From: Macrostomum lignano
Lineage: Eukaryota
Direction: 5' to 3'
Length of the DNA: 64,000 nt
Assembly (NCBI GenBank): GCA_002269645.1
Contig: NIVC01001172.1
Location: forward strand, 1 to 64,000
The notes below the pieces were generated by a model, which was not told the origin of the DNA, did no database searches, and was given only the letters and a program-made list of their open reading frames with translations. Below, one piece after another: positions 1-64,000 of the stretch (position 1 is its first letter; each line of letters starts with the position of its first letter). Both the position numbers and the translations under genes were made by a program.

Positions 1-1917
1 GACGCGAGCAGCTGTCAACCCTGACCCTGACTGTCACAGCCCGCGACATGGCCGGGCTGGCAGCACCGTCAGCACCAACGTCATCATCACCGCACCGACG
101 AGAATGACAACGCACCGGTGTTCCCGACCAAGCACCTCACCATCAACGTGACGAGGGCAACACGCCGCCGAACACGCTGTTCGATTTCAGCTCCGCAACC
201 ATGCTGACAGACGCCGACGTCGGCGCCAATGCCAACCTCAACCTGGCGATCCAGTCAGGGTGATGGCAGGTAAATGGGAGCGTATTTGTTCTCTTAAGCG
301 TGTCCTTGAATGACCCACGGCCGCAATTCTCGAACCCTAATATGTTTTCCTTTTTATTATTAATATTATCAGTATAAACTACCCTACCTGCATTTTACTG
401 AGGATCTCTATGACCTTTAGGATCCACAATCTCAATGGCTACATGGCCTGCATGAGCGCATGACTTTTAACGCTGCATGATGCATGATCCCTGACCAACT
501 CACTCCATGATACCAACGACCTCTCAAAGTGACCTCTCAAAGGCCTCCATGACCTTTCAATGACCTCCACGACCTTCCAATGACCTCCATGATCTTCCAA
601 TAACATTTGTATCACCCAAAATCACTCCAAAACACTTTCAGCACCCAACGAAGAGTTCGAAATAAGCGGCAAGATACTGCGGACGAAAAAGACCTTCAGC
701 CTGGCCACCGACGGCCCCCAGTACATCCTGGTGCTGACCGCCACGGACGGCGGCCTGCCGACCCTCACCGGCACAGCGACCGTCACGGTGAACATCGTTG
801 AAGCCAACTTGGTGACGCCGACGTTCGCCGTCGGTTCGTACACAATGTCCGTGCCGGAGACGACGGCAGTCGGAGCCTCGCTGTACAACGCCAGCGCCAC
901 CGATGCTGATCACGGCCTGAGCGGCACGGTGTCCTACGGCCTGTCCTCAGTGTCCCCGGTGGCGTCCTACTTCGCCGTTGACAACAAGACTGGCAACGTG
1001 TTCCTACAGAACGCCATCGACTACGACACGGCCACCTCCAAGGTCTTCGAGTTGTACATCGTCGCCTACGACAAGGGCACGCCGCCGAGGTCCAACACAT
1101 TCACGCTGACAGTCAGCATCACCGACGCCAACGACAACGATCCGCAGTTCAACACCACCAACAGCTTCTCCAAGTCCATCGCCGAGAATGTCGGCACGGG
1201 CTTCGTCGTCAACAACATCGTCACGTACGACGTCGACACCGGCCTGGGAGGCAACGTGACCTGCTCCATCGCCAGCCAGTCCTCTCCGGCCATCTTCGCC
1301 ATCAGCACCTACTCGTGCGTCATGACCACCACGGCCAATCCGGACCGAGAGGCGCTGGCGGTGCACACCGTGACGGTCAAGCTGACGGACCTGGGCACGC
1401 CGGCCAGGACCAACCAGGCTCTGTTCACCATCACCCTCACTGACCTGAACGACAACACGCCGACTTTCTCCTTCGCCCAGATGGTTACCAGCGTGCCTGA
1501 GAACTCGGCAATTGGCGCGCGGTCACCACCGTCTACGCCACCGATGCCGACACTGGCACCAACGGGCCATCGCCTACAGCATGATCAGCAACGACGGAGC
1601 CGGCGACCACGGCAATTTCAGCATTTCCGCCACCACCGGCGCCATCACCGTGGCGCAGACGCTCGACAGAGAGCAGAAGGCGATGTACAGCCTGCGGGTG
1701 CTGGCCACGGACAGCGGATCGCCCCCGCTCACCGGCACCTGCGTGTGTGAACGTCACCATCACCGACATTAACGACAACACACCCACCGTGAGTTAGCTA
1801 GCTATTCAGTTAGTTAGTAAGTAAGTTAGTTAGTCAGTTAGTTACTTGGTTGGTTAGTTAGTTAGTCAGTTTGTTATTCAGTCAGTTAGTTAGTTAGTTA
1901 GTTAGTCAGTTAGTTAA

Positions 1918-1954
<37 letters not shown>

Positions 1955-1965
1955 CAGTTAGTTAA

Positions 1966-1997
<32 letters not shown>

Positions 1998-2025
1998 ATA
2001 GTTAGTAAGTTAGTTAGTTAGTTAG

Positions 2026-2120
<95 letters not shown>

Positions 2121-3053
2121 CAGTTAGTTAGTCATCAGTCCGGCCCCCTCAACCCCTTCCCGCAGTGGGTGTCGGCGCCCTACACTGCCTCGGTGTCCGA
2201 GAGCGCCCCGCTGGGCGAGCTGGTGATAACGGTGAGCGCCACGGACCGGGACAGCACCTTCGTGTGCTGACCTACTCGATTGCTTCTGGCGACACCCTCG
2301 GCCTGTTTCGAATCAACAGCGCGACGGGACGAATCGAGACGGCCAAGAGCAGCGGCCTGGATCGCGAATCTGTCGGCCTGTGGAACCTGACTCTGGTTGT
2401 CAACGACAACGGCAGCCCGCCCCTGTCGGCAACCACCTCTCTGACGGTGACGGTGACCGACGTGAACGAGTTCGCCCCTGCCTGGGTGAACAGCTCCTAC
2501 AACTTCCGCATCATCGAGAACTCGCCTGTCAGCACGCTGGTCGGCAACGTCAGAGCGACAGACAACGACGCTGGCCCGGTGAACAACGTCATTTACTACG
2601 CTATCGACGCCTACCTGCTCGGGGATAATTACTTCAGCATCAGCTCCACCACCGGGACATCAGCGTGAGCACTGCCGCTCTGGATCGGGAGACGCGGGAC
2701 ACCTACCAGCTGCGCGTCGTGGCCTGGGACGGCGCCACCCCGTCCAAGACGGCGACCAACTGCCTGACCGTCACAATCTACATTGACGACGCGAATGATC
2801 ACGACCCGGTGTACAGCAAGTCCTACTACAACGCCACCGTGAAGGAGGACGTCAGCATTGGCTACAATGTGTTAACCGTGAGCGGCTCGGACCTGGACAC
2901 TGGCAATAACCCGTGCTGATCTACCGGATTAACACCACGGACACAGCCGGAGCTTTCGCTAGCTACTTCTTCAACTTGGACAGCTCGACCGGCCTGCTGT
3001 CCGTGCAGCGCAGCTTGGACAGGGAGAATTCCAGCTACTTCCAGTGAGTAGGC

Positions 3054-3137
<84 letters not shown>

Positions 3138-3138
3138 G

Positions 3139-3202
<64 letters not shown>

Positions 3203-3205
3203 CTA

Positions 3206-3239
<34 letters not shown>

Positions 3240-3295
3240 TCACACAGATAGACAGACAGACAGACAGACAGACAGTCACACAGATAGACAGTCAC

Positions 3296-3378
<83 letters not shown>

Positions 3379-4661
3379 GGCAGGCAGACAGACAGACACT
3401 AAGATAGACAGACAGACACTAAGACATACTAAGTCAGACAGGCAGACGCAAAGAAAGACACTAAGACAGACAATTGGACTCCCCGAACTCCTCACTCCAG
3501 CTTCCCGATCCTCATCTACGACAACGGCACCGCGCCACAGCGCAGCGGCTCAGCTAGCGTGTACATAATCGTCGAGGACGTCAACGACAATGCGCCATCT
3601 CTGGCCTCGTTCTACAATGCCGAGGTGCCGGAGGTGGACGACGGCAACATGAAGATCGCCACCATCACGGCACCGACCCGACACCGGCAGCGGCGGCAGC
3701 GTCTCCTACTACTGGAACAGCAACACCCCTACTTCAACATCGACGCCACCACAGGCATCATCACCCGGAACACGCTAAACAGCGTCGAGGAATACAAAAT
3801 CTACACCCAGGATGTAGTCGCCAGGGACAGCGGCAGTCCCAGCTGACTTCGTCCGCTTCCAAAGTTCGAATCGACACATTCCCGGCCGATGAGTACATCG
3901 TGCTCATTCACTTCTCAATGAGCGAAGCGGACTACCTGTCACGCCTGAGCACTATCAAGACCAACCTGGCCAAGACTCTGTTGGCAAGTACCCCAACAAC
4001 CGGGTCGGACACTGGAAATATCACTCCCACAACGGGAACATTGTGGGCTACTTCTACGCTCTGGCCAACACGGACACGGACAGCATCTCCTACATCACCG
4101 TGGACAAGAAGTTCGTGCCCTACTCTGACCTGCTCGCCTTCTGGCGATTCGACTCCAGCGGCACACCGACCGACATTCTGAAGGGCTCCGACTTCACCAA
4201 CACCCAGATTGTCAAGGTCGAGCCGTACCCGCAGACCGCGTCCACGCCCTGGTACGAGGAATGGTGGGGCATCCTGCTGCTGGTGCTGGCCGGGCTGGCA
4301 GCCGCCGCCCTGCTGGCCGCCGCCATCTACGGCCTGGTGTTCTGCGCCAAGGCGGCTGCGGAGCCCAGACGCCCTCGGCCCCGGCCAGCCAGCCGGCCAA
4401 GCCGCCGCCACCGATCAAGGAGCGCCAGATCCTGGAGCTCAACCAGGACAAGCACCCGCGCCACCACCCCAAGCCGAAGGGCCGCTATCTGATCAAGGAG
4501 AACCAGGGTCAGAACAAGGGTGTGCAGGAGACCAGCAACAACCGGACACGACTCCCAAAGCTGAGTTTGACAAGCCGCAGCAGCAGCAGAACTCAACCTA
4601 TGATAATGGCAGAGCGTCTCCGGTGGGCAGCCTTGGCGGTGACGGGGCGCTTGACTTTTGA
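1..4661 (+). CDS. 3' part of a large cadherin/protocadherin (about 8-9 EC repeats, membrane-proximal domain, TM helix, short cytoplasmic tail); 5' end outside window; reading frame broken by multiple 1-bp indels
   Basis: Exons approx 1-269, 642-1788, 2166-3043, 3501-4661 with GT-AG boundaries. Repeated cadherin motifs DxNDNxPxF ([26 protein letters not shown]|[28 protein letters not shown]), LDRE and AxDxG. TM segment [28 protein letters not shown]. Subfamily and the exact C-terminal frame are uncertain. Confidence 0.93.
405..600. repeat. Degenerate short tandem repeat (ATGACCTCC/TGACCTT-like) in cadherin intron
   Basis: Recurrent atgacct/tgacctc motifs at roughly 10-20 bp spacing. Confidence 0.5.
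1793..2131. repeat. (TTAG)n microsatellite in cadherin intron
   Basis: Direct reading; begins immediately after the GTGAGT donor at 1789. Confidence 0.97.
3053..3470. repeat. (GACA)n microsatellite in cadherin intron
   Basis: Direct reading; interruptions GACACTAAGATA and GTCACACAGA. Confidence 0.97.
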
Positions 4662-4905
4662 TTGATTGATGGGATTCGATTATTTTATTTATTGTTTGAT
4701 CGATTGATTCATCTATTGGTGTTTAGATTTGCAGGGTTGACTGACTGATTGATTGATTGATTGATTATTTTTATGATTGGCTGATTGGTTAATTGATTGG
4801 CTGATTGATTGATTGGCTGATTAATTAATTCATTTATTGTCTAATTTATTTATTAGCTGATTGATTGATTGATTGATAGACTGGCTGACTGGCTGATTGA
4901 TCGAT
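4660..4905. repeat. Imperfect (GATT)n microsatellite starting at the cadherin stop codon (3' UTR)
   Basis: Direct reading. Confidence 0.9.
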
Positions 4906-5439
4906 CAATCAATACAATGGCAAATCGATCAAATCCGAACTACACTCGCTCAGTCTCATACTTCCGTATTGTATAAATCAATGTAGAAACCTGAAGTTGA
5001 AAGCTTATTCTCCGTGGTCATTTGTACTCGTATACCTCGAAAAAAATATTTTCTATTTTTGATATCAATCGTGTGATCCAATTGACTGTATGCATTCCTG
5101 CATCTGTTTATACATGAATTTTTTGTCAACATTTTAAAAATCAAGAATCGAACTAAAGACAAATATATATGGTTATTTTTTTATGCAGAAGCATCATTCC
5201 GCAGAGCTCGAATTTAATATCTCTTATTTATTGAGGTCATTTATTTAAAAATATATAATTCGTGCCGCGGCCCTCACCATGGAGTCACTAACTGACTGAG
5301 TGCTATTGACAATGTAGCAGAGCAGATATGCTTATAGCCTACTAGTAGTTCAGGCTTGGGAAATGTTGTAGCCGGGGATGGACAGGGAGTTTAGGAGTTT
5401 CTCCGCAAGTATAGAGCAGTTGGGCTCTGGGAAGGGTCA

Positions 5440-6060
5440 CATGACTGCACAGAGGTTTGAGCCAATGCGTGTTCAGGCAAGACCACTGTACATTCGACTA
5501 CATTTTACGGCTCATAGACGATGTTCTGAAAATGCTCCAGCTCAAGAATTACACCATTTCCAGCTTCTTTGACGTCAAGGGTGCCTTCGACGGTGTCTGG
5601 CATGACTACGAGTACTTCAGGCATAGATTCCTAGAATGTGATATTCCTCGCATAGTCAGGATTGTCTCTATTCCTTGACGACAGGGAATTCTTGATTTCT
5701 ATGGTCTATGGCATCGTGTGTTGGTCTAAACACACCATAGATCATAGATGCCATGAGACCGCACATAAACTTTTGCCTGTATGACCAATTATTCTAATAT
5801 TATGATATTACGAGTACAACTTTTCTCGTTCAATTTCAACAAAACAACAGTTCTTTTTAGACAAGACGATATTCTATTTAGACACTATGGTTTGGAGCAC
5901 AGCTCCAAGCATTCAAATTAGACAAACTGAAGTTCTTTTTAGCCAGTGAATATTCCATGAAAAGGATCGCTCGCAATATCAGATCTCTTTTGTATAGGTC
6001 ATACATTGAGAGCGGTATGACCTATGGCGCGCCTTGTTCTAATCAACGAGGCCCATGGTG
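5440..6060 (+). mobile_element. Degenerate non-LTR retrotransposon (LINE) reverse transcriptase fragment
   Basis: FFDVKGAFDGVWHD (RT motif LDxxxAFDxV) in ORF 5457-5678; downstream LYRSYIESGMTYGAP resembles the LINE RT thumb region; stops and frameshifts in between. Confidence 0.75.
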
Positions 6061-6249
6061 TCACCAATGATGAGCCTAATTACAATTGCAACCTAGAAAC
6101 TAATACTTTAAATACACATTGCATGCTTGCTTGTTTGGATCTTTTTTTAACACCTTTCAAATTAATAATTCTCTTTGGATTTCAGCAGTCTGTTTTTATC
6201 TCTTTTGCTAGGATTAGGGAATATCAGGAAACCTGGTGGTAGCGAACTA

Positions 6250-6560
6250 CCAAACCAAAACATGTAATCCACTAAGAGTAAAACTAAACTCAAACCAGAC
6301 AGCGGGAGCCAACGATTCCGGCAAGAACCTTCGCGAACTTTTTCTCCAGCCAATCACAGTTGAAGCTGCAGAAAGGCCAGCAGACAGAGGAAGATGCTGC
6401 AAGACTGATGAGGCTACCGACTGTATTGAACAAAACATAGAGACTATTTCTTGCGAACCTACCGGTGTTTTGTAATGAAATTTCCAACTTGCCACTCGCA
6501 AGCTTATTCTAGTCAATGGAGTCAAGGCAATCCCGGAACGCTTTAGTGCTGAGTCCCACA
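6250..6560 (+). mobile_element. Second, more decayed LINE RT fragment (CR1/L2-like)
   Basis: Frameshifted remnants QRFRQEPSRTF (cf. QHGFRKGRSC), RKLILVNGV and VPQG (cf. GVPQGS). Confidence 0.45.
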
Positions 6561-6754
6561 GGGTGAGTACCTGTATTGGGCATCGCAATAATACTTCAGT
6601 GTAAGACCCTCACTTACCATGCAGTCAGCATTTTAAATTCGAAAGCTTACAACTATAGAGGCAGAGACAACTGCAGTAGAAGGACGCTACTCTCTATTTC
6701 TTCTTCTAGAGAGCATACGGGTAAATCATATACACATACTTATATCAGACAGTT

Positions 6755-6950
6755 GACGGCACCCTAGTGCAACGCCTTCGCCAGCATGGTCCACAACATG
6801 CCACAGCCAGCGCTGACGGCAACTCTGCTCATTCCACTGACTGCTGAGCACATACAAGCGCGCCAATACTGTACTCAGGCACGCACTCATGCCCACGCTC
6901 ACACAGGGTGTACAGCGGCACTGACTTTCTGATCCTCAGACATGTACACT
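6755..6950. repeat. Dispersed ~200-bp repeat, copy 1 of 3 (others 25075-25257 and 39468-39625, inverted)
   Basis: Shared core cagggtgtacagcgg(c/a)c(c/t)gactttctgatcctcagacatgtac; class unknown. Confidence 0.85.
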
Positions 6951-7516
6951 CTCAGGCATGTACACTCTCAGGCATGTACAGTCTCAGGCATGTACACTCT
7001 CAGGCATGTACAGTCTCAGGCATGTACACTCTCAGGCATGTACACTCTCAGGCATGTACACTCTCAGGCATGTACACTCTCAGGCATGTACACTCTCAGG
7101 CATGTACACTCTCAGGCATGTGCACTCTCAGGCATGTACACTCTCAGGCATGTACACTCTCAGGCATGTACACTCTCAGGCATGTACACTCTCAGGCATG
7201 TACACTCTCAGGCATGTACACTCTCAGGCATGTACACTCTCAGGCATGTACACTCTCAGGCATGTACACTCTCAGGCATGTACACTCTCAGGCATGTACA
7301 CTCTCAGGCATGTACACTCTCAGGCATGTACACTCTCAGGCATGTACACTCTCAGGCATGTACACTCTCTGCAGGCATGTACACTCTCAGGCATGTACAC
7401 TCTCAGGCATGTACACTCTCAGGCATGTACACTCTCAGGCATGTACACTCTCAGGCATGTACACTCTCAGGCATGTACACTCTCTGCAGGCATGTACACT
7501 CTCAGGCATGTACACT
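6935..7516. repeat. 16-bp minisatellite (CAGGCATGTACACTCT)n, about 36 copies
   Basis: Direct reading; source of spurious ORFs 6908-7612, 6942-7568 and 6958-7539. Confidence 0.97.
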
Positions 7517-8117
7517 TCACACGCACAGAATCGAACTGAGGGTTGCATGCGCGGGAGTCAGGTGCTAGCCGATGAGATGCTCTTGCCCCCTAAATATCAT
7601 GCCTCATCTTAAAAAATGAATAACTTTCTAGGAGAAATTATTGAACAATTTAAGCACTGGCCTGAATTTGAATGTCAGTCGCATTTCTACAACAAAGGGC
7701 AATTTTTAATCCAGCAGTCACTCTGGGCCAGGATCCAAGATATTGCTGAGGTATTGTAGTGGATACCAATGCAAGTCAAAACACATCCTGCAGACACCGA
7801 ATGCATGCCAACAGAGCGGCCAGGGCAGGCGCAGAAGCAGCAGTGGCTGTTGGAGCCACAGAAAAAGTTTAGCAGGAACGAACATGGGTCTGCACAGGGC
7901 CCGGTCTTCATCGCTCAAGCTGTCAGACTGTCAGACCCCATTCCCCGCCGGTACATCCCGGAGCCAGGGAGACTTCAGAGCGAGCATCTGGGACAGCGCC
8001 AACCTTTTCTTACCCAGCCAGATCACGTTTTAACGCCTCATTCTAACAAATATGAACTGGTTTTCAATTTTTGTTACATTTTTAAAGCACAAGTCTTTAA
8101 ATAGTTGCTATGCAATA

Positions 8118-8582
8118 AAACATCCGGCCTTCGAGTCCTCTGAAAATTGAAACTTCACAAATAGCAATCCGCCCGCTCAAGGTTTTGTCTCTTCTCAGAT
8201 CTCTTCCTCTTCCCTCTTTATCTTCTCTCATCTCTTCTCTACTCACTCTCCTCTTTCTCCTCTTCATTCTTCTCTCTCCTCTCCTCTCCTCCTCTCTCAT
8301 CTTCTCTCTTCTATCTCCCCTCCGCTCTCCTCTCTGCACTCTTCTCTCTCCTCTCTCCCATCTTCTCTCATCTATCTACCCTCCACTCTCCTCTCATCTT
8401 TTCTCCTCTCCTCTCTTCTTTCCTCTCCCTTCTCTCACCTCTTCTCTCTTCTCTGATCCCATCTCTTGCCTCTCTCTTATCTCTAATCTTCTACTCTCTC
8501 GCATTTCCTTTCTTATCTGGCCCTCAGAAATGAGCTGAATTCTTCATCTGGCCCTTGAGGTAAAAAAAACTGCCGACCATTG
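8118..8582 (-). mobile_element. Truncated hAT-type MITE with internal TC/GA low-complexity tract (same family as 33002-33597)
   Basis: 8520-8582 is the reverse complement of the CAGGGGTCGGCAAAC...CAGCTCATGGCTGCGGGCC left arm; 8120-8180 matches the reverse complement of 33490-33545. Confidence 0.75.
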
Positions 8583-9096
8583 GTTTAGGAAGAGGTTGGC
8601 GCCTCCAGGGGATCCCAGGCTTTCGTCAACGGTCTCCTTGGCTTGCAACACTCCGGCTTCTGTTATCATGCAGCCTGCATCAGCTGCTGCCAGTTTGTTT
8701 CTGTCAGACAGACACGCAGACAGACAGACAGACAGACAGACCAGGAGGACACGCCTCTGAACCAGAAGAAGCAGATCTGAACAGAAGTTGAATAGTGGCC
8801 AAAAATTGAAAGTGGAGAAGAAACCAGAAACCCATCTGCTGGTCATGCGCCGTGTCAATGGAAACCACCCTGAAGACGATTTTCAGGCAGGCGTCTGGAA
8901 AGAGAGGGAACCACTGGGTGTGCAGTGTTTTTTGACTGGCTTTTAATAATAAATGCAGTCAAGCGTTGCGTCTTTGCATAACAGTTACTGACTTTTCAAC
9001 GGCGCCTGCTTCTAGATAAGGTAGTTTATGGTGCGCCTGTACTAGCCAATTTAGTACAGGCTTAAACAGTTCCGTTCTCTGCCCCAATGCAGGCTG

Positions 9097-12000
9097 ATGG
9101 ACAGATCGCTAGAGGTTGCACCTGGTACAGCGGGACACTGCAGGTGAGTTAGGACGACTTTCTAAGAATCTAAGAGATTATAGACTATTTCTAAGAATCT
9201 AGAGATTCAACTAATTCTAGAAATCTAGAGATTAGGCTATTTCTAGAAATCTAGAGATTAGGCTATTTCTATAAATCTAGAGATTATGCTATTTCTAAGA
9301 ATCTAGAGATTAGGCTATTTCTAGAAATCTAGAGATTAGGCTACTTCTAGAAATCTAGAGATTAGGCTATTTTTAGAAATCTAGAGATTTGGCTAGTTCT
9401 AGAAATCTAGAGATTAGGCTAGTTCTAGAAATCTAGAGATTTGGCTAGTTCTAGAAATCTAGAGATTAGGCTAGTTCTAGAAATCTAGAGATTCGGCTAT
9501 TTCTAGAAATCTAGAGATTCGGCTATTTCTAGAAATCTAGAGATTAGGCTATTTCTAGAAATCTAGAGATTAGGCTATTTCTAGAAATCTAGAGATTAGG
9601 CTACTTCTAGAAATCTAGAGATTAGGCTATTTTTAGAAATCTAGAGATTAGGCTATTTCTAGAAATCTAGAGATTTGGCTAGTTCTAGAAATCTAGAGAT
9701 TAGGCTAGTTCTAGAAATCTAGAGATTTGGCTAGTTCTAGAAATCTAGAGATTAGGCTAGTTCTAGAAATCTAGAGATTCGGCTATTTCTAGAAATCTAG
9801 AGATTCGGCTATTTCTAGAAATCTAGAGATTCGGCTATTTTTAGAAATCTAGAGATTAGGCTATTTCTAGAAATCTAGAGATTAGGCTATTTCTAGAAAT
9901 CTAGAGATTAGGCTATTTCTAGAAATCTAGAGATTAGGCTAGTTCTAGAAATCTAGAGATTCGGCTATTTCTAGAAATCTAGAGATTCGGCTATTTTTAG
10001 AAATCTAGAGATTCGGCTATTTCTAGAAATCTAGAGATTCGGCTATTTCTAGAAATCTAGAGATTAGGCTATTTCTAGAAATCTAGAGATTAGGCTATTT
10101 CTAGAAATCTAGAGATTCGGCTATTTCTAGAAATCTAGAGATTAGGCTATTTCTAGAAATCTAGAGATTCGGCTATTTCTAGAAATCTAGAGATCTAGAG
10201 ATTGGTCTTTTCTACGAAGCTAAGAATCTGGAGATTTGGTTATTTCTAAGAATCTAGAGATTATGTATTGTGTTTCTAAAAATCGAGATTATGTTGATTC
10301 TAAGAATCTAGAACTTAAAAATTGTCAATCAAGACGCAGGCAATAGCTAAAAAATCATATTTCAGACGCTGCAAGGGGCGACTTGCAGCAGCGTGCGCCA
10401 TTCAGGATCGCCATGAGCTGCAGGGACCGTCTTCTTCAACTGGTGAGTCAGAACTGGGAGATGGGCTGTGCCTCACTATAGGCTGAATGAATACATTGGG
10501 AGAATGAACAGATAGACAGGTGTATGAATGTAAGAACAAGCAGATAGACAGGTGTATGAATGTAAGAACAAGCAGATAGACAGGTGTATGAATGTAAAAA
10601 CAAGCAGATAGACTGGTGTATGAATGTAAAAACAAGCAGATAGACAGGTGTATGAATGTAAAAACAAGCAGATAGACTGGTGTATGAATGTAAGAACAAG
10701 CAGATAGACTGTTGTATGAATGAGAGAATGAACAGATAGACTGGTGTATGAATGAGCAGATAGACAGGTTTATGGCTGGGAGAATGAGCAGATAGAAAGG
10801 TTTATGACTGGCAGAATGAGCAGATAGACAAGTGTATGACTGGCAGAATGAGCAGATAGACAGGTGTATGACTGGCAGAATGAGCAGATAGACAGGTGTA
10901 TGACTGGGAGAATGAGCAGATAGACAGGTGTATGACTGGGAGAATGAGCAGATAGACAGGTGTATGACTGGCAGAATGAGCAGATAGACAGGTGTATGAC
11001 TGGCAGAATGAGCAGATAGAAAGGTTTATGACTGGCAGAATGAGCAAATAGATAAGTTTATGGCTGGGAGAATGAGCCGACGGGCACTTATGTACATTCT
11101 TCTCACCTGAGGCAATGACACAATGTTGGCCATTTTTCATGCCCCTCAAATCTTCCAGCTCAGCGCACGGATCGGCTGCTTGAAAATGTCTCTACTAACA
11201 GCAATGCCCTGCTAAACGATTACGGAGAGGACGAGTCGGACACCAACTCATACACGAGCATCGCGGCCATTGTTCAACTGCAGCGCGGCACTGGGAGTCT
11301 GGGAATCAGCTTCATCGGAGGCTGCGATACCTCACTGGTTTGCAATGTTCTTACAATCAGTATTGAGTGAAGTTTCATTGCAAAAAATAAACAATGTAGT
11401 ATTGACAATTAGGAAGATAATATATATGCTATTATAACCCCCTGTCAGGGCTGCGTTCTCATTCAGAAGATCATGCCAGGCGGTCTGGCCGACAGAGACG
11501 ATCGACTGCGATCTGGTGACGTCATTCTACAGGTTTGAAAAACAATTACTAGTCACCTGCACTTTTGAGAATCTTATGTAACTTTATTATGTTGTATGCG
11601 CTGCACAATTCCCAGCACATACGCTATTTAAGCTACTTTCAACATAGTAGTACAATCACTTTTTCCCTCACTCACAATTTATTCCTTTGTAATTTGGCGC
11701 GCTTATCTGTCTCCCCCGCCCATTTTTATTGCCCGCATCTTCGCGCCGCTTGCATATATGTACATTGCCTGCCTAACCAACGTACACTACTCCTGAACTG
11801 ATAGCAACACTTGTCACGTGACTGCCAGTTCGATACAAACCAAACGCATCTGCCTTTTCAATTCACCTTTCTTACAAAAGATAGTTATAGTTTTCTTTAC
11901 TTGCTACTGAATATAGAAGTAGGTGATAACCAGTTAATTTTGCACTTTAACTAACAAAAGGTGAACGATAACGACCTGACCCGGGCCACTCATGGCGAGG

Positions 12001-13750
12001 CTAGACAGGCGCTGAGCTCTGGCGCAGCCGCCTCCCAGTGCGACATTGCGATCTTGCGCCACGTCTGCGCCGCGTCAAACGTCAGCAACAACGGTAGCTA
12101 CTCGATCGAACTTCTAGCAGCCCAGCGAAACCGCGCTCTGGCATCGGCAGCCAATGGGAGGCGGCGGCGGCCGCTGTTATTGAGAATTCGAATTGCTCCC
12201 AGTCAGGGATCAAGCAGACTCGGGATCCGACTGGTGTGCAGGAGGTGCGTTTCCCCGTTTACCTCACTATCGGCTGCCTGTTTCCCCGTTTACCTCACTA
12301 TCGGCTGCCTGTTTCCCCGTTTACCTCACTATCGGCTGCCTGTTTCCTGTCTACCTCACTATCGGCTGCCTGTTTCCTGTCTACCTCACTATCGGCTGGC
12401 TGTTTCCCTGTCTACCTCACTATCGGCTGCCTGTTTCCTGTCTACCTCACTATCGGCTGGCTGTTTCCCTGTCTACCTCACTATCGGCTGGCTGTTTCCC
12501 TGTCTACCTCACTATCGGCTGGCTGTTTCCCTGTCTACCTCACTATCGGCTGCCTGTTTCCTGTCTACCTCACTATCGGCTGCCTGTTTCCCTGTCTAAC
12601 TCACTATCGGCTGGCTGCATGTTTCCTATCTACCTCACTATCGGCTGCCTGTTTTCCTATCTACCTCACTATCGGCTGCCTGTTTTTCTATCTACCTCAC
12701 TATCCAACGCACATCCCACCCCAGGCGGTCCCCACTCGGCCTGTTCGTCCACAGCTTGACGCCCGGCAGTCCGGCGCATCGAGACGGCCGACTTCGGCAA
12801 GGCGACCGCGTCCTGGAGCTCAATGGCCTGGACACCGGCGCCTGCCCGGACAGATGGGAGGCCGACACGATTGGCCAGGTTGGATAGTATATCCATCCCA
12901 CACTCCTTCACTCTATCCCACACTCCCTCACTCTGTCCGATACTCCCTCACTCTATCCCACACTCCCTCACTCTATCCCACACTCCCTCACTCTGTCCGA
13001 CACTCCCTCACTTTATCACACACTCCCTCGCTCTATCCCACACTCCCTCACTCTATCCCACACTCCCTCACTCTATCCCACACTCCCTCACTCTATCCCA
13101 CACTCCCTCACTCTATCCCACACTCCCTCACTCTATCCCACACTCCCTCACTTTATCCCACACTCCCTCACTCTGTCCGACACTCCCTCACTCTATTCTA
13201 CACTCCCTCACTCTATCCCACACTCCCTCACTCTGTCCGATACTCCCTCACTCTATCCCACACTCCCTCACTCTGTCCGGCACTCTCTCACTCTATCCCA
13301 CACTCCCTTACTCTATCCCACACTCCCTCACTCTATCCCACACTCCCTCACTCTATCCCACACTCCCTCACTCTATCCCACACTCCCTCTATCCCACACT
13401 CCCTCACTCTATCCCACACTCCCTCTATCCCACACTCCCTCACTCTATCCCACACTCCCTCACTCTATCCCACGCTCCCTCACTCTATCCCACACTCCCT
13501 CACTCTATCCCACACTCCCTCACTCTATCCCACACTCCCTCACTCTATCCCACACTCCCTCACTCTATCCCACACTCCCTCACTCTATCCTACACTCCCT
13601 CACTCTATCCCACAGCTAACAGGCGCACCCATAAGCCTGCTGATTTTACGAACTGAAAGTTTCACAGTGGAACCAGTGGAAGCAGCTACAGCAGGAGGGA
13701 AATCTCAGCCCGATCCCGTGACGACGCTGCAAGAGAATTCATTTGTTTGA
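9097..13750 (+). CDS. Two-PDZ-domain protein, LNX1/2- or Slip1-like, RING-less as seen here (about 319 aa from ATG 9097; further upstream exons possible)
   Basis: Phase-consistent exons 9097-9143, 10366-10442, 11159-11337, 11449-11532, 11961-12244, 12725-12878, 13616-13750. PDZ1 GSLGISFIGGCDTSL|GCVLIQKIMPGGLADRDDRLRSGDVILQ|VNDNDLTRATHGEARQAL; PDZ2 RLGIRLVCRR|RSPLGLFVHSLTPGSPAHRDGRLRQGDRVLELNG. Both resemble LNX PDZ1/PDZ2 from my recall of the family. Ends ...ENSFV*. Confidence 0.85.
9155..10310. repeat. 26-bp minisatellite (TTCTAGAAATCTAGAGATTAGGCTAT)n, about 40 copies, in LNX-like intron 1
   Basis: Direct reading; two TCTAGA sites per unit; degenerate flanks. Confidence 0.97.
10505..11075. 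repeat. 32-bp minisatellite with two variant blocks, LNX-like intron 2
   Basis: GCAGATAGACAGGTGTATGA followed by ATGTAAGAACAA (5' block) or CTGGCAGAATGA (3' block). Confidence 0.95.
12250..12703. repeat. 30/31-bp minisatellite (CTACCTCACTATCGGCTGCCTGTTTCCTGT)n, LNX-like intron 5
   Basis: Direct reading. Confidence 0.96.
12893..13615. repeat. 20-bp minisatellite (ATCCCACACTCCCTCACTCT)n, LNX-like intron 6
   Basis: Direct reading; last unit ends in the acceptor CAG at 13613-13615. Confidence 0.97.
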
Positions 13751-14029
13751 GTAGCTGAGGAAGTGAGACAGTCTTAGCAGGATGCGCTGTTTCTCGCGGT
13801 GTTAAAAAACAAACATCATCAAGATAAACAAACACATTTGAAAGTACATACAAGAATTTTGACTGTATTTGTACGAGTATATACATTGGCAGTGAGAACA
13901 AGTACACGCTATGAAACGATTTTTGGTGTGCATTACAGGTACGAGTACACTGCCAGATTTAAGGGTGATGTTAAATATATTGAACCTTAAAGTATATTAG
14001 ATCAGCCATAATTTTTGTTAATCTATTAA

Positions 14030-14345
14030 TTTGGAAGTTTTTGTTCAATCTCAGTTCCACTAGTCTTTGTTGAATTTCAATCCAACTAGTCCTTGTCCAA
14101 TCTCAACCCTAAACCCGATTAGTCTTTGTCCAATCTGAATCCCACTAGTTCCTTATCCAATTTTTATCCAATCTCAACCTTACTAGTCTTTATCCAATCT
14201 CAACCTCACTAGTCTTTGTCCAATTTTAATCCCACTAGTCTTTGTCCAATCTGAATCACACTTGTCTTTCTTCAATCTCAACATTAGTAGTATTTGTCCA
14301 ATCTAAGCCATAAGTGTCTCCAATCACAATCCCACTAGTCTTTGT
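14030..14345. repeat. Degenerate ~27-bp repeat (CTAGTCTTTGTCCAATCTCAA..) between the convergent LNX-like and PRPF18 3' ends
   Basis: Recurrent ctagtctttgtccaat motif. Confidence 0.75.
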
Positions 14346-14355
14346 CCAATACGCA

Positions 14356-21230
<6,875 letters not shown>

Positions 21231-22851
21231 AAGAGCGAATTATAGAAATTTGATTTCTTTGTCTATTAGTTTTCTTAGATGCCTGCTTACTAGCTAATAG
21301 CTAGTCTGTTAGTTCTATAACTTTTAGTTTTTCACTACTTGTAGTTAGTTATATCGCAATCCGCCGCAAAGTTTGTATAAAATATTCCAGTTTCTTGGAA
21401 AATTATTCTTTGAAATTTTTTCTTGCTCAGTGAATCAAAACTTTGCTCAATATTTTTTAATGTTTTTCTAATAGATTTAATAAATGAAACTTACAATAGG
21501 GTTATGTAAAGCTAATATAGATTCTCCATTTCACAAATTATTGCGTTGCGATGCGCCTTTAGGCCTTAAGAATAAGACTAAGAATACATTTTGAACAGAC
21601 AAAACTGGAACCACTTACCACTATATGAGGGTCTATTATATACGGCCTCGTATAGTTCGTGCAAATATCAAAATTTAGCGAACTCTAATTAACTCAGTTA
21701 AATTAATGATTTAAATGCATTGCCTTTTCCACCGCTGCTAATTAAATAAACATTAAATTTGCACGCAATACTATCCAATGCGGTCGGTGTCCAAACGCGC
21801 TTTCCATCATTCCCACCACCTGACTTGCCCATGCTACCACCAATAATAATATGATGAGCCCATGAAAACCTTATTCTTAAGCACTAAACATAAAATATTA
21901 GGCTTCTGCATGTTCAACAACTAAGTGCACCTGCTGTTTCTTGCCCATCTGTATTTCTTTATAAATAAGAAATAAAGAAAGAACTTAAATATATATGGAA
22001 TTTCTTATCAGCCTTTGGCTTTAATTACATTGTTTAACACGTACTGAAAGTATAGACTATAGACAATTGTGCTATATCATCGCAAGAAACTGTTGAACTG
22101 CCTGTTCAGCAATTGTTTTTTATCTCAAAAACATTGGGAAAACATTTCTTGTGATCGGGACTTATTTTATCATATACTGTATATGCAAGCAAACCAAACA
22201 GTAAGGTATAGAGCTAGATTTATGGACGGTTGGATGCATATATCCCAATTAGTTATGACAGCAATTTTGACACGCGCGTACAAATTTCGCGTGTGCAACT
22301 TAGAAAAGATCGATCGAGCCATCATCTTTCTTTTTACTTCTACGTATACGAGCAGGGACTACTCAATTCCTACTACTAGAGAATTGAGTAGTCCCTGTAT
22401 ACGAGCTAAAATTTTTTGCTTAAAATTACAGTCTGTATATTAGCTCGATCGCGTAATTCCACAGTAGAAAGCAAGCCTATATTTCTTTGAAAATATGACT
22501 CATTCTCACTCCATATAGCTATATTACGTCATATCGGGGACTCGCACAACATTTGTACACTGCCCCCCCTGTGCAGGCTCCAATAATAAGGCCAGAATTC
22601 CGACTTGCCTTTGGGGCAAGGTGAGTCAAGGGAGATTACGTAACCGCAGCCAATGCTATTCCACAAGAAGAAAAGAAAAGGGAGGCTAGGAAGACAGGAG
22701 AGAGGGAGAGAGAGACAGAACAGAACAAACTGAATTAACAAGGGTGAAGCGAGTGCAAAAGAAGACTGGAAGACACGCGCGATAGCCATTTCAAAAAGAA
22801 TAAAACCTGCAACTTTTAGTATCGGTTAATCAATAGTCAAATAAATCTGTA
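21231..22851. promoter_or_regulatory. Divergent (head-to-head) promoter region between PRPF18 and the DEF8-like gene
   Basis: Start codons face away from each other about 1.6 kb apart; no specific motif verified. Confidence 0.55.
22353..22397. mobile_element. 45-bp hAT-type micro-MITE, 17-bp perfect TIR, 8-bp TSD TATACGAG
   Basis: CAGGGACTACTCAATTC-11 nt-GAATTGAGTAGTCCCTG; TSD at 22345-22352 and 22398-22405. Confidence 0.88.
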
Positions 22852-25800
22852 ATGACCTGCTTCGTATTTCGCGGCCACAGCCTTCAACCCGTGACAGCAG
22901 GCCGGCTAAGTCTAACCACCACCAGCAGCAGCAACAGACCGGCCGGTACTTCTGCCGAAATCGCATGCAGCGACCGGTGCGAACAGTGCGCCAAGCGGCT
23001 GCTGTCGCTGCAGAGCTGGCTGGTGCTGGCCGCCACTGGCCGGGCTGCTGGTGGCACTGGCGGCAGGCCTCAGCACTACCGGTGCAGACTGTGCGGCCTG
23101 GGCCTTCACCGGGCCTGCCTGTTGGAACTGGGTGCGTCCTCTGGCGCCGGTAAGAACCGGGTGCACAGCTGCCCGGTGGCGATGGTGGACAGTGGAGAGG
23201 CCGAGCTGGACTGGGGACCGCCGGTAAGCTATGTATTTGTTTTATCGTTTTATTATCACTTACATCTCCATCTGTGCTATTATTGCTGGTAGTGGATGAA
23301 GCTTCTAAGGCCTAGTTAGCTCGTACAAGTTCTCAGACTTTTTGTCCTGATGAAGAAAGGATTTCATCTGGTTCGATGGCAAACAGAATACGAGCTAAGT
23401 GACTTGTAACCAAAATGTCTTTGTCACCTAACTGACTTGTCACCGAACTGACTTGTCACCGAACTGACTTTTCACCGAAATGACTTGTCACCGAACTGAC
23501 TGTCACCGAACTGACTTGTCACCGAACTGACTTGTCACCGAACTGACTTGTCACCGAACTGACTTGTCACCGAACTGACTTGTCACCGAACTGACTTGTC
23601 ACCGAAATGACTTGTCACCGAACTGACTTGTCACCGAACTGACTGTCACCGAACTGACTTGTCACCGAACTGACTTGTCACCGAACTGACTTGTCACCGA
23701 AATGACTTGTCACCGAACTGACTTGTCACCGAACTGACTGTCACCGAACTGACTTGTCACCGAACTGACTGTCACCGAACTGACTTGTCACCGAACTGAC
23801 TTGTCACCGAAATGACTTGTCACCGAAATGACTTGTCACCGAATTGACTGTCACCGAACTGACTTGTCACCGAACTGACTTGTCACCGAACTGACTTGTC
23901 ACCGAACTGACTTGTCACCGAACTGACTGTCACCGAACTGACTGTCACCGAACTGACTTGTCACCGAACTGACTTGTCACCGAACTGACTTGTCACCGAA
24001 ATGACTAGTCACCGAAATGACTTGTCACCGAATTGACTGTCACCGAACTGACTTGTCACCGAACTGACTGTCACCGAACTGACTGTCACCGAACTGACTG
24101 TCACCGAACTGACTGTCACCGAACTGACTGTCACCGAACTGACTGTCACCGAACTGACTGTCACCAAACTGACTTGTCACCGATCGAACTGACTGTCACC
24201 GAAATCACTTGTCACTGAACTGACTTGTCACCAAACTGACTTGTCACTGAACTGACTTGTCACCGAACTGACTTGTCACTGAACTGACTTGTCACCAAAC
24301 TGACTGTCACCGAAACGACCTGCACCCGATGAGGACGGATTAGATTATCATGGGGAATACTAGTCTGATCATTGCGAGCCGATCACCAGATAATTATTTA
24401 TTGAGGATAAATGCCGAGGAGAATGGTCGAGTCCGTGCATTATGGGATCAGAATTGTACTCCATAGTCCATATTGGGATTCGTGGGATCAGAGGACTTTG
24501 CCAGGTGCAAATATATTTGGAAGAAAGTCGCACGCATCCCGTGTTCCAGTGGCTTCTGTCCAGCAGCTTGGCATCGAAGATCCGGGGTGCAACTCACTGC
24601 GGCCAGTGCGGCGCCGAGATGACGTCATACAGCAGTGCCGCTCGCTACTGCCACTACTACGGCCAGCGCTGCTGCTCGCTCTGCCATTGGAACGATCGGG
24701 CCGTGCTGCCATCGAGACTGCTGGCCTCGGGTGACTCCACCCCGGTCCCCGTCTGCCGACGCGCCCTCGGCCTGCTGCGCGCCTGCCAGGACCGCCTGGC
24801 GCTGCGACTCGGCGACCGCGGCGACCCCGATTTGGCCGCCTGGACGAAGGCGCCGTTCCTACTGAAGCTCGGCGATGTGATTGACGCTCGGGTCAGGGCC
24901 CGACAGTCGCTGCTGGCGAGTTGGCTGTGCCCGGACATGCGGGACCGTCTGGCGGATGAGGCGAGTCTCGGGGAAGCGAAATGGGAAAAAAATTGCGGAG
25001 CTCAGACTGGCTTAGAATTTTTCAAGTGCAGATTGGGACAAGAACTAATCTGAATTTCACGGGAGGGCCTGCAGATACCCTGGCGCAACGTCTTCGGCGA
25101 CATCGTCCCGCTCAACCAGCGCTGCGGCAATTCTGCCCATGATCCACCGACTCCTGAGCACAATACAATCGCGCCAATGCTGTACGCTGGCACGGACTCA
25201 TACACACGCTCACCCAGGGTGTACAGCGGCCCTGACTTTCTGATCCTCAGACATGTACGGGTCCATGAGAATTGCTCGCCGAGTAGTTTTTCTCGCTGAG
25301 GTTTGCCCGCAATGCTATATACACGCAGGGGTACATCGGTGAGCAAATATTAATTCAAGCCTATGCAATGTCGCTTTCTTCCATAAATCTCTTTATTAAG
25401 ACTTACGCAATACTAAGCATTGGCGGGTGGCAATGCAGACAGAATCTTCTAGCTGGCCAAATGCGCTGCAGAAAAAAACATTTGCGGGCAAACCTCGGCG
25501 GGAAAAATGTCGCGGGAAATTCTCGTGCTCCCGACATGTCGCAGCCAATCGACTTTAGCTCGTGAAATGAAAAGTGACGAGGGGTGTCCAAAAAGTAGTG
25601 ATACTTTTAACCGTAGCTCTCGTTCTATAGCTTCCTGTGATTAAAAATTTTATGAACTGATAGCGGCAAATCTCTTCTACAGACTGCTTTTTGAATTTTT
25701 AAAATTGATTCCAGAGAACAAAAGTTATACCCACGAAAGTAACAGTACCTGTACCATAAAGTTACACAAACTATATCGAAATTTATAATAGTTGCATTCT

Positions 25801-28355
25801 GCACTCATTCATTAAGAAGGCATCGATAAATGTCTTGTTTAAGCAATACCACAGCCCAATTGCAAAATGATGCTCACTGTGACTGACTGAAATTTGTCTA
25901 AGGACAGAATCATGCGCAGAAAAATAAAGCATTAAATTCATTACTTTACTTGCAAACAGAGGAGCTTGCATTTTGCGATTCGTTCATGATTTCATTGCCC
26001 ATACTCGACAACACACATGGCTGTGCACTCAGTTGTTGCTCAGCAAAGTACCATCTTCACTCTTTGGGGCGCTGGTCAAAGTGCCTCAGCAATTCACCAA
26101 AACTTTGCTCTGCGCACGGATCCTCTGCGGTCAGCAAAATGACAGTTTATCGATGGATGGAGCAGTTCAGCGAGGGAAGGACTGATTTGGCAGATCAGCA
26201 TCGGACGGGGCGGCCATACGTTCATCGACCTGATGTACTGGCGGACTCCATTCTGAATCTTCTTGACGAGGACTCCCGAATGACCATTAGAGAGATCGCT
26301 GACAGGTTGGACAAGCCGAAATCAACAATTCATCGAAGCTTACTCGGCATGGGTCTCATAAAGCTCAGCCTATAATTTGTGTAACTTTATGGTACATATA
26401 CTGTTACTTTCATGGGTATAACTTTTGTTCTCTGGAATCAATTTTAAAAATTCAAAAAGCAGTCTGTAGAAGAGATTTTTCACTATCAGTTCATTCAGTT
26501 CAGTTCTATCTATCAGTTCAAATTTTAAATCGCAGGAAGCTATAGAACGAGAGCTACAGTTAAAAGTATCACTACTTTTTAGACACCCCTCGATAGATGC
26601 TTGAAAATATTAGGTATTTTGGATTTAATCAGAATTTTGGAATACAATAGTAGGAACTTAAATTAGAAATAATACTTAACCCACAAATTGTATTTTTTGA
26701 TTTCACTAGGATTTTTCGTTTTGGGGGTAATTCTGAATTTTTAGATTAAACTATAGAGACAAATCAATTTAAGTATATTGGAATATGATTTTTATGATTT
26801 TAGGATAAATTAATTTATTCTTTTTAACCTTGCTTGTACCACATCCTAGTACCTAATTTTTATTAATTGATTTGAAGCGTTGTAAAGTCTAAACTTTGAA
26901 AATCTAATGTAGTCCAAACCCAGATATGCTCGCATTAAGTCACTAATTTTAGCATCCCTAATTAAATCCAAAACCATGTACACCACACCTCATCCCAGGT
27001 GCCGGGCTCCATGCACTACATGTACTTTGCCCAGCCCACAGTCGACGATGACGCTGTCGACAGCGCCGACAGGGTCAGCGAGTTCACGCCCGGCGAGCTG
27101 CTGGCCATGGCACAGGGCCGCTGGGCTCAGCTGACCAGCCAGCCAATCAGAATCGCCCAGTGCGCAGCCAATCACAGGGCCGCTTGTCTGAGCTGCACAC
27201 CGCGCGTGTGTCCAGTCTGTCTGGACACTCGGCGACTGGTGTACAAGTACAGCCAGGTGGCTGTGCACTGCCACGGCTGCGACAGTCTGTACCACAGGTC
27301 AGCTTTGGCGGTGCTCACTTGGGAAGGGTTGACTTCAGAGTATGTTGAAGACGTTCGATGTAAGAGCAAAATTTCAACGTGTAAGAAAGGATACAAAATG
27401 CCTTTAATGAGGTTGCATTGTGTCTAAGAAGGTTGCATCATGTCTAAAAAAGGTTGCATCATGTGTAAGAAGTTACATCGTGTGTAAGAAGGTTACATCA
27501 TGTGTAAGAAGGTTATATCATGTGTAAGGTTACATCATGTGTAAGAAGGTTGCAACATGTGTAAGAAGGTTGCATCATGTGTAAGAAGGTTGCAACATGT
27601 GTAAGAAGGTTGCATCATGTGTAAGAAGGTTACATCGTGTGTAAGAAGATTACATCATGTGTAAGAAGGTTACATCATGTGCAAGAAGGTTACATCGTGT
27701 GTAAGAAGATTACATCATGTGTAAGAAGGTTACATCATGTGTAAGAAGGTTACATCATGTGTAAGAAGGTTGCAACATGTGTAAGAAGGTTACATCATGT
27801 GTAAGAAGGTTACATCATGTGTAAGAAGGTTGCAACATGTGTAAGAAGGTTGCATCATGTGTAAGAAGGTTACATCATGTGTACGAAGGTTACAATGTGT
27901 CATTAATTAATTCAATAAAAAGCAGAGACGCTGCAATGAATGAGCAAGGTTGTAATAAATCTACAAGAGTTTGCAAAAGACTGATGCACCAGACTGCACC
28001 GAGTGGGTGTCACTAAGGTTTCAGTTACATGTACATAGCCGTATGCAGTTGAATGCTCTGCAATAAAGGGCCCCCACCCGAAACCGGCCGAAAAAAAACC
28101 AACAGGACCTGTCGGTACACCATCCGCGCTTGTCGAGTCTGCCAATGCCAGTCGGAGGTTCGCCGAGCCAATCAGCTGGCAGGAGGGCCGATCTCCTACG
28201 ATCCCAGGCTGCTGGCCGTCTACCGACCGGGCCAGACCGCGGCTGACCAGCTGGCGCTGCTGCGGCGGCTGCTGATGGTGACGCCCAGTAGCGAGTTGCA
28301 CCTGTCTGATTACGGAGTCTTCCGGCTGCAGGCTAAGCGGCAGTTCTCCGTGTGA
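22852..28355 (+). CDS. DEF8: DEF8-like protein (C1 domain plus Rubicon-homology/zf-RING_9 domain), about 443 aa; true 5' end uncertain
   Basis: Exons 22852-23223, 24550-24960, 26999-27297, 28106-28355, phase-consistent. C1-like H...CEQC...CRLCGLGLHRAC...C; CGQCG...ARYCHYYGQRCCSLCHWNDRAVLPSRLL (cf. DEF8 [28 protein letters not shown]); C-terminal CPVC...CHGCDSLYHR|TC...CRVC. Confidence 0.85.
23400..24327. repeat. 16-bp (15-bp variant) minisatellite (CTTGTCACCGAACTGA)n, DEF8 intron 1
   Basis: Direct reading; ends in CACCGAAACGACCTGCACCCG. Confidence 0.96.
25075..25257. repeat. Dispersed ~200-bp repeat, copy 2
   Basis: Aligns with 6755-6950 and with the reverse complement of 39468-39625. Confidence 0.85.
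25258..25533. mobile_element. ~275-bp MITE with CGGG...CCCG termini and imperfect inverted arms
   Basis: Left CGGGTCCATGAGAATT...CTGAGGTTTGCCCGCAATG versus right CATTTGCGGGCAAACCTCGG...AATTCTCGTGCTCCCG; ACATGT on both flanks; related arm at about 36595-36690. Confidence 0.7.
25578..26592 (+). mobile_element. Internally deleted Tc1/mariner (mariner-type) element with ~200-bp TIRs and a truncated transposase
   Basis: Termini CGAGGGGTGTC...GACACCCCTCG. ORF part VSKMTVYRWMEQFSEGRTDLADQHRTGRP...DEDSRMTIREIADRLDKPKSTIHR matches the paired HTH domains of mariner transposase; stop at 26375 before the DDD domain; TA TSD not intact. Confidence 0.92.
27415..27897. repeat. 20-bp minisatellite (GTGTAAGAAGGTTACATCAT)n, DEF8 intron 3
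   Basis: Direct reading. Confidence 0.96.
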
Positions 28356-28426
28356 ATGGCTGGGACCCAGTGGTGGGATCAGGGAGTGAAATATTGATCC
28401 CATCATCCTTCCCACTATCTGATAAG

Positions 28427-28950
28427 ACTGATGGGATCAGAGAGGCTGATGGGATCAGAGAGGGGGAAGCCTGATGGGATCAGAGAGGCTGACGGGATCA
28501 GAGAGACTGATGGGATCAGAGAGGGGGAAGCCTGATGGGATCAGAGAGGGGGAAGCCTGATGGGATCAGGGAGGGGGAAGCCTGATGGGATCAGAGAGGC
28601 GACGGGATCAGAGAGGCTGATGGGGTCAGAGAGGCTGATGGGGTCAGAGAGACTGATGGGATCAGAGAGACTGATGGGATAAGAGAGGGGGAAGCCTGGT
28701 GGGATCAGAGAGACTGATGGGATCAGAGAGACTGATGGGATCAGAGAGACTGATGGGATCAGAGAGACTGATGGGATCAGAGAGACTGATGGGATCAGAG
28801 AGACTGATGGGATCAGAGAGACTGATGGGATCAGAGAGACTGATGGGATCAGAGAGACTGATGGGATCAGAGAGACTGATGGGATCAGAGTGGGAAGGCT
28901 GATGGGATCAGAGAGTGGGAAGGCTGATTGGTCAGAGAGTAGGAAGGCTG
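28427..28950. repeat. 18-bp minisatellite (CTGATGGGATCAGAGAGA)n downstream of DEF8
   Basis: Direct reading; source of spurious GSERLM and LIPSVS ORFs. Confidence 0.95.
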
Positions 28951-29622
28951 ATGGGATCACGGAGACTGACTATCTGAATGTGGGATTTAAGTCTGTGAAG
29001 TCTACCAGGTTTGCTGCGTTAATTTTTTCATTTCATTGTTTCAATCTAATGTAAACTTACTATTATTATATATTATTCTTATTACTTCAAATATAAAGGT
29101 ATTTCAATTCGCAATTGTGCTTGAGAAGTATCTCAAAGCAAAAAAAACAATCTTATTTAAAGGTCCGAAACGCAAAACAACATACAATTTAAGAGTCAAT
29201 ATAGTGAATGAAATATTATTCCGTTTAAGGTCCGTGTAATTGCGTGGACTGAAATAATAAATAATACATACCGAGTCTGTTGAACGCTGTTCTGCATGGT
29301 AGAATATAAGTAGTATATAAAGCATCCGTCAAAAAATAGCAAATAATAGGAAATAAAAAATGGCACAGGCGCGAGGAAGACAGAAATTCCCAAAGGCAAA
29401 TCGCGTGTGACTGCAGCTGAGAAGGAAGGTAGAAGACCAGCCACTCCCGCCTGCTCAAAATATTGACTTGGACAGAAGAAAGGAAATTACATAATAAGAA
29501 GTATTGCTATCTGCGGGTGCTTGAAAAGAATATCATTAAAAAGAAAAGTGCAGAAGTAACGAATAGGAAGCCTTTCAGGACCTCGTAGCTAGCAGTTTTG
29601 ACTGGGGGTTGCGCCTTTGTGC

Positions 29623-30380
29623 GCCACTTCATTTGAGGGGCTGCCACTTCATTTGAGGGGCTGCCATTTCATTTGAGGGGCTGCCATTTCATTTGAGGGG
29701 TGCAATTTCATTTGAGGAGCTGCTATTTCATTTGAGAGGCTGCTATTTCATTTGAGGCGCTGTCATTTCATTTGAGGGCCTGCTATTTCATTTGAGGGGC
29801 TGCCATTTCATTTGAGGGGCTGCCATTTCATTTGAGGGGCTGTCATTTCATTTGAGGGGCTGCCATTTCATTTGAGGGGCTGTCATTTCATTTGAGGGGT
29901 TGCTATTTCATTTGAGGGGCTGCCATTTCATTTGAGGGGCTGCCATTTCATTTGAGGGCTGCCACTTCATTTGAGGGGTGCCATTTCATTTGAGGGGCTG
30001 CCACTTTATTTGAGGGGCTGCCATTTCATTTGAGGGGCTGCCATTTCATTTGAGGGGCTGTCATTTCATTTGAGAAATCGCTATTTCATTTGAGGGGATG
30101 CCATTTCATTTGAGGGGCTGTCATTTCATTTGAGGGGCTGTCATTTCATTTGAGGGGTTGCCATTTCATTTGAGGGGCTGTCATTTCATTTGAGGGGTTG
30201 CTATTTCATTTGAGGGGCTGTCATTTCATTTGAGGGGCTGCCATTTCATTTGAGGGCTGCCACTTCATTTGAGGGGCTGCCATTTCATTTGAGGGGCTGT
30301 CATTTCATTTGAGGGGTTGCTATTTCATTTGAGGGGCTGCCATTTCATTTGAGGGGCTGCCATTTCAGAGGGTGCCATTT
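29623..30380. repeat. 20-bp minisatellite (CATTTCATTTGAGGGGCTGC)n
   Basis: Direct reading. Confidence 0.97.
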
Positions 30381-31008
30381 TATTCGCATTTTGACTCGCA
30401 GTAAAGTATAAAAACAATTGAATGTTGGTTAACAGTTAACAGTCGCACTATTTTGGGTTTTAGCTACTAGAAGTTGTTAATTTTTCAAAGAACTGTGCAG
30501 TAGCAGAAATAACAAGTCGACAAAAAAGATAGCTTAGCAACATAGAGGTTTTTGAAATTAAAAATAGAAAAGAAAAATGCACAAAGAAGCAGTTGACAAA
30601 ATAAAATAAGCAAAACACTTAAAATATTATCTCAGAAAATAAATTCTCTAACTGATGTTTAATACAGTGGAGCATGCATAAGAATAATATTAATATTAAT
30701 ATCTATAGTTTTCTCACAATTCGCATACTCTTTTACACTACTGTCAAGTCAGTAGTATTTGCTACTATTTTGTTCCTGACTTAATAAAAATAACAGCTTA
30801 ATAGTTGCTTCCAGCAGACAAAAATGATAGCGATTTTCTCTACTTGCTACTGAGTACCGAGTAGAAAGTAGGCAAGTGAGCATCAACTTTAAATGAAAGC
30901 TTTTACTGTGCTGACACCTTTCTATAGATTTACGATTATCAATCTTATTGATTTTCCAATCCGGTTAAAAGAGACAAGCAACTCGTATGCAAAAAATGAG
31001 CTGAGCAC

Positions 31009-32847
31009 TCAAGGCACCCAATTGTCCATGTGCAAATTGTGGCCAGCGGCCGCGTGTTTGGGCCGCCCGACCTTGGCGTTGGCGCTCCTGCCGCTTTCAG
31101 CCGCCGACTCCGCAGCTGAGTCGCTGGGACCCTGGGCGTTGAAACAGCCCAACGGATAAGCATAAATAGTTGTATTCGCCAGATTAACTAATAGTTCAAT
31201 ACAGCCAGATAGCCTAGTCTTGTGCCTGGAGTGAATCTGCACAGTGTAGGATGCGTTGCGAAATCTGGCGCACAGTTCCAGGCGGGGCTGGTGCTCGCCT
31301 GCGCACAGGGCCGACGGCATGCTGGCGGCGGACAGAAGCTTATCCACCTGCGCGGACGGCGGGTGTTCAAATCTACCAGCCTGTGCTCAAATCTACCAGC
31401 CTGTGTTCAAATCTACCAGCCTGTGTTCGAATCTACCAGCCTGTGTTCAAATCTACCAGCCTGTGCTCAAATCTACCAGCCTGTGTTCAAATCTACCAGC
31501 CTGTGTTCAAATCTACCAGCCTGTGTTCAAATCTACCAGCCTGTGCTCAAATCTACCAGCCTGTGTTCAAATCTACCAGCCTGTGTTCAAATCTACCAGC
31601 CTGTGTTCGAATCTACCAGCCTGTGTTCAAATCTACCAGCCTGTGCTCAAATCTACCAGCCTGTGTTCAAATCTACCAGCCTGTGTTCAAATCTACCAGC
31701 CTGTGTTCAAATCTACCAGCCTGTGTTCAAATCTACCAGCTGTGCTCAATCTACCAACCTGGCCTATCCTCAGACTAAACTACCCGATTCTCCTGGCCTA
31801 TCCTCAGACTAAACTACCCGATTCTCCTGGCCTATCCTCAGACTAAGCTACCCGGTTCTCCTGGCCTATCCTCAGACTAAGCTACCCGGTTCTCCTGGCC
31901 TATCCTCAGACTAAGCTACCCGGTTCTCCTGGCCTATCCTCAGACTAAGCTACCCGGTTCTCCTGGCCTATCCTCAGACTAAGCTACCCGGTTCTCCTGG
32001 CCTATCCTCAGACTAAGCTACCCGATTCTCCTGGCCTATCCTCAGACTAAGCTACCCGATTCTCCTGGCCTATCCTCAGACTAAGCTACCCGGTTCTCCT
32101 GGCCTATCCTCAGACTAAGCTACCCGGTTCTCCTGGCCTATCCTCAGACTAAGCTACCCGGTTCTCCTGGCCTATCCTCAGACTAAGCTACCCGATTCTC
32201 CTGGCCTATCCTCAGACTAAGCTACCCGGTTCTCCTGGCCTATCCTCAGACTAAGCTACCTAGTTCTCCACGCGATGCAGCACAGAAGCAGCCAGCCCCC
32301 ATACCAGTATGGACCCGGCTAGTAACAGCCGGGTTCTCATGGCCTGCCGATGCACCAGATAGGCGAACTGCACGCAGGCAGTCTGTCCGAGCCGAAGCCG
32401 GTCGGCCGTCAGCCTGGCGCAGCAGTTGCACGGCTCGGCAATTCGGCCACACATGCAGCTGCCAGCGTTGGCATCAAATTCGGACGGTTTAGCCAAGTGG
32501 CTTAGATAGCTGAGCGTCTTCCTGACATTGGAGCGCAGCTCATCGAGTTTCATGGGATTCTGCAGCAGTTCTGCAACGCCAGACTTGGACGCATTCAAAG
32601 TTGCTGGATAGTGCCGACTGCCGGGGCCTGACAGCAGCAGCTGGTCATTGTCCGGCAGCTCCCATGGTGTTGCTGACAAAGCAGCTTGAACAGTTGGCCA
32701 ATCCCTTTGGTTTGCCAGCCTGTCCCGATAGCCGCCGCCATGTAGCAGGTAGACAATTGCAAATATAAATGCCGCTAATAACAAACCATATAGCCAGTGC
32801 TTGCGCCAGCCAAGATAGCGGCGGTAGCGAAATGTTACTGGCAGCAT
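31009..32847 (-). CDS. DUF4773-like Cys-containing protein with N-terminal TM anchor (about 293 aa)
   Basis: Exons (minus) 32847-32305 (donor GTATGG) and 31347-31009 (acceptor CAG), phase 0. TM HWLYGLLLAAFIFAIVYLL; CMCGRIAEPCNCCA...ACVQFAY...LLLAGSIL|VDKLLSAASMPSALC...LELCARF...GCIEL...LGCF follows the CxC..CxCC / C / C pattern I recall for DUF4773. Confidence 0.75.
31365..31750. repeat. 20-bp minisatellite (GTTCAAATCTACCAGCCTGT)n in the DUF4773-like intron
   Basis: Direct reading. Confidence 0.96.
31760..32262. repeat. 34-bp minisatellite (CTGGCCTATCCTCAGACTAAGCTACCCGGTTCTC)n in the same intron
   Basis: Direct reading; abuts the 20-bp array. Confidence 0.96.
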
Positions 32848-33001
32848 TGGCTTGGCTGGGCTGTTAAAACCAAGTAGAGCTTAAACTTAGTCCTGAAATA
32901 AAAGTGACGTATAAGAGTGGCAATTTTACTCTATTAGACTGGCAACGATTATAGAGTCATCAAATATATTCTATCTCTGAAAGTCTCATTAGACCCTAGT
33001 G

Positions 33002-33597
33002 CAGGGGTCGGCAAACTTTTTACCCCCAAGTGCCCGATAGAAAATACAGCTCATGGCTGCGGGCCATGGAAAGGAAATGAGAGAGAAAAGTAGAAAGGAT
33101 AAAAGATGATAGGTGAGATGAGAGAAAATGGGAGAGTAGAGAAGGTAGAGAGGGGAGAGAAGAGGAGGGAAAGAAGAGAATGGGAAAGAGGAGAGCGAGG
33201 AGAGAGGACGAGGAGAGGGGAGACAGAGAGGAGATACGGGAGAGAGGAGAGAGAAATGAGGAGAGATAGAAGAGGAGAGAGAAATGAGGAGAGATAGAAG
33301 AGGAGAGAGAAATGAGGAGAGATAGAAGAGGAGAGAGAAATGAGGAGAGAGAAATGAGGAGAGATAGAAGAGGAGAGAGAAATGAGGAGAGATAGAAGAG
33401 GAGAGAGAAATGAGGAGAGATAGAAGATCAGAGCCGGGGAGAGAGAAGAGACAAGAGAAAGAGAAAGAACTGCATGAGAAGAGACATAAACTTGAGCAGG
33501 CTAGATTGCTATTGTGAAGTTTCAAAGGACCCGAGGGCCAGATTGAGAAGCTTCACAAGCCGCATGTGGCCCGCAGGCCGAAGTTTGCCAAGCCCTG
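33002..33597 (+). mobile_element. hAT-type MITE with 8-bp TSD CCCTAGTG and expanded internal GA-rich tract
   Basis: TIR CAGGGGTCGGCAAAC / GTTTGCCAAGCCCTG; TSD at 32994-33001 and 33598-33605. Confidence 0.9.
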
Positions 33598-34028
33598 CCC
33601 TAGTGGGATAATATGGGATAAATGGGAATAACTAATCTTCTACTACCTTGTCATTGACCTTGTTGGCAGTCTATGCACTAAAGCATAAAATAATTCTTAT
33701 CCAATAGCTTTCTGCTTAAAAATAGAATCAGTAAACTTAAAACTTAGAAATTAAAGACTATTGGCAAAAAAACCTGTAGCTGTCTATCAACTGGCAGTCA
33801 TTTTTATTATCATGACTCATATATAAAGTGTAGCAACAAAAGTGTATAAAGTAAGTAATATTACAATATTAGCTTCTACTATAAACTTTAATTATAAGAT
33901 ACTCATATATTTAAGCATATTTGACAAAGCAAATAGACAAAAATTTTGTGATATACATAAAATAAAATCAAAATATGAAAAAACTTAGACACTAAAGTTA
34001 TCAATAGCAAACAACAAATTGATTAGCC

Positions 34029-34222
34029 CAGTGGAGCTACTAAAGGAGAGGTAGGAAGGCAGTCACTTTTCCCTTAAGTAAAGACCAGAAAAAAATCAAA
34101 GGGAGGACCAAAATAATTTTTGCCAAAATACAAAGCCATCCCTTCTGGTGTTCTGCTCCTTTCCCTTAGGTCTTTACCTTTTATAATATGCCCCCTCTCA
34201 AAAATTTCTAGTTTTGCTACTG
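34029..34222. mobile_element. Decayed 194-bp hAT-type MITE with 8-bp TSD GATTAGCC
   Basis: Termini CAGTGGAGC...GCTACTG; TSD at 34021-34028 and 34223-34230. Confidence 0.75.
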
Positions 34223-34744
34223 GATTAGCCTAATAAATTGTGCTAGCCTATACTTCCTATAAGTTTTTAGTATTTCTATGTGCCTAATGAACATCTACAA
34301 TGATAGTGCTGATTATATTATCACAATTTATACAAGTAAAAATAGTTTAATAATAGTCACATTGAATTTGCGCACAAACTAGAAATAAACTCACTGTTTT
34401 GTTTTAATATGCAAAATATTATTGACAAATAATTTTTGTTATAAACATAGCCATCTAAACAGTATATATACGAGTGAATTTTGCCCAAATAAAAGTAACC
34501 TTTTCTTGCTCTTGAAATATTTGTGTGCTATAACATTGGTTCATTCTATATTCTTAAATTAACTTTGAAATCTTATTGAGTTAGTTATTTTGAGGAAAGA
34601 GGGAGTAACAGTGCTCAGAAAATTGCTAAGAGAAGGGATTAGGAGATATACAAAGGAAATTCAGAGTTGTACTATGACCCTCTAATCCTAGTGAACGCCC
34701 AACTAGGACAATCTGATAAGTTCATGTACCAGTACTAGACCGCT

Positions 34745-34835
34745 CAGGCCATACATAAGACACTACCAGACTAATACATAAGACGCTACCAGACTAATAC
34801 ATAAGACGCTACCAGACTAATACATAAAACGCTAC
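34745..34835. repeat. Short 23-bp tandem repeat, about 4 copies (ACCAGACTAATACATAAGACGCT)
   Basis: Direct reading. Confidence 0.85.
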
Positions 34836-36305
34836 TAGTATATTCAAATGAAATTCTAAGAAACAGTTAAGGAGTGAAAATAGAAGTGCAATTAAGATAA
34901 ACTAGTTAGCAGACAGGAACAACACCTGTATAACTTGGTAGCATTTAGTGGGATTATTAAAATTGATAAAGTAGAAGATAATTAGCCCTGTTACAACATT
35001 GGTGGCAGCTTGTAAGATATTTAATAAACACTAGCATCAATAGTTAAGAGTTTAGAAAGACAAAGCCAAAAGGCCTGTCACAAAATTATAATTTTTGTTT
35101 TTTATTATAAAACTCAAATAATTGTCTAGTATATAATATAATGAATACTCTAGTTAGGCATTCCTTCTAGTAGATAATTATAAATAATTTTAAAAGTATA
35201 AACTATAATAATAGTAAAAAATGAAGAAAGTATTGATTACAATATCTTAACTTATTAGCATAACTTTGATCTCTCACTTTAAATATTATTTTCTGGTTTT
35301 TTTCTAGCATTATTATACTTTGGCATTCTGGGTTATTTTCTGGAATTTACAGATAGGCAACTTAGCAACCTGTTTCATTTTCCTGCTTTGGAATACAACA
35401 CTATGGGACTTATTGACTTTTTTATTCTGTGACTTTACTTTTTATGTTTAAATCTTATATACTAGGCCTATAAAAGTTTGAAAAAATCTAGAAAATAATT
35501 TAAAGTGAAAAACCAAAGTTATACCAAGCAAGTTCTCACCATAGACAATTTTTTATTAATATTTAAAATAAGAGAAGATTGTGTTTGGTTAGACTTAACA
35601 CTTCTATAACAATATTATAAATAAAATGTCTAAAATTACTGTCTGGTTCATTGATTTAAATTTAAAATACCATAAAATATTCACTATCTATTTTGGATAC
35701 TACATCTGGACAAGCAGTAGCAGTTTATTCATTTATGGCTAATTAGCAATAATCAAGTACCGAAAAATCTAGAGAAAAAATATTTTTTAGTTTAATTAAC
35801 ACCATTTGTCATAACTAACAACTTTGATACTATCATTTTTCTTCAGTTCAGTAATTATTCAGTAATTCAGTGATTCAGTAATTATTCAGTAATTAACACC
35901 ATATATTCATTTCTAGTTGAGATGTTTCAAAGCAAATAAAAAATAGTCCAATTGAGAGAGATCATCTGATAAAGTTGTGTAAGCACTTCATTTTTTAAGA
36001 CTTGACAATTGAGATGCAGATTTATTTAAGTATATTTAATACTGTAATAAACCATAGGTCCAATTATCGTTTGTCCGGCGCTTAAAAAGTTTTCGTGATA
36101 AAAAAATAAAACAAACTCATTAATATTATGAGTTAATATTAATACAAACTACGGTAGACTTTTTAAGATACTATTCTGACTTCTCTTTTTTCTAACGTAT
36201 TTTTATAGATTAATTAAATAGTCACTTGTACATGTATCCTAGCCTAGATCATTTTTTACAGAATATATAGTGTTGCATCAGATTAAACTTTATGTAAACA
36301 GTACC

Positions 36306-36420
36306 AAAAGGACTACTGATGATAGGATGTAAAACTCAAAGATTGTGTATTTTAGGGATCCCATTTGCTGGAAAAATACACCGCGGAGATACGAAAAAAC
36401 GTTTTTATCACGAAACTATT
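36306..36420 (+). mobile_element. Diverged solo terminus related to the TIR of the 16774-17821 element
   Basis: aggatgtaaaactcaaagattgtg...ctggaaaaatacaccgcggagatacgaaaaaa versus aggacgtaaaactcaaagatcgtg...ctggaaaaaatacactgcgaagataggaaaaaa. Confidence 0.7.
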
Positions 36421-37570
36421 CCATGCAGCCCGGCTGAGGCAAAAAGATCTCAGAAAGACATACAGAATGTGGACCCTAATAAATCTTGGTAACGCAATTA
36501 AAGGACTTGGATGATTGAATACCTACATTTTATAGATATGTACATGTACAGTACAAATGTAAACTATCGAAGATATAAATTTACAAGAACAAGAACAGCG
36601 GGAACACGAGATCGAATTTCCCGCAGGAAGTTCTCGCCGAGGTTTCCCGCGCGAGTTTTCCTTCCGAGGTTTTCCCGCGCAGGGTTTTTTCCAATCAAAA
36701 TTTCAAGTCAAATTCTAATCAAGCTTTTTCGGTGTCCCTGGGTGCTGGTATGATTTTACAATTGGTAGAGAGGAGATCCAGACGCTTATGTAGCTATAGC
36801 TATGTACGTGTACATGCACATGCGCATTGGAGGGTGGGACGGTGACAAGTGTTCTGCGTTCAAATGCAATGCCCCTGGTGTTGGGGATGAAATTATATAC
36901 ATTGGTTATGCTGGAAATTATGTTTATGATTATTTAGAAGTCCATTTGCTTGCCGAGCATATCTTGCAGAAGATTGCTTCCTGAACATTTCTTGCCACAA
37001 TTCTCACTGAAAGGATTTTTATGGATTGATTTTAACGGAGAGGAAATTTATGCATGATTGCAGTTTAAATGAGATGAAACTGATGGACTATAGTTTTACC
37101 TAGAGAATTTTTACGGACTTCAGTTCCAGTGTTGAACTTTTCAATCTAATAAACTTCGCAGATTCTCCTCTAACACGAAAATTAATAGTTTTCGTGGATT
37201 AGAATACAGAAAGTTTAATTGTTTGCGAGTGTATTATTTATATTGTTTACATAAAACTGTTTTCTTTGGCTAAGTGGTGGAAACGAGAAGTGTTTTTAAC
37301 TATGTACAGTTTTTGTTTTAACAAGTTACTATTTCCACAATTTTTTCGTACGTGTTTAAATTAAGACCTCCTTAACCCACGCGCGCGTGTGAGATTGATA
37401 TTTCATAAAAAAATCAGGCTAACTCATAATAGTTTTAATGCGCTTGTAAGGACGATTCGAGAGTAAATTTTTGTGTTTAAATAACTAAGTATTCAGTTCT
37501 AAAATTTATTTTAGAATTTTATGGATTCGTCTGTACCATAAGCAGTATAGGCCTATCTCAAATCAATGCA

Positions 37571-38804
37571 ATGTTGTTGGTTACCAATCCAACAACAAAA
37601 GTAATACTCTTATTTGTACTAACTATTACTGCACATTCCGAGCAATTAATAGAGGGTAAGAAAAATTTGTGAGATTGCATTTTAATTATTATTTTTCAAT
37701 TGGTTGGAGTAGAATGTCCTAAATTAAATTATTTTGAGTTTTGACAGTATGATGCAATGTAATTTTAATATATTGATATGCTCCTATGGTAATGAACTAG
37801 TTTCCTGATGTTTAATTACTTTCATTTAAAGTTTTACACAAGCAGACTAACAGTAAAGTAAGTATATTTTAAAATGTATGTACATTGATCTTTAAAATGG
37901 TCAAGTTTTAAGCTTTGCTTATGAAAGTAAATTTCTATAGCTAGCAGCAGAATAGAACCAGTAATGTGATTGACCTTTAAATTTCTACTTGAGCAATTTT
38001 TTTTCAAAATTTACTATATTAGGTGACCAATTGTGTTATTATATATATAATGCTATTTTTAAAGCTTTAACATATCTCAAATATATCTTTATAAAATTGT
38101 TTTTTTATAATATGCCATCAAAATATTTAAACATGCAAAACCAGGACATTTCCATTGGAGCATTTTTATATGCCATATTGCATAGTAACATTTAATAAAC
38201 CATTAATGAAAGTAAATGTCATTATTATATAACTAATAATTAAAATTGTTATTAGTTGTTTTGAGGATTAAGATAGTCTTTTTAAAAGAATAAACTTAAT
38301 TCTTCCTTTCCACTTTTCTCTTTCTTAGGGGCCTTTTAGAATTAGATATGCCTTTTTGTTAATCAATTTAAAAATGCTTTGGTAATAAGAAGCAAAAAGA
38401 GAATTTTAAAAAATAAAACCTAGTAGTATAATTTAGTTTTATTACCTTTTTATTAATAGACAATAAGTTAAATGCCTAATTCTAGGGCTTATAACTCCAA
38501 CAAACATAAAATAACCAAAATCAGTGTTTTTTTAATTGTTTACAAGTAATATTTTTGGTCTAAATATACTTTTCAATTCCCATTGTAGATAGCAAGTATC
38601 AACTCAGTAATGTAAAGGATCATGTTAATTTTTTAAGTGATTGTCCAATATTGTCAGCTTGCCAAGATCTTCATCGATTTGTAATCAGCTGTGATGCAGT
38701 ATCTACTTTGATCGGTTGTGGCACTTGTCTTGAAGGTTATCATTCATCACCTACACCTACGAAAGAACCAAGACAAGACCAACATCTGACAACTTGTATA
38801 CAAT
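37571..38804 (+). CDS. Two exons (signal peptide plus Cys-rich domain), probably an alternative or true 5' end of the NPDC1-like gene
   Basis: 37571-37655 MLLVTNPTTKVILLFVLTITAHSEQLIE (donor GTAAGA, phase 1); 38658-38804 ACQDLHRFVISCDAVSTLIGCGTCLEGY...DQHLTTCIQ (donor GTAAGT, phase 1 to 1), phase-compatible with the exon at 42835. Confidence 0.68.
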
Positions 38805-39467
38805 GTAAGTCTAAGCTTTTGTCTAATTCTTCTTAGTGATTTTTTATAGTATGCCATTGAAGTATATAAGCTTCACTCTAGGAAGGTTTAACATGGGTTA
38901 GGGGTCTAAGCCCAATTTATATATAAATTTTTGTCTATTATAGATTTTAATGCAAAAATTTAAGGATGGTAAAAATGGTTGATTCAAATTTATTCAATTG
39001 TTTGTAAAAAGAATGCAAATAGCTATCAGAAAAATTTTTTTCTTAAAAATCAAATCTCTCCTTACTAAATGTCTTGGTTGCTCCCTAATAGAATAATACA
39101 TACTTTAGCATGCTGATAGGTACTCCTTAATAGCAAAATTAGGAATTTTTTAGATTTATAAACTTTGATTTTTTTAGAAAACTACTTCCTAAAAAAAGAC
39201 AAACAGACTAGTGCTCATATGCATGTTTGAAAGCTTGGACGATAGGAAATAGTTACAAATGGTCAGAATGGTTCTCAGACCTAGCAAGGAAGTTCAAAAT
39301 AGTATTTCTTATTTCACTTATACAAGATAATTGAGGGCAGAGATTGCAATAAATTTGTCGCCTATGACCCCAGGTTCAACTGTGGCTTGCGTGCGCAAAA
39401 ATTGGCCCGAGGAGGTTGTCGTGCGATTCAAAGCCATAAGGATGATAAGAGCCAACCTCAAAGGGCA

Positions 39468-39625
39468 CAGAGAGTGTACATGTCTGAGCATCAGAAAGTC
39501 AGGGCCGCTGTACACCCTGCGTGAGCGTGTGCATGAGTGCGTGCCTGAGTACAGTACTGGCGCGCTTGTATGCGCTCAGCAGTCAGCGGAATGGGCAGAT
39601 TGCCCCAGCACTGGTTGTGAGGCAA
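39468..39625. repeat. Dispersed ~200-bp repeat, copy 3 (inverted relative to copies 1 and 2)
   Basis: gagagtgtacatgtctgagcatcagaaagtcagggccgctgtacaccctg... Confidence 0.85.
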
Positions 39626-41976
39626 TTTTTAAATGTGTGCGTGACTTGAGTACCGCGCTATGGTGTTACTTTTCTGTCAATAATAAGTAGCTTATCTAGA
39701 AATGGAAAAACAACAGACGGCTACTGCGGGGTATAAGCCTAGTTATTAGTGTGTTTTCATTGAAATTCGAAATGCCTTGAATCCATGTCACGATCCTAAT
39801 GCTTGAGCTTGGGCCTGGGCTAACACTTCTTAAATATCCTGTTCTGTTTTTCGTTGTCTCGGCTTACATTTGTCATAATAGATCGTGTTTTTTTGTAAGT
39901 CAAATATTATAAAAACAAATTTATATCTAATATCTATAGGCCCTGGCTTTGCACAGGTAGGGCAGGCAGACAGGCAGTGCGCCCCTGGAGTCCCTGGGCT
40001 GTCTAAAAATGGGGCTAATTTACTAGGATTAGCGGCTGCCTTGTGTCGGTAAATTCGTGGTGGTTGTGTTAGATTAGGTAGCTTATTTGACTAAAATACG
40101 CTCGTGTATATATTTAGAATTCCTTTTCCCTAACAAGACGGCAATCTAGAGGCTATGGAATAGTAGTAGTAATAATGATAATAGATTAGAGGGGCTGCAT
40201 ACGCAAATCTCGAAGCTAGCGGTAGGTGAGGGTGCAGCCGGTGCCGGCGCGTGCGTGCCTTTTGTTGCACGTGTTGGCCCTGCAGTTTATTATTATTATT
40301 ATTAAAGTGAGCGAAAAAGCTGCCTAGAATACAGTTGAAGCGTACGGGTGAGGGGCATCTGGCGGCATGAGGCAGGGAGAGAGGTGAATAGTTTGCAGAG
40401 AAATGCTTGTGTTTGAGCAGTGCTCAGTAAAAGCATATATTCAATGCCCCCTTGTTTTCAAGTATCTCTCTCTCTCTCTTCTCTACTCGAGCTGGCTCAG
40501 TGCGCGCCTGTTACAGCGTTTAAGTGAAAAGAATCGCAGCTTTGTGTCTTGACATTCGAAGAAAATTAATATTTGCAGTCGTTTCTTTGGAATTGCTTGT
40601 CTTTTCTATTAATTCTCTTTATAGTAGGCTGCATTCCATTGAGATGCTGGCTTGCTTGACTAGCTTACCCAGGTCCTGGACTTCGTGTCTAGGGGATATC
40701 CTGTCTTATAATATCCAGGATTTTAGCTTACGTTCAGTATCCTGGCTAGTTATTTAATTTGCTTCTCCTGCTTAAGTAGTCGGATGCAGACAAAATAAAA
40801 TAAATTATGCCTTTAATATTTTAACTGGTTTTGCTGTTTTCGCTAAAATGTTGCATTCTACGATTGTATCTGAATTTCCCAATAGCTTAACCAATCAAGG
40901 GAGAAGTTCTCTGTTGACTAAGCGCTCAAATGAGAATTAAGGGAATTTCTCAGTTGTTCAAGTGTTCAAGGGTCATATGGCTTTAACAAGTTTTTAGCAG
41001 ATAATGGGTTACAATTTCCTTCGTTTCTCTCCTTTCAAATTTATTTCGCTCAACAATTTGGGTAGCTGAAACGTATTTAGTTACTATAAGTAGTAGCAAA
41101 AATCTATCAGAAAAAGCTACATTGGTCGATTGAGTCTTATCCCTACTACTGCCACTACTGGTTATAAAAGCCTATGACTTTATAGTATATTCGCATTAGT
41201 ATACATTGCTCTCATTTTCTTTTCATTTTCTCTATTTTCAACAAAAAAACTGCACTGCTGGCGATTGGTAATCGTCAAGCACTTTTGGGGAATCGTACGC
41301 CGCGCACTAGGGATTAGCAGCACTATTTAGAGGCGGACAGGTAAGGGGAAGGCAGGACCGCGAACCCGGGGACTCTTAGGTAGAGGAAATTAATCCGCAT
41401 ACAAAAAATCAATCGCTTGGGTTAGAAAATCGATATGGCTTTCTTCCTCATATTTTCCATTTCCTGTTCTTCTCTCGCTTGCACAGTGTTCAACAATGGG
41501 GGAAGGGGGGGAGTTGCAGAGGTTTCTTGGCTAGATCCGAAAATCGATTAACTAACTGATTGATTTCCTCCCCCTTGCCCCAGCTTACAGGAAGTGTTGC
41601 AGTGCCGCTATATATTTGCTGCCGTACCGCTCTCGCTGGGGGAAAGTTGACTGCTCCCCTTTAGTGTTGCCTTCCTGTGTCCCCCCATAGTTGTGTCTAA
41701 CAGTTCAGCTTGTTGAGCTGCCGAGAATCGACAGTAACACCCGACAGAGGAATCCTCAGATGAGGAGCAATAATTATTCGAATATGAATCAGGATCTCGG
41801 CTTTGCGACCGTGCGCGACCTGCTGCTGCTGCTGTCGCTGCTGAGCTATTAAATGCTTTTCCGACGCCCGCTAGAATCCAACTGTCCATTCTAACCAATA
41901 ATTTCACTCTAATTAAAACAGATTTACTTTGCAAGCTTGCAGTTTACAATTGACCAATCTTTTTTTAAGTAGGCAA

Positions 41977-43522
41977 ATGCGAGTTAGAAAAGTTTTATCG
42001 AATCTGAGCCTTGTTGTATTGCTGCTGCTGCTAGTCAATGGTGAGTGTGGCCAGCAACTGTTTAGTGCTCCAATTTCTTACACGGGAGAGGGCTTTTATT
42101 TCTCTAAGCCCTATTGTAGGTTAGGGTTTTGAAACTGATAAATCTCCAAGTACAAGATCGAATTTAGAGATCTTAAAGGTGTGAACTTTTACATGGATAT
42201 CTCTCAAAATAGGAGATTTTGAAATCGATAGATCTCATAGTAGGAGATTTTGGCATGGATAGATCTCATAGTAGGAGATTTTGGCATGGATAGATCTCAT
42301 AGTAGGAGATTTTGGCATGGATAGATCTCATAGTAGGAGATTTTGGCATGGATAGATCTCATAGTAGGAGATTTTGGCATGGATAGATCTCATAGTACGA
42401 TATTTTGACATGGATAGATCTCAAAGTAGGAGATTTTGACATGGATAGATCTCATAGTAGGAGATTTTGGCATGGATAGATCTCATAGTAGGATATTTTG
42501 GCATGGATAGATCTCATAGTAGGAGATTTTGGCATGGATAGATCTCAAAGTAGGAGATTTTGACATGGATAGATATCATAGTAGAAGATTTTGGCATGGA
42601 TGGATCTCATAGTAGAAGATTTTGGCATGGATAGATCTCATAGTAGAATATTTTGGCATGGATAGATCTCATAGTAGGAGATTTTGGCATGGATAGATCT
42701 CAAAGTAAGAGATTTTAACACGGATAGATCTCATAGTAGGAGATTTTGACATAGATAGATCTCAATATGTCGATAATACTGAATATTATAACAGTTCAAT
42801 AATTAGTTTTATTCTATCCACCTGTCACCCGCAGCCTCCTCGCCATCTGAGTCTGCGGCCGCCTCGCTAAGACTAAATGAGGACAGCCTGGTCGACCAGC
42901 TCTCCGCCAGAAGTAACGCCAACACCGATTCAGCTAATCCAGGTGAGTAAAAACATTTTTGACGATTTAAACTTTCTGCAGAAAACCTCAAGCATTTCAC
43001 ACCCCCTAAAAGTAGGCGACCCCGACTCCAGTCTGAAGCTGAGCGCCCGGGCCGACCCGGCCGGCAGCAACGGCACCGACGGCCTCGGGCCGGACGACAT
43101 ACCGATTCGTCGGCATCCCGGCAACGGCGACTTCGTCTTCTATAGTGAGTCTTGCTGTGGTCTTCTTTGGACACTAATTGTTTTCTAGTGACGCAGTATA
43201 TTTAGGCAAAATTGGATATTTGATTGCCATGGGGTATTTTGATCCAATTATTTATAAATCAATATCGAAATTTGTCCACAATTTCAACTGCAGTCATCGT
43301 TGGCACCACAACTGGATTGGGCCTGCTATTGATTATTATCTGCGCTGTCTGCTGGTTCAAGTGAGTTCAAGAGCTATATGTTACCTGTCTGTCTGTTTGT
43401 CTGTCTGTCTGTCGATCTGTCCGTCTGCCTGTCTGCCTGTCTGTCTGTCTGTCCGCCTGCCTGTCTGTCTGTCTGTCTGTCCGTCTGCCTGTCTGTCTGT
43501 CTGTCTGTCTGTATCTGTCGAC

Positions 43523-43571
<49 letters not shown>

Positions 43572-43609
43572 GGCTGTCTGTCTGGCTGTCTGTCTTGGTG
43601 TCTGTCGAC

Positions 43610-43642
<33 letters not shown>

Positions 43643-43696
43643 GGCTGTCTGTCTGTCTGTCTGTCTGTCTGGCTGTCTGTCTTGGTGTCTGTCGAC

Positions 43697-43729
<33 letters not shown>

Positions 43730-43783
43730 GGCTGTCTGTCTGTCTGTCTGTCTGTCTGGCTGTCTGTCTTGGTGTCTGTCGAC

Positions 43784-43840
<57 letters not shown>

Positions 43841-43866
43841 GGCTGTCTGTCTTGGTGTCTGTCGAC

Positions 43867-43947
<81 letters not shown>

Positions 43948-43970
43948 TAGTGTCTGTCTGTCTGTCTGCC

Positions 43971-44039
<69 letters not shown>

Positions 44040-44065
44040 GGCTGTCTGTCTTGGTGTCTGTCGAC

Positions 44066-44142
<77 letters not shown>

Positions 44143-44165
44143 TAGTGTCTGTCTGTCTGTCTGCC

Positions 44166-44226
<61 letters not shown>

Positions 44227-47200
44227 TAGTGTCTGTCTGTCTGTCTGCCTGTCTGCCTGCCGGCCTGTCCGTCTGTCTGTCGATCTATCGGTCTGTACAT
44301 CACGTATGTATTTGCTGTTATTTATTGCCAATTGGTACCTTCGCAGTACACACAACTGCAATTACCCATCACGCAGGTACAACGCGGTTACTAAGCAGGC
44401 TGACGACGAGTTTGTGAACTCCGAGTTCACCTCGCAGCAGCACAAAAACTCCTCCGGACATCCGGGCGACGGGAAGCTGGCGCTGAGCGCTCAGATGTAT
44501 CACTACCAGCATCAGAAGCAGCAGATGATGGCTCAGGAGAAGTGAGTCATCTTGGCTCTTCTTTTCCTTCAAGAACTTAAAGAACGGTGCCCTTTAGTTT
44601 ATAGCTTATTACTTAAGAAAAATCCGGTCGAGTGTTTTTAAATGATTTGTTCTTTAAACTACAGTGCACGAAGTACCTCAATACTGTTCATAACCTGATC
44701 ATTTTCTTTTTGTTTTATAGTTGCCACTTTCTAGTACCTAAATCGTCTCTTAATCTATAGGAATGGTATCTAACCCCTGGCAGTCCCATATGTCCCCGTC
44801 AATCTTCTCAAAATTTTTATGAATCTCTAATCCCTGTGAATATCCTCAAATTTCTATGAATCTTGTCTAATCCCTGTATATCTCATCTAATCCCTGTAAA
44901 TCCCTTCTAATCCCTTTGATTCTCCCCTGTTCCATGTGAGCTCCTCTAATCCTTTTGAATATCTTCTAATCCCTGTGAATGTCCTTTAACCCCTGAGTCT
45001 CTTCCAACCCCTGTGAATGTCCTCTAATTCCTGAGTCTCCTCCAATCCCTGTGAATGTCCTCTAATTCCTGAGTCTCCTCCAATCCCTGTGAATGTCCTC
45101 TAATCCCCGAGTCTCCTCCAATCCCTGTGAATGTCCTCTAATCCCCGAGTCTCCTCCAACCCCTGTGAATGTCCTCTAATCCTTGTGAGTCTCCTCCAAT
45201 CCCTGTGAATGTCCTCTAATCCTTGAGTCTCCTCCAATCCCTGTGAATGTCCTCTAATCCCCGAGTCTCCTCCAACCCCTGTGAATGTCCTCTAATCCTT
45301 GTGAGTCTCCTCCAATCCCTGTGAATGTCCTCTAATTCCTGAGTCTCCTCCAATCCCTGTGAATGTCCTCTAATCCCCGAGTCTCCTCCAATCCCTGTGA
45401 ATGTCCTCTAATCCCCGAGTCTCCTCCAACCCCTGTGAATGTCCTCTAATCCTTGTGAGTCTCCTCCAATCCCTGTGAATGTCCTCTAATCCTTGAGTCT
45501 CCTCCAATCCCTGTGAATGTCCTCTAATCCCCGAGTCTCCTCCAATCCCTGTGAATGTCCTCTAATCCTTGTGAGTCTTTTCTAATCCCTGTGAGTTTCC
45601 TCCAATCCCTGTGAAAACCTCTAATCCCTGTAAATCCCCTTTATTCCCTTCGAATTTTCTTTAATCCCCTCGAATCTCCTTTAATCCCTGTAAATTTCAT
45701 CTAATCCCTTGTAATCTCTTCTATTCCCTGTACATCCCCTCTATTCCCTTCGAATCTCCTCCAATCCCTAGGAAACCGGCCCCTACAAAGCTCCCCCGAA
45801 CACCGTCAATGCACAATTGCATTAGCTACTCTTATTCATTCGCAGATCCAACGACCAGAGCAAGCAGGGTGGGTCGGACGTTGACTCGGACCTGGAAAAT
45901 GAGGACGCCGATTTCACAGTGTACGAGTGTCCCGGCCTGGCCACGGTAAGCTGCTCAATCATTGTTTTTTAATCACCGATATTATAGCGCTTGACAACAA
46001 ACGCTGAATATCTGTTAGGGGCGCCAGATACAGAGGGGAGGCAGATACAGAGGGGAGCTAGATACAGAGGGGAGGCAGCTACAGAGGGGGAGCAGATGCA
46101 GAGGGGGGCAGCTACAGAGGGGGAGGCAGCTACAGAGGGGAGCCAGATACAGAGGGGAGCCAGATACAGAGGGAGGCAGATACAGAGGGAGCCAGATACA
46201 GAGGGGAGCCAGATACAGAGGGGAGCCAGATACAGAGGGAGGCAGATACAGAGGGAGGCAGATACAGAGGGGAGGCAGATACAGAGGGGAGGCAGATACA
46301 GAGGGGAGGCAGATACAGAGGGGAGGCAGATACAGAGGGGAGGCAGATACAGAGGGGAGGCAGATACAGAGGGGAGGCAGATACAGAGGGGAGGCAGATA
46401 CAGAGGGGAGCCAGATACAGAGGGAGGCAGATACAGAGGGGAGGCAGATACAGAGGGGAGGCAGATACAGAGGGGAGCCAGATACAGAGGGGAGCCAGAT
46501 ACAGAGGGGAGCCAGATACAGAGGGGAGCCAGATACAGAGGGAGGCAGATACAGAGGGAGCCAGATACAGAGGGGAGCCAGATACAGAGGGGAGCCAGAT
46601 ACAGAGGGAGGCAGATACAGAGGGGGAGCAGATGCAGAGGGGGGCAGCTACAGAGGGGGAGGCAGCTACAGAGGGGAGCCAGATACAGAGGGGAGCCAGA
46701 TACAGAGGGAGGCAGATACAGAGGGAGCCAGATACAGAGGGGAGCCAGATACAGAGGGGAGGCAGATACAGAGGGAGGCAGATACAGAGGGAGGCAGATA
46801 CAGAGGGGAGGCAGATACAGAGGGGAGGCAGATACAGAGGGGAGGCAGATACAGAGGGGAGGCAGATACAGAGGGGAGGCAGATACAGAGGGGAGGCAGA
46901 TACAGAGGGGAGGCAGATACAGAGGGGAGGCAGATACAGAGGGGAGGCAGATACAGAGGGGAGGCAGATACAGAGGGAGGCAGATACAGAGGGGAGGCAG
47001 ATACAGAGGGGAGGCAGATACAGAGGGGAGCCAGATACAGAGGGAGGCAGATACAGAGGGAGCCAGATACAGAGGGGAGCCAGATACAGAGGGGAGCCAG
47101 ATACAGAGGGAGGCAGATACAGAGGGAGGCAGATACAGAGGGGAGGCAGATACAGAGGGAGGCAGATACAGAGGGGAGGCAGATACAGAGGGGAGCCAGA

Positions 47201-47867
47201 TACAGAGGGGAGGCAGATACAGAGGGGGGTGGCTACAGAGGGGGCTACAGACGCCAGGTACAGAAGGGGCAGCTACAAAGAGGACGCCAGCTACAGAGTG
47301 GGGCAGCTACAGAGGGGACGCCAGCTACAGAGTGGGGAAGCTACAGAGGGGACGCCAGCTACAGAGTGGGGCAGCTACAGAGGGCCAGGTACAGAAGGGG
47401 CAGCTACAAAGGGGACGCCAGCTACAGAGTGGGGGAAGCTACAGAGGGGACGCCAGCTACAGAGTGGGGCAGCTACAAAGGGGACGCCAGCTACAGAGTG
47501 GGGAAGCTACAGAGGGGACGCCAGCTACAGAGTGGGGAAGCTACAGAGGGGACGCCAGCTACAGAGTGGGGAAGCTACAGAGGGGACGCCAGCTACAGAA
47601 TGGGGAAGCTACAGAGGGGACGCCAGCTACAGAGTGGGGAAGCTACAGAGGGGACACCAGCTACAGAGTGGGGAAGCTACAGAGGGGACGCCAGCTACAG
47701 GGTGGGGCAGCTACAGAGGTCCTCCTTAAAGTTTCCATTCAAACTGTCTCTTATTTTTAAAATACCGACGCAATTAAACATTGCAGACAGGGGAGATGGA
47801 GGTGCGCAACCCGCTCTTCAAGGAGGAGCTGGACCAGCAGCAGCAGCAGTCACAAGCGGCCAACTGA
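41977..47867 (+). CDS. NPDC1: NPDC1/cab-1-like type I membrane protein (237 aa from ATG 41977)
   Basis: Exons 41977-42040, 42835-42942, 43016-43144, 43294-43360, 44377-44541, 45846-45945, 47787-47867, phase-consistent, total 714 nt. Signal peptide, [24 protein letters not shown], and diagnostic motifs [14 protein letters not shown] and [17 protein letters not shown]|[11 protein letters not shown]. Confidence 0.95.
42192..42765. repeat. 31-bp minisatellite (ATGGATAGATCTCATAGTAGGAGATTTTGGC)n, NPDC1 intron
   Basis: Direct reading. Confidence 0.96.
43385..44285. repeat. (TCTG)n microsatellite with periodic interruptions, NPDC1 intron
   Basis: Direct reading; recurring GGCTGTCTGTCTTGGTGTCTGTCGAC interruption. 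Confidence 0.97.
44810..45770. repeat. 38-bp (dimer of ~19-bp) minisatellite with monomeric decayed flanks, NPDC1 intron
   Basis: Core CTCCAATCCCTGTGAATGTC+CTCTAATCCCCGAGTCTC. Confidence 0.94.
46018..47718. repeat. 17-bp (GAGGGGAGGCAGATACA)n array grading into a 34-bp dimeric array, NPDC1 last intron
   Basis: Direct reading; source of the spurious 589-aa and 365-aa ORFs. Confidence 0.97.
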
Positions 47868-48072
47868 ACTAGCCAACTGACCTCTCCCATTCTTAGCTAC
47901 TGCATGCGCCTTTATTGCACATAAAGGGTGGCTGTCTGTAAAGCACAAAGCTATTCTCATATCAACTGCTTATCCTGTCCATATGTCTATCTTCTTACTT
48001 CGATACATGTTTCAATCTGCTGTCTACTAATACGAGCTATAGATTAGCTACATATCTTAGCTTACAGTATAT

Positions 48073-48244
48073 CAGGGGTCGGCAAACTGGTTTACCTCAT
48101 CAACGGCCAGATAGAGAATCCAGCTCATGGCTGCGGGCCAGATGAGAGAGGAATGGAGAGGGAATAGATGAGAGATGAGAGGAGGAAGACAGCTAAGAGA
48201 CAAGCCTTAAGCGGGATTCGCAAGCCAGAGTTTGCCGACCCCTG
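48073..48244 (+). mobile_element. 172-bp hAT-type MITE, 8-bp TSD CAGTATAT
   Basis: TIR CAGGGGTCGGCAAAC / GTTTGCCGACCCCTG; TSD at 48065-48072 and 48245-48252. Confidence 0.92.
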
Positions 48245-48844
48245 CAGTATATCGATATGCATAGATATTAATATTCCTATAGATTAGAAAATGTTGATCC
48301 CACTTTTAAGTCCAAATCTAGTCTTCATCTAGTCGCTTCGTCTGCTTCAAAAATATTTAATGGTGTTAGCGGTGCGGTTAATTCATCTTTAAAATAAGTA
48401 AAACATAGTAAATAAGAGTGAAAGAAAAACTATTTTTTTCAACCGGTCACAAAGTCTGTGATTATTGCAGAGTGTTACAAAATGTTTATTATGAAATGCC
48501 AACCGACTCTACTTGTGACGGGCGCCGTTTTGAAGTTAAATGCTATTTTTCTATTTTTCTCCCTCACCGGTTAACAAACGATATCATGAAATATTTTTGT
48601 TGCAAAACACAATAATTTCGCACAATTTTTCCCGTTTGCCTGTGCAGTTGCACAAAATCTATCATACTCGTACAGGTATCTTAAATACAACTTCAAAGCT
48701 GCGCACAGCTGTCAGTTTCAGGTCAGAAACAGCTTGCTATTGAGAAACAGAATTGTTTCCCAACATTTTAATTCATATTTTTCGGTTATAATGACTTCAT
48801 CATTTATACTATCATCTGACGATTTGGGAAGCCGGCGCTGGCCG

Positions 48845-49575
48845 AGCAACTGAGGATCTGGGAGGCTGGCCCAGCAGCTGAGGAACTGGGAGGCTGGCCC
48901 AGCAGCTGAGGGTCTGGGAGGCTGGCCCAGCAGCTGAGAATCTGGGAGGCTGGCCCAGAGACCGAGAATCTGGGAGGCTGGCCCAGAGACCGAGAATCTG
49001 GGAGGCTGGCCCAGCAGCTGAGGAACTGGGAGGCTGGCACAGCAGCTGAGGAACTGGGAGGCTGGCACAGCAGCTGAGGGTCTGGGAGGCTGGCCCAGCA
49101 GCTGAGAATCTGGGAGGCTGGCCCAGAGACCGAGAATCTGGGAGGCTGGCCCAGCAGCTGAGGAACTGGGAGGCTGGCACAGCAGCTGAGGAACTGGGAG
49201 GCTGGCACAGCAGCTGAGGGTCTGGGAGGCTGGCCCAGCAGCTGAGAATCTGGGAGGCTGGCCCAGAGACCGAGAATCTGGGAGGCTGGCCCAGCAGCTG
49301 AGGAACTGGGAGGCTGGCACAGCAGCTGAGGAACTGGGAGGCTGGCACAGCAGCTGAGGGTCTGGGAGGCTGGCCCAGCAGCTAAGGAACTGGGAGGCTG
49401 GCACAGCAGCTGAGGTTCTGGGAGGCTGGCCCAGCAGCTGAGGATCTGGGAGGCTGGCCCAGCAGCTGAGGGTCTGGGAGGCTGGCCCAGCAGCTGAGGA
49501 TCTGGGAGGCTGGCCCAGCAGCTGAGGATCTGGGAGGGCTGTGGTGGCCCAGCAACTGAGGGGCTGAGAGGGCGG
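48845..49575. repeat. 28-bp minisatellite (GGAGGCTGGCCCAGCAGCTGAGGAACTG)n with 26-bp variants
   Basis: Direct reading. Confidence 0.96.
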
Positions 49576-49952
49576 CTGGGAGGGAAGCAGCAATAAAAGC
49601 AGCTTATAGAAGGCGAAGGTTACAAAACATTGTCTTAAACCAGTTGTCCATCAAAATGGCCTGGATCGATCAGTTTATTGAAAAGTACATCACAAGAAGC
49701 GGATTGTCAATCAGACAAAAGCAAGCACAAACGGTCACAGGAAAAGATGAAAGAGAAATCGTTTTAAAAGAAGCAGAGAGAATAATTAAAAGATTGGCGC
49801 GGACACTACAAGAGAGAATACTGCCGCGAGGCACAAAAAACAGCATACCTGGGACCTCACTACTAATTACATAGTCGTAATTAGATAGACCCTAACTTCA
49901 TATTGTTAGCTTTTTAGAAATGCTACAGCTTTTAAGCTCTTTCCCTAAATAT

Positions 49953-50106
49953 CAGGGGTCGGCAAACTCTGGTCTGCAGAGGCCTTAGTTCCTTTGAAAC
50001 ATCACAATACTCGAAGCGCTTATGTTTGCGTCTCTTCGATTCTCTCTCAACTATTCTATTTTCCTCTCATCAGACCTGCAAAGGCGAATAAGTTTGCCTA
50101 CCCCTG
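49953..50106 (-). mobile_element. 154-bp hAT-type MITE, same family, opposite orientation
   Basis: TIR CAGGGGTCGGCAAAC / GTTTGCCTACCCCTG; pyrimidine-rich interior; TSD imperfect. Confidence 0.8.
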
Positions 50107-50579
50107 CCCTATACCAACAAAGAAATTTCCAAGGACCGAACAAACTATATATTAATGGATATTTACACACAAAATCGAAAGCGTGGGGAAAAAGTATAAC
50201 AAAAATAAGATCAAATAATGCACCAATAAATTTATGAAAATTGCATTATTTAGGACAGCTCAACAAGACTGACGGACTTGACACAACGAGAATTTCGCAG
50301 AATGCACACGATAAAATGGAACGCAACGAGAAGTTTAAACATTTATAAACGGGCGGCTCGCTTGAAACAAACTGATCAAAATAAATGGCGGCCTGTCCAA
50401 TAGTTGAAATGTCCGCATGGGGATACAGAAATAAAATACCAACTATACGATTAATTGTTGAGCACAGAACGACACAATTGAAATTGATACAACAGGTGCT
50501 TTAAATCAATCATGACAAGCCAACGTTCACATCATAGATATTGATTACCTATTGAGTCTTGACAGGACCGCATAACTTG

Positions 50580-52196
50580 CTTCTTCACTGGGGATTGGGG
50601 GCGATTCTTCACTGGGGATTTGGGGGCGATTGTTCACTGGGGATTGGGAGAGCGATTCTTCACTGGGGATTGAGGGCGATTCTTCACTGTGGATTTGGGG
50701 GCGATTCTTCACTGGGGATTGAGAGCGATTCTTCACTGGGGATTGAGGGCGATTCTTCACTGGGGATTTGGGGGCGATTCTTCACTGGGGATTTGGGGGC
50801 GATTGTTCACTGGGGATTGGGAGAGCGATTCTTCACTGGGGATTGAGGGCGATTCTTCACTGTGGATTTGGGGGCGATTCTTCACTGGGGATTGAGAGCG
50901 ATTCTTCACTGGGGATTGAGGGCGATTCTTCACTGGGGATTGAGGGCGATTCTTCACTGGGGATTGAGAGCGATTCTTCACTGGGGATTGAGGGGGCGAT
51001 TCTTCACTGGGGATTGAGGGCGATTCTTCACTGGGGATTTGAGGGCGATTCTTCACTGGGGATTGGGAGAGCGATTCTTCACTGGGGATTGAGGGCGATT
51101 CTTCACTGGGGATTTGGGGGCGATTCTTCACTGGGGATTTGGGGGCGATTCTTCACTGGGGATTGAGGACGATTCTTCACTGGGGATTTGGGGGCGATTG
51201 TTCACTGGGGATTTGAGGGCGATTCTTCACTGGGGATTGAGGGCGATTCTTCACTGGGGATTGAGGGCGATTCTTCACTGGGGATTGAGGGCGATTCTTC
51301 ACTGGGGATTGAGGGCGATTCTTCACTGGGGATTTGGGGGCGATTGTTCACTGGGGATTTGAGGGCGATTCTTCACTGGGGATTGAGGGCGATTCTTCAC
51401 TGGGGATTGAGGGCGATTCTTCACTGTGGATTTGGGGGCGATTCTTCACTGGGGATTGAGAGCGATTCTTCACTGGGGATTGGAGGCGATTCTTCAATGG
51501 GGATTTGAGGGCAATTCTTCACTGGGGATTTGAGGGCGATTCTTTACTGGGGATTGAGGGGGCGATTCTTCACTGTGGATTTGGGGGCGATTCTTCACTG
51601 GGGATTGAGAGCGATTCTTCACTGGGGATTGAGGGGGCGATTCTTCACTGGGGATTGAGGGCGATTCTTCACTGGGGATTTGAGGGCGATTCTTCACTGG
51701 GGATTGGAAGAGCGATTCTTCACTGGGGATTGAGGGCGATTCTTCACTGGGGATTTGGGGGCGATTCTTCACTGGGGATTTGGGGGCGATTCTTCACTGG
51801 GGATTGAGGACGATTCTTCACTGGGGATTTGGGGGCGATTGTTCACTGGGGATTTGAGGGCGATTCTTCACTGGGGATTGAGGACGATTCTTCACTGGGG
51901 ATTGGGAGAGCGATTCTTCACTGGGGATTGAGTGGGCGATTCTTCACTGGGGATTGAGTGGGCGATTCTTCACTGGGGATTGAGGGCGATTCTTCACTGG
52001 GGATTGAGTGGGCGATTCTTCACTGGGGATTGAGTGGGCGATTCTTCACTGGGGATCGAGGGCGATTCTTCACTGGGGATTGAGAGGGCGATTCTTCACT
52101 GGGGATTGAGTGGGCGATTCTTCACTGGGGATTGAGTGGGCGATTCTTCACTGGGGATTGAGAGGGCGATTCTTCACTGGGGATTTAAAGGGCGAT
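50580..52196. repeat. 24/25-bp G-rich minisatellite (GGGCGATTCTTCACTGGGGATTGA)n, about 65 copies
   Basis: Direct reading. Confidence 0.97.
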
Positions 52197-52434
52197 ATTT
52201 CTAGGAAGGCTAGCAAGTGCCTTATGCAGTCCGTCGAAGTTGGATAAAAATTTAGCGCAGAATAACAGCAATCATTTTGACGAACATACAGGTCTAATGA
52301 TCTAAGAAGCCTACAAAAATGACTTCAATTCAGCCAAAAAAAGTCAATTTCCTAGATTGTTTTTTGTAAAATACATTACGTAGCTTAAAAAACCTCATTC
52401 TCCTACTAACAGTAAGTAGGAGACCTAAAAGCGG

Positions 52435-55400
52435 CTATTTTCCAGCAGCGTCTCCATCGGGAGGCAGCAGTTTCTCAACTCCGCCATCAAACTTGCCAAC
52501 ATAAACGGCGCTCGCTTTGCCAATAAACAGGCCGGTCTCGACTAGACCTGGCAAATTTAGATAATTAGGAAAAACGGTATGAAAAAACTGTTACTACTAC
52601 TTAGGCTCGATACTCGTAGTAGCTCACCAGGCATCATGTGCAGTTCCCGATCAACCTGTTCCCATTTCTGTTGAGCATCGAACTGCCAGTCTATTAGGAA
52701 ATTGCCATTGTCTGTCACTACCGGACCCTGTTGGTGAAAGTGTAAGAGGTGCAAGGCAGATGATGGTTCAGAATAATCAAATTCGTCTTTTGAGTTGCAT
52801 CTCCTTTTTCAGAGGCCTGGCATTGCCCTTCTGCGAAGGCATTGCTCTGGGCTGCATGAGAGACATACATACATTTTAGTACCTTTATTCTAGCCTCTCA
52901 TTCTACTTGCTTATAGAGTTTTTGACCAAATTATGTACTTGTTTGAATCAAGTGATCTAGAAGCTCAACTATTAAAAAATATATGAATAACTTTGAATCT
53001 ATGGGTAAGGATAATGTAATTTGAGTCATGCAGACGTGTCTTACAATAATTTATATTTTCTTACATATTATAGTGCAAAAGAGCTTCACTTTTGTAGCAT
53101 GTCTACCGTTTGCTATGTTAGATGCCTGCTCCAATATGATAATGCATTTTATCACAATATTACATATTGAATTGCAGCTTTAGCCAAGGAAGCGCCGGAT
53201 ATACGCCCCCCCCCCGAGCCAGACAACCTTCATCGTGTTCTGCACCTCGGCAGGGGTGGTGAAGCCAACGACACCCCAGGACACAAATGCCGCAAACCAA
53301 GAGTTCCTGTTTCCACAACTTAACAGCAACGGCCTTCGCAGCCGCATTACGTAACTAATCTCCCGGCTAGACACCGCGCGCCCTGCGTTCGTCTATCTTC
53401 AAGAGACCAAACTCAGAACATCCGAGGACTTCCACCTACTGCCGGGCCTGTCATCGCCGCCCCGTTGTGACAGAGTGCCATACGATTCCAATCCGCAGGG
53501 CGCAGACCCGGCCAACCGGCATCCTATCCAGCCGCCGTTCACCGCGCAGCCCGTCACACTGCGCGCGGCCCCGACTGCTGGTGCGCTGTCTGACCTGGAA
53601 CGAATCGGACAGGGACACCTGGTGCAGCGGCTGCAGATCCCGTCGCACCGCCTGCACCAATCGTCACCCACCCAGAGAGACAGAACCAGTGACAGCCGCA
53701 AACGCCACCCCCGCGCCCGCCCCTCTACCTGAGCAAGGCCTAGGACCTACCTGCAGGCGACGCGCCCCCAACAACCGCGACTACTGCTGCAGCGGCTGCC
53801 TTGGCCACCGCAAATGCAGTAGGCGAGGCAGCTTACAGAAAACGAGCGTGGCGGCTAGCCAGCCTGGAAACCAACATATATAAGTGACATCTGCAAGTGT
53901 AATAAATATAGACTTTTCACGATTGCTTCCATCTACTATTTTCAGTGGTTTGGAAATGTTTCATTTTGTTGTACACCTTTTCGTATAATCGTATTTTTGT
54001 ATGCGCTCCAAATTATCTAGTGGCGCAATCGAACCTATTGAAAGAAAATGTGCATTACATTATCTGAATATTTAATCAACATTACTTTAATTATTTTAAT
54101 AATACTTAGCTTTAGTTATAACTTAAAAAGATGCTATTTGCACTTCTGTGTCCCGTCCTTGCACAATCTCAAAATTCTTCCTACTTTTCTTATTTTCTAC
54201 TCATTTTGAGAGGCACAAAAAGCGTTGACACCCTGTAAAATACATGTTGATGCCAGGACCCTGAATTCAAGATACACCGACATTTAAATATGTAACATCT
54301 CAGCATAAATGTACTCTAGAGATCATCTACATCTACAAGAGAAATGGCTTAGAGGTGGCGCCAGCTACAGATGGGCGCCAGCTACAGATGGGGCGCCAGC
54401 TACAGAGGGGACGCCAGCTACAGATGGGGCGCCAGCTACAGATGGGCGCCAGCTACAGATGGGGCGCCAGCTACAGAGGGGACGCCAGCTACAGATGGGC
54501 GCCAGCTACAGATGGGGCGCCAGCTACAGAGGGGGCGCCAGCTACAGATGGGGCGCCAGCTACAGATGGGCGCCAGCTACAGATGGGCGCCAGCTACAGA
54601 GGGGGCGCCAGCTACAGATGGGGCGCCAGCTACAGATGGGCGCCAGCTACAGATGGGCGCCAGCTACAGATGGGGCGCCAGCTACAGAGAGGGCGTCAGC
54701 TACAGATGGGACGCCAGCTACAGATGGGGCGCCAGCTACAGAGGGGGCGCCAGCTACAGATGGGGCGCCAGCTACAGATGGGCGCCAGCTACAGATGGGC
54801 GCCAGCTACAGATGGGGCGCCAGCTACAGAGAGGGCGTCAGCTACAGATGGGGCGCCAGCTACAGATGGGGCGCCAGCTACAGAGGGGGCGCCAGCTACA
54901 GATGGGGCGCCAGCTACAGAGAGGGCGTCAGCTACAAAATTGGCGCCGCTAAAATCTCCTGCTCTTTCCTAAATCACCGCGTCAGCGCTAACCATTTTGC
55001 CAGCGGACTCTCGCAGCACAGCTCGTCCGCCAAATCGCGTCTCAATTTGCCGCTTAACCAGAGCCCAGGCCATCGGCACAACTTCTATCGGGACGCCGGC
55101 GCGCCAGCGTTCGCCAAATTGCCTACTAATTTTAGCTTCATCGCAGACAATTACTAACGAATTCGCGGCGGTGTCGACGATTTTTTCTTGCAATAGGCAG
55201 CCGCCGCCGCCTTTAATTAAGGCCAAACTGGCGTCGACTTCGTCGGCTCCATCGACGGCCCAGTCTAGAGGTGCGGTGCAGTATTCCAGCTCAGCCAGCG
55301 GCATGCCGTGCTCTCTGATTAGCTGCTTTGCCTGCGCAGGGCCAAGAGGGTGGATGAGACACAATGAATGCTCGCGTGCGAGTACTAGAAGTATGCAGAT

Positions 55401-56196
55401 CCTGCATTCTATAATTTACTCTGATTAAGTACACGAACACGTTACACGTACAAGTACACGTTAAAAGTACCACCTTAGCACTCTAAGTGTTGAGGAACAC
55501 GAGCACTTGGATTAGTTAAGTACACGCGCACTCTAAGCAGTAAATTACACGCGCACTTCAAATATTTAAGTAACACGAGCACTTGGACTATTTAATCGTA
55601 AGTACACACGCACTCGAAGAGTTTAAGTACACGCGCACTTTGAGTGTTTGGGTATACGAGTACTTTAAGTGCTTAAGTACACGCGCACTCGAACCTTAAA
55701 GTACAACTCAACACTACACTCAATCACAATTAGGCCAGAGGAATGAAGAAGTCGTTAATGAATTTGATTTTTATTCACAAACCTGATAAGAAGTTGGCAC
55801 GCATTTAACTGACCAGCTTTTCTGCTTCAAAAGCTCAGCTAAAATAATAGAAGAAAATGAACATTATTAACTTTGAAGAAATATGCTAAAATGCGACTTA
55901 ATATTTGAGCACTTACCAATGCGCTCAACAACAAACACCATGGTTCTACCAGATCCAATACCAATAGTTTGGCAGTTCTAAAATTATATAGAACACATTG
56001 ATCAAATTCAACTGAAATGAATCACTTTCTAAACCTGAACTTTGATAACTCATATCATAGCAATAAAACACATTCAGACAAAAAAGCAACCAACCTGTAG
56101 ATTCTCATCCACAGCCATGTTGGCAGCAAGCTGCCTGGCACTGTCTTTCCTGCTAGCAAGTTCACCATTTGTATAACTGCTATTTGTTGTAGTCAT
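52435..56196 (-). CDS. RPIA: Ribose-5-phosphate isomerase A (256 aa)
   Basis: Exons (minus) 56196-56095, 55977-55917, 55838-55783, 55331-54993, 52727-52628, 52547-52435, phase-consistent, total 771 nt. Motifs IGIGSGRT, CVPTSYQ|A, AVDGADEVD, LIKGGGGCLLQEKIV, GVPIEVVP, GPVVTDNGNFLIDW, PG|LVETGLF. Confidence 0.97.
53180..53870 (+). mobile_element. Degenerate LINE fragment (APE endonuclease N-terminus) antisense in RPIA intron 4
   Basis: QLNSNGLRSRIT*LISRLDTARPAFVYLQETKL at about 53310-53420 (N.NGL...LQET motif), then frameshifted ..RCDR; outer limits approximate. Confidence 0.7.
54357..54935. repeat. 17/18-bp minisatellite (GGCGCCAGCTACAGATGG)n, RPIA intron 4
   Basis: Direct reading. Confidence 0.96.
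55430..55700. repeat. Degenerate ~30-bp repeat (AAGTACACGCGCACTC..) in RPIA intron 3
   Basis: Recurrent aagtacacg(c/a)gcact motif. Confidence 0.7.
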
Positions 56197-57824
56197 TTTG
56201 AATTGGCCAGTAGTGAAAGCCACAGATATTTGGACTTTAGACTTTGATAAAAATGGTGCTACTGTACCACCTGAAAAAGCAATCAAGTAACTTAACAAAG
56301 TAGCTAAGAAAGTCACTTCTAGGCAAAAATATCAATTATAATAGCTAAAAGTCATAATTTTTTAAAAACTTACTAATCACTTTCTTAAACATCTTATATC
56401 CCAAAGCCTGAAAAAAGAAAGCAAAACTAATTATTTGTTAAATTAAAAAACTGGAAACTTAGACTAAAAATTTAGAAAATTAGGCAAGGAAGTAGCTTTT
56501 CTGATTAGAACAAACAAGAATCTATATAATCAGTATCCTATTCTATAGGCTATAAAGATAAGATCAATTGGTACACCTATATAACTTGCTTATATATATG
56601 CTAGAGATCATAGAAAGATAAATATAGAGGGGGCAAAAAGGCCATGACTATCCTTTTAGCTATGGCCAAAATTTGGGCCATACTTTTTTGTCTATGTCTA
56701 TGTAACTATGCATCTTTTCTAATATATAAATTTTGGCCTTGGGTTGTAGTTGCTTAGTATTGTAGCTTGCCTATCTCTCCTACACAATTTTGCTACCAAG
56801 GGGTCACTCTCTAAGGTACATAAGCCACATGAAAGGGTCACCCAGTGTGTGCCAGGGCTCAGGAGATGTTGCAATAAGGGACCTTTTTTCCAATTGCTAT
56901 AATAAAATATCATTTTGGCACTCTGCATTGCTTTGCCAGTGGTGACATTGCTACATATATAGATAGACTATGCCAAATAACTTTGCCAACTTATTTTTAA
57001 TGTACTGGATTAAGAATAATTTAGGCCTAACTTAAGTTAAAAACTAATTTTATCTTTACTACTAAGTTTTAGAAATTTCAGTACAAATAGATCTAGGGCA
57101 GGCCTAACTAGTCTTGAATGAGAATGACTAAGTCATGAGGTCATTTCAACCAGTTAGGATTGTCTATATTTAAATAACAAAATAACACAAGTTAATTTTA
57201 ACATTGTAAATCGGTGTTAAAAATGCTAGCCATGATTGTTAACATTTGAGATTTGATAGGCCTAGGAGTTTTAGGTCGTAAAATACTTCAAATAAGAAAC
57301 AGAAATTTATGCTTGTCTGGTTTTTAGAATCGCTGTTTGGTAAAACAAAAGCCGAATAGCCTGGATAGGACTGGTGAGGTAGTTTGGCGGGAAACGTTTT
57401 TGAATAAAAATTTTGAAGAAAATGTTTTTTCAGAAATCTATCGCATACCCGCAAACAACTCATTTTTAGTATACTCAGCAACATTGAAAAGTCGCCACTG
57501 TATGTGCGTGAGCAGCTAGTTTCTCTCGGACTCTGAAATAGAAGATACGAGAAAACTGATCGGGTAGCTTTCATTCGTTGAACTCTTGCACACCGCTCCC
57601 CCCACTTCATTCCTCAACTCAAGTCTGACGCGGCGTAGCTAAGTTGCGTCACTCGCAAAGATTGAGAGACTTCACCTGCACTTCTCAAAGGGTGCCACCG
57701 AATTCGTCAACTCTGTATTTATAGGCCACCCTCAATGGGTATGTGGAAATATAATAGTTCATGTTGTTCTCAATCTCATTCCTCTACAGTTTTATCTAAT
57801 GTGCCTAAGCCTATATAGTGCTTT

Positions 57825-57913
57825 CAGGTGCGGATCCAGAAAATTTTGAACGGGGGGCACAGATTTCTAAAGGTACATGTACACATATATATTGTACAAT
57901 ATAAAGCTACCCG

Positions 57914-57955
<42 letters not shown>

Positions 57956-58034
57956 TTTTCCATATAAAAATATAAAAAAATCTAACTTAACGGGGGCGCG
58001 ACTGTGCGCCCCCCCCCCCCCTAAATCCGCTAGT
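57825..58034. mobile_element. Decayed MITE of the CAGGGGCGGATCCAG...CTAAATCCGC type with internal (TA)n
   Basis: Termini CAGGTGCGGATCCAG and CCCCCTAAATCCGCTAG; no intact TSD. Confidence 0.6.
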
Positions 58035-59374
58035 CGCTATACTGAGTGCTTAATTTGGTGTTTTGCCCTTTTACTTTTAATTGGCGTCTCTGATCGACAT
58101 TCCGAGTCTGCCAGACAGTCTGATGCTGCCACCGGATGTGCCATTGCCGGCAGCAAAGAGTTTCAGCCTGGCACGAGTCACCACAGCCGACATTGTCGGC
58201 TGATTTCCCATGCAAGAATGGCATTCTTGCACTCTTTTGCGTGCAGGAATGGATGTCTATGGTAAAATCTCACTGAAAAAGCATTAGGCGCAGAAATGCA
58301 TTCCTGCACGGTTTTGTGCATTCCTGCACGATGAATCATCCGACAATGGAATTCCTTCACGTTCACTCGTGCGTGAAGGACATCGTGCACTCGTGCGCTA
58401 GCGCGCACTCGTGCAGATGTCATTCCCGCACTCGTGACCGTGCAGGAATATATCATTGATACTCGTATTTCCGCATTGATTATACATGTATATTCCGGAA
58501 ATATATCATTCTTGCACGCTTCAATCAAACAAACACTACTTAAGAAACGGCCCATTCTCTGCCCGATATCGGGCTGGGCCATAGACGAAGCTGAAACAAT
58601 TATTTAAAACGTTAAAAGTGCAACATTATAAAGAGGACAACAGTAACGATTTAATAGTCTTGTGGTGCAACCCACACCGTCTTTACAGTACATAGGGTAG
58701 TGCAATGCCCAAGTGGCGTTCAGAGGTACTCACTTATAGGAAAAATAGAACACGGGATCCATTATTCTCTAGCACTGCAGTCGGCCGAACTCCATATATT
58801 AAAGTCCCTTTGTTCGCAGTCAACAAGCAGATACTTTTATAGGTCGCCCGCTCAACGCTAAAACCAGGCGATTGAAGTGGGACGTCGCTCGTGACTCGTT
58901 TAACGATTAGACCGCAGGCGGTGAAGAATCCATTGTCAGAGCATCGGACAGTTGACGCTTCTTCCCTGGCGAGATCCCTAGCATTCTCCACATCCAAAAT
59001 GGCGCTCGATCACTTCATCACTTGTTAGCTCCCGGAGTTATTGTTGCTTCTCGCTTCAGCAGAAATTAAGATCGTTTACTAAAGCATCCAACAGGCCGTT
59101 GTCGAGTCTTGCTGATCCAATTCCAGGCACAGGCAAGCCTGTGTACTGATTGAACATTCGCCCACGGCCACGGAGTTGGCATACAAAGTCGATTTCTTCA
59201 CGCTGCAACCCAGAAATCTCGCCACCTTCTATACAGGAGTAGTCTATCATGTTCTCAGAACGCTCGGGTCAGGAGTTAATTATTTAATTTTAATAAAAAG
59301 TTAGACTAATTATTATTTTGTCAGTCGCTCTTTAAGGCTCAGAACTAAAATGAAATACAGTTTGGATTTTGTGC

Positions 59375-59740
59375 CATAGACAAGTTCCATTTTCTTGCGG
59401 GCCGAGAATCAGGACTTGCACTGAACTTAGACTGAAGCGAATGCAGTTTGACTCGCGGGCCGAAGAATGCATCTTCGTGCACGCTGACCCAAACTGATTG
59501 TTGCATGATTCAAATATCTATGGTCCAAACGCCTTCAAAATCATACAATATCGGTGAAGAACGGCTACGATCGTGTACCAAATGTACAGAGCTGCGCGCC
59601 CTCGGTCAAAACATTGGTGCACTTGTATCCGCGTTCTTACTGTTACATTTGGCAGACATCCCTGTTCAACTGGGCCAAACGAACTTGTGGCCACGGTGCC
59701 GCATGCTGCGGCTGATTGGGGGTGGGCGACCCAGTAAAAA
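59375..59740 (-). mobile_element. Heavily degenerate Gypsy-type LTR retrotransposon integrase fragment
   Basis: Minus-strand frameshifted remnants in integrase order: KFVWPS.NRDV (cf. RFVWPSMNKDI), TSAP..P.AR...VHL, WVS..., PQENG(L)V (cf. HPQANGLVE). Confidence 0.55.
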
Positions 59741-60128
59741 GGGTAGTCGGAATTCGATTGGAATCTGATCGGAATTTAATCGGCAGTCGAAATTTGCCGG
59801 AAAAGGTTTAAACAGCAATATTTTGTTTCATAATACGTTACTATGATAATAAGCGTAATTCAAGAAAATTTTTCTTTTCGTAAGCGTAAGAAAAATTTTT
59901 TCGAGCAATAGTGGGGCCGCGGGACCGACGCCCGCTGCTAAGTGCTGCGCCGACCGGTGTCCCCCCGAAGCGTCGACGATGGGGCGCGTTCGGCCGCGGC
60001 CCGTTGTTTCAGCAATTATTGATGGATCAGGCAAAATAAGCCGACAATCGAAGAGGCCACTACAAAGTAAAGTATTTACTGCATTTTAGCACCGACGTAT
60101 CGATCGCAAGTAAAATTTTCGATATACG

Positions 60129-60265
60129 GGCCGCTTGTAGCCTACAGCAGCATGGTCTAGAGCGTCGGACTCACGGCTTAAAGGTCGGGGTTCGATTCAA
60201 TTGACCCACTCGGAACAATTTGTATCCTATTGAGCAATTAACTCTGCGCATTGCTTCAGTTCACC
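60129..60265 (+). mobile_element. tRNA-derived SINE remnant
   Basis: tggtctagagcgtcggactcacggcttaaaggtcggggttcgattc (A/B-box tRNA-like head) followed by ttgagcaattaactc...cattgcttcagttcaccc; no complete cloverleaf. Confidence 0.6.
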
Positions 60266-60656
60266 CGGTTCTACGACAATTGTCTGCGGCGACAACTGCC
60301 TGCGGCGAAAACTGCCTGCACGAAAACTGCCTGCGGCGACTGCTGACTGTGAAGACAAATGACTGCTAGCTGAGCTTGTTTAACAACTCAGAGCGTGACG
60401 TCATAGTTATTAGTAATGAGAAGAAAATAAAATACCAAACAGTGAAATAAAACCAGGTTTTAGTGTAATGAATTAATTTAAAAGTATAAAGTTAGTATAT
60501 TAATATTAATATATATTAATGTTAGTATAAATATATATTTAACTGCACATGTGAAACTAAATCGACAGAAGCTATTTGCTACTACTGCAGTGCATTGGCT
60601 CACATAGTTATTAACTTGAGAAAAAGCAGTTGTCGCCGCAGGCAGTTGTGCTACCG
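60266..60656. mobile_element. ~390-bp MITE with CGGT...ACCG termini and sub-terminal tandem repeats
   Basis: Left arm CTGCGGCGACAACTGC repeats versus right arm GCAGTTGTCGCCGCAGGCAGTTGTGCTACCG. Confidence 0.75.
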
Positions 60657-61789
60657 ACTGAACAGCCTTTAAAAGAGGCGCCGCGCAATACTCGTAGCTA
60701 TGGCTGAGCTGTCGGTTGCACAGCCCATTAGTGTGCAGGTGTAACCTAAATTTATAACCAATGCTTGCAAAGATGAAGTCAACACTAGAAGTTCATGCAG
60801 ACTGTACGTATATAATGAGTTAATGATCCGTCGTTGTTTTCACAATATACATGTGCATACCCTGTATACATGTACATACCAATATGTTCATGAAAACTTC
60901 CAATGCAATATTTAGTTAAATTAAAACATGCAAAATTTTATATAAATGTTACGACCGCTTCTGGTAACTACATGTTGATTAGACATAAAGCCATTATCTA
61001 ATTTATCATTGACCTTAAAAAATCCGCACTGTTCTGCAGTTTGCGTAACATGGTTTGAATGCGCTTATAGTTTTAAATTTAAACTCAAGAATTATGGGCT
61101 GTCTAATATTGTGTTCAACTATGTTAAAATACAAAGTAGATATAGAATACCTGCAAGGCTTATGAGCCTAATATCTTATCTCGTTGCTACCTAAGCCAAA
61201 AACGTTCTTTGCGAAACCGCCGTGCCACCATAAGGGACGCCGAACTGTAGTGAGAGCTGGAAAAAGCAACGAATACTTGAGTCAGGTAGTTTTCTGGAGC
61301 ACACACTACCCATTGCACAGACTGCGTCGAGCGAATTACTATAACTCCTGCAGTGTACAATCTCTCTATAGCTTAAGAAAACTGAAAAAGCACACATACT
61401 GGCAGTTTTATGCAATTTAACCGGTAAGAGACCCTGCACGGTTCAAAGTTTCAGTTCACACAAACCGACTGGCTGTCCCCAAAGAATGAAATTCTGCAAT
61501 GCAGTCTTTTAGGCCAGGCCGCCAGGCTATGAGTGTGACGCACGCAAGCCAGTGTGAATGATATAAAAAATTCTCTCGATTCTAAGTCCATGCAGCCACT
61601 CGGCCAGCCGAAATGAGTTAGTCGTACGCAAGCGAGAGCTAGTTAAGAGAGGGTAAAGAATCCAAGCCAAGAGCCAAATGAAACTTGTCACTGCGATAAC
61701 ACATCCGTTCTGCATTGCAATACAGACTGCTTGTAGCCACAATTTAAATTACACAACATATGCTAGAAAACGATGCACTGTTCTAAATG

Positions 61790-62050
61790 GGGCGGATTAG
61801 GGGGAGCGATTCTCAGGGGCGGATTTGGAGCGATTCTAAGGGGCGGATTTGGAGCGATTCTCAGGGGGCTAGGAGCGATTCTCAGGGGCGGGCTAGGAGC
61901 GATTCTCAGGAGTGGATTAGGAGCGATTCTCAGGGGTGGATTAGGAGCGATTCTCAGGGGTGGATTAGGAGCGATTCTCAGGGGTGGATTAGGAGCGATT
62001 CTCAGGGGCGGATAAGAGTAGTTCTCAGGGGTGGGTTAGGAGCGACTTTC
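61790..62050. repeat. 24-bp minisatellite (GGAGCGATTCTCAGGGG(C/T)GGATTA)n, about 10 copies
   Basis: Direct reading. Confidence 0.94.
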
Positions 62051-63096
62051 AAGGGTGAATTAGAATCAGATTGAGATAGGAAAATCTGATTTAGGAAAGA
62101 GTTAACAGATAGAACGTGCTAATTCATCGGAAGCAATAAAAATAAGAAACGCTAGCAACAATGTCAATAATTTCATATTTCTATCGCAGACCAAAACTGC
62201 GAAAAAGGATGTTTTTACTAAATTGTTATGAGAAATTTTTTATTTGATTAATTTATTAACTATTAGCCTTCCGAAATAATAACACTAATTTTAGCCATTT
62301 GCACTGTCTCAATGCCGTGCTGTGTTGATTTATTAAACTGGGCCTAGATAATTCCAGCTCGACAAAGTTGTTTTGCCTTGCATTATACAGTCGGCAGTGA
62401 ATGATTCCGAACACGCATTTCATTGACTCGAAAGTTCACCCCAGCGCAGCAAGAGTTTCTCGAAAAACGGTAGCCAGAAAATTGAGGTTCCGTTTGTAGC
62501 GCAGAACACAAAACCGATCAGTTAGTTGTTATTACTATAGCATTTAATTAATTCCTCTAAATTTTGAAACCAACTACAAAGCAAAACTACTAAACACAAT
62601 TCTGAAGCTAAAATAAATGAGACAGAAACAGTAGAGTGCAAATTCTTTTGCTTCAAACAGATTGACAGTTTTTGGTGGACTAAGATTCTGTGGGAATATT
62701 ATTAGTAGAATAAATTGATAAATAAAATTATAGATAGGGGAAATGAAAACTTCTGTTTGTGAACCCCAAAGACAGACTGCCGGCGGGTAACAGAAAGTTA
62801 GGAGGCTTGAGGAGGGAGAGGGGATGCAAACAAAAACGCGCACATTTCTAAGGACTACTGCTAGTATAATTAGTTTAGACAATATTATAGTTTATTATAG
62901 CTATGTCCGTGTCAGTAGAAAAATTGTTGCATTTTTTGGTTCATGTTTCTCTTTTTAAGAGCCTATATTTAGCATTTAGAAATTCTCTCCTAGTCTGGTG
63001 ACAAATTAGGAGATACGAAAATAGGAGATATCATATTCGAACGCAGTTAGGAGGGGAGGCGACATTGTACTACTGTTGGTGTTATGCTAAACAATT

Positions 63097-63102
63097 TTTA
63101 TT
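63097..63102 (-). terminator. Candidate polyadenylation signal (AATAAA) of the ANT gene
   Basis: AATAAA on the minus strand about 95 nt downstream of the stop codon. Confidence 0.45.
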
Positions 63103-63197
63103 AATATATTCTGTCCGACATAAGAGCCGCAGATCCTAATTGTAATCCGGGTGCCGTCAATTAATGTCCCACATCAATAAGTTCTGGTTGTTATTAT

Positions 63198-64000
63198 TTA
63201 ATTCTTGGGCTTCTTGGGCAAGCGGAAGGACACGTAGATCTCCTTGAACTTGTCGAAGCCAGCCAGCACACCGGCGCCAGCCACACCGCGGAGAATGTTG
63301 GCTCCGGCTCCCTTCATCATGCTCATGAAGCCTTCGGTCTTCACGATCTGCACGGCGCAGTCGACGCTGCCCTTGTACTTGACAGCCTGGCCACTGGTCA
63401 TCATCATACGCCTACGGATGGTGTCAACCGGGTAGGAGATCAGGCCGGCCGTGATGGTGACGGTGTAGCCAAGAACGAAGCTCAGAGCCACGCCGGCGTT
63501 CTCACCCAGCACGATGGGCTTCAGGGTGTCGTACAGGCCAAAGTAGAAGCCGCGGTAGACCATGATGCCAACGCAGGAGATGACGAAGCCGCGGTACAGG
63601 CCAACGATGCCGTCAGAGGCCAGAGTCTTTTTGTAGACGTCCAGCAGACCATTGAACTGACGCTCACCGGCACCCTTCTTAGCGGACTTGGTGTCGTTGG
63701 CCAGGCGGGTACGGGCATAGTCAAGCGAGTAGACGAAGCAGAGCGACATGGCTCCGGCGGCGCCGCCGCTGGCGATGTTCTTTCCAAAGGACACCATGTA
63801 GGAGTCAGTCTTGGACGGATTGAAGGTGGCCTTAATCTTGTCCTTGAAAGCGAAGTTAAGCGCCTGAGTTGGGAAGTACCGGATGCAGTTAGCCAGGTTG
63901 CCGCGCCAGAACGGCAGGAGGCCCTCGTTGCGGAAGGTGCGCACCGTGCAGTCGATGACGCCGGTGTATGGCTTGTCCAGACGGCCAGTCTTGATCATCT
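63198..64000 (-). CDS. ANT: Mitochondrial ADP/ATP translocase (SLC25A4/5/6 family), 5' end outside window
   Basis: Uninterrupted ORF with [43 protein letters not shown] and the signature RRRMMM. Confidence 0.98.

Follow-up and report, generated by a model that had tools for sequence, protein, structure and literature searches.

Vertebrate NPDC1 is a type I neuronal membrane protein. Its C-terminal cytoplasmic region is common to C. elegans CAB-1, a protein linked to the AEX-3/RAB-27 secretion pathway, whose ectodomain is not known to resemble that of NPDC1. In frogs, pairs of NPDC1 isoforms with and without a Cys-rich module are found by sequence in four species, and a fifth genus, Dendrobates, has isoforms of matching lengths in a cluster list. 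The N-terminus of NPDC1 is extracellular (PMC12848103) and the mammalian ectodomain has lately been implicated in ligand binding (PMC12848103, PMC6235402). Here we describe an NPDC1-like gene of the flatworm Macrostomum lignano, a species whose assembly contains extensive duplicated blocks of at least 95% identity and whose GenBank annotation is transcript-derived, resting on a de novo transcriptome and on RNA-seq assembled with StringTie/TACO (PMC5730564).

The gene spans positions 37571-47867 of the forward strand, to which coordinates below refer unless another gene or sequence is named, in a window of 64,000 nucleotides (positions 1-64000 of contig NIVC01001172.1; sequence L004 is an exact substring of it, at 34495). 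The GenBank annotation of this locus is confined to a 75-aa fragment from the 3' part of the gene, BOX15_Mlig007008g1, with a CDS that begins at an ATG at 44495 within the sixth exon, E6, and ends at 47867. We find nine exons instead, with canonical GT/AG dinucleotides at each junction and intact open reading frames for a long protein of 316 aa and a short one of 237 aa, and the annotation should be repaired to a nine-exon gene with these two products. Our results support a reading in which upstream exons provide a second, Cys-rich N-terminus, the short form starting at 41977. This model, an NPDC1-family type I membrane protein with two mutually exclusive 5' ends, is in our view very probably correct. 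From the distal start, E1a would supply a signal peptide and E2 a six-Cys module before splicing to the acceptor at 42835, so that the ectodomain of the 316-aa form would open with the ancestral NPDC1 Cys-rich module. From the proximal start, E1b would give a signal peptide alone and splice to the same acceptor; the 237-aa product would have no Cys module, and its linker, transmembrane helix and conserved tail on the cytoplasmic side would be those of the long form. The two forms would then presumably differ in function through the extracellular binding partners of the Cys module, whatever these are, and have their cytoplasmic signalling or trafficking in common.

E1a (37571-37655), with which the coding sequence of the long isoform begins, had been predicted as a signal-peptide exon with a phase-1 GTAAG donor, and it is indeed an ATG-initiated exon of 85 nt (MLLVTNPTTKVILLFVLTITAHSEQLIE) that ends in phase 1 at GTAAGA. 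It encodes the putative signal peptide MLLVTNPTTKVILLFVLTITAHS/EQLIE, whose hydrophobicity in a 9-residue window is 3.43. A scan for phase-1 mini-exons of the form ATG...GT[AG]AG in the 2.1 kb upstream of E2 (36500-38588) returned a single match, E1a itself. The same scan of the 4-kb intron between E2 and E3 returned two, and E1b (41977-42040; donor GTGAGT), where the coding sequence of the short isoform starts, is the only hydrophobic one; it encodes a putative signal peptide, in accordance with the hydrophobic N-terminus of the short form in a hydropathy scan. E1a, E2 and E1b all end in phase 1, and both E1a/E2 and E1b join the 42835 acceptor in frame. The common part begins with E3 (42835-42942), which is entered in phase 1 and aligns with the vertebrate ...EEIDFLA... 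segment. It continues with the ectodomain linker exon E4 (43016-43144), the transmembrane helix exon E5 (43294-43360), the cytoplasmic exons E6 (44377-44541, with an invariant motif) and E7 (45846-45945, with an acidic stretch), and the last coding exon E8 (47787-47867), which ends in AAN before a stop at 47865-47867. E4 has a tandem AAG/TAG acceptor, and the deposited proteins P0123 and P0124 have an extra Val that is consistent with use of the AAG acceptor at 43012. Hydropathy places a single transmembrane segment at residues 177-206 of the long form and 98-127 of the short form.

The Cys exon, E2, required a correction. The original prediction had a 147-nt exon at 38658-38804; its phase-1 donor at 38804 (GTAAGT) holds, but the acceptor at 38658 falls inside a longer exon of 216 nt that begins at 38589 and runs from phase 1 to phase 1. 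All deposited proteins that contain E2 (P0001, P0121, P0123 and P0124) carry 23 further residues, DSKYQLS.VKDH.NFLSDCPILS, which are encoded in frame from an acceptor at 38589 (cccattgtag followed by AT). The exon thus has six Cys rather than the five first counted, in the pattern C-x5-C-x9-C-x8-C-x2-C-x22-C. Since this acceptor adds 69 in-frame nt together with the sixth Cys, the micro-exon or the 38804-43016 junction once proposed to supply it is unnecessary, and no model supports either. Only with the 38589 acceptor does the protein show the six-Cys signature of NPDC1, CP...C...C...CGxC...C, with a D/E-x-x-(I/V)-D-x-L helix segment after it, and all six Cys as well as the helix align with vertebrate and Lingula NPDC1 N-termini. 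Comparison of flatworm with non-flatworm N-termini by hhalign gave P=4.8e-4 and a probability of 32%. An HMM comparison of the exon peptide with the NPDC1 family, suggested along with the original prediction, came out negative: E2 alone does not match the Pfam NPDC1 model. A small HMM of non-flatworm Cys domains ranked it second of 1842 frames without significance (E=0.18), and phmmer against 1.84 billion representatives returned three tandem-repeat artefacts and nothing else. An open frame of 90 codons is unremarkable by itself, as 174 of 500 shuffles of this AT-rich block reach such a length. A listed open reading frame at 38651-38836 extends across the E2 donor.

Membership of the family is clear from the other end of the protein. 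Pfam NPDC1 (PF06809), for which the curated gathering score is 23 bits, matches the window protein with 105.6-106.6 bits (E about 1e-30) over profile positions 224-334, that is the transmembrane and cytoplasmic part only, and two NPDC1 cytoplasmic motifs are invariant in alignments of 18 and 40 sequences that include the window protein. A paralog in M. lignano (Mlig008605.g1 / 015153.g1 / 003819.g1; proteins P0004 and P0125) is just 42-47% identical to the window protein but shares its helix exon, transmembrane segment and NPDC1 tail, and the spacing of its first five Cys is the same (x5, x9, x8, x2). In the P0004 gene a signal-peptide exon (10001-10091, phase 1) precedes a six-Cys exon of 213 nt (10655-10867, phase 1 to 1). 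We scanned the paralog's intron between Cys exon and E3 and found no alternative first exon resembling E1b, and no short form of the paralog is deposited. The corresponding Cys exons measure 186 nt in the brachiopod Lingula (2232-2417, phase 1-1) and 135 nt in the frog Phyllobates (47782-47916, phase 1-1), and their flanking introns, like those in the window and the paralog, are all in phase 1.

For the window locus the evidence on the two exon sets is indirect and comes from sister loci. M. lignano has at least three near-identical copies of the gene, about 95% identical overall and 97.6-100% in exons, and in the three compared the nine exons and every splice site are intact; the sister copies Mlig001369.g2 and.g3 have the same exons, junctions and phases as the window. 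When the homologous exons of one copy (L003) are spliced as E1a-E2-E3...E8, they yield exactly the long deposited protein PAA60270.1 (317/317; NIVC01002170.1, Mlig001369.g2), the CDS of which starts at the ATG homologous to that of E1a. Those of another (L001), spliced as E1b-E3...E8, yield exactly the short protein PAA49481.1 (238/238; NIVC01003865.1, Mlig001369.g3), starting at the ATG homologous to that of E1b. The proposed junction from 38804 to 42835 is borne out by the long set and by the same junction position and phase in the P0004, Lingula and frog genes, and 41977-42040 by the short set as the alternative start of an isoform without the Cys domain; E3, with the boundaries originally given, is part of both reconstructions. 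The two-start reading is thus supported because the sister-locus exon sets equal deposited, transcript-derived CDSs and because junction position and phase are conserved in relatives. Both isoform types were therefore already known from the GenBank entries of sister loci, and the window locus is an annotation gap. A specialist would find little surprise here, given how often genes have alternative first exons and that GenBank already has both proteins.

The copies differ little. E1a and E1b are 100% identical between them, while E2 has 5 substitutions, all nonsynonymous and none at a Cys, and is no more conserved than the introns. The window copy differs from its sisters at N35, V40, D54 and P88 in this exon, has I where they have V in E4 and T where they have P in GLA(T/P)TGEMEV, and has one Gln fewer. 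Positions that discriminate the window copy within E2 are 38611T, 38625T, 38667A and 38768C. As the copies are about 95% identical, it is uncertain from which locus a given transcript comes, and no M. lignano contig for the gene was among the Logan matches listed.

One possibility is that the window copy is intact but silent or weakly used, the annotated isoforms coming from the sister copies, with long and short forms possibly partitioned among copies. The long CDS lies on NIVC01002170.1, the short one on NIVC01003865.1 and merely the 75-aa fragment on NIVC01001172.1, and the 4-5 private nonsynonymous changes in the E2 of the window would fit such a scenario. We nevertheless consider it unlikely, if the strongest of the alternatives, in view of the intact exons and splice sites of all three copies and the identity of both first exons. 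In duplicated blocks of such similarity the assignment of a transcript to one copy may moreover be arbitrary (PMC5730564), and the 3' fragment gene call implies that some transcript was mapped to the window locus.

How the short transcript originates is a separate matter. In the two-start reading it would be driven by its own promoter directly upstream of E1b, and we place a putative promoter and 5'UTR at 41250-41976, in a G+C-richer tract; the two promoters would lie about 4.4 kb apart. A single promoter could also suffice if a spliced leader were trans-spliced onto the long pre-mRNA just upstream of E1b to yield the short mRNA, in competition with cis-splicing from 38804 to 42835. The sequence TTGCAG at 41937-41942 fits the trans-acceptor motif YTNCAG and ends 34 nt before the E1b ATG, and a pyrimidine-rich stretch, tttttttaagtag, ends at 41972. 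YTNCAG motifs are however frequent, with four in the 600 nt that precede E1b, and as the spliced leader ends in ATG, its addition would create a short out-of-frame uORF before the real start codon. The G+C-richer tract also contains a TATATAT at 41609, some 370 nt ahead of E1b. In a related organism a spliced cDNA (L005), whose junctions equal those of E5, E6 and E7, codes for a protein of the short type; its ATG is preceded by at least 352 nt of 5'UTR, in which there is no spliced-leader sequence. We therefore judge trans-splicing improbable, slightly more so than a silent window copy.

Considerably less probable is that the long transcript includes E1b as a cassette exon and that the short protein of 238 aa is a by-product of ORF calling or the product of translation re-initiation. 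In the UniRef model P0124, E2 is joined to an acceptor inside E1b (41983/41984), inserting 57 in-frame nt, and use of an acceptor at 41972/41973 would disrupt the upstream frame and leave the longest ORF starting from the E1b ATG. Yet P0124, which stems from the older, predictor-based ML2 annotation, has an implausible N-terminus, and a hydrophobic stretch in the middle of the ectodomain would be unlike any homolog. The ORF of the L005 cDNA opens with a signal peptide of its own, has an in-frame stop 12 nt before the ATG and includes no Cys-domain sequence, and frog genes carry genuine alternative first exons at this position. Finally, a small gene of E1a and E2 alone, unrelated to the NPDC1 gene downstream and coding for a secreted peptide rich in Cys, is hardly credible: the E2 frame can be read past the 38804 donor into ...TTCIQCKSKLLSNSS and a stop at 38834-38836, for a peptide of about 111 aa with the corrected E2, in a stretch where the GenBank record has no annotated gene, but the reading is contradicted by the joining of the E1a/E2 homologues to NPDC1 exons in transcript-derived PAA60270.1, by the paralog, Lingula and frog genes, which carry the module at the same place and intron phase, and by the alignment of the six Cys with NPDC1 N-termini.

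From an evolutionary point of view we are led to speculate that a choice between forms with and without the Cys module is ancient and conserved in bilaterian NPDC1 genes rather than a flatworm peculiarity, a proposal that we consider doubtful for now. Flatworm and frogs have the exact layout and phases in common, with an internal alternative first exon after a symmetric Cys exon, and in Lingula the intron after the Cys exon contains an unannotated, signal-peptide-like phase-1 mini-exon (L007 9760-9841, MLKVWLGVACLVWSVLGSQQ...). If the proposal were correct, promoter choice would everywhere regulate NPDC1 ectodomain function, including ligand binding, for example of PILRA or alpha-synuclein fibrils in mammals. 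NPDC1 is poorly understood, and flatworm isoforms and frog gene models that keep the tail without the Cys module suggest that the module is a unit that can be separated and regulated. Transgenesis is established in M. lignano, which makes isoform-specific knock-down or reporters feasible.

A close parallel to the flatworm gene is anuran NPDC1, where RefSeq isoforms X1 and X2/X3 (e.g. Phyllobates terribilis XP_073496721.1 / XP_073496722.1) show the same layout: a signal-peptide exon, one 1-1 Cys exon and an alternative signal-peptide first exon within the intron between the Cys exon and the common exon. In Phyllobates this alternative exon (52431-52536) ends in phase 1 and joins the acceptor at 71505, as the Cys exon does; in frogs as in the flatworm two phase-1 donors thus meet one acceptor right before the ...IDFLA... 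helix. The anuran isoforms are computational RefSeq models, the anuran introns are 10-40 times longer, and the alternative first exons of the two groups have no evident sequence similarity as judged by eye. Vertebrate NPDC1 and the flatworm protein share a signal peptide, a six-Cys module with CGxC, the helix segment, a single transmembrane segment and two cytoplasmic motifs. They differ in that the Pfam model of the family covers only the transmembrane and cytoplasmic part of the flatworm protein, and in the loops between Cys, which are longer in the flatworm (x9, x8 and x22) than in vertebrates (x7, x6 and x11).

The NPDC1-like gene of the window finds its best protein matches among proteins of Macrostomum lignano. 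At this locus the GenBank record of the assembly (GCA_002269645.1, Mlig_3_7) gives as sole product a 75-aa 3' fragment (P0122, BOX15_Mlig007008g1) that starts at an ATG at 44495 in a gene ending at 47867, with no call across 34495-44494. The sequence recorded for this locus (34495-57867) is identical to the window from 34495 onward. We completed a predicted nine-exon gene on the forward strand in which all junctions are GT/AG. The putative long form begins with E1a (37571-37655, 85 nt), which has an ATG start, encodes a typical predicted signal peptide and ends in phase 1 at the donor G/GTAAGA, and continues with the Cys exon E2 (38589-38804, 216 nt, phase 1 to 1, donor T/GTAAGT). The putative short form begins with E1b (41977-42040), ending in phase 1 at GTGAGT. 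Both would share E3 (42835-42942), the first common exon and the conserved helix exon, E4 (43016-43144), the TM exon E5 (43294-43360), E6 (44377-44541), E7 (45846-45945) and the last coding exon E8 (47787-47867), which includes the stop. Checking against the sequence bore out the boundaries, GTAAG-type donor and phase that the original prediction had assigned to 37571-37655, its phase-1 GTAAGT donor at 38804 and its exons 41977-42040 and 42835-42942. The short product of the completed model is 237 aa long and matches Pfam NPDC1 with 106.6 bits (cut-off 23), a match that covers the TM and cytoplasmic part only. For such an under-annotated locus the corrected, sequence-based nine-exon model is in itself a useful output.

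Large tandem arrays occur in 4 of the 6 introns 3' of E1b (a 31-mer repeated 18.5 times at 42192-42764, CTGT repeated 229 times at 43385-44296, a 38-mer repeated 20-24 times at 44825-45769 and a 17-mer repeated 101 times at 46017-47719), with a further array, 25 copies of a 28-mer, past the stop codon at 48837-49537. These arrays give rise to long spurious ORFs and may be the cause of the truncated GenBank call. There is a sharp shift in GC inside this one gene, from 0.33 in E1a and 0.37 in E2 (flanks 0.26-0.28) to 0.48-0.69 in the common exons. At the E4 acceptor there is a tandem NAGNAG-type site (43010-43015, aaAAG/TAG/GCGACC); an extra Val (SANP-V-GDPD) in the UniRef models P0123 and P0124 fits use of the AAG at 43012, and the GenBank proteins P0121 and P0002 take the TAG at 43015. 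The genes on either side are both minus-strand: on the upstream side a first-exon ORF of 195 aa, rich in Cys (32260-32847) and probably the DUF4773 gene tabulated for the sister contig NIVC01002170.1, and on the downstream side a ribose-5-phosphate isomerase A gene (about 52435-56262). No upstream plus-strand gene able to donate exons to E1a was found at the window locus.

The boundary that had to be moved is the start of the Cys exon. A UniRef protein of M. lignano (P0001, 316 aa) covers 100% of the predicted long-isoform query in a protein search and carries 23 additional residues between the products of the two upstream exons. The in-frame sequence coding for them begins at an acceptor at 38589 (cccattgtag/AT), 69 nt upstream of 38658 where the original prediction had begun the exon. 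The exon was also thought to hold only five Cys; the sixth is in fact the first of the series (DCPILSAC) and lies inside the 5' extension, giving the pattern C-x5-C-x9-C-x8-C-x2-C-x22-C. Since the “missing” Cys is present there, the micro-exon proposed to supply it is not needed and was rejected. So was a junction from 38804 to 43016 creating a TGC; by skipping E3 it would cost the protein its conserved helix segment as well. The module is presumably compact and triply disulfide-bonded; no solved structure exists for the NPDC1 family.

Database searches with this segment were less productive. The original prediction had looked to an HMM comparison of the exon peptide with the NPDC1 family, and there the peptide, in its original and corrected versions, gave no Pfam NPDC1 match in the N-terminal part; a search of the window's complete set of 1842 six-frame pieces with an HMM (39 columns) built from the Cys modules of non-flatworm proteins placed E2 at rank 2 with E=0.18, which is not significant. 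A phmmer search of the 71-aa peptide against 1.84 billion representatives returned 3 matches, all of them artefacts from translated tandem repeats (8-9 summed stretches), and a homologous-protein search with the N-terminal alignment A2 returned the garbled ML2 model P0127 alone and missed obvious members. Open frame length was rejected as evidence for E2, as a shuffle test found it not unusual.

Support for the splicing of these exons comes from two sister copies. A cluster look-up showed that the deposited proteins PAA60270.1 (317 aa, long; Mlig001369g2) and PAA49481.1 (238 aa, short; Mlig001369g3) sit on two other M. lignano contigs, NIVC01002170.1 and NIVC01003865.1, both colinear with the window and about 95% identical to it overall, with the nine exons each 97.6-100% identical. 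When the window's exon boundaries were transferred and spliced in these loci, they reproduced PAA60270.1 at 317/317 and PAA49481.1 at 238/238 residues, in agreement with the proposal that the upstream exons join NPDC1 exons. Because the GenBank annotation was built from RNA-seq assemblies made with the genome as guide (StringTie, TACO) and from a de novo transcriptome, with ORFs called by TransDecoder (PMC5730564), the junctions are supported at the transcript level, though in the sister copies. Duplicated blocks of at least 95% identity are extensive in the assembly (PMC5730564), so that the copy of origin of a given transcript is uncertain. Divergence among the three copies is 1.9-2.3% in E2 and 1.3-3.6% in introns, and at the sequence level a comparison of exon and intron conservation among them is uninformative. 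All five E2 substitutions (38611, 38625, 38667, 38745 and 38768) are nonsynonymous (N/K, V/G, D/A, S/L, P/S) and none falls at a Cys or in the CGTC motif, counts too few to separate relaxed from positive selection. In E7, at 45943, the window copy reads GLATTGEMEV and the deeper M. lignano paralog P0004 GLATTKEMEV; a near-invariant GLAPTGEMEV is found in the sister copies and in almost every other NPDC1 protein.

The short isoform predicted from 41977-42040 is likewise borne out by the deposited PAA49481.1 reproduced in its sister locus, and by a related cDNA. In a mechanical scan of the 4-kb intron between E2 and E3, E1b was the sole hydrophobic ATG...GTRAG phase-1 mini-exon; the same scan found no E1b-like exon in the corresponding intron of P0004. 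The cDNA, a 1198-nt intron-less contig from a related organism (SRA run SRR30276812), encodes a short-type protein, 63% identical, with its own signal peptide and without the Cys module; an in-frame TAG lies 12 nt upstream of its ATG and its exon junctions match E5/E6 and E6/E7 of the window. A literature search on the gene identifiers and the SRA run found nothing.

How the short mRNA would start can be read in two ways. The region upstream of E1b (41250-41976) has higher G+C and a TATATAT at 41609, and at the level of motifs is a putative second promoter. It also holds acceptor-like YTNCAG motifs, of which one ends 34 nt short of the E1b ATG, and since 30-39% of M. lignano genes undergo spliced leader (SL) trans-splicing (PMC5730564) the short mRNA could instead arise by addition of the SL (CGGTCTCTTACTGCGAAGACTCAATTTATTGCATG) to such an acceptor. 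The related cDNA, however, has a 352-nt 5'UTR without the SL, which weakly favours an own start site; similarity of this 5'UTR to the region upstream of E1b was not detectable. Part of E1b may also serve as a 57-nt in-frame cassette of the long transcript, giving a third isoform, as in the 400-aa UniRef model P0124 where the Cys exon is spliced to an acceptor inside E1b (41984-42040), but we regard P0124 as a predictor artefact. Use of a stronger-looking acceptor at 41972/41973 (exon 41973-42040) would give a protein cut off behind its Cys module. Neither Rfam nor Pfam gave a match in the intron between E2 and E1b, which argues against a competing gene there; within this AT-rich intron a G+C-rich island (39300-39700) with a 119-aa ORF may represent part of a repeat or else a regulatory sequence.

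Taken together, the original observation was right save for one acceptor, and its interpretation as a second N-terminus with a Cys domain is supported. The two products would share a linker, a single TM helix and a highly conserved cytoplasmic tail, and would differ solely in the presence or absence of a compact Cys module capping the ectodomain. The long form would engage the extracellular partner of the module, and the short form, lacking the module, would keep the functions at the membrane and in the cytoplasm. In mammalian NPDC1 the N-terminus is extracellular and N-terminal deletions abolish a ligand interaction (PMC12848103). Novelty is low, since both proteins are already deposited for the sister copies and frog RefSeq models have the same isoform design.

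From a comparative point of view the gene structure recurs in a paralog, a brachiopod and a frog. A signal peptide exon ending in phase 1 is followed by a phase 1-1 Cys exon in the window (37571-37655; 38589-38804, 216 nt), in P0004, 42-47% identical (10001-10091; 10655-10867, 213 nt), in Lingula anatina (ending at 1073; 2232-2417, 186 nt) and in the frog Phyllobates terribilis (ending at 1088; 47782-47916, 135 nt). The Cys exon of P0004, like E2, ends two codons and 1 nt after the sixth Cys. The whole six-Cys module is thus on a single symmetric exon in three phyla, which also speaks for the acceptor at 38589. Across phyla the six Cys all align, as does the D/E-x-x-I/V-D-x-L segment that comes after them, and a pre-specified profile-profile comparison of flatworm with non-flatworm N-termini gave P=4.8e-4. 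In the Lingula intron that separates the Cys exon from the common exon there is an unannotated ATG...GTAAGA phase-1 mini-exon (9760-9841) encoding a signal-peptide-like MLKVWLGVACLVWSVLGSQQLNGHGNR, one of two such mini-ORFs in 12 kb under a hydrophobicity filter that the frog positive control failed; it is a possible E1b counterpart and a lead only. RefSeq isoform pairs were read in four frogs (Dendropsophus, Hyperolius, Engystomops and Phyllobates), and a cluster list shows isoforms of matching lengths in Dendrobates. Frog X1 carries a signal peptide and the Cys module like the flatworm long form, whereas in X2/X3 another signal peptide replaces both and joins just before the helix segment. 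The Phyllobates alternative first exon (52431-52536) is located within the intron that follows the Cys exon and precedes the common one; its donor is in phase 1 and it joins the shared acceptor at 71505, the same layout as in the window. On these gene models, a symmetric Cys exon and an alternative start with or without it recur across phyla.
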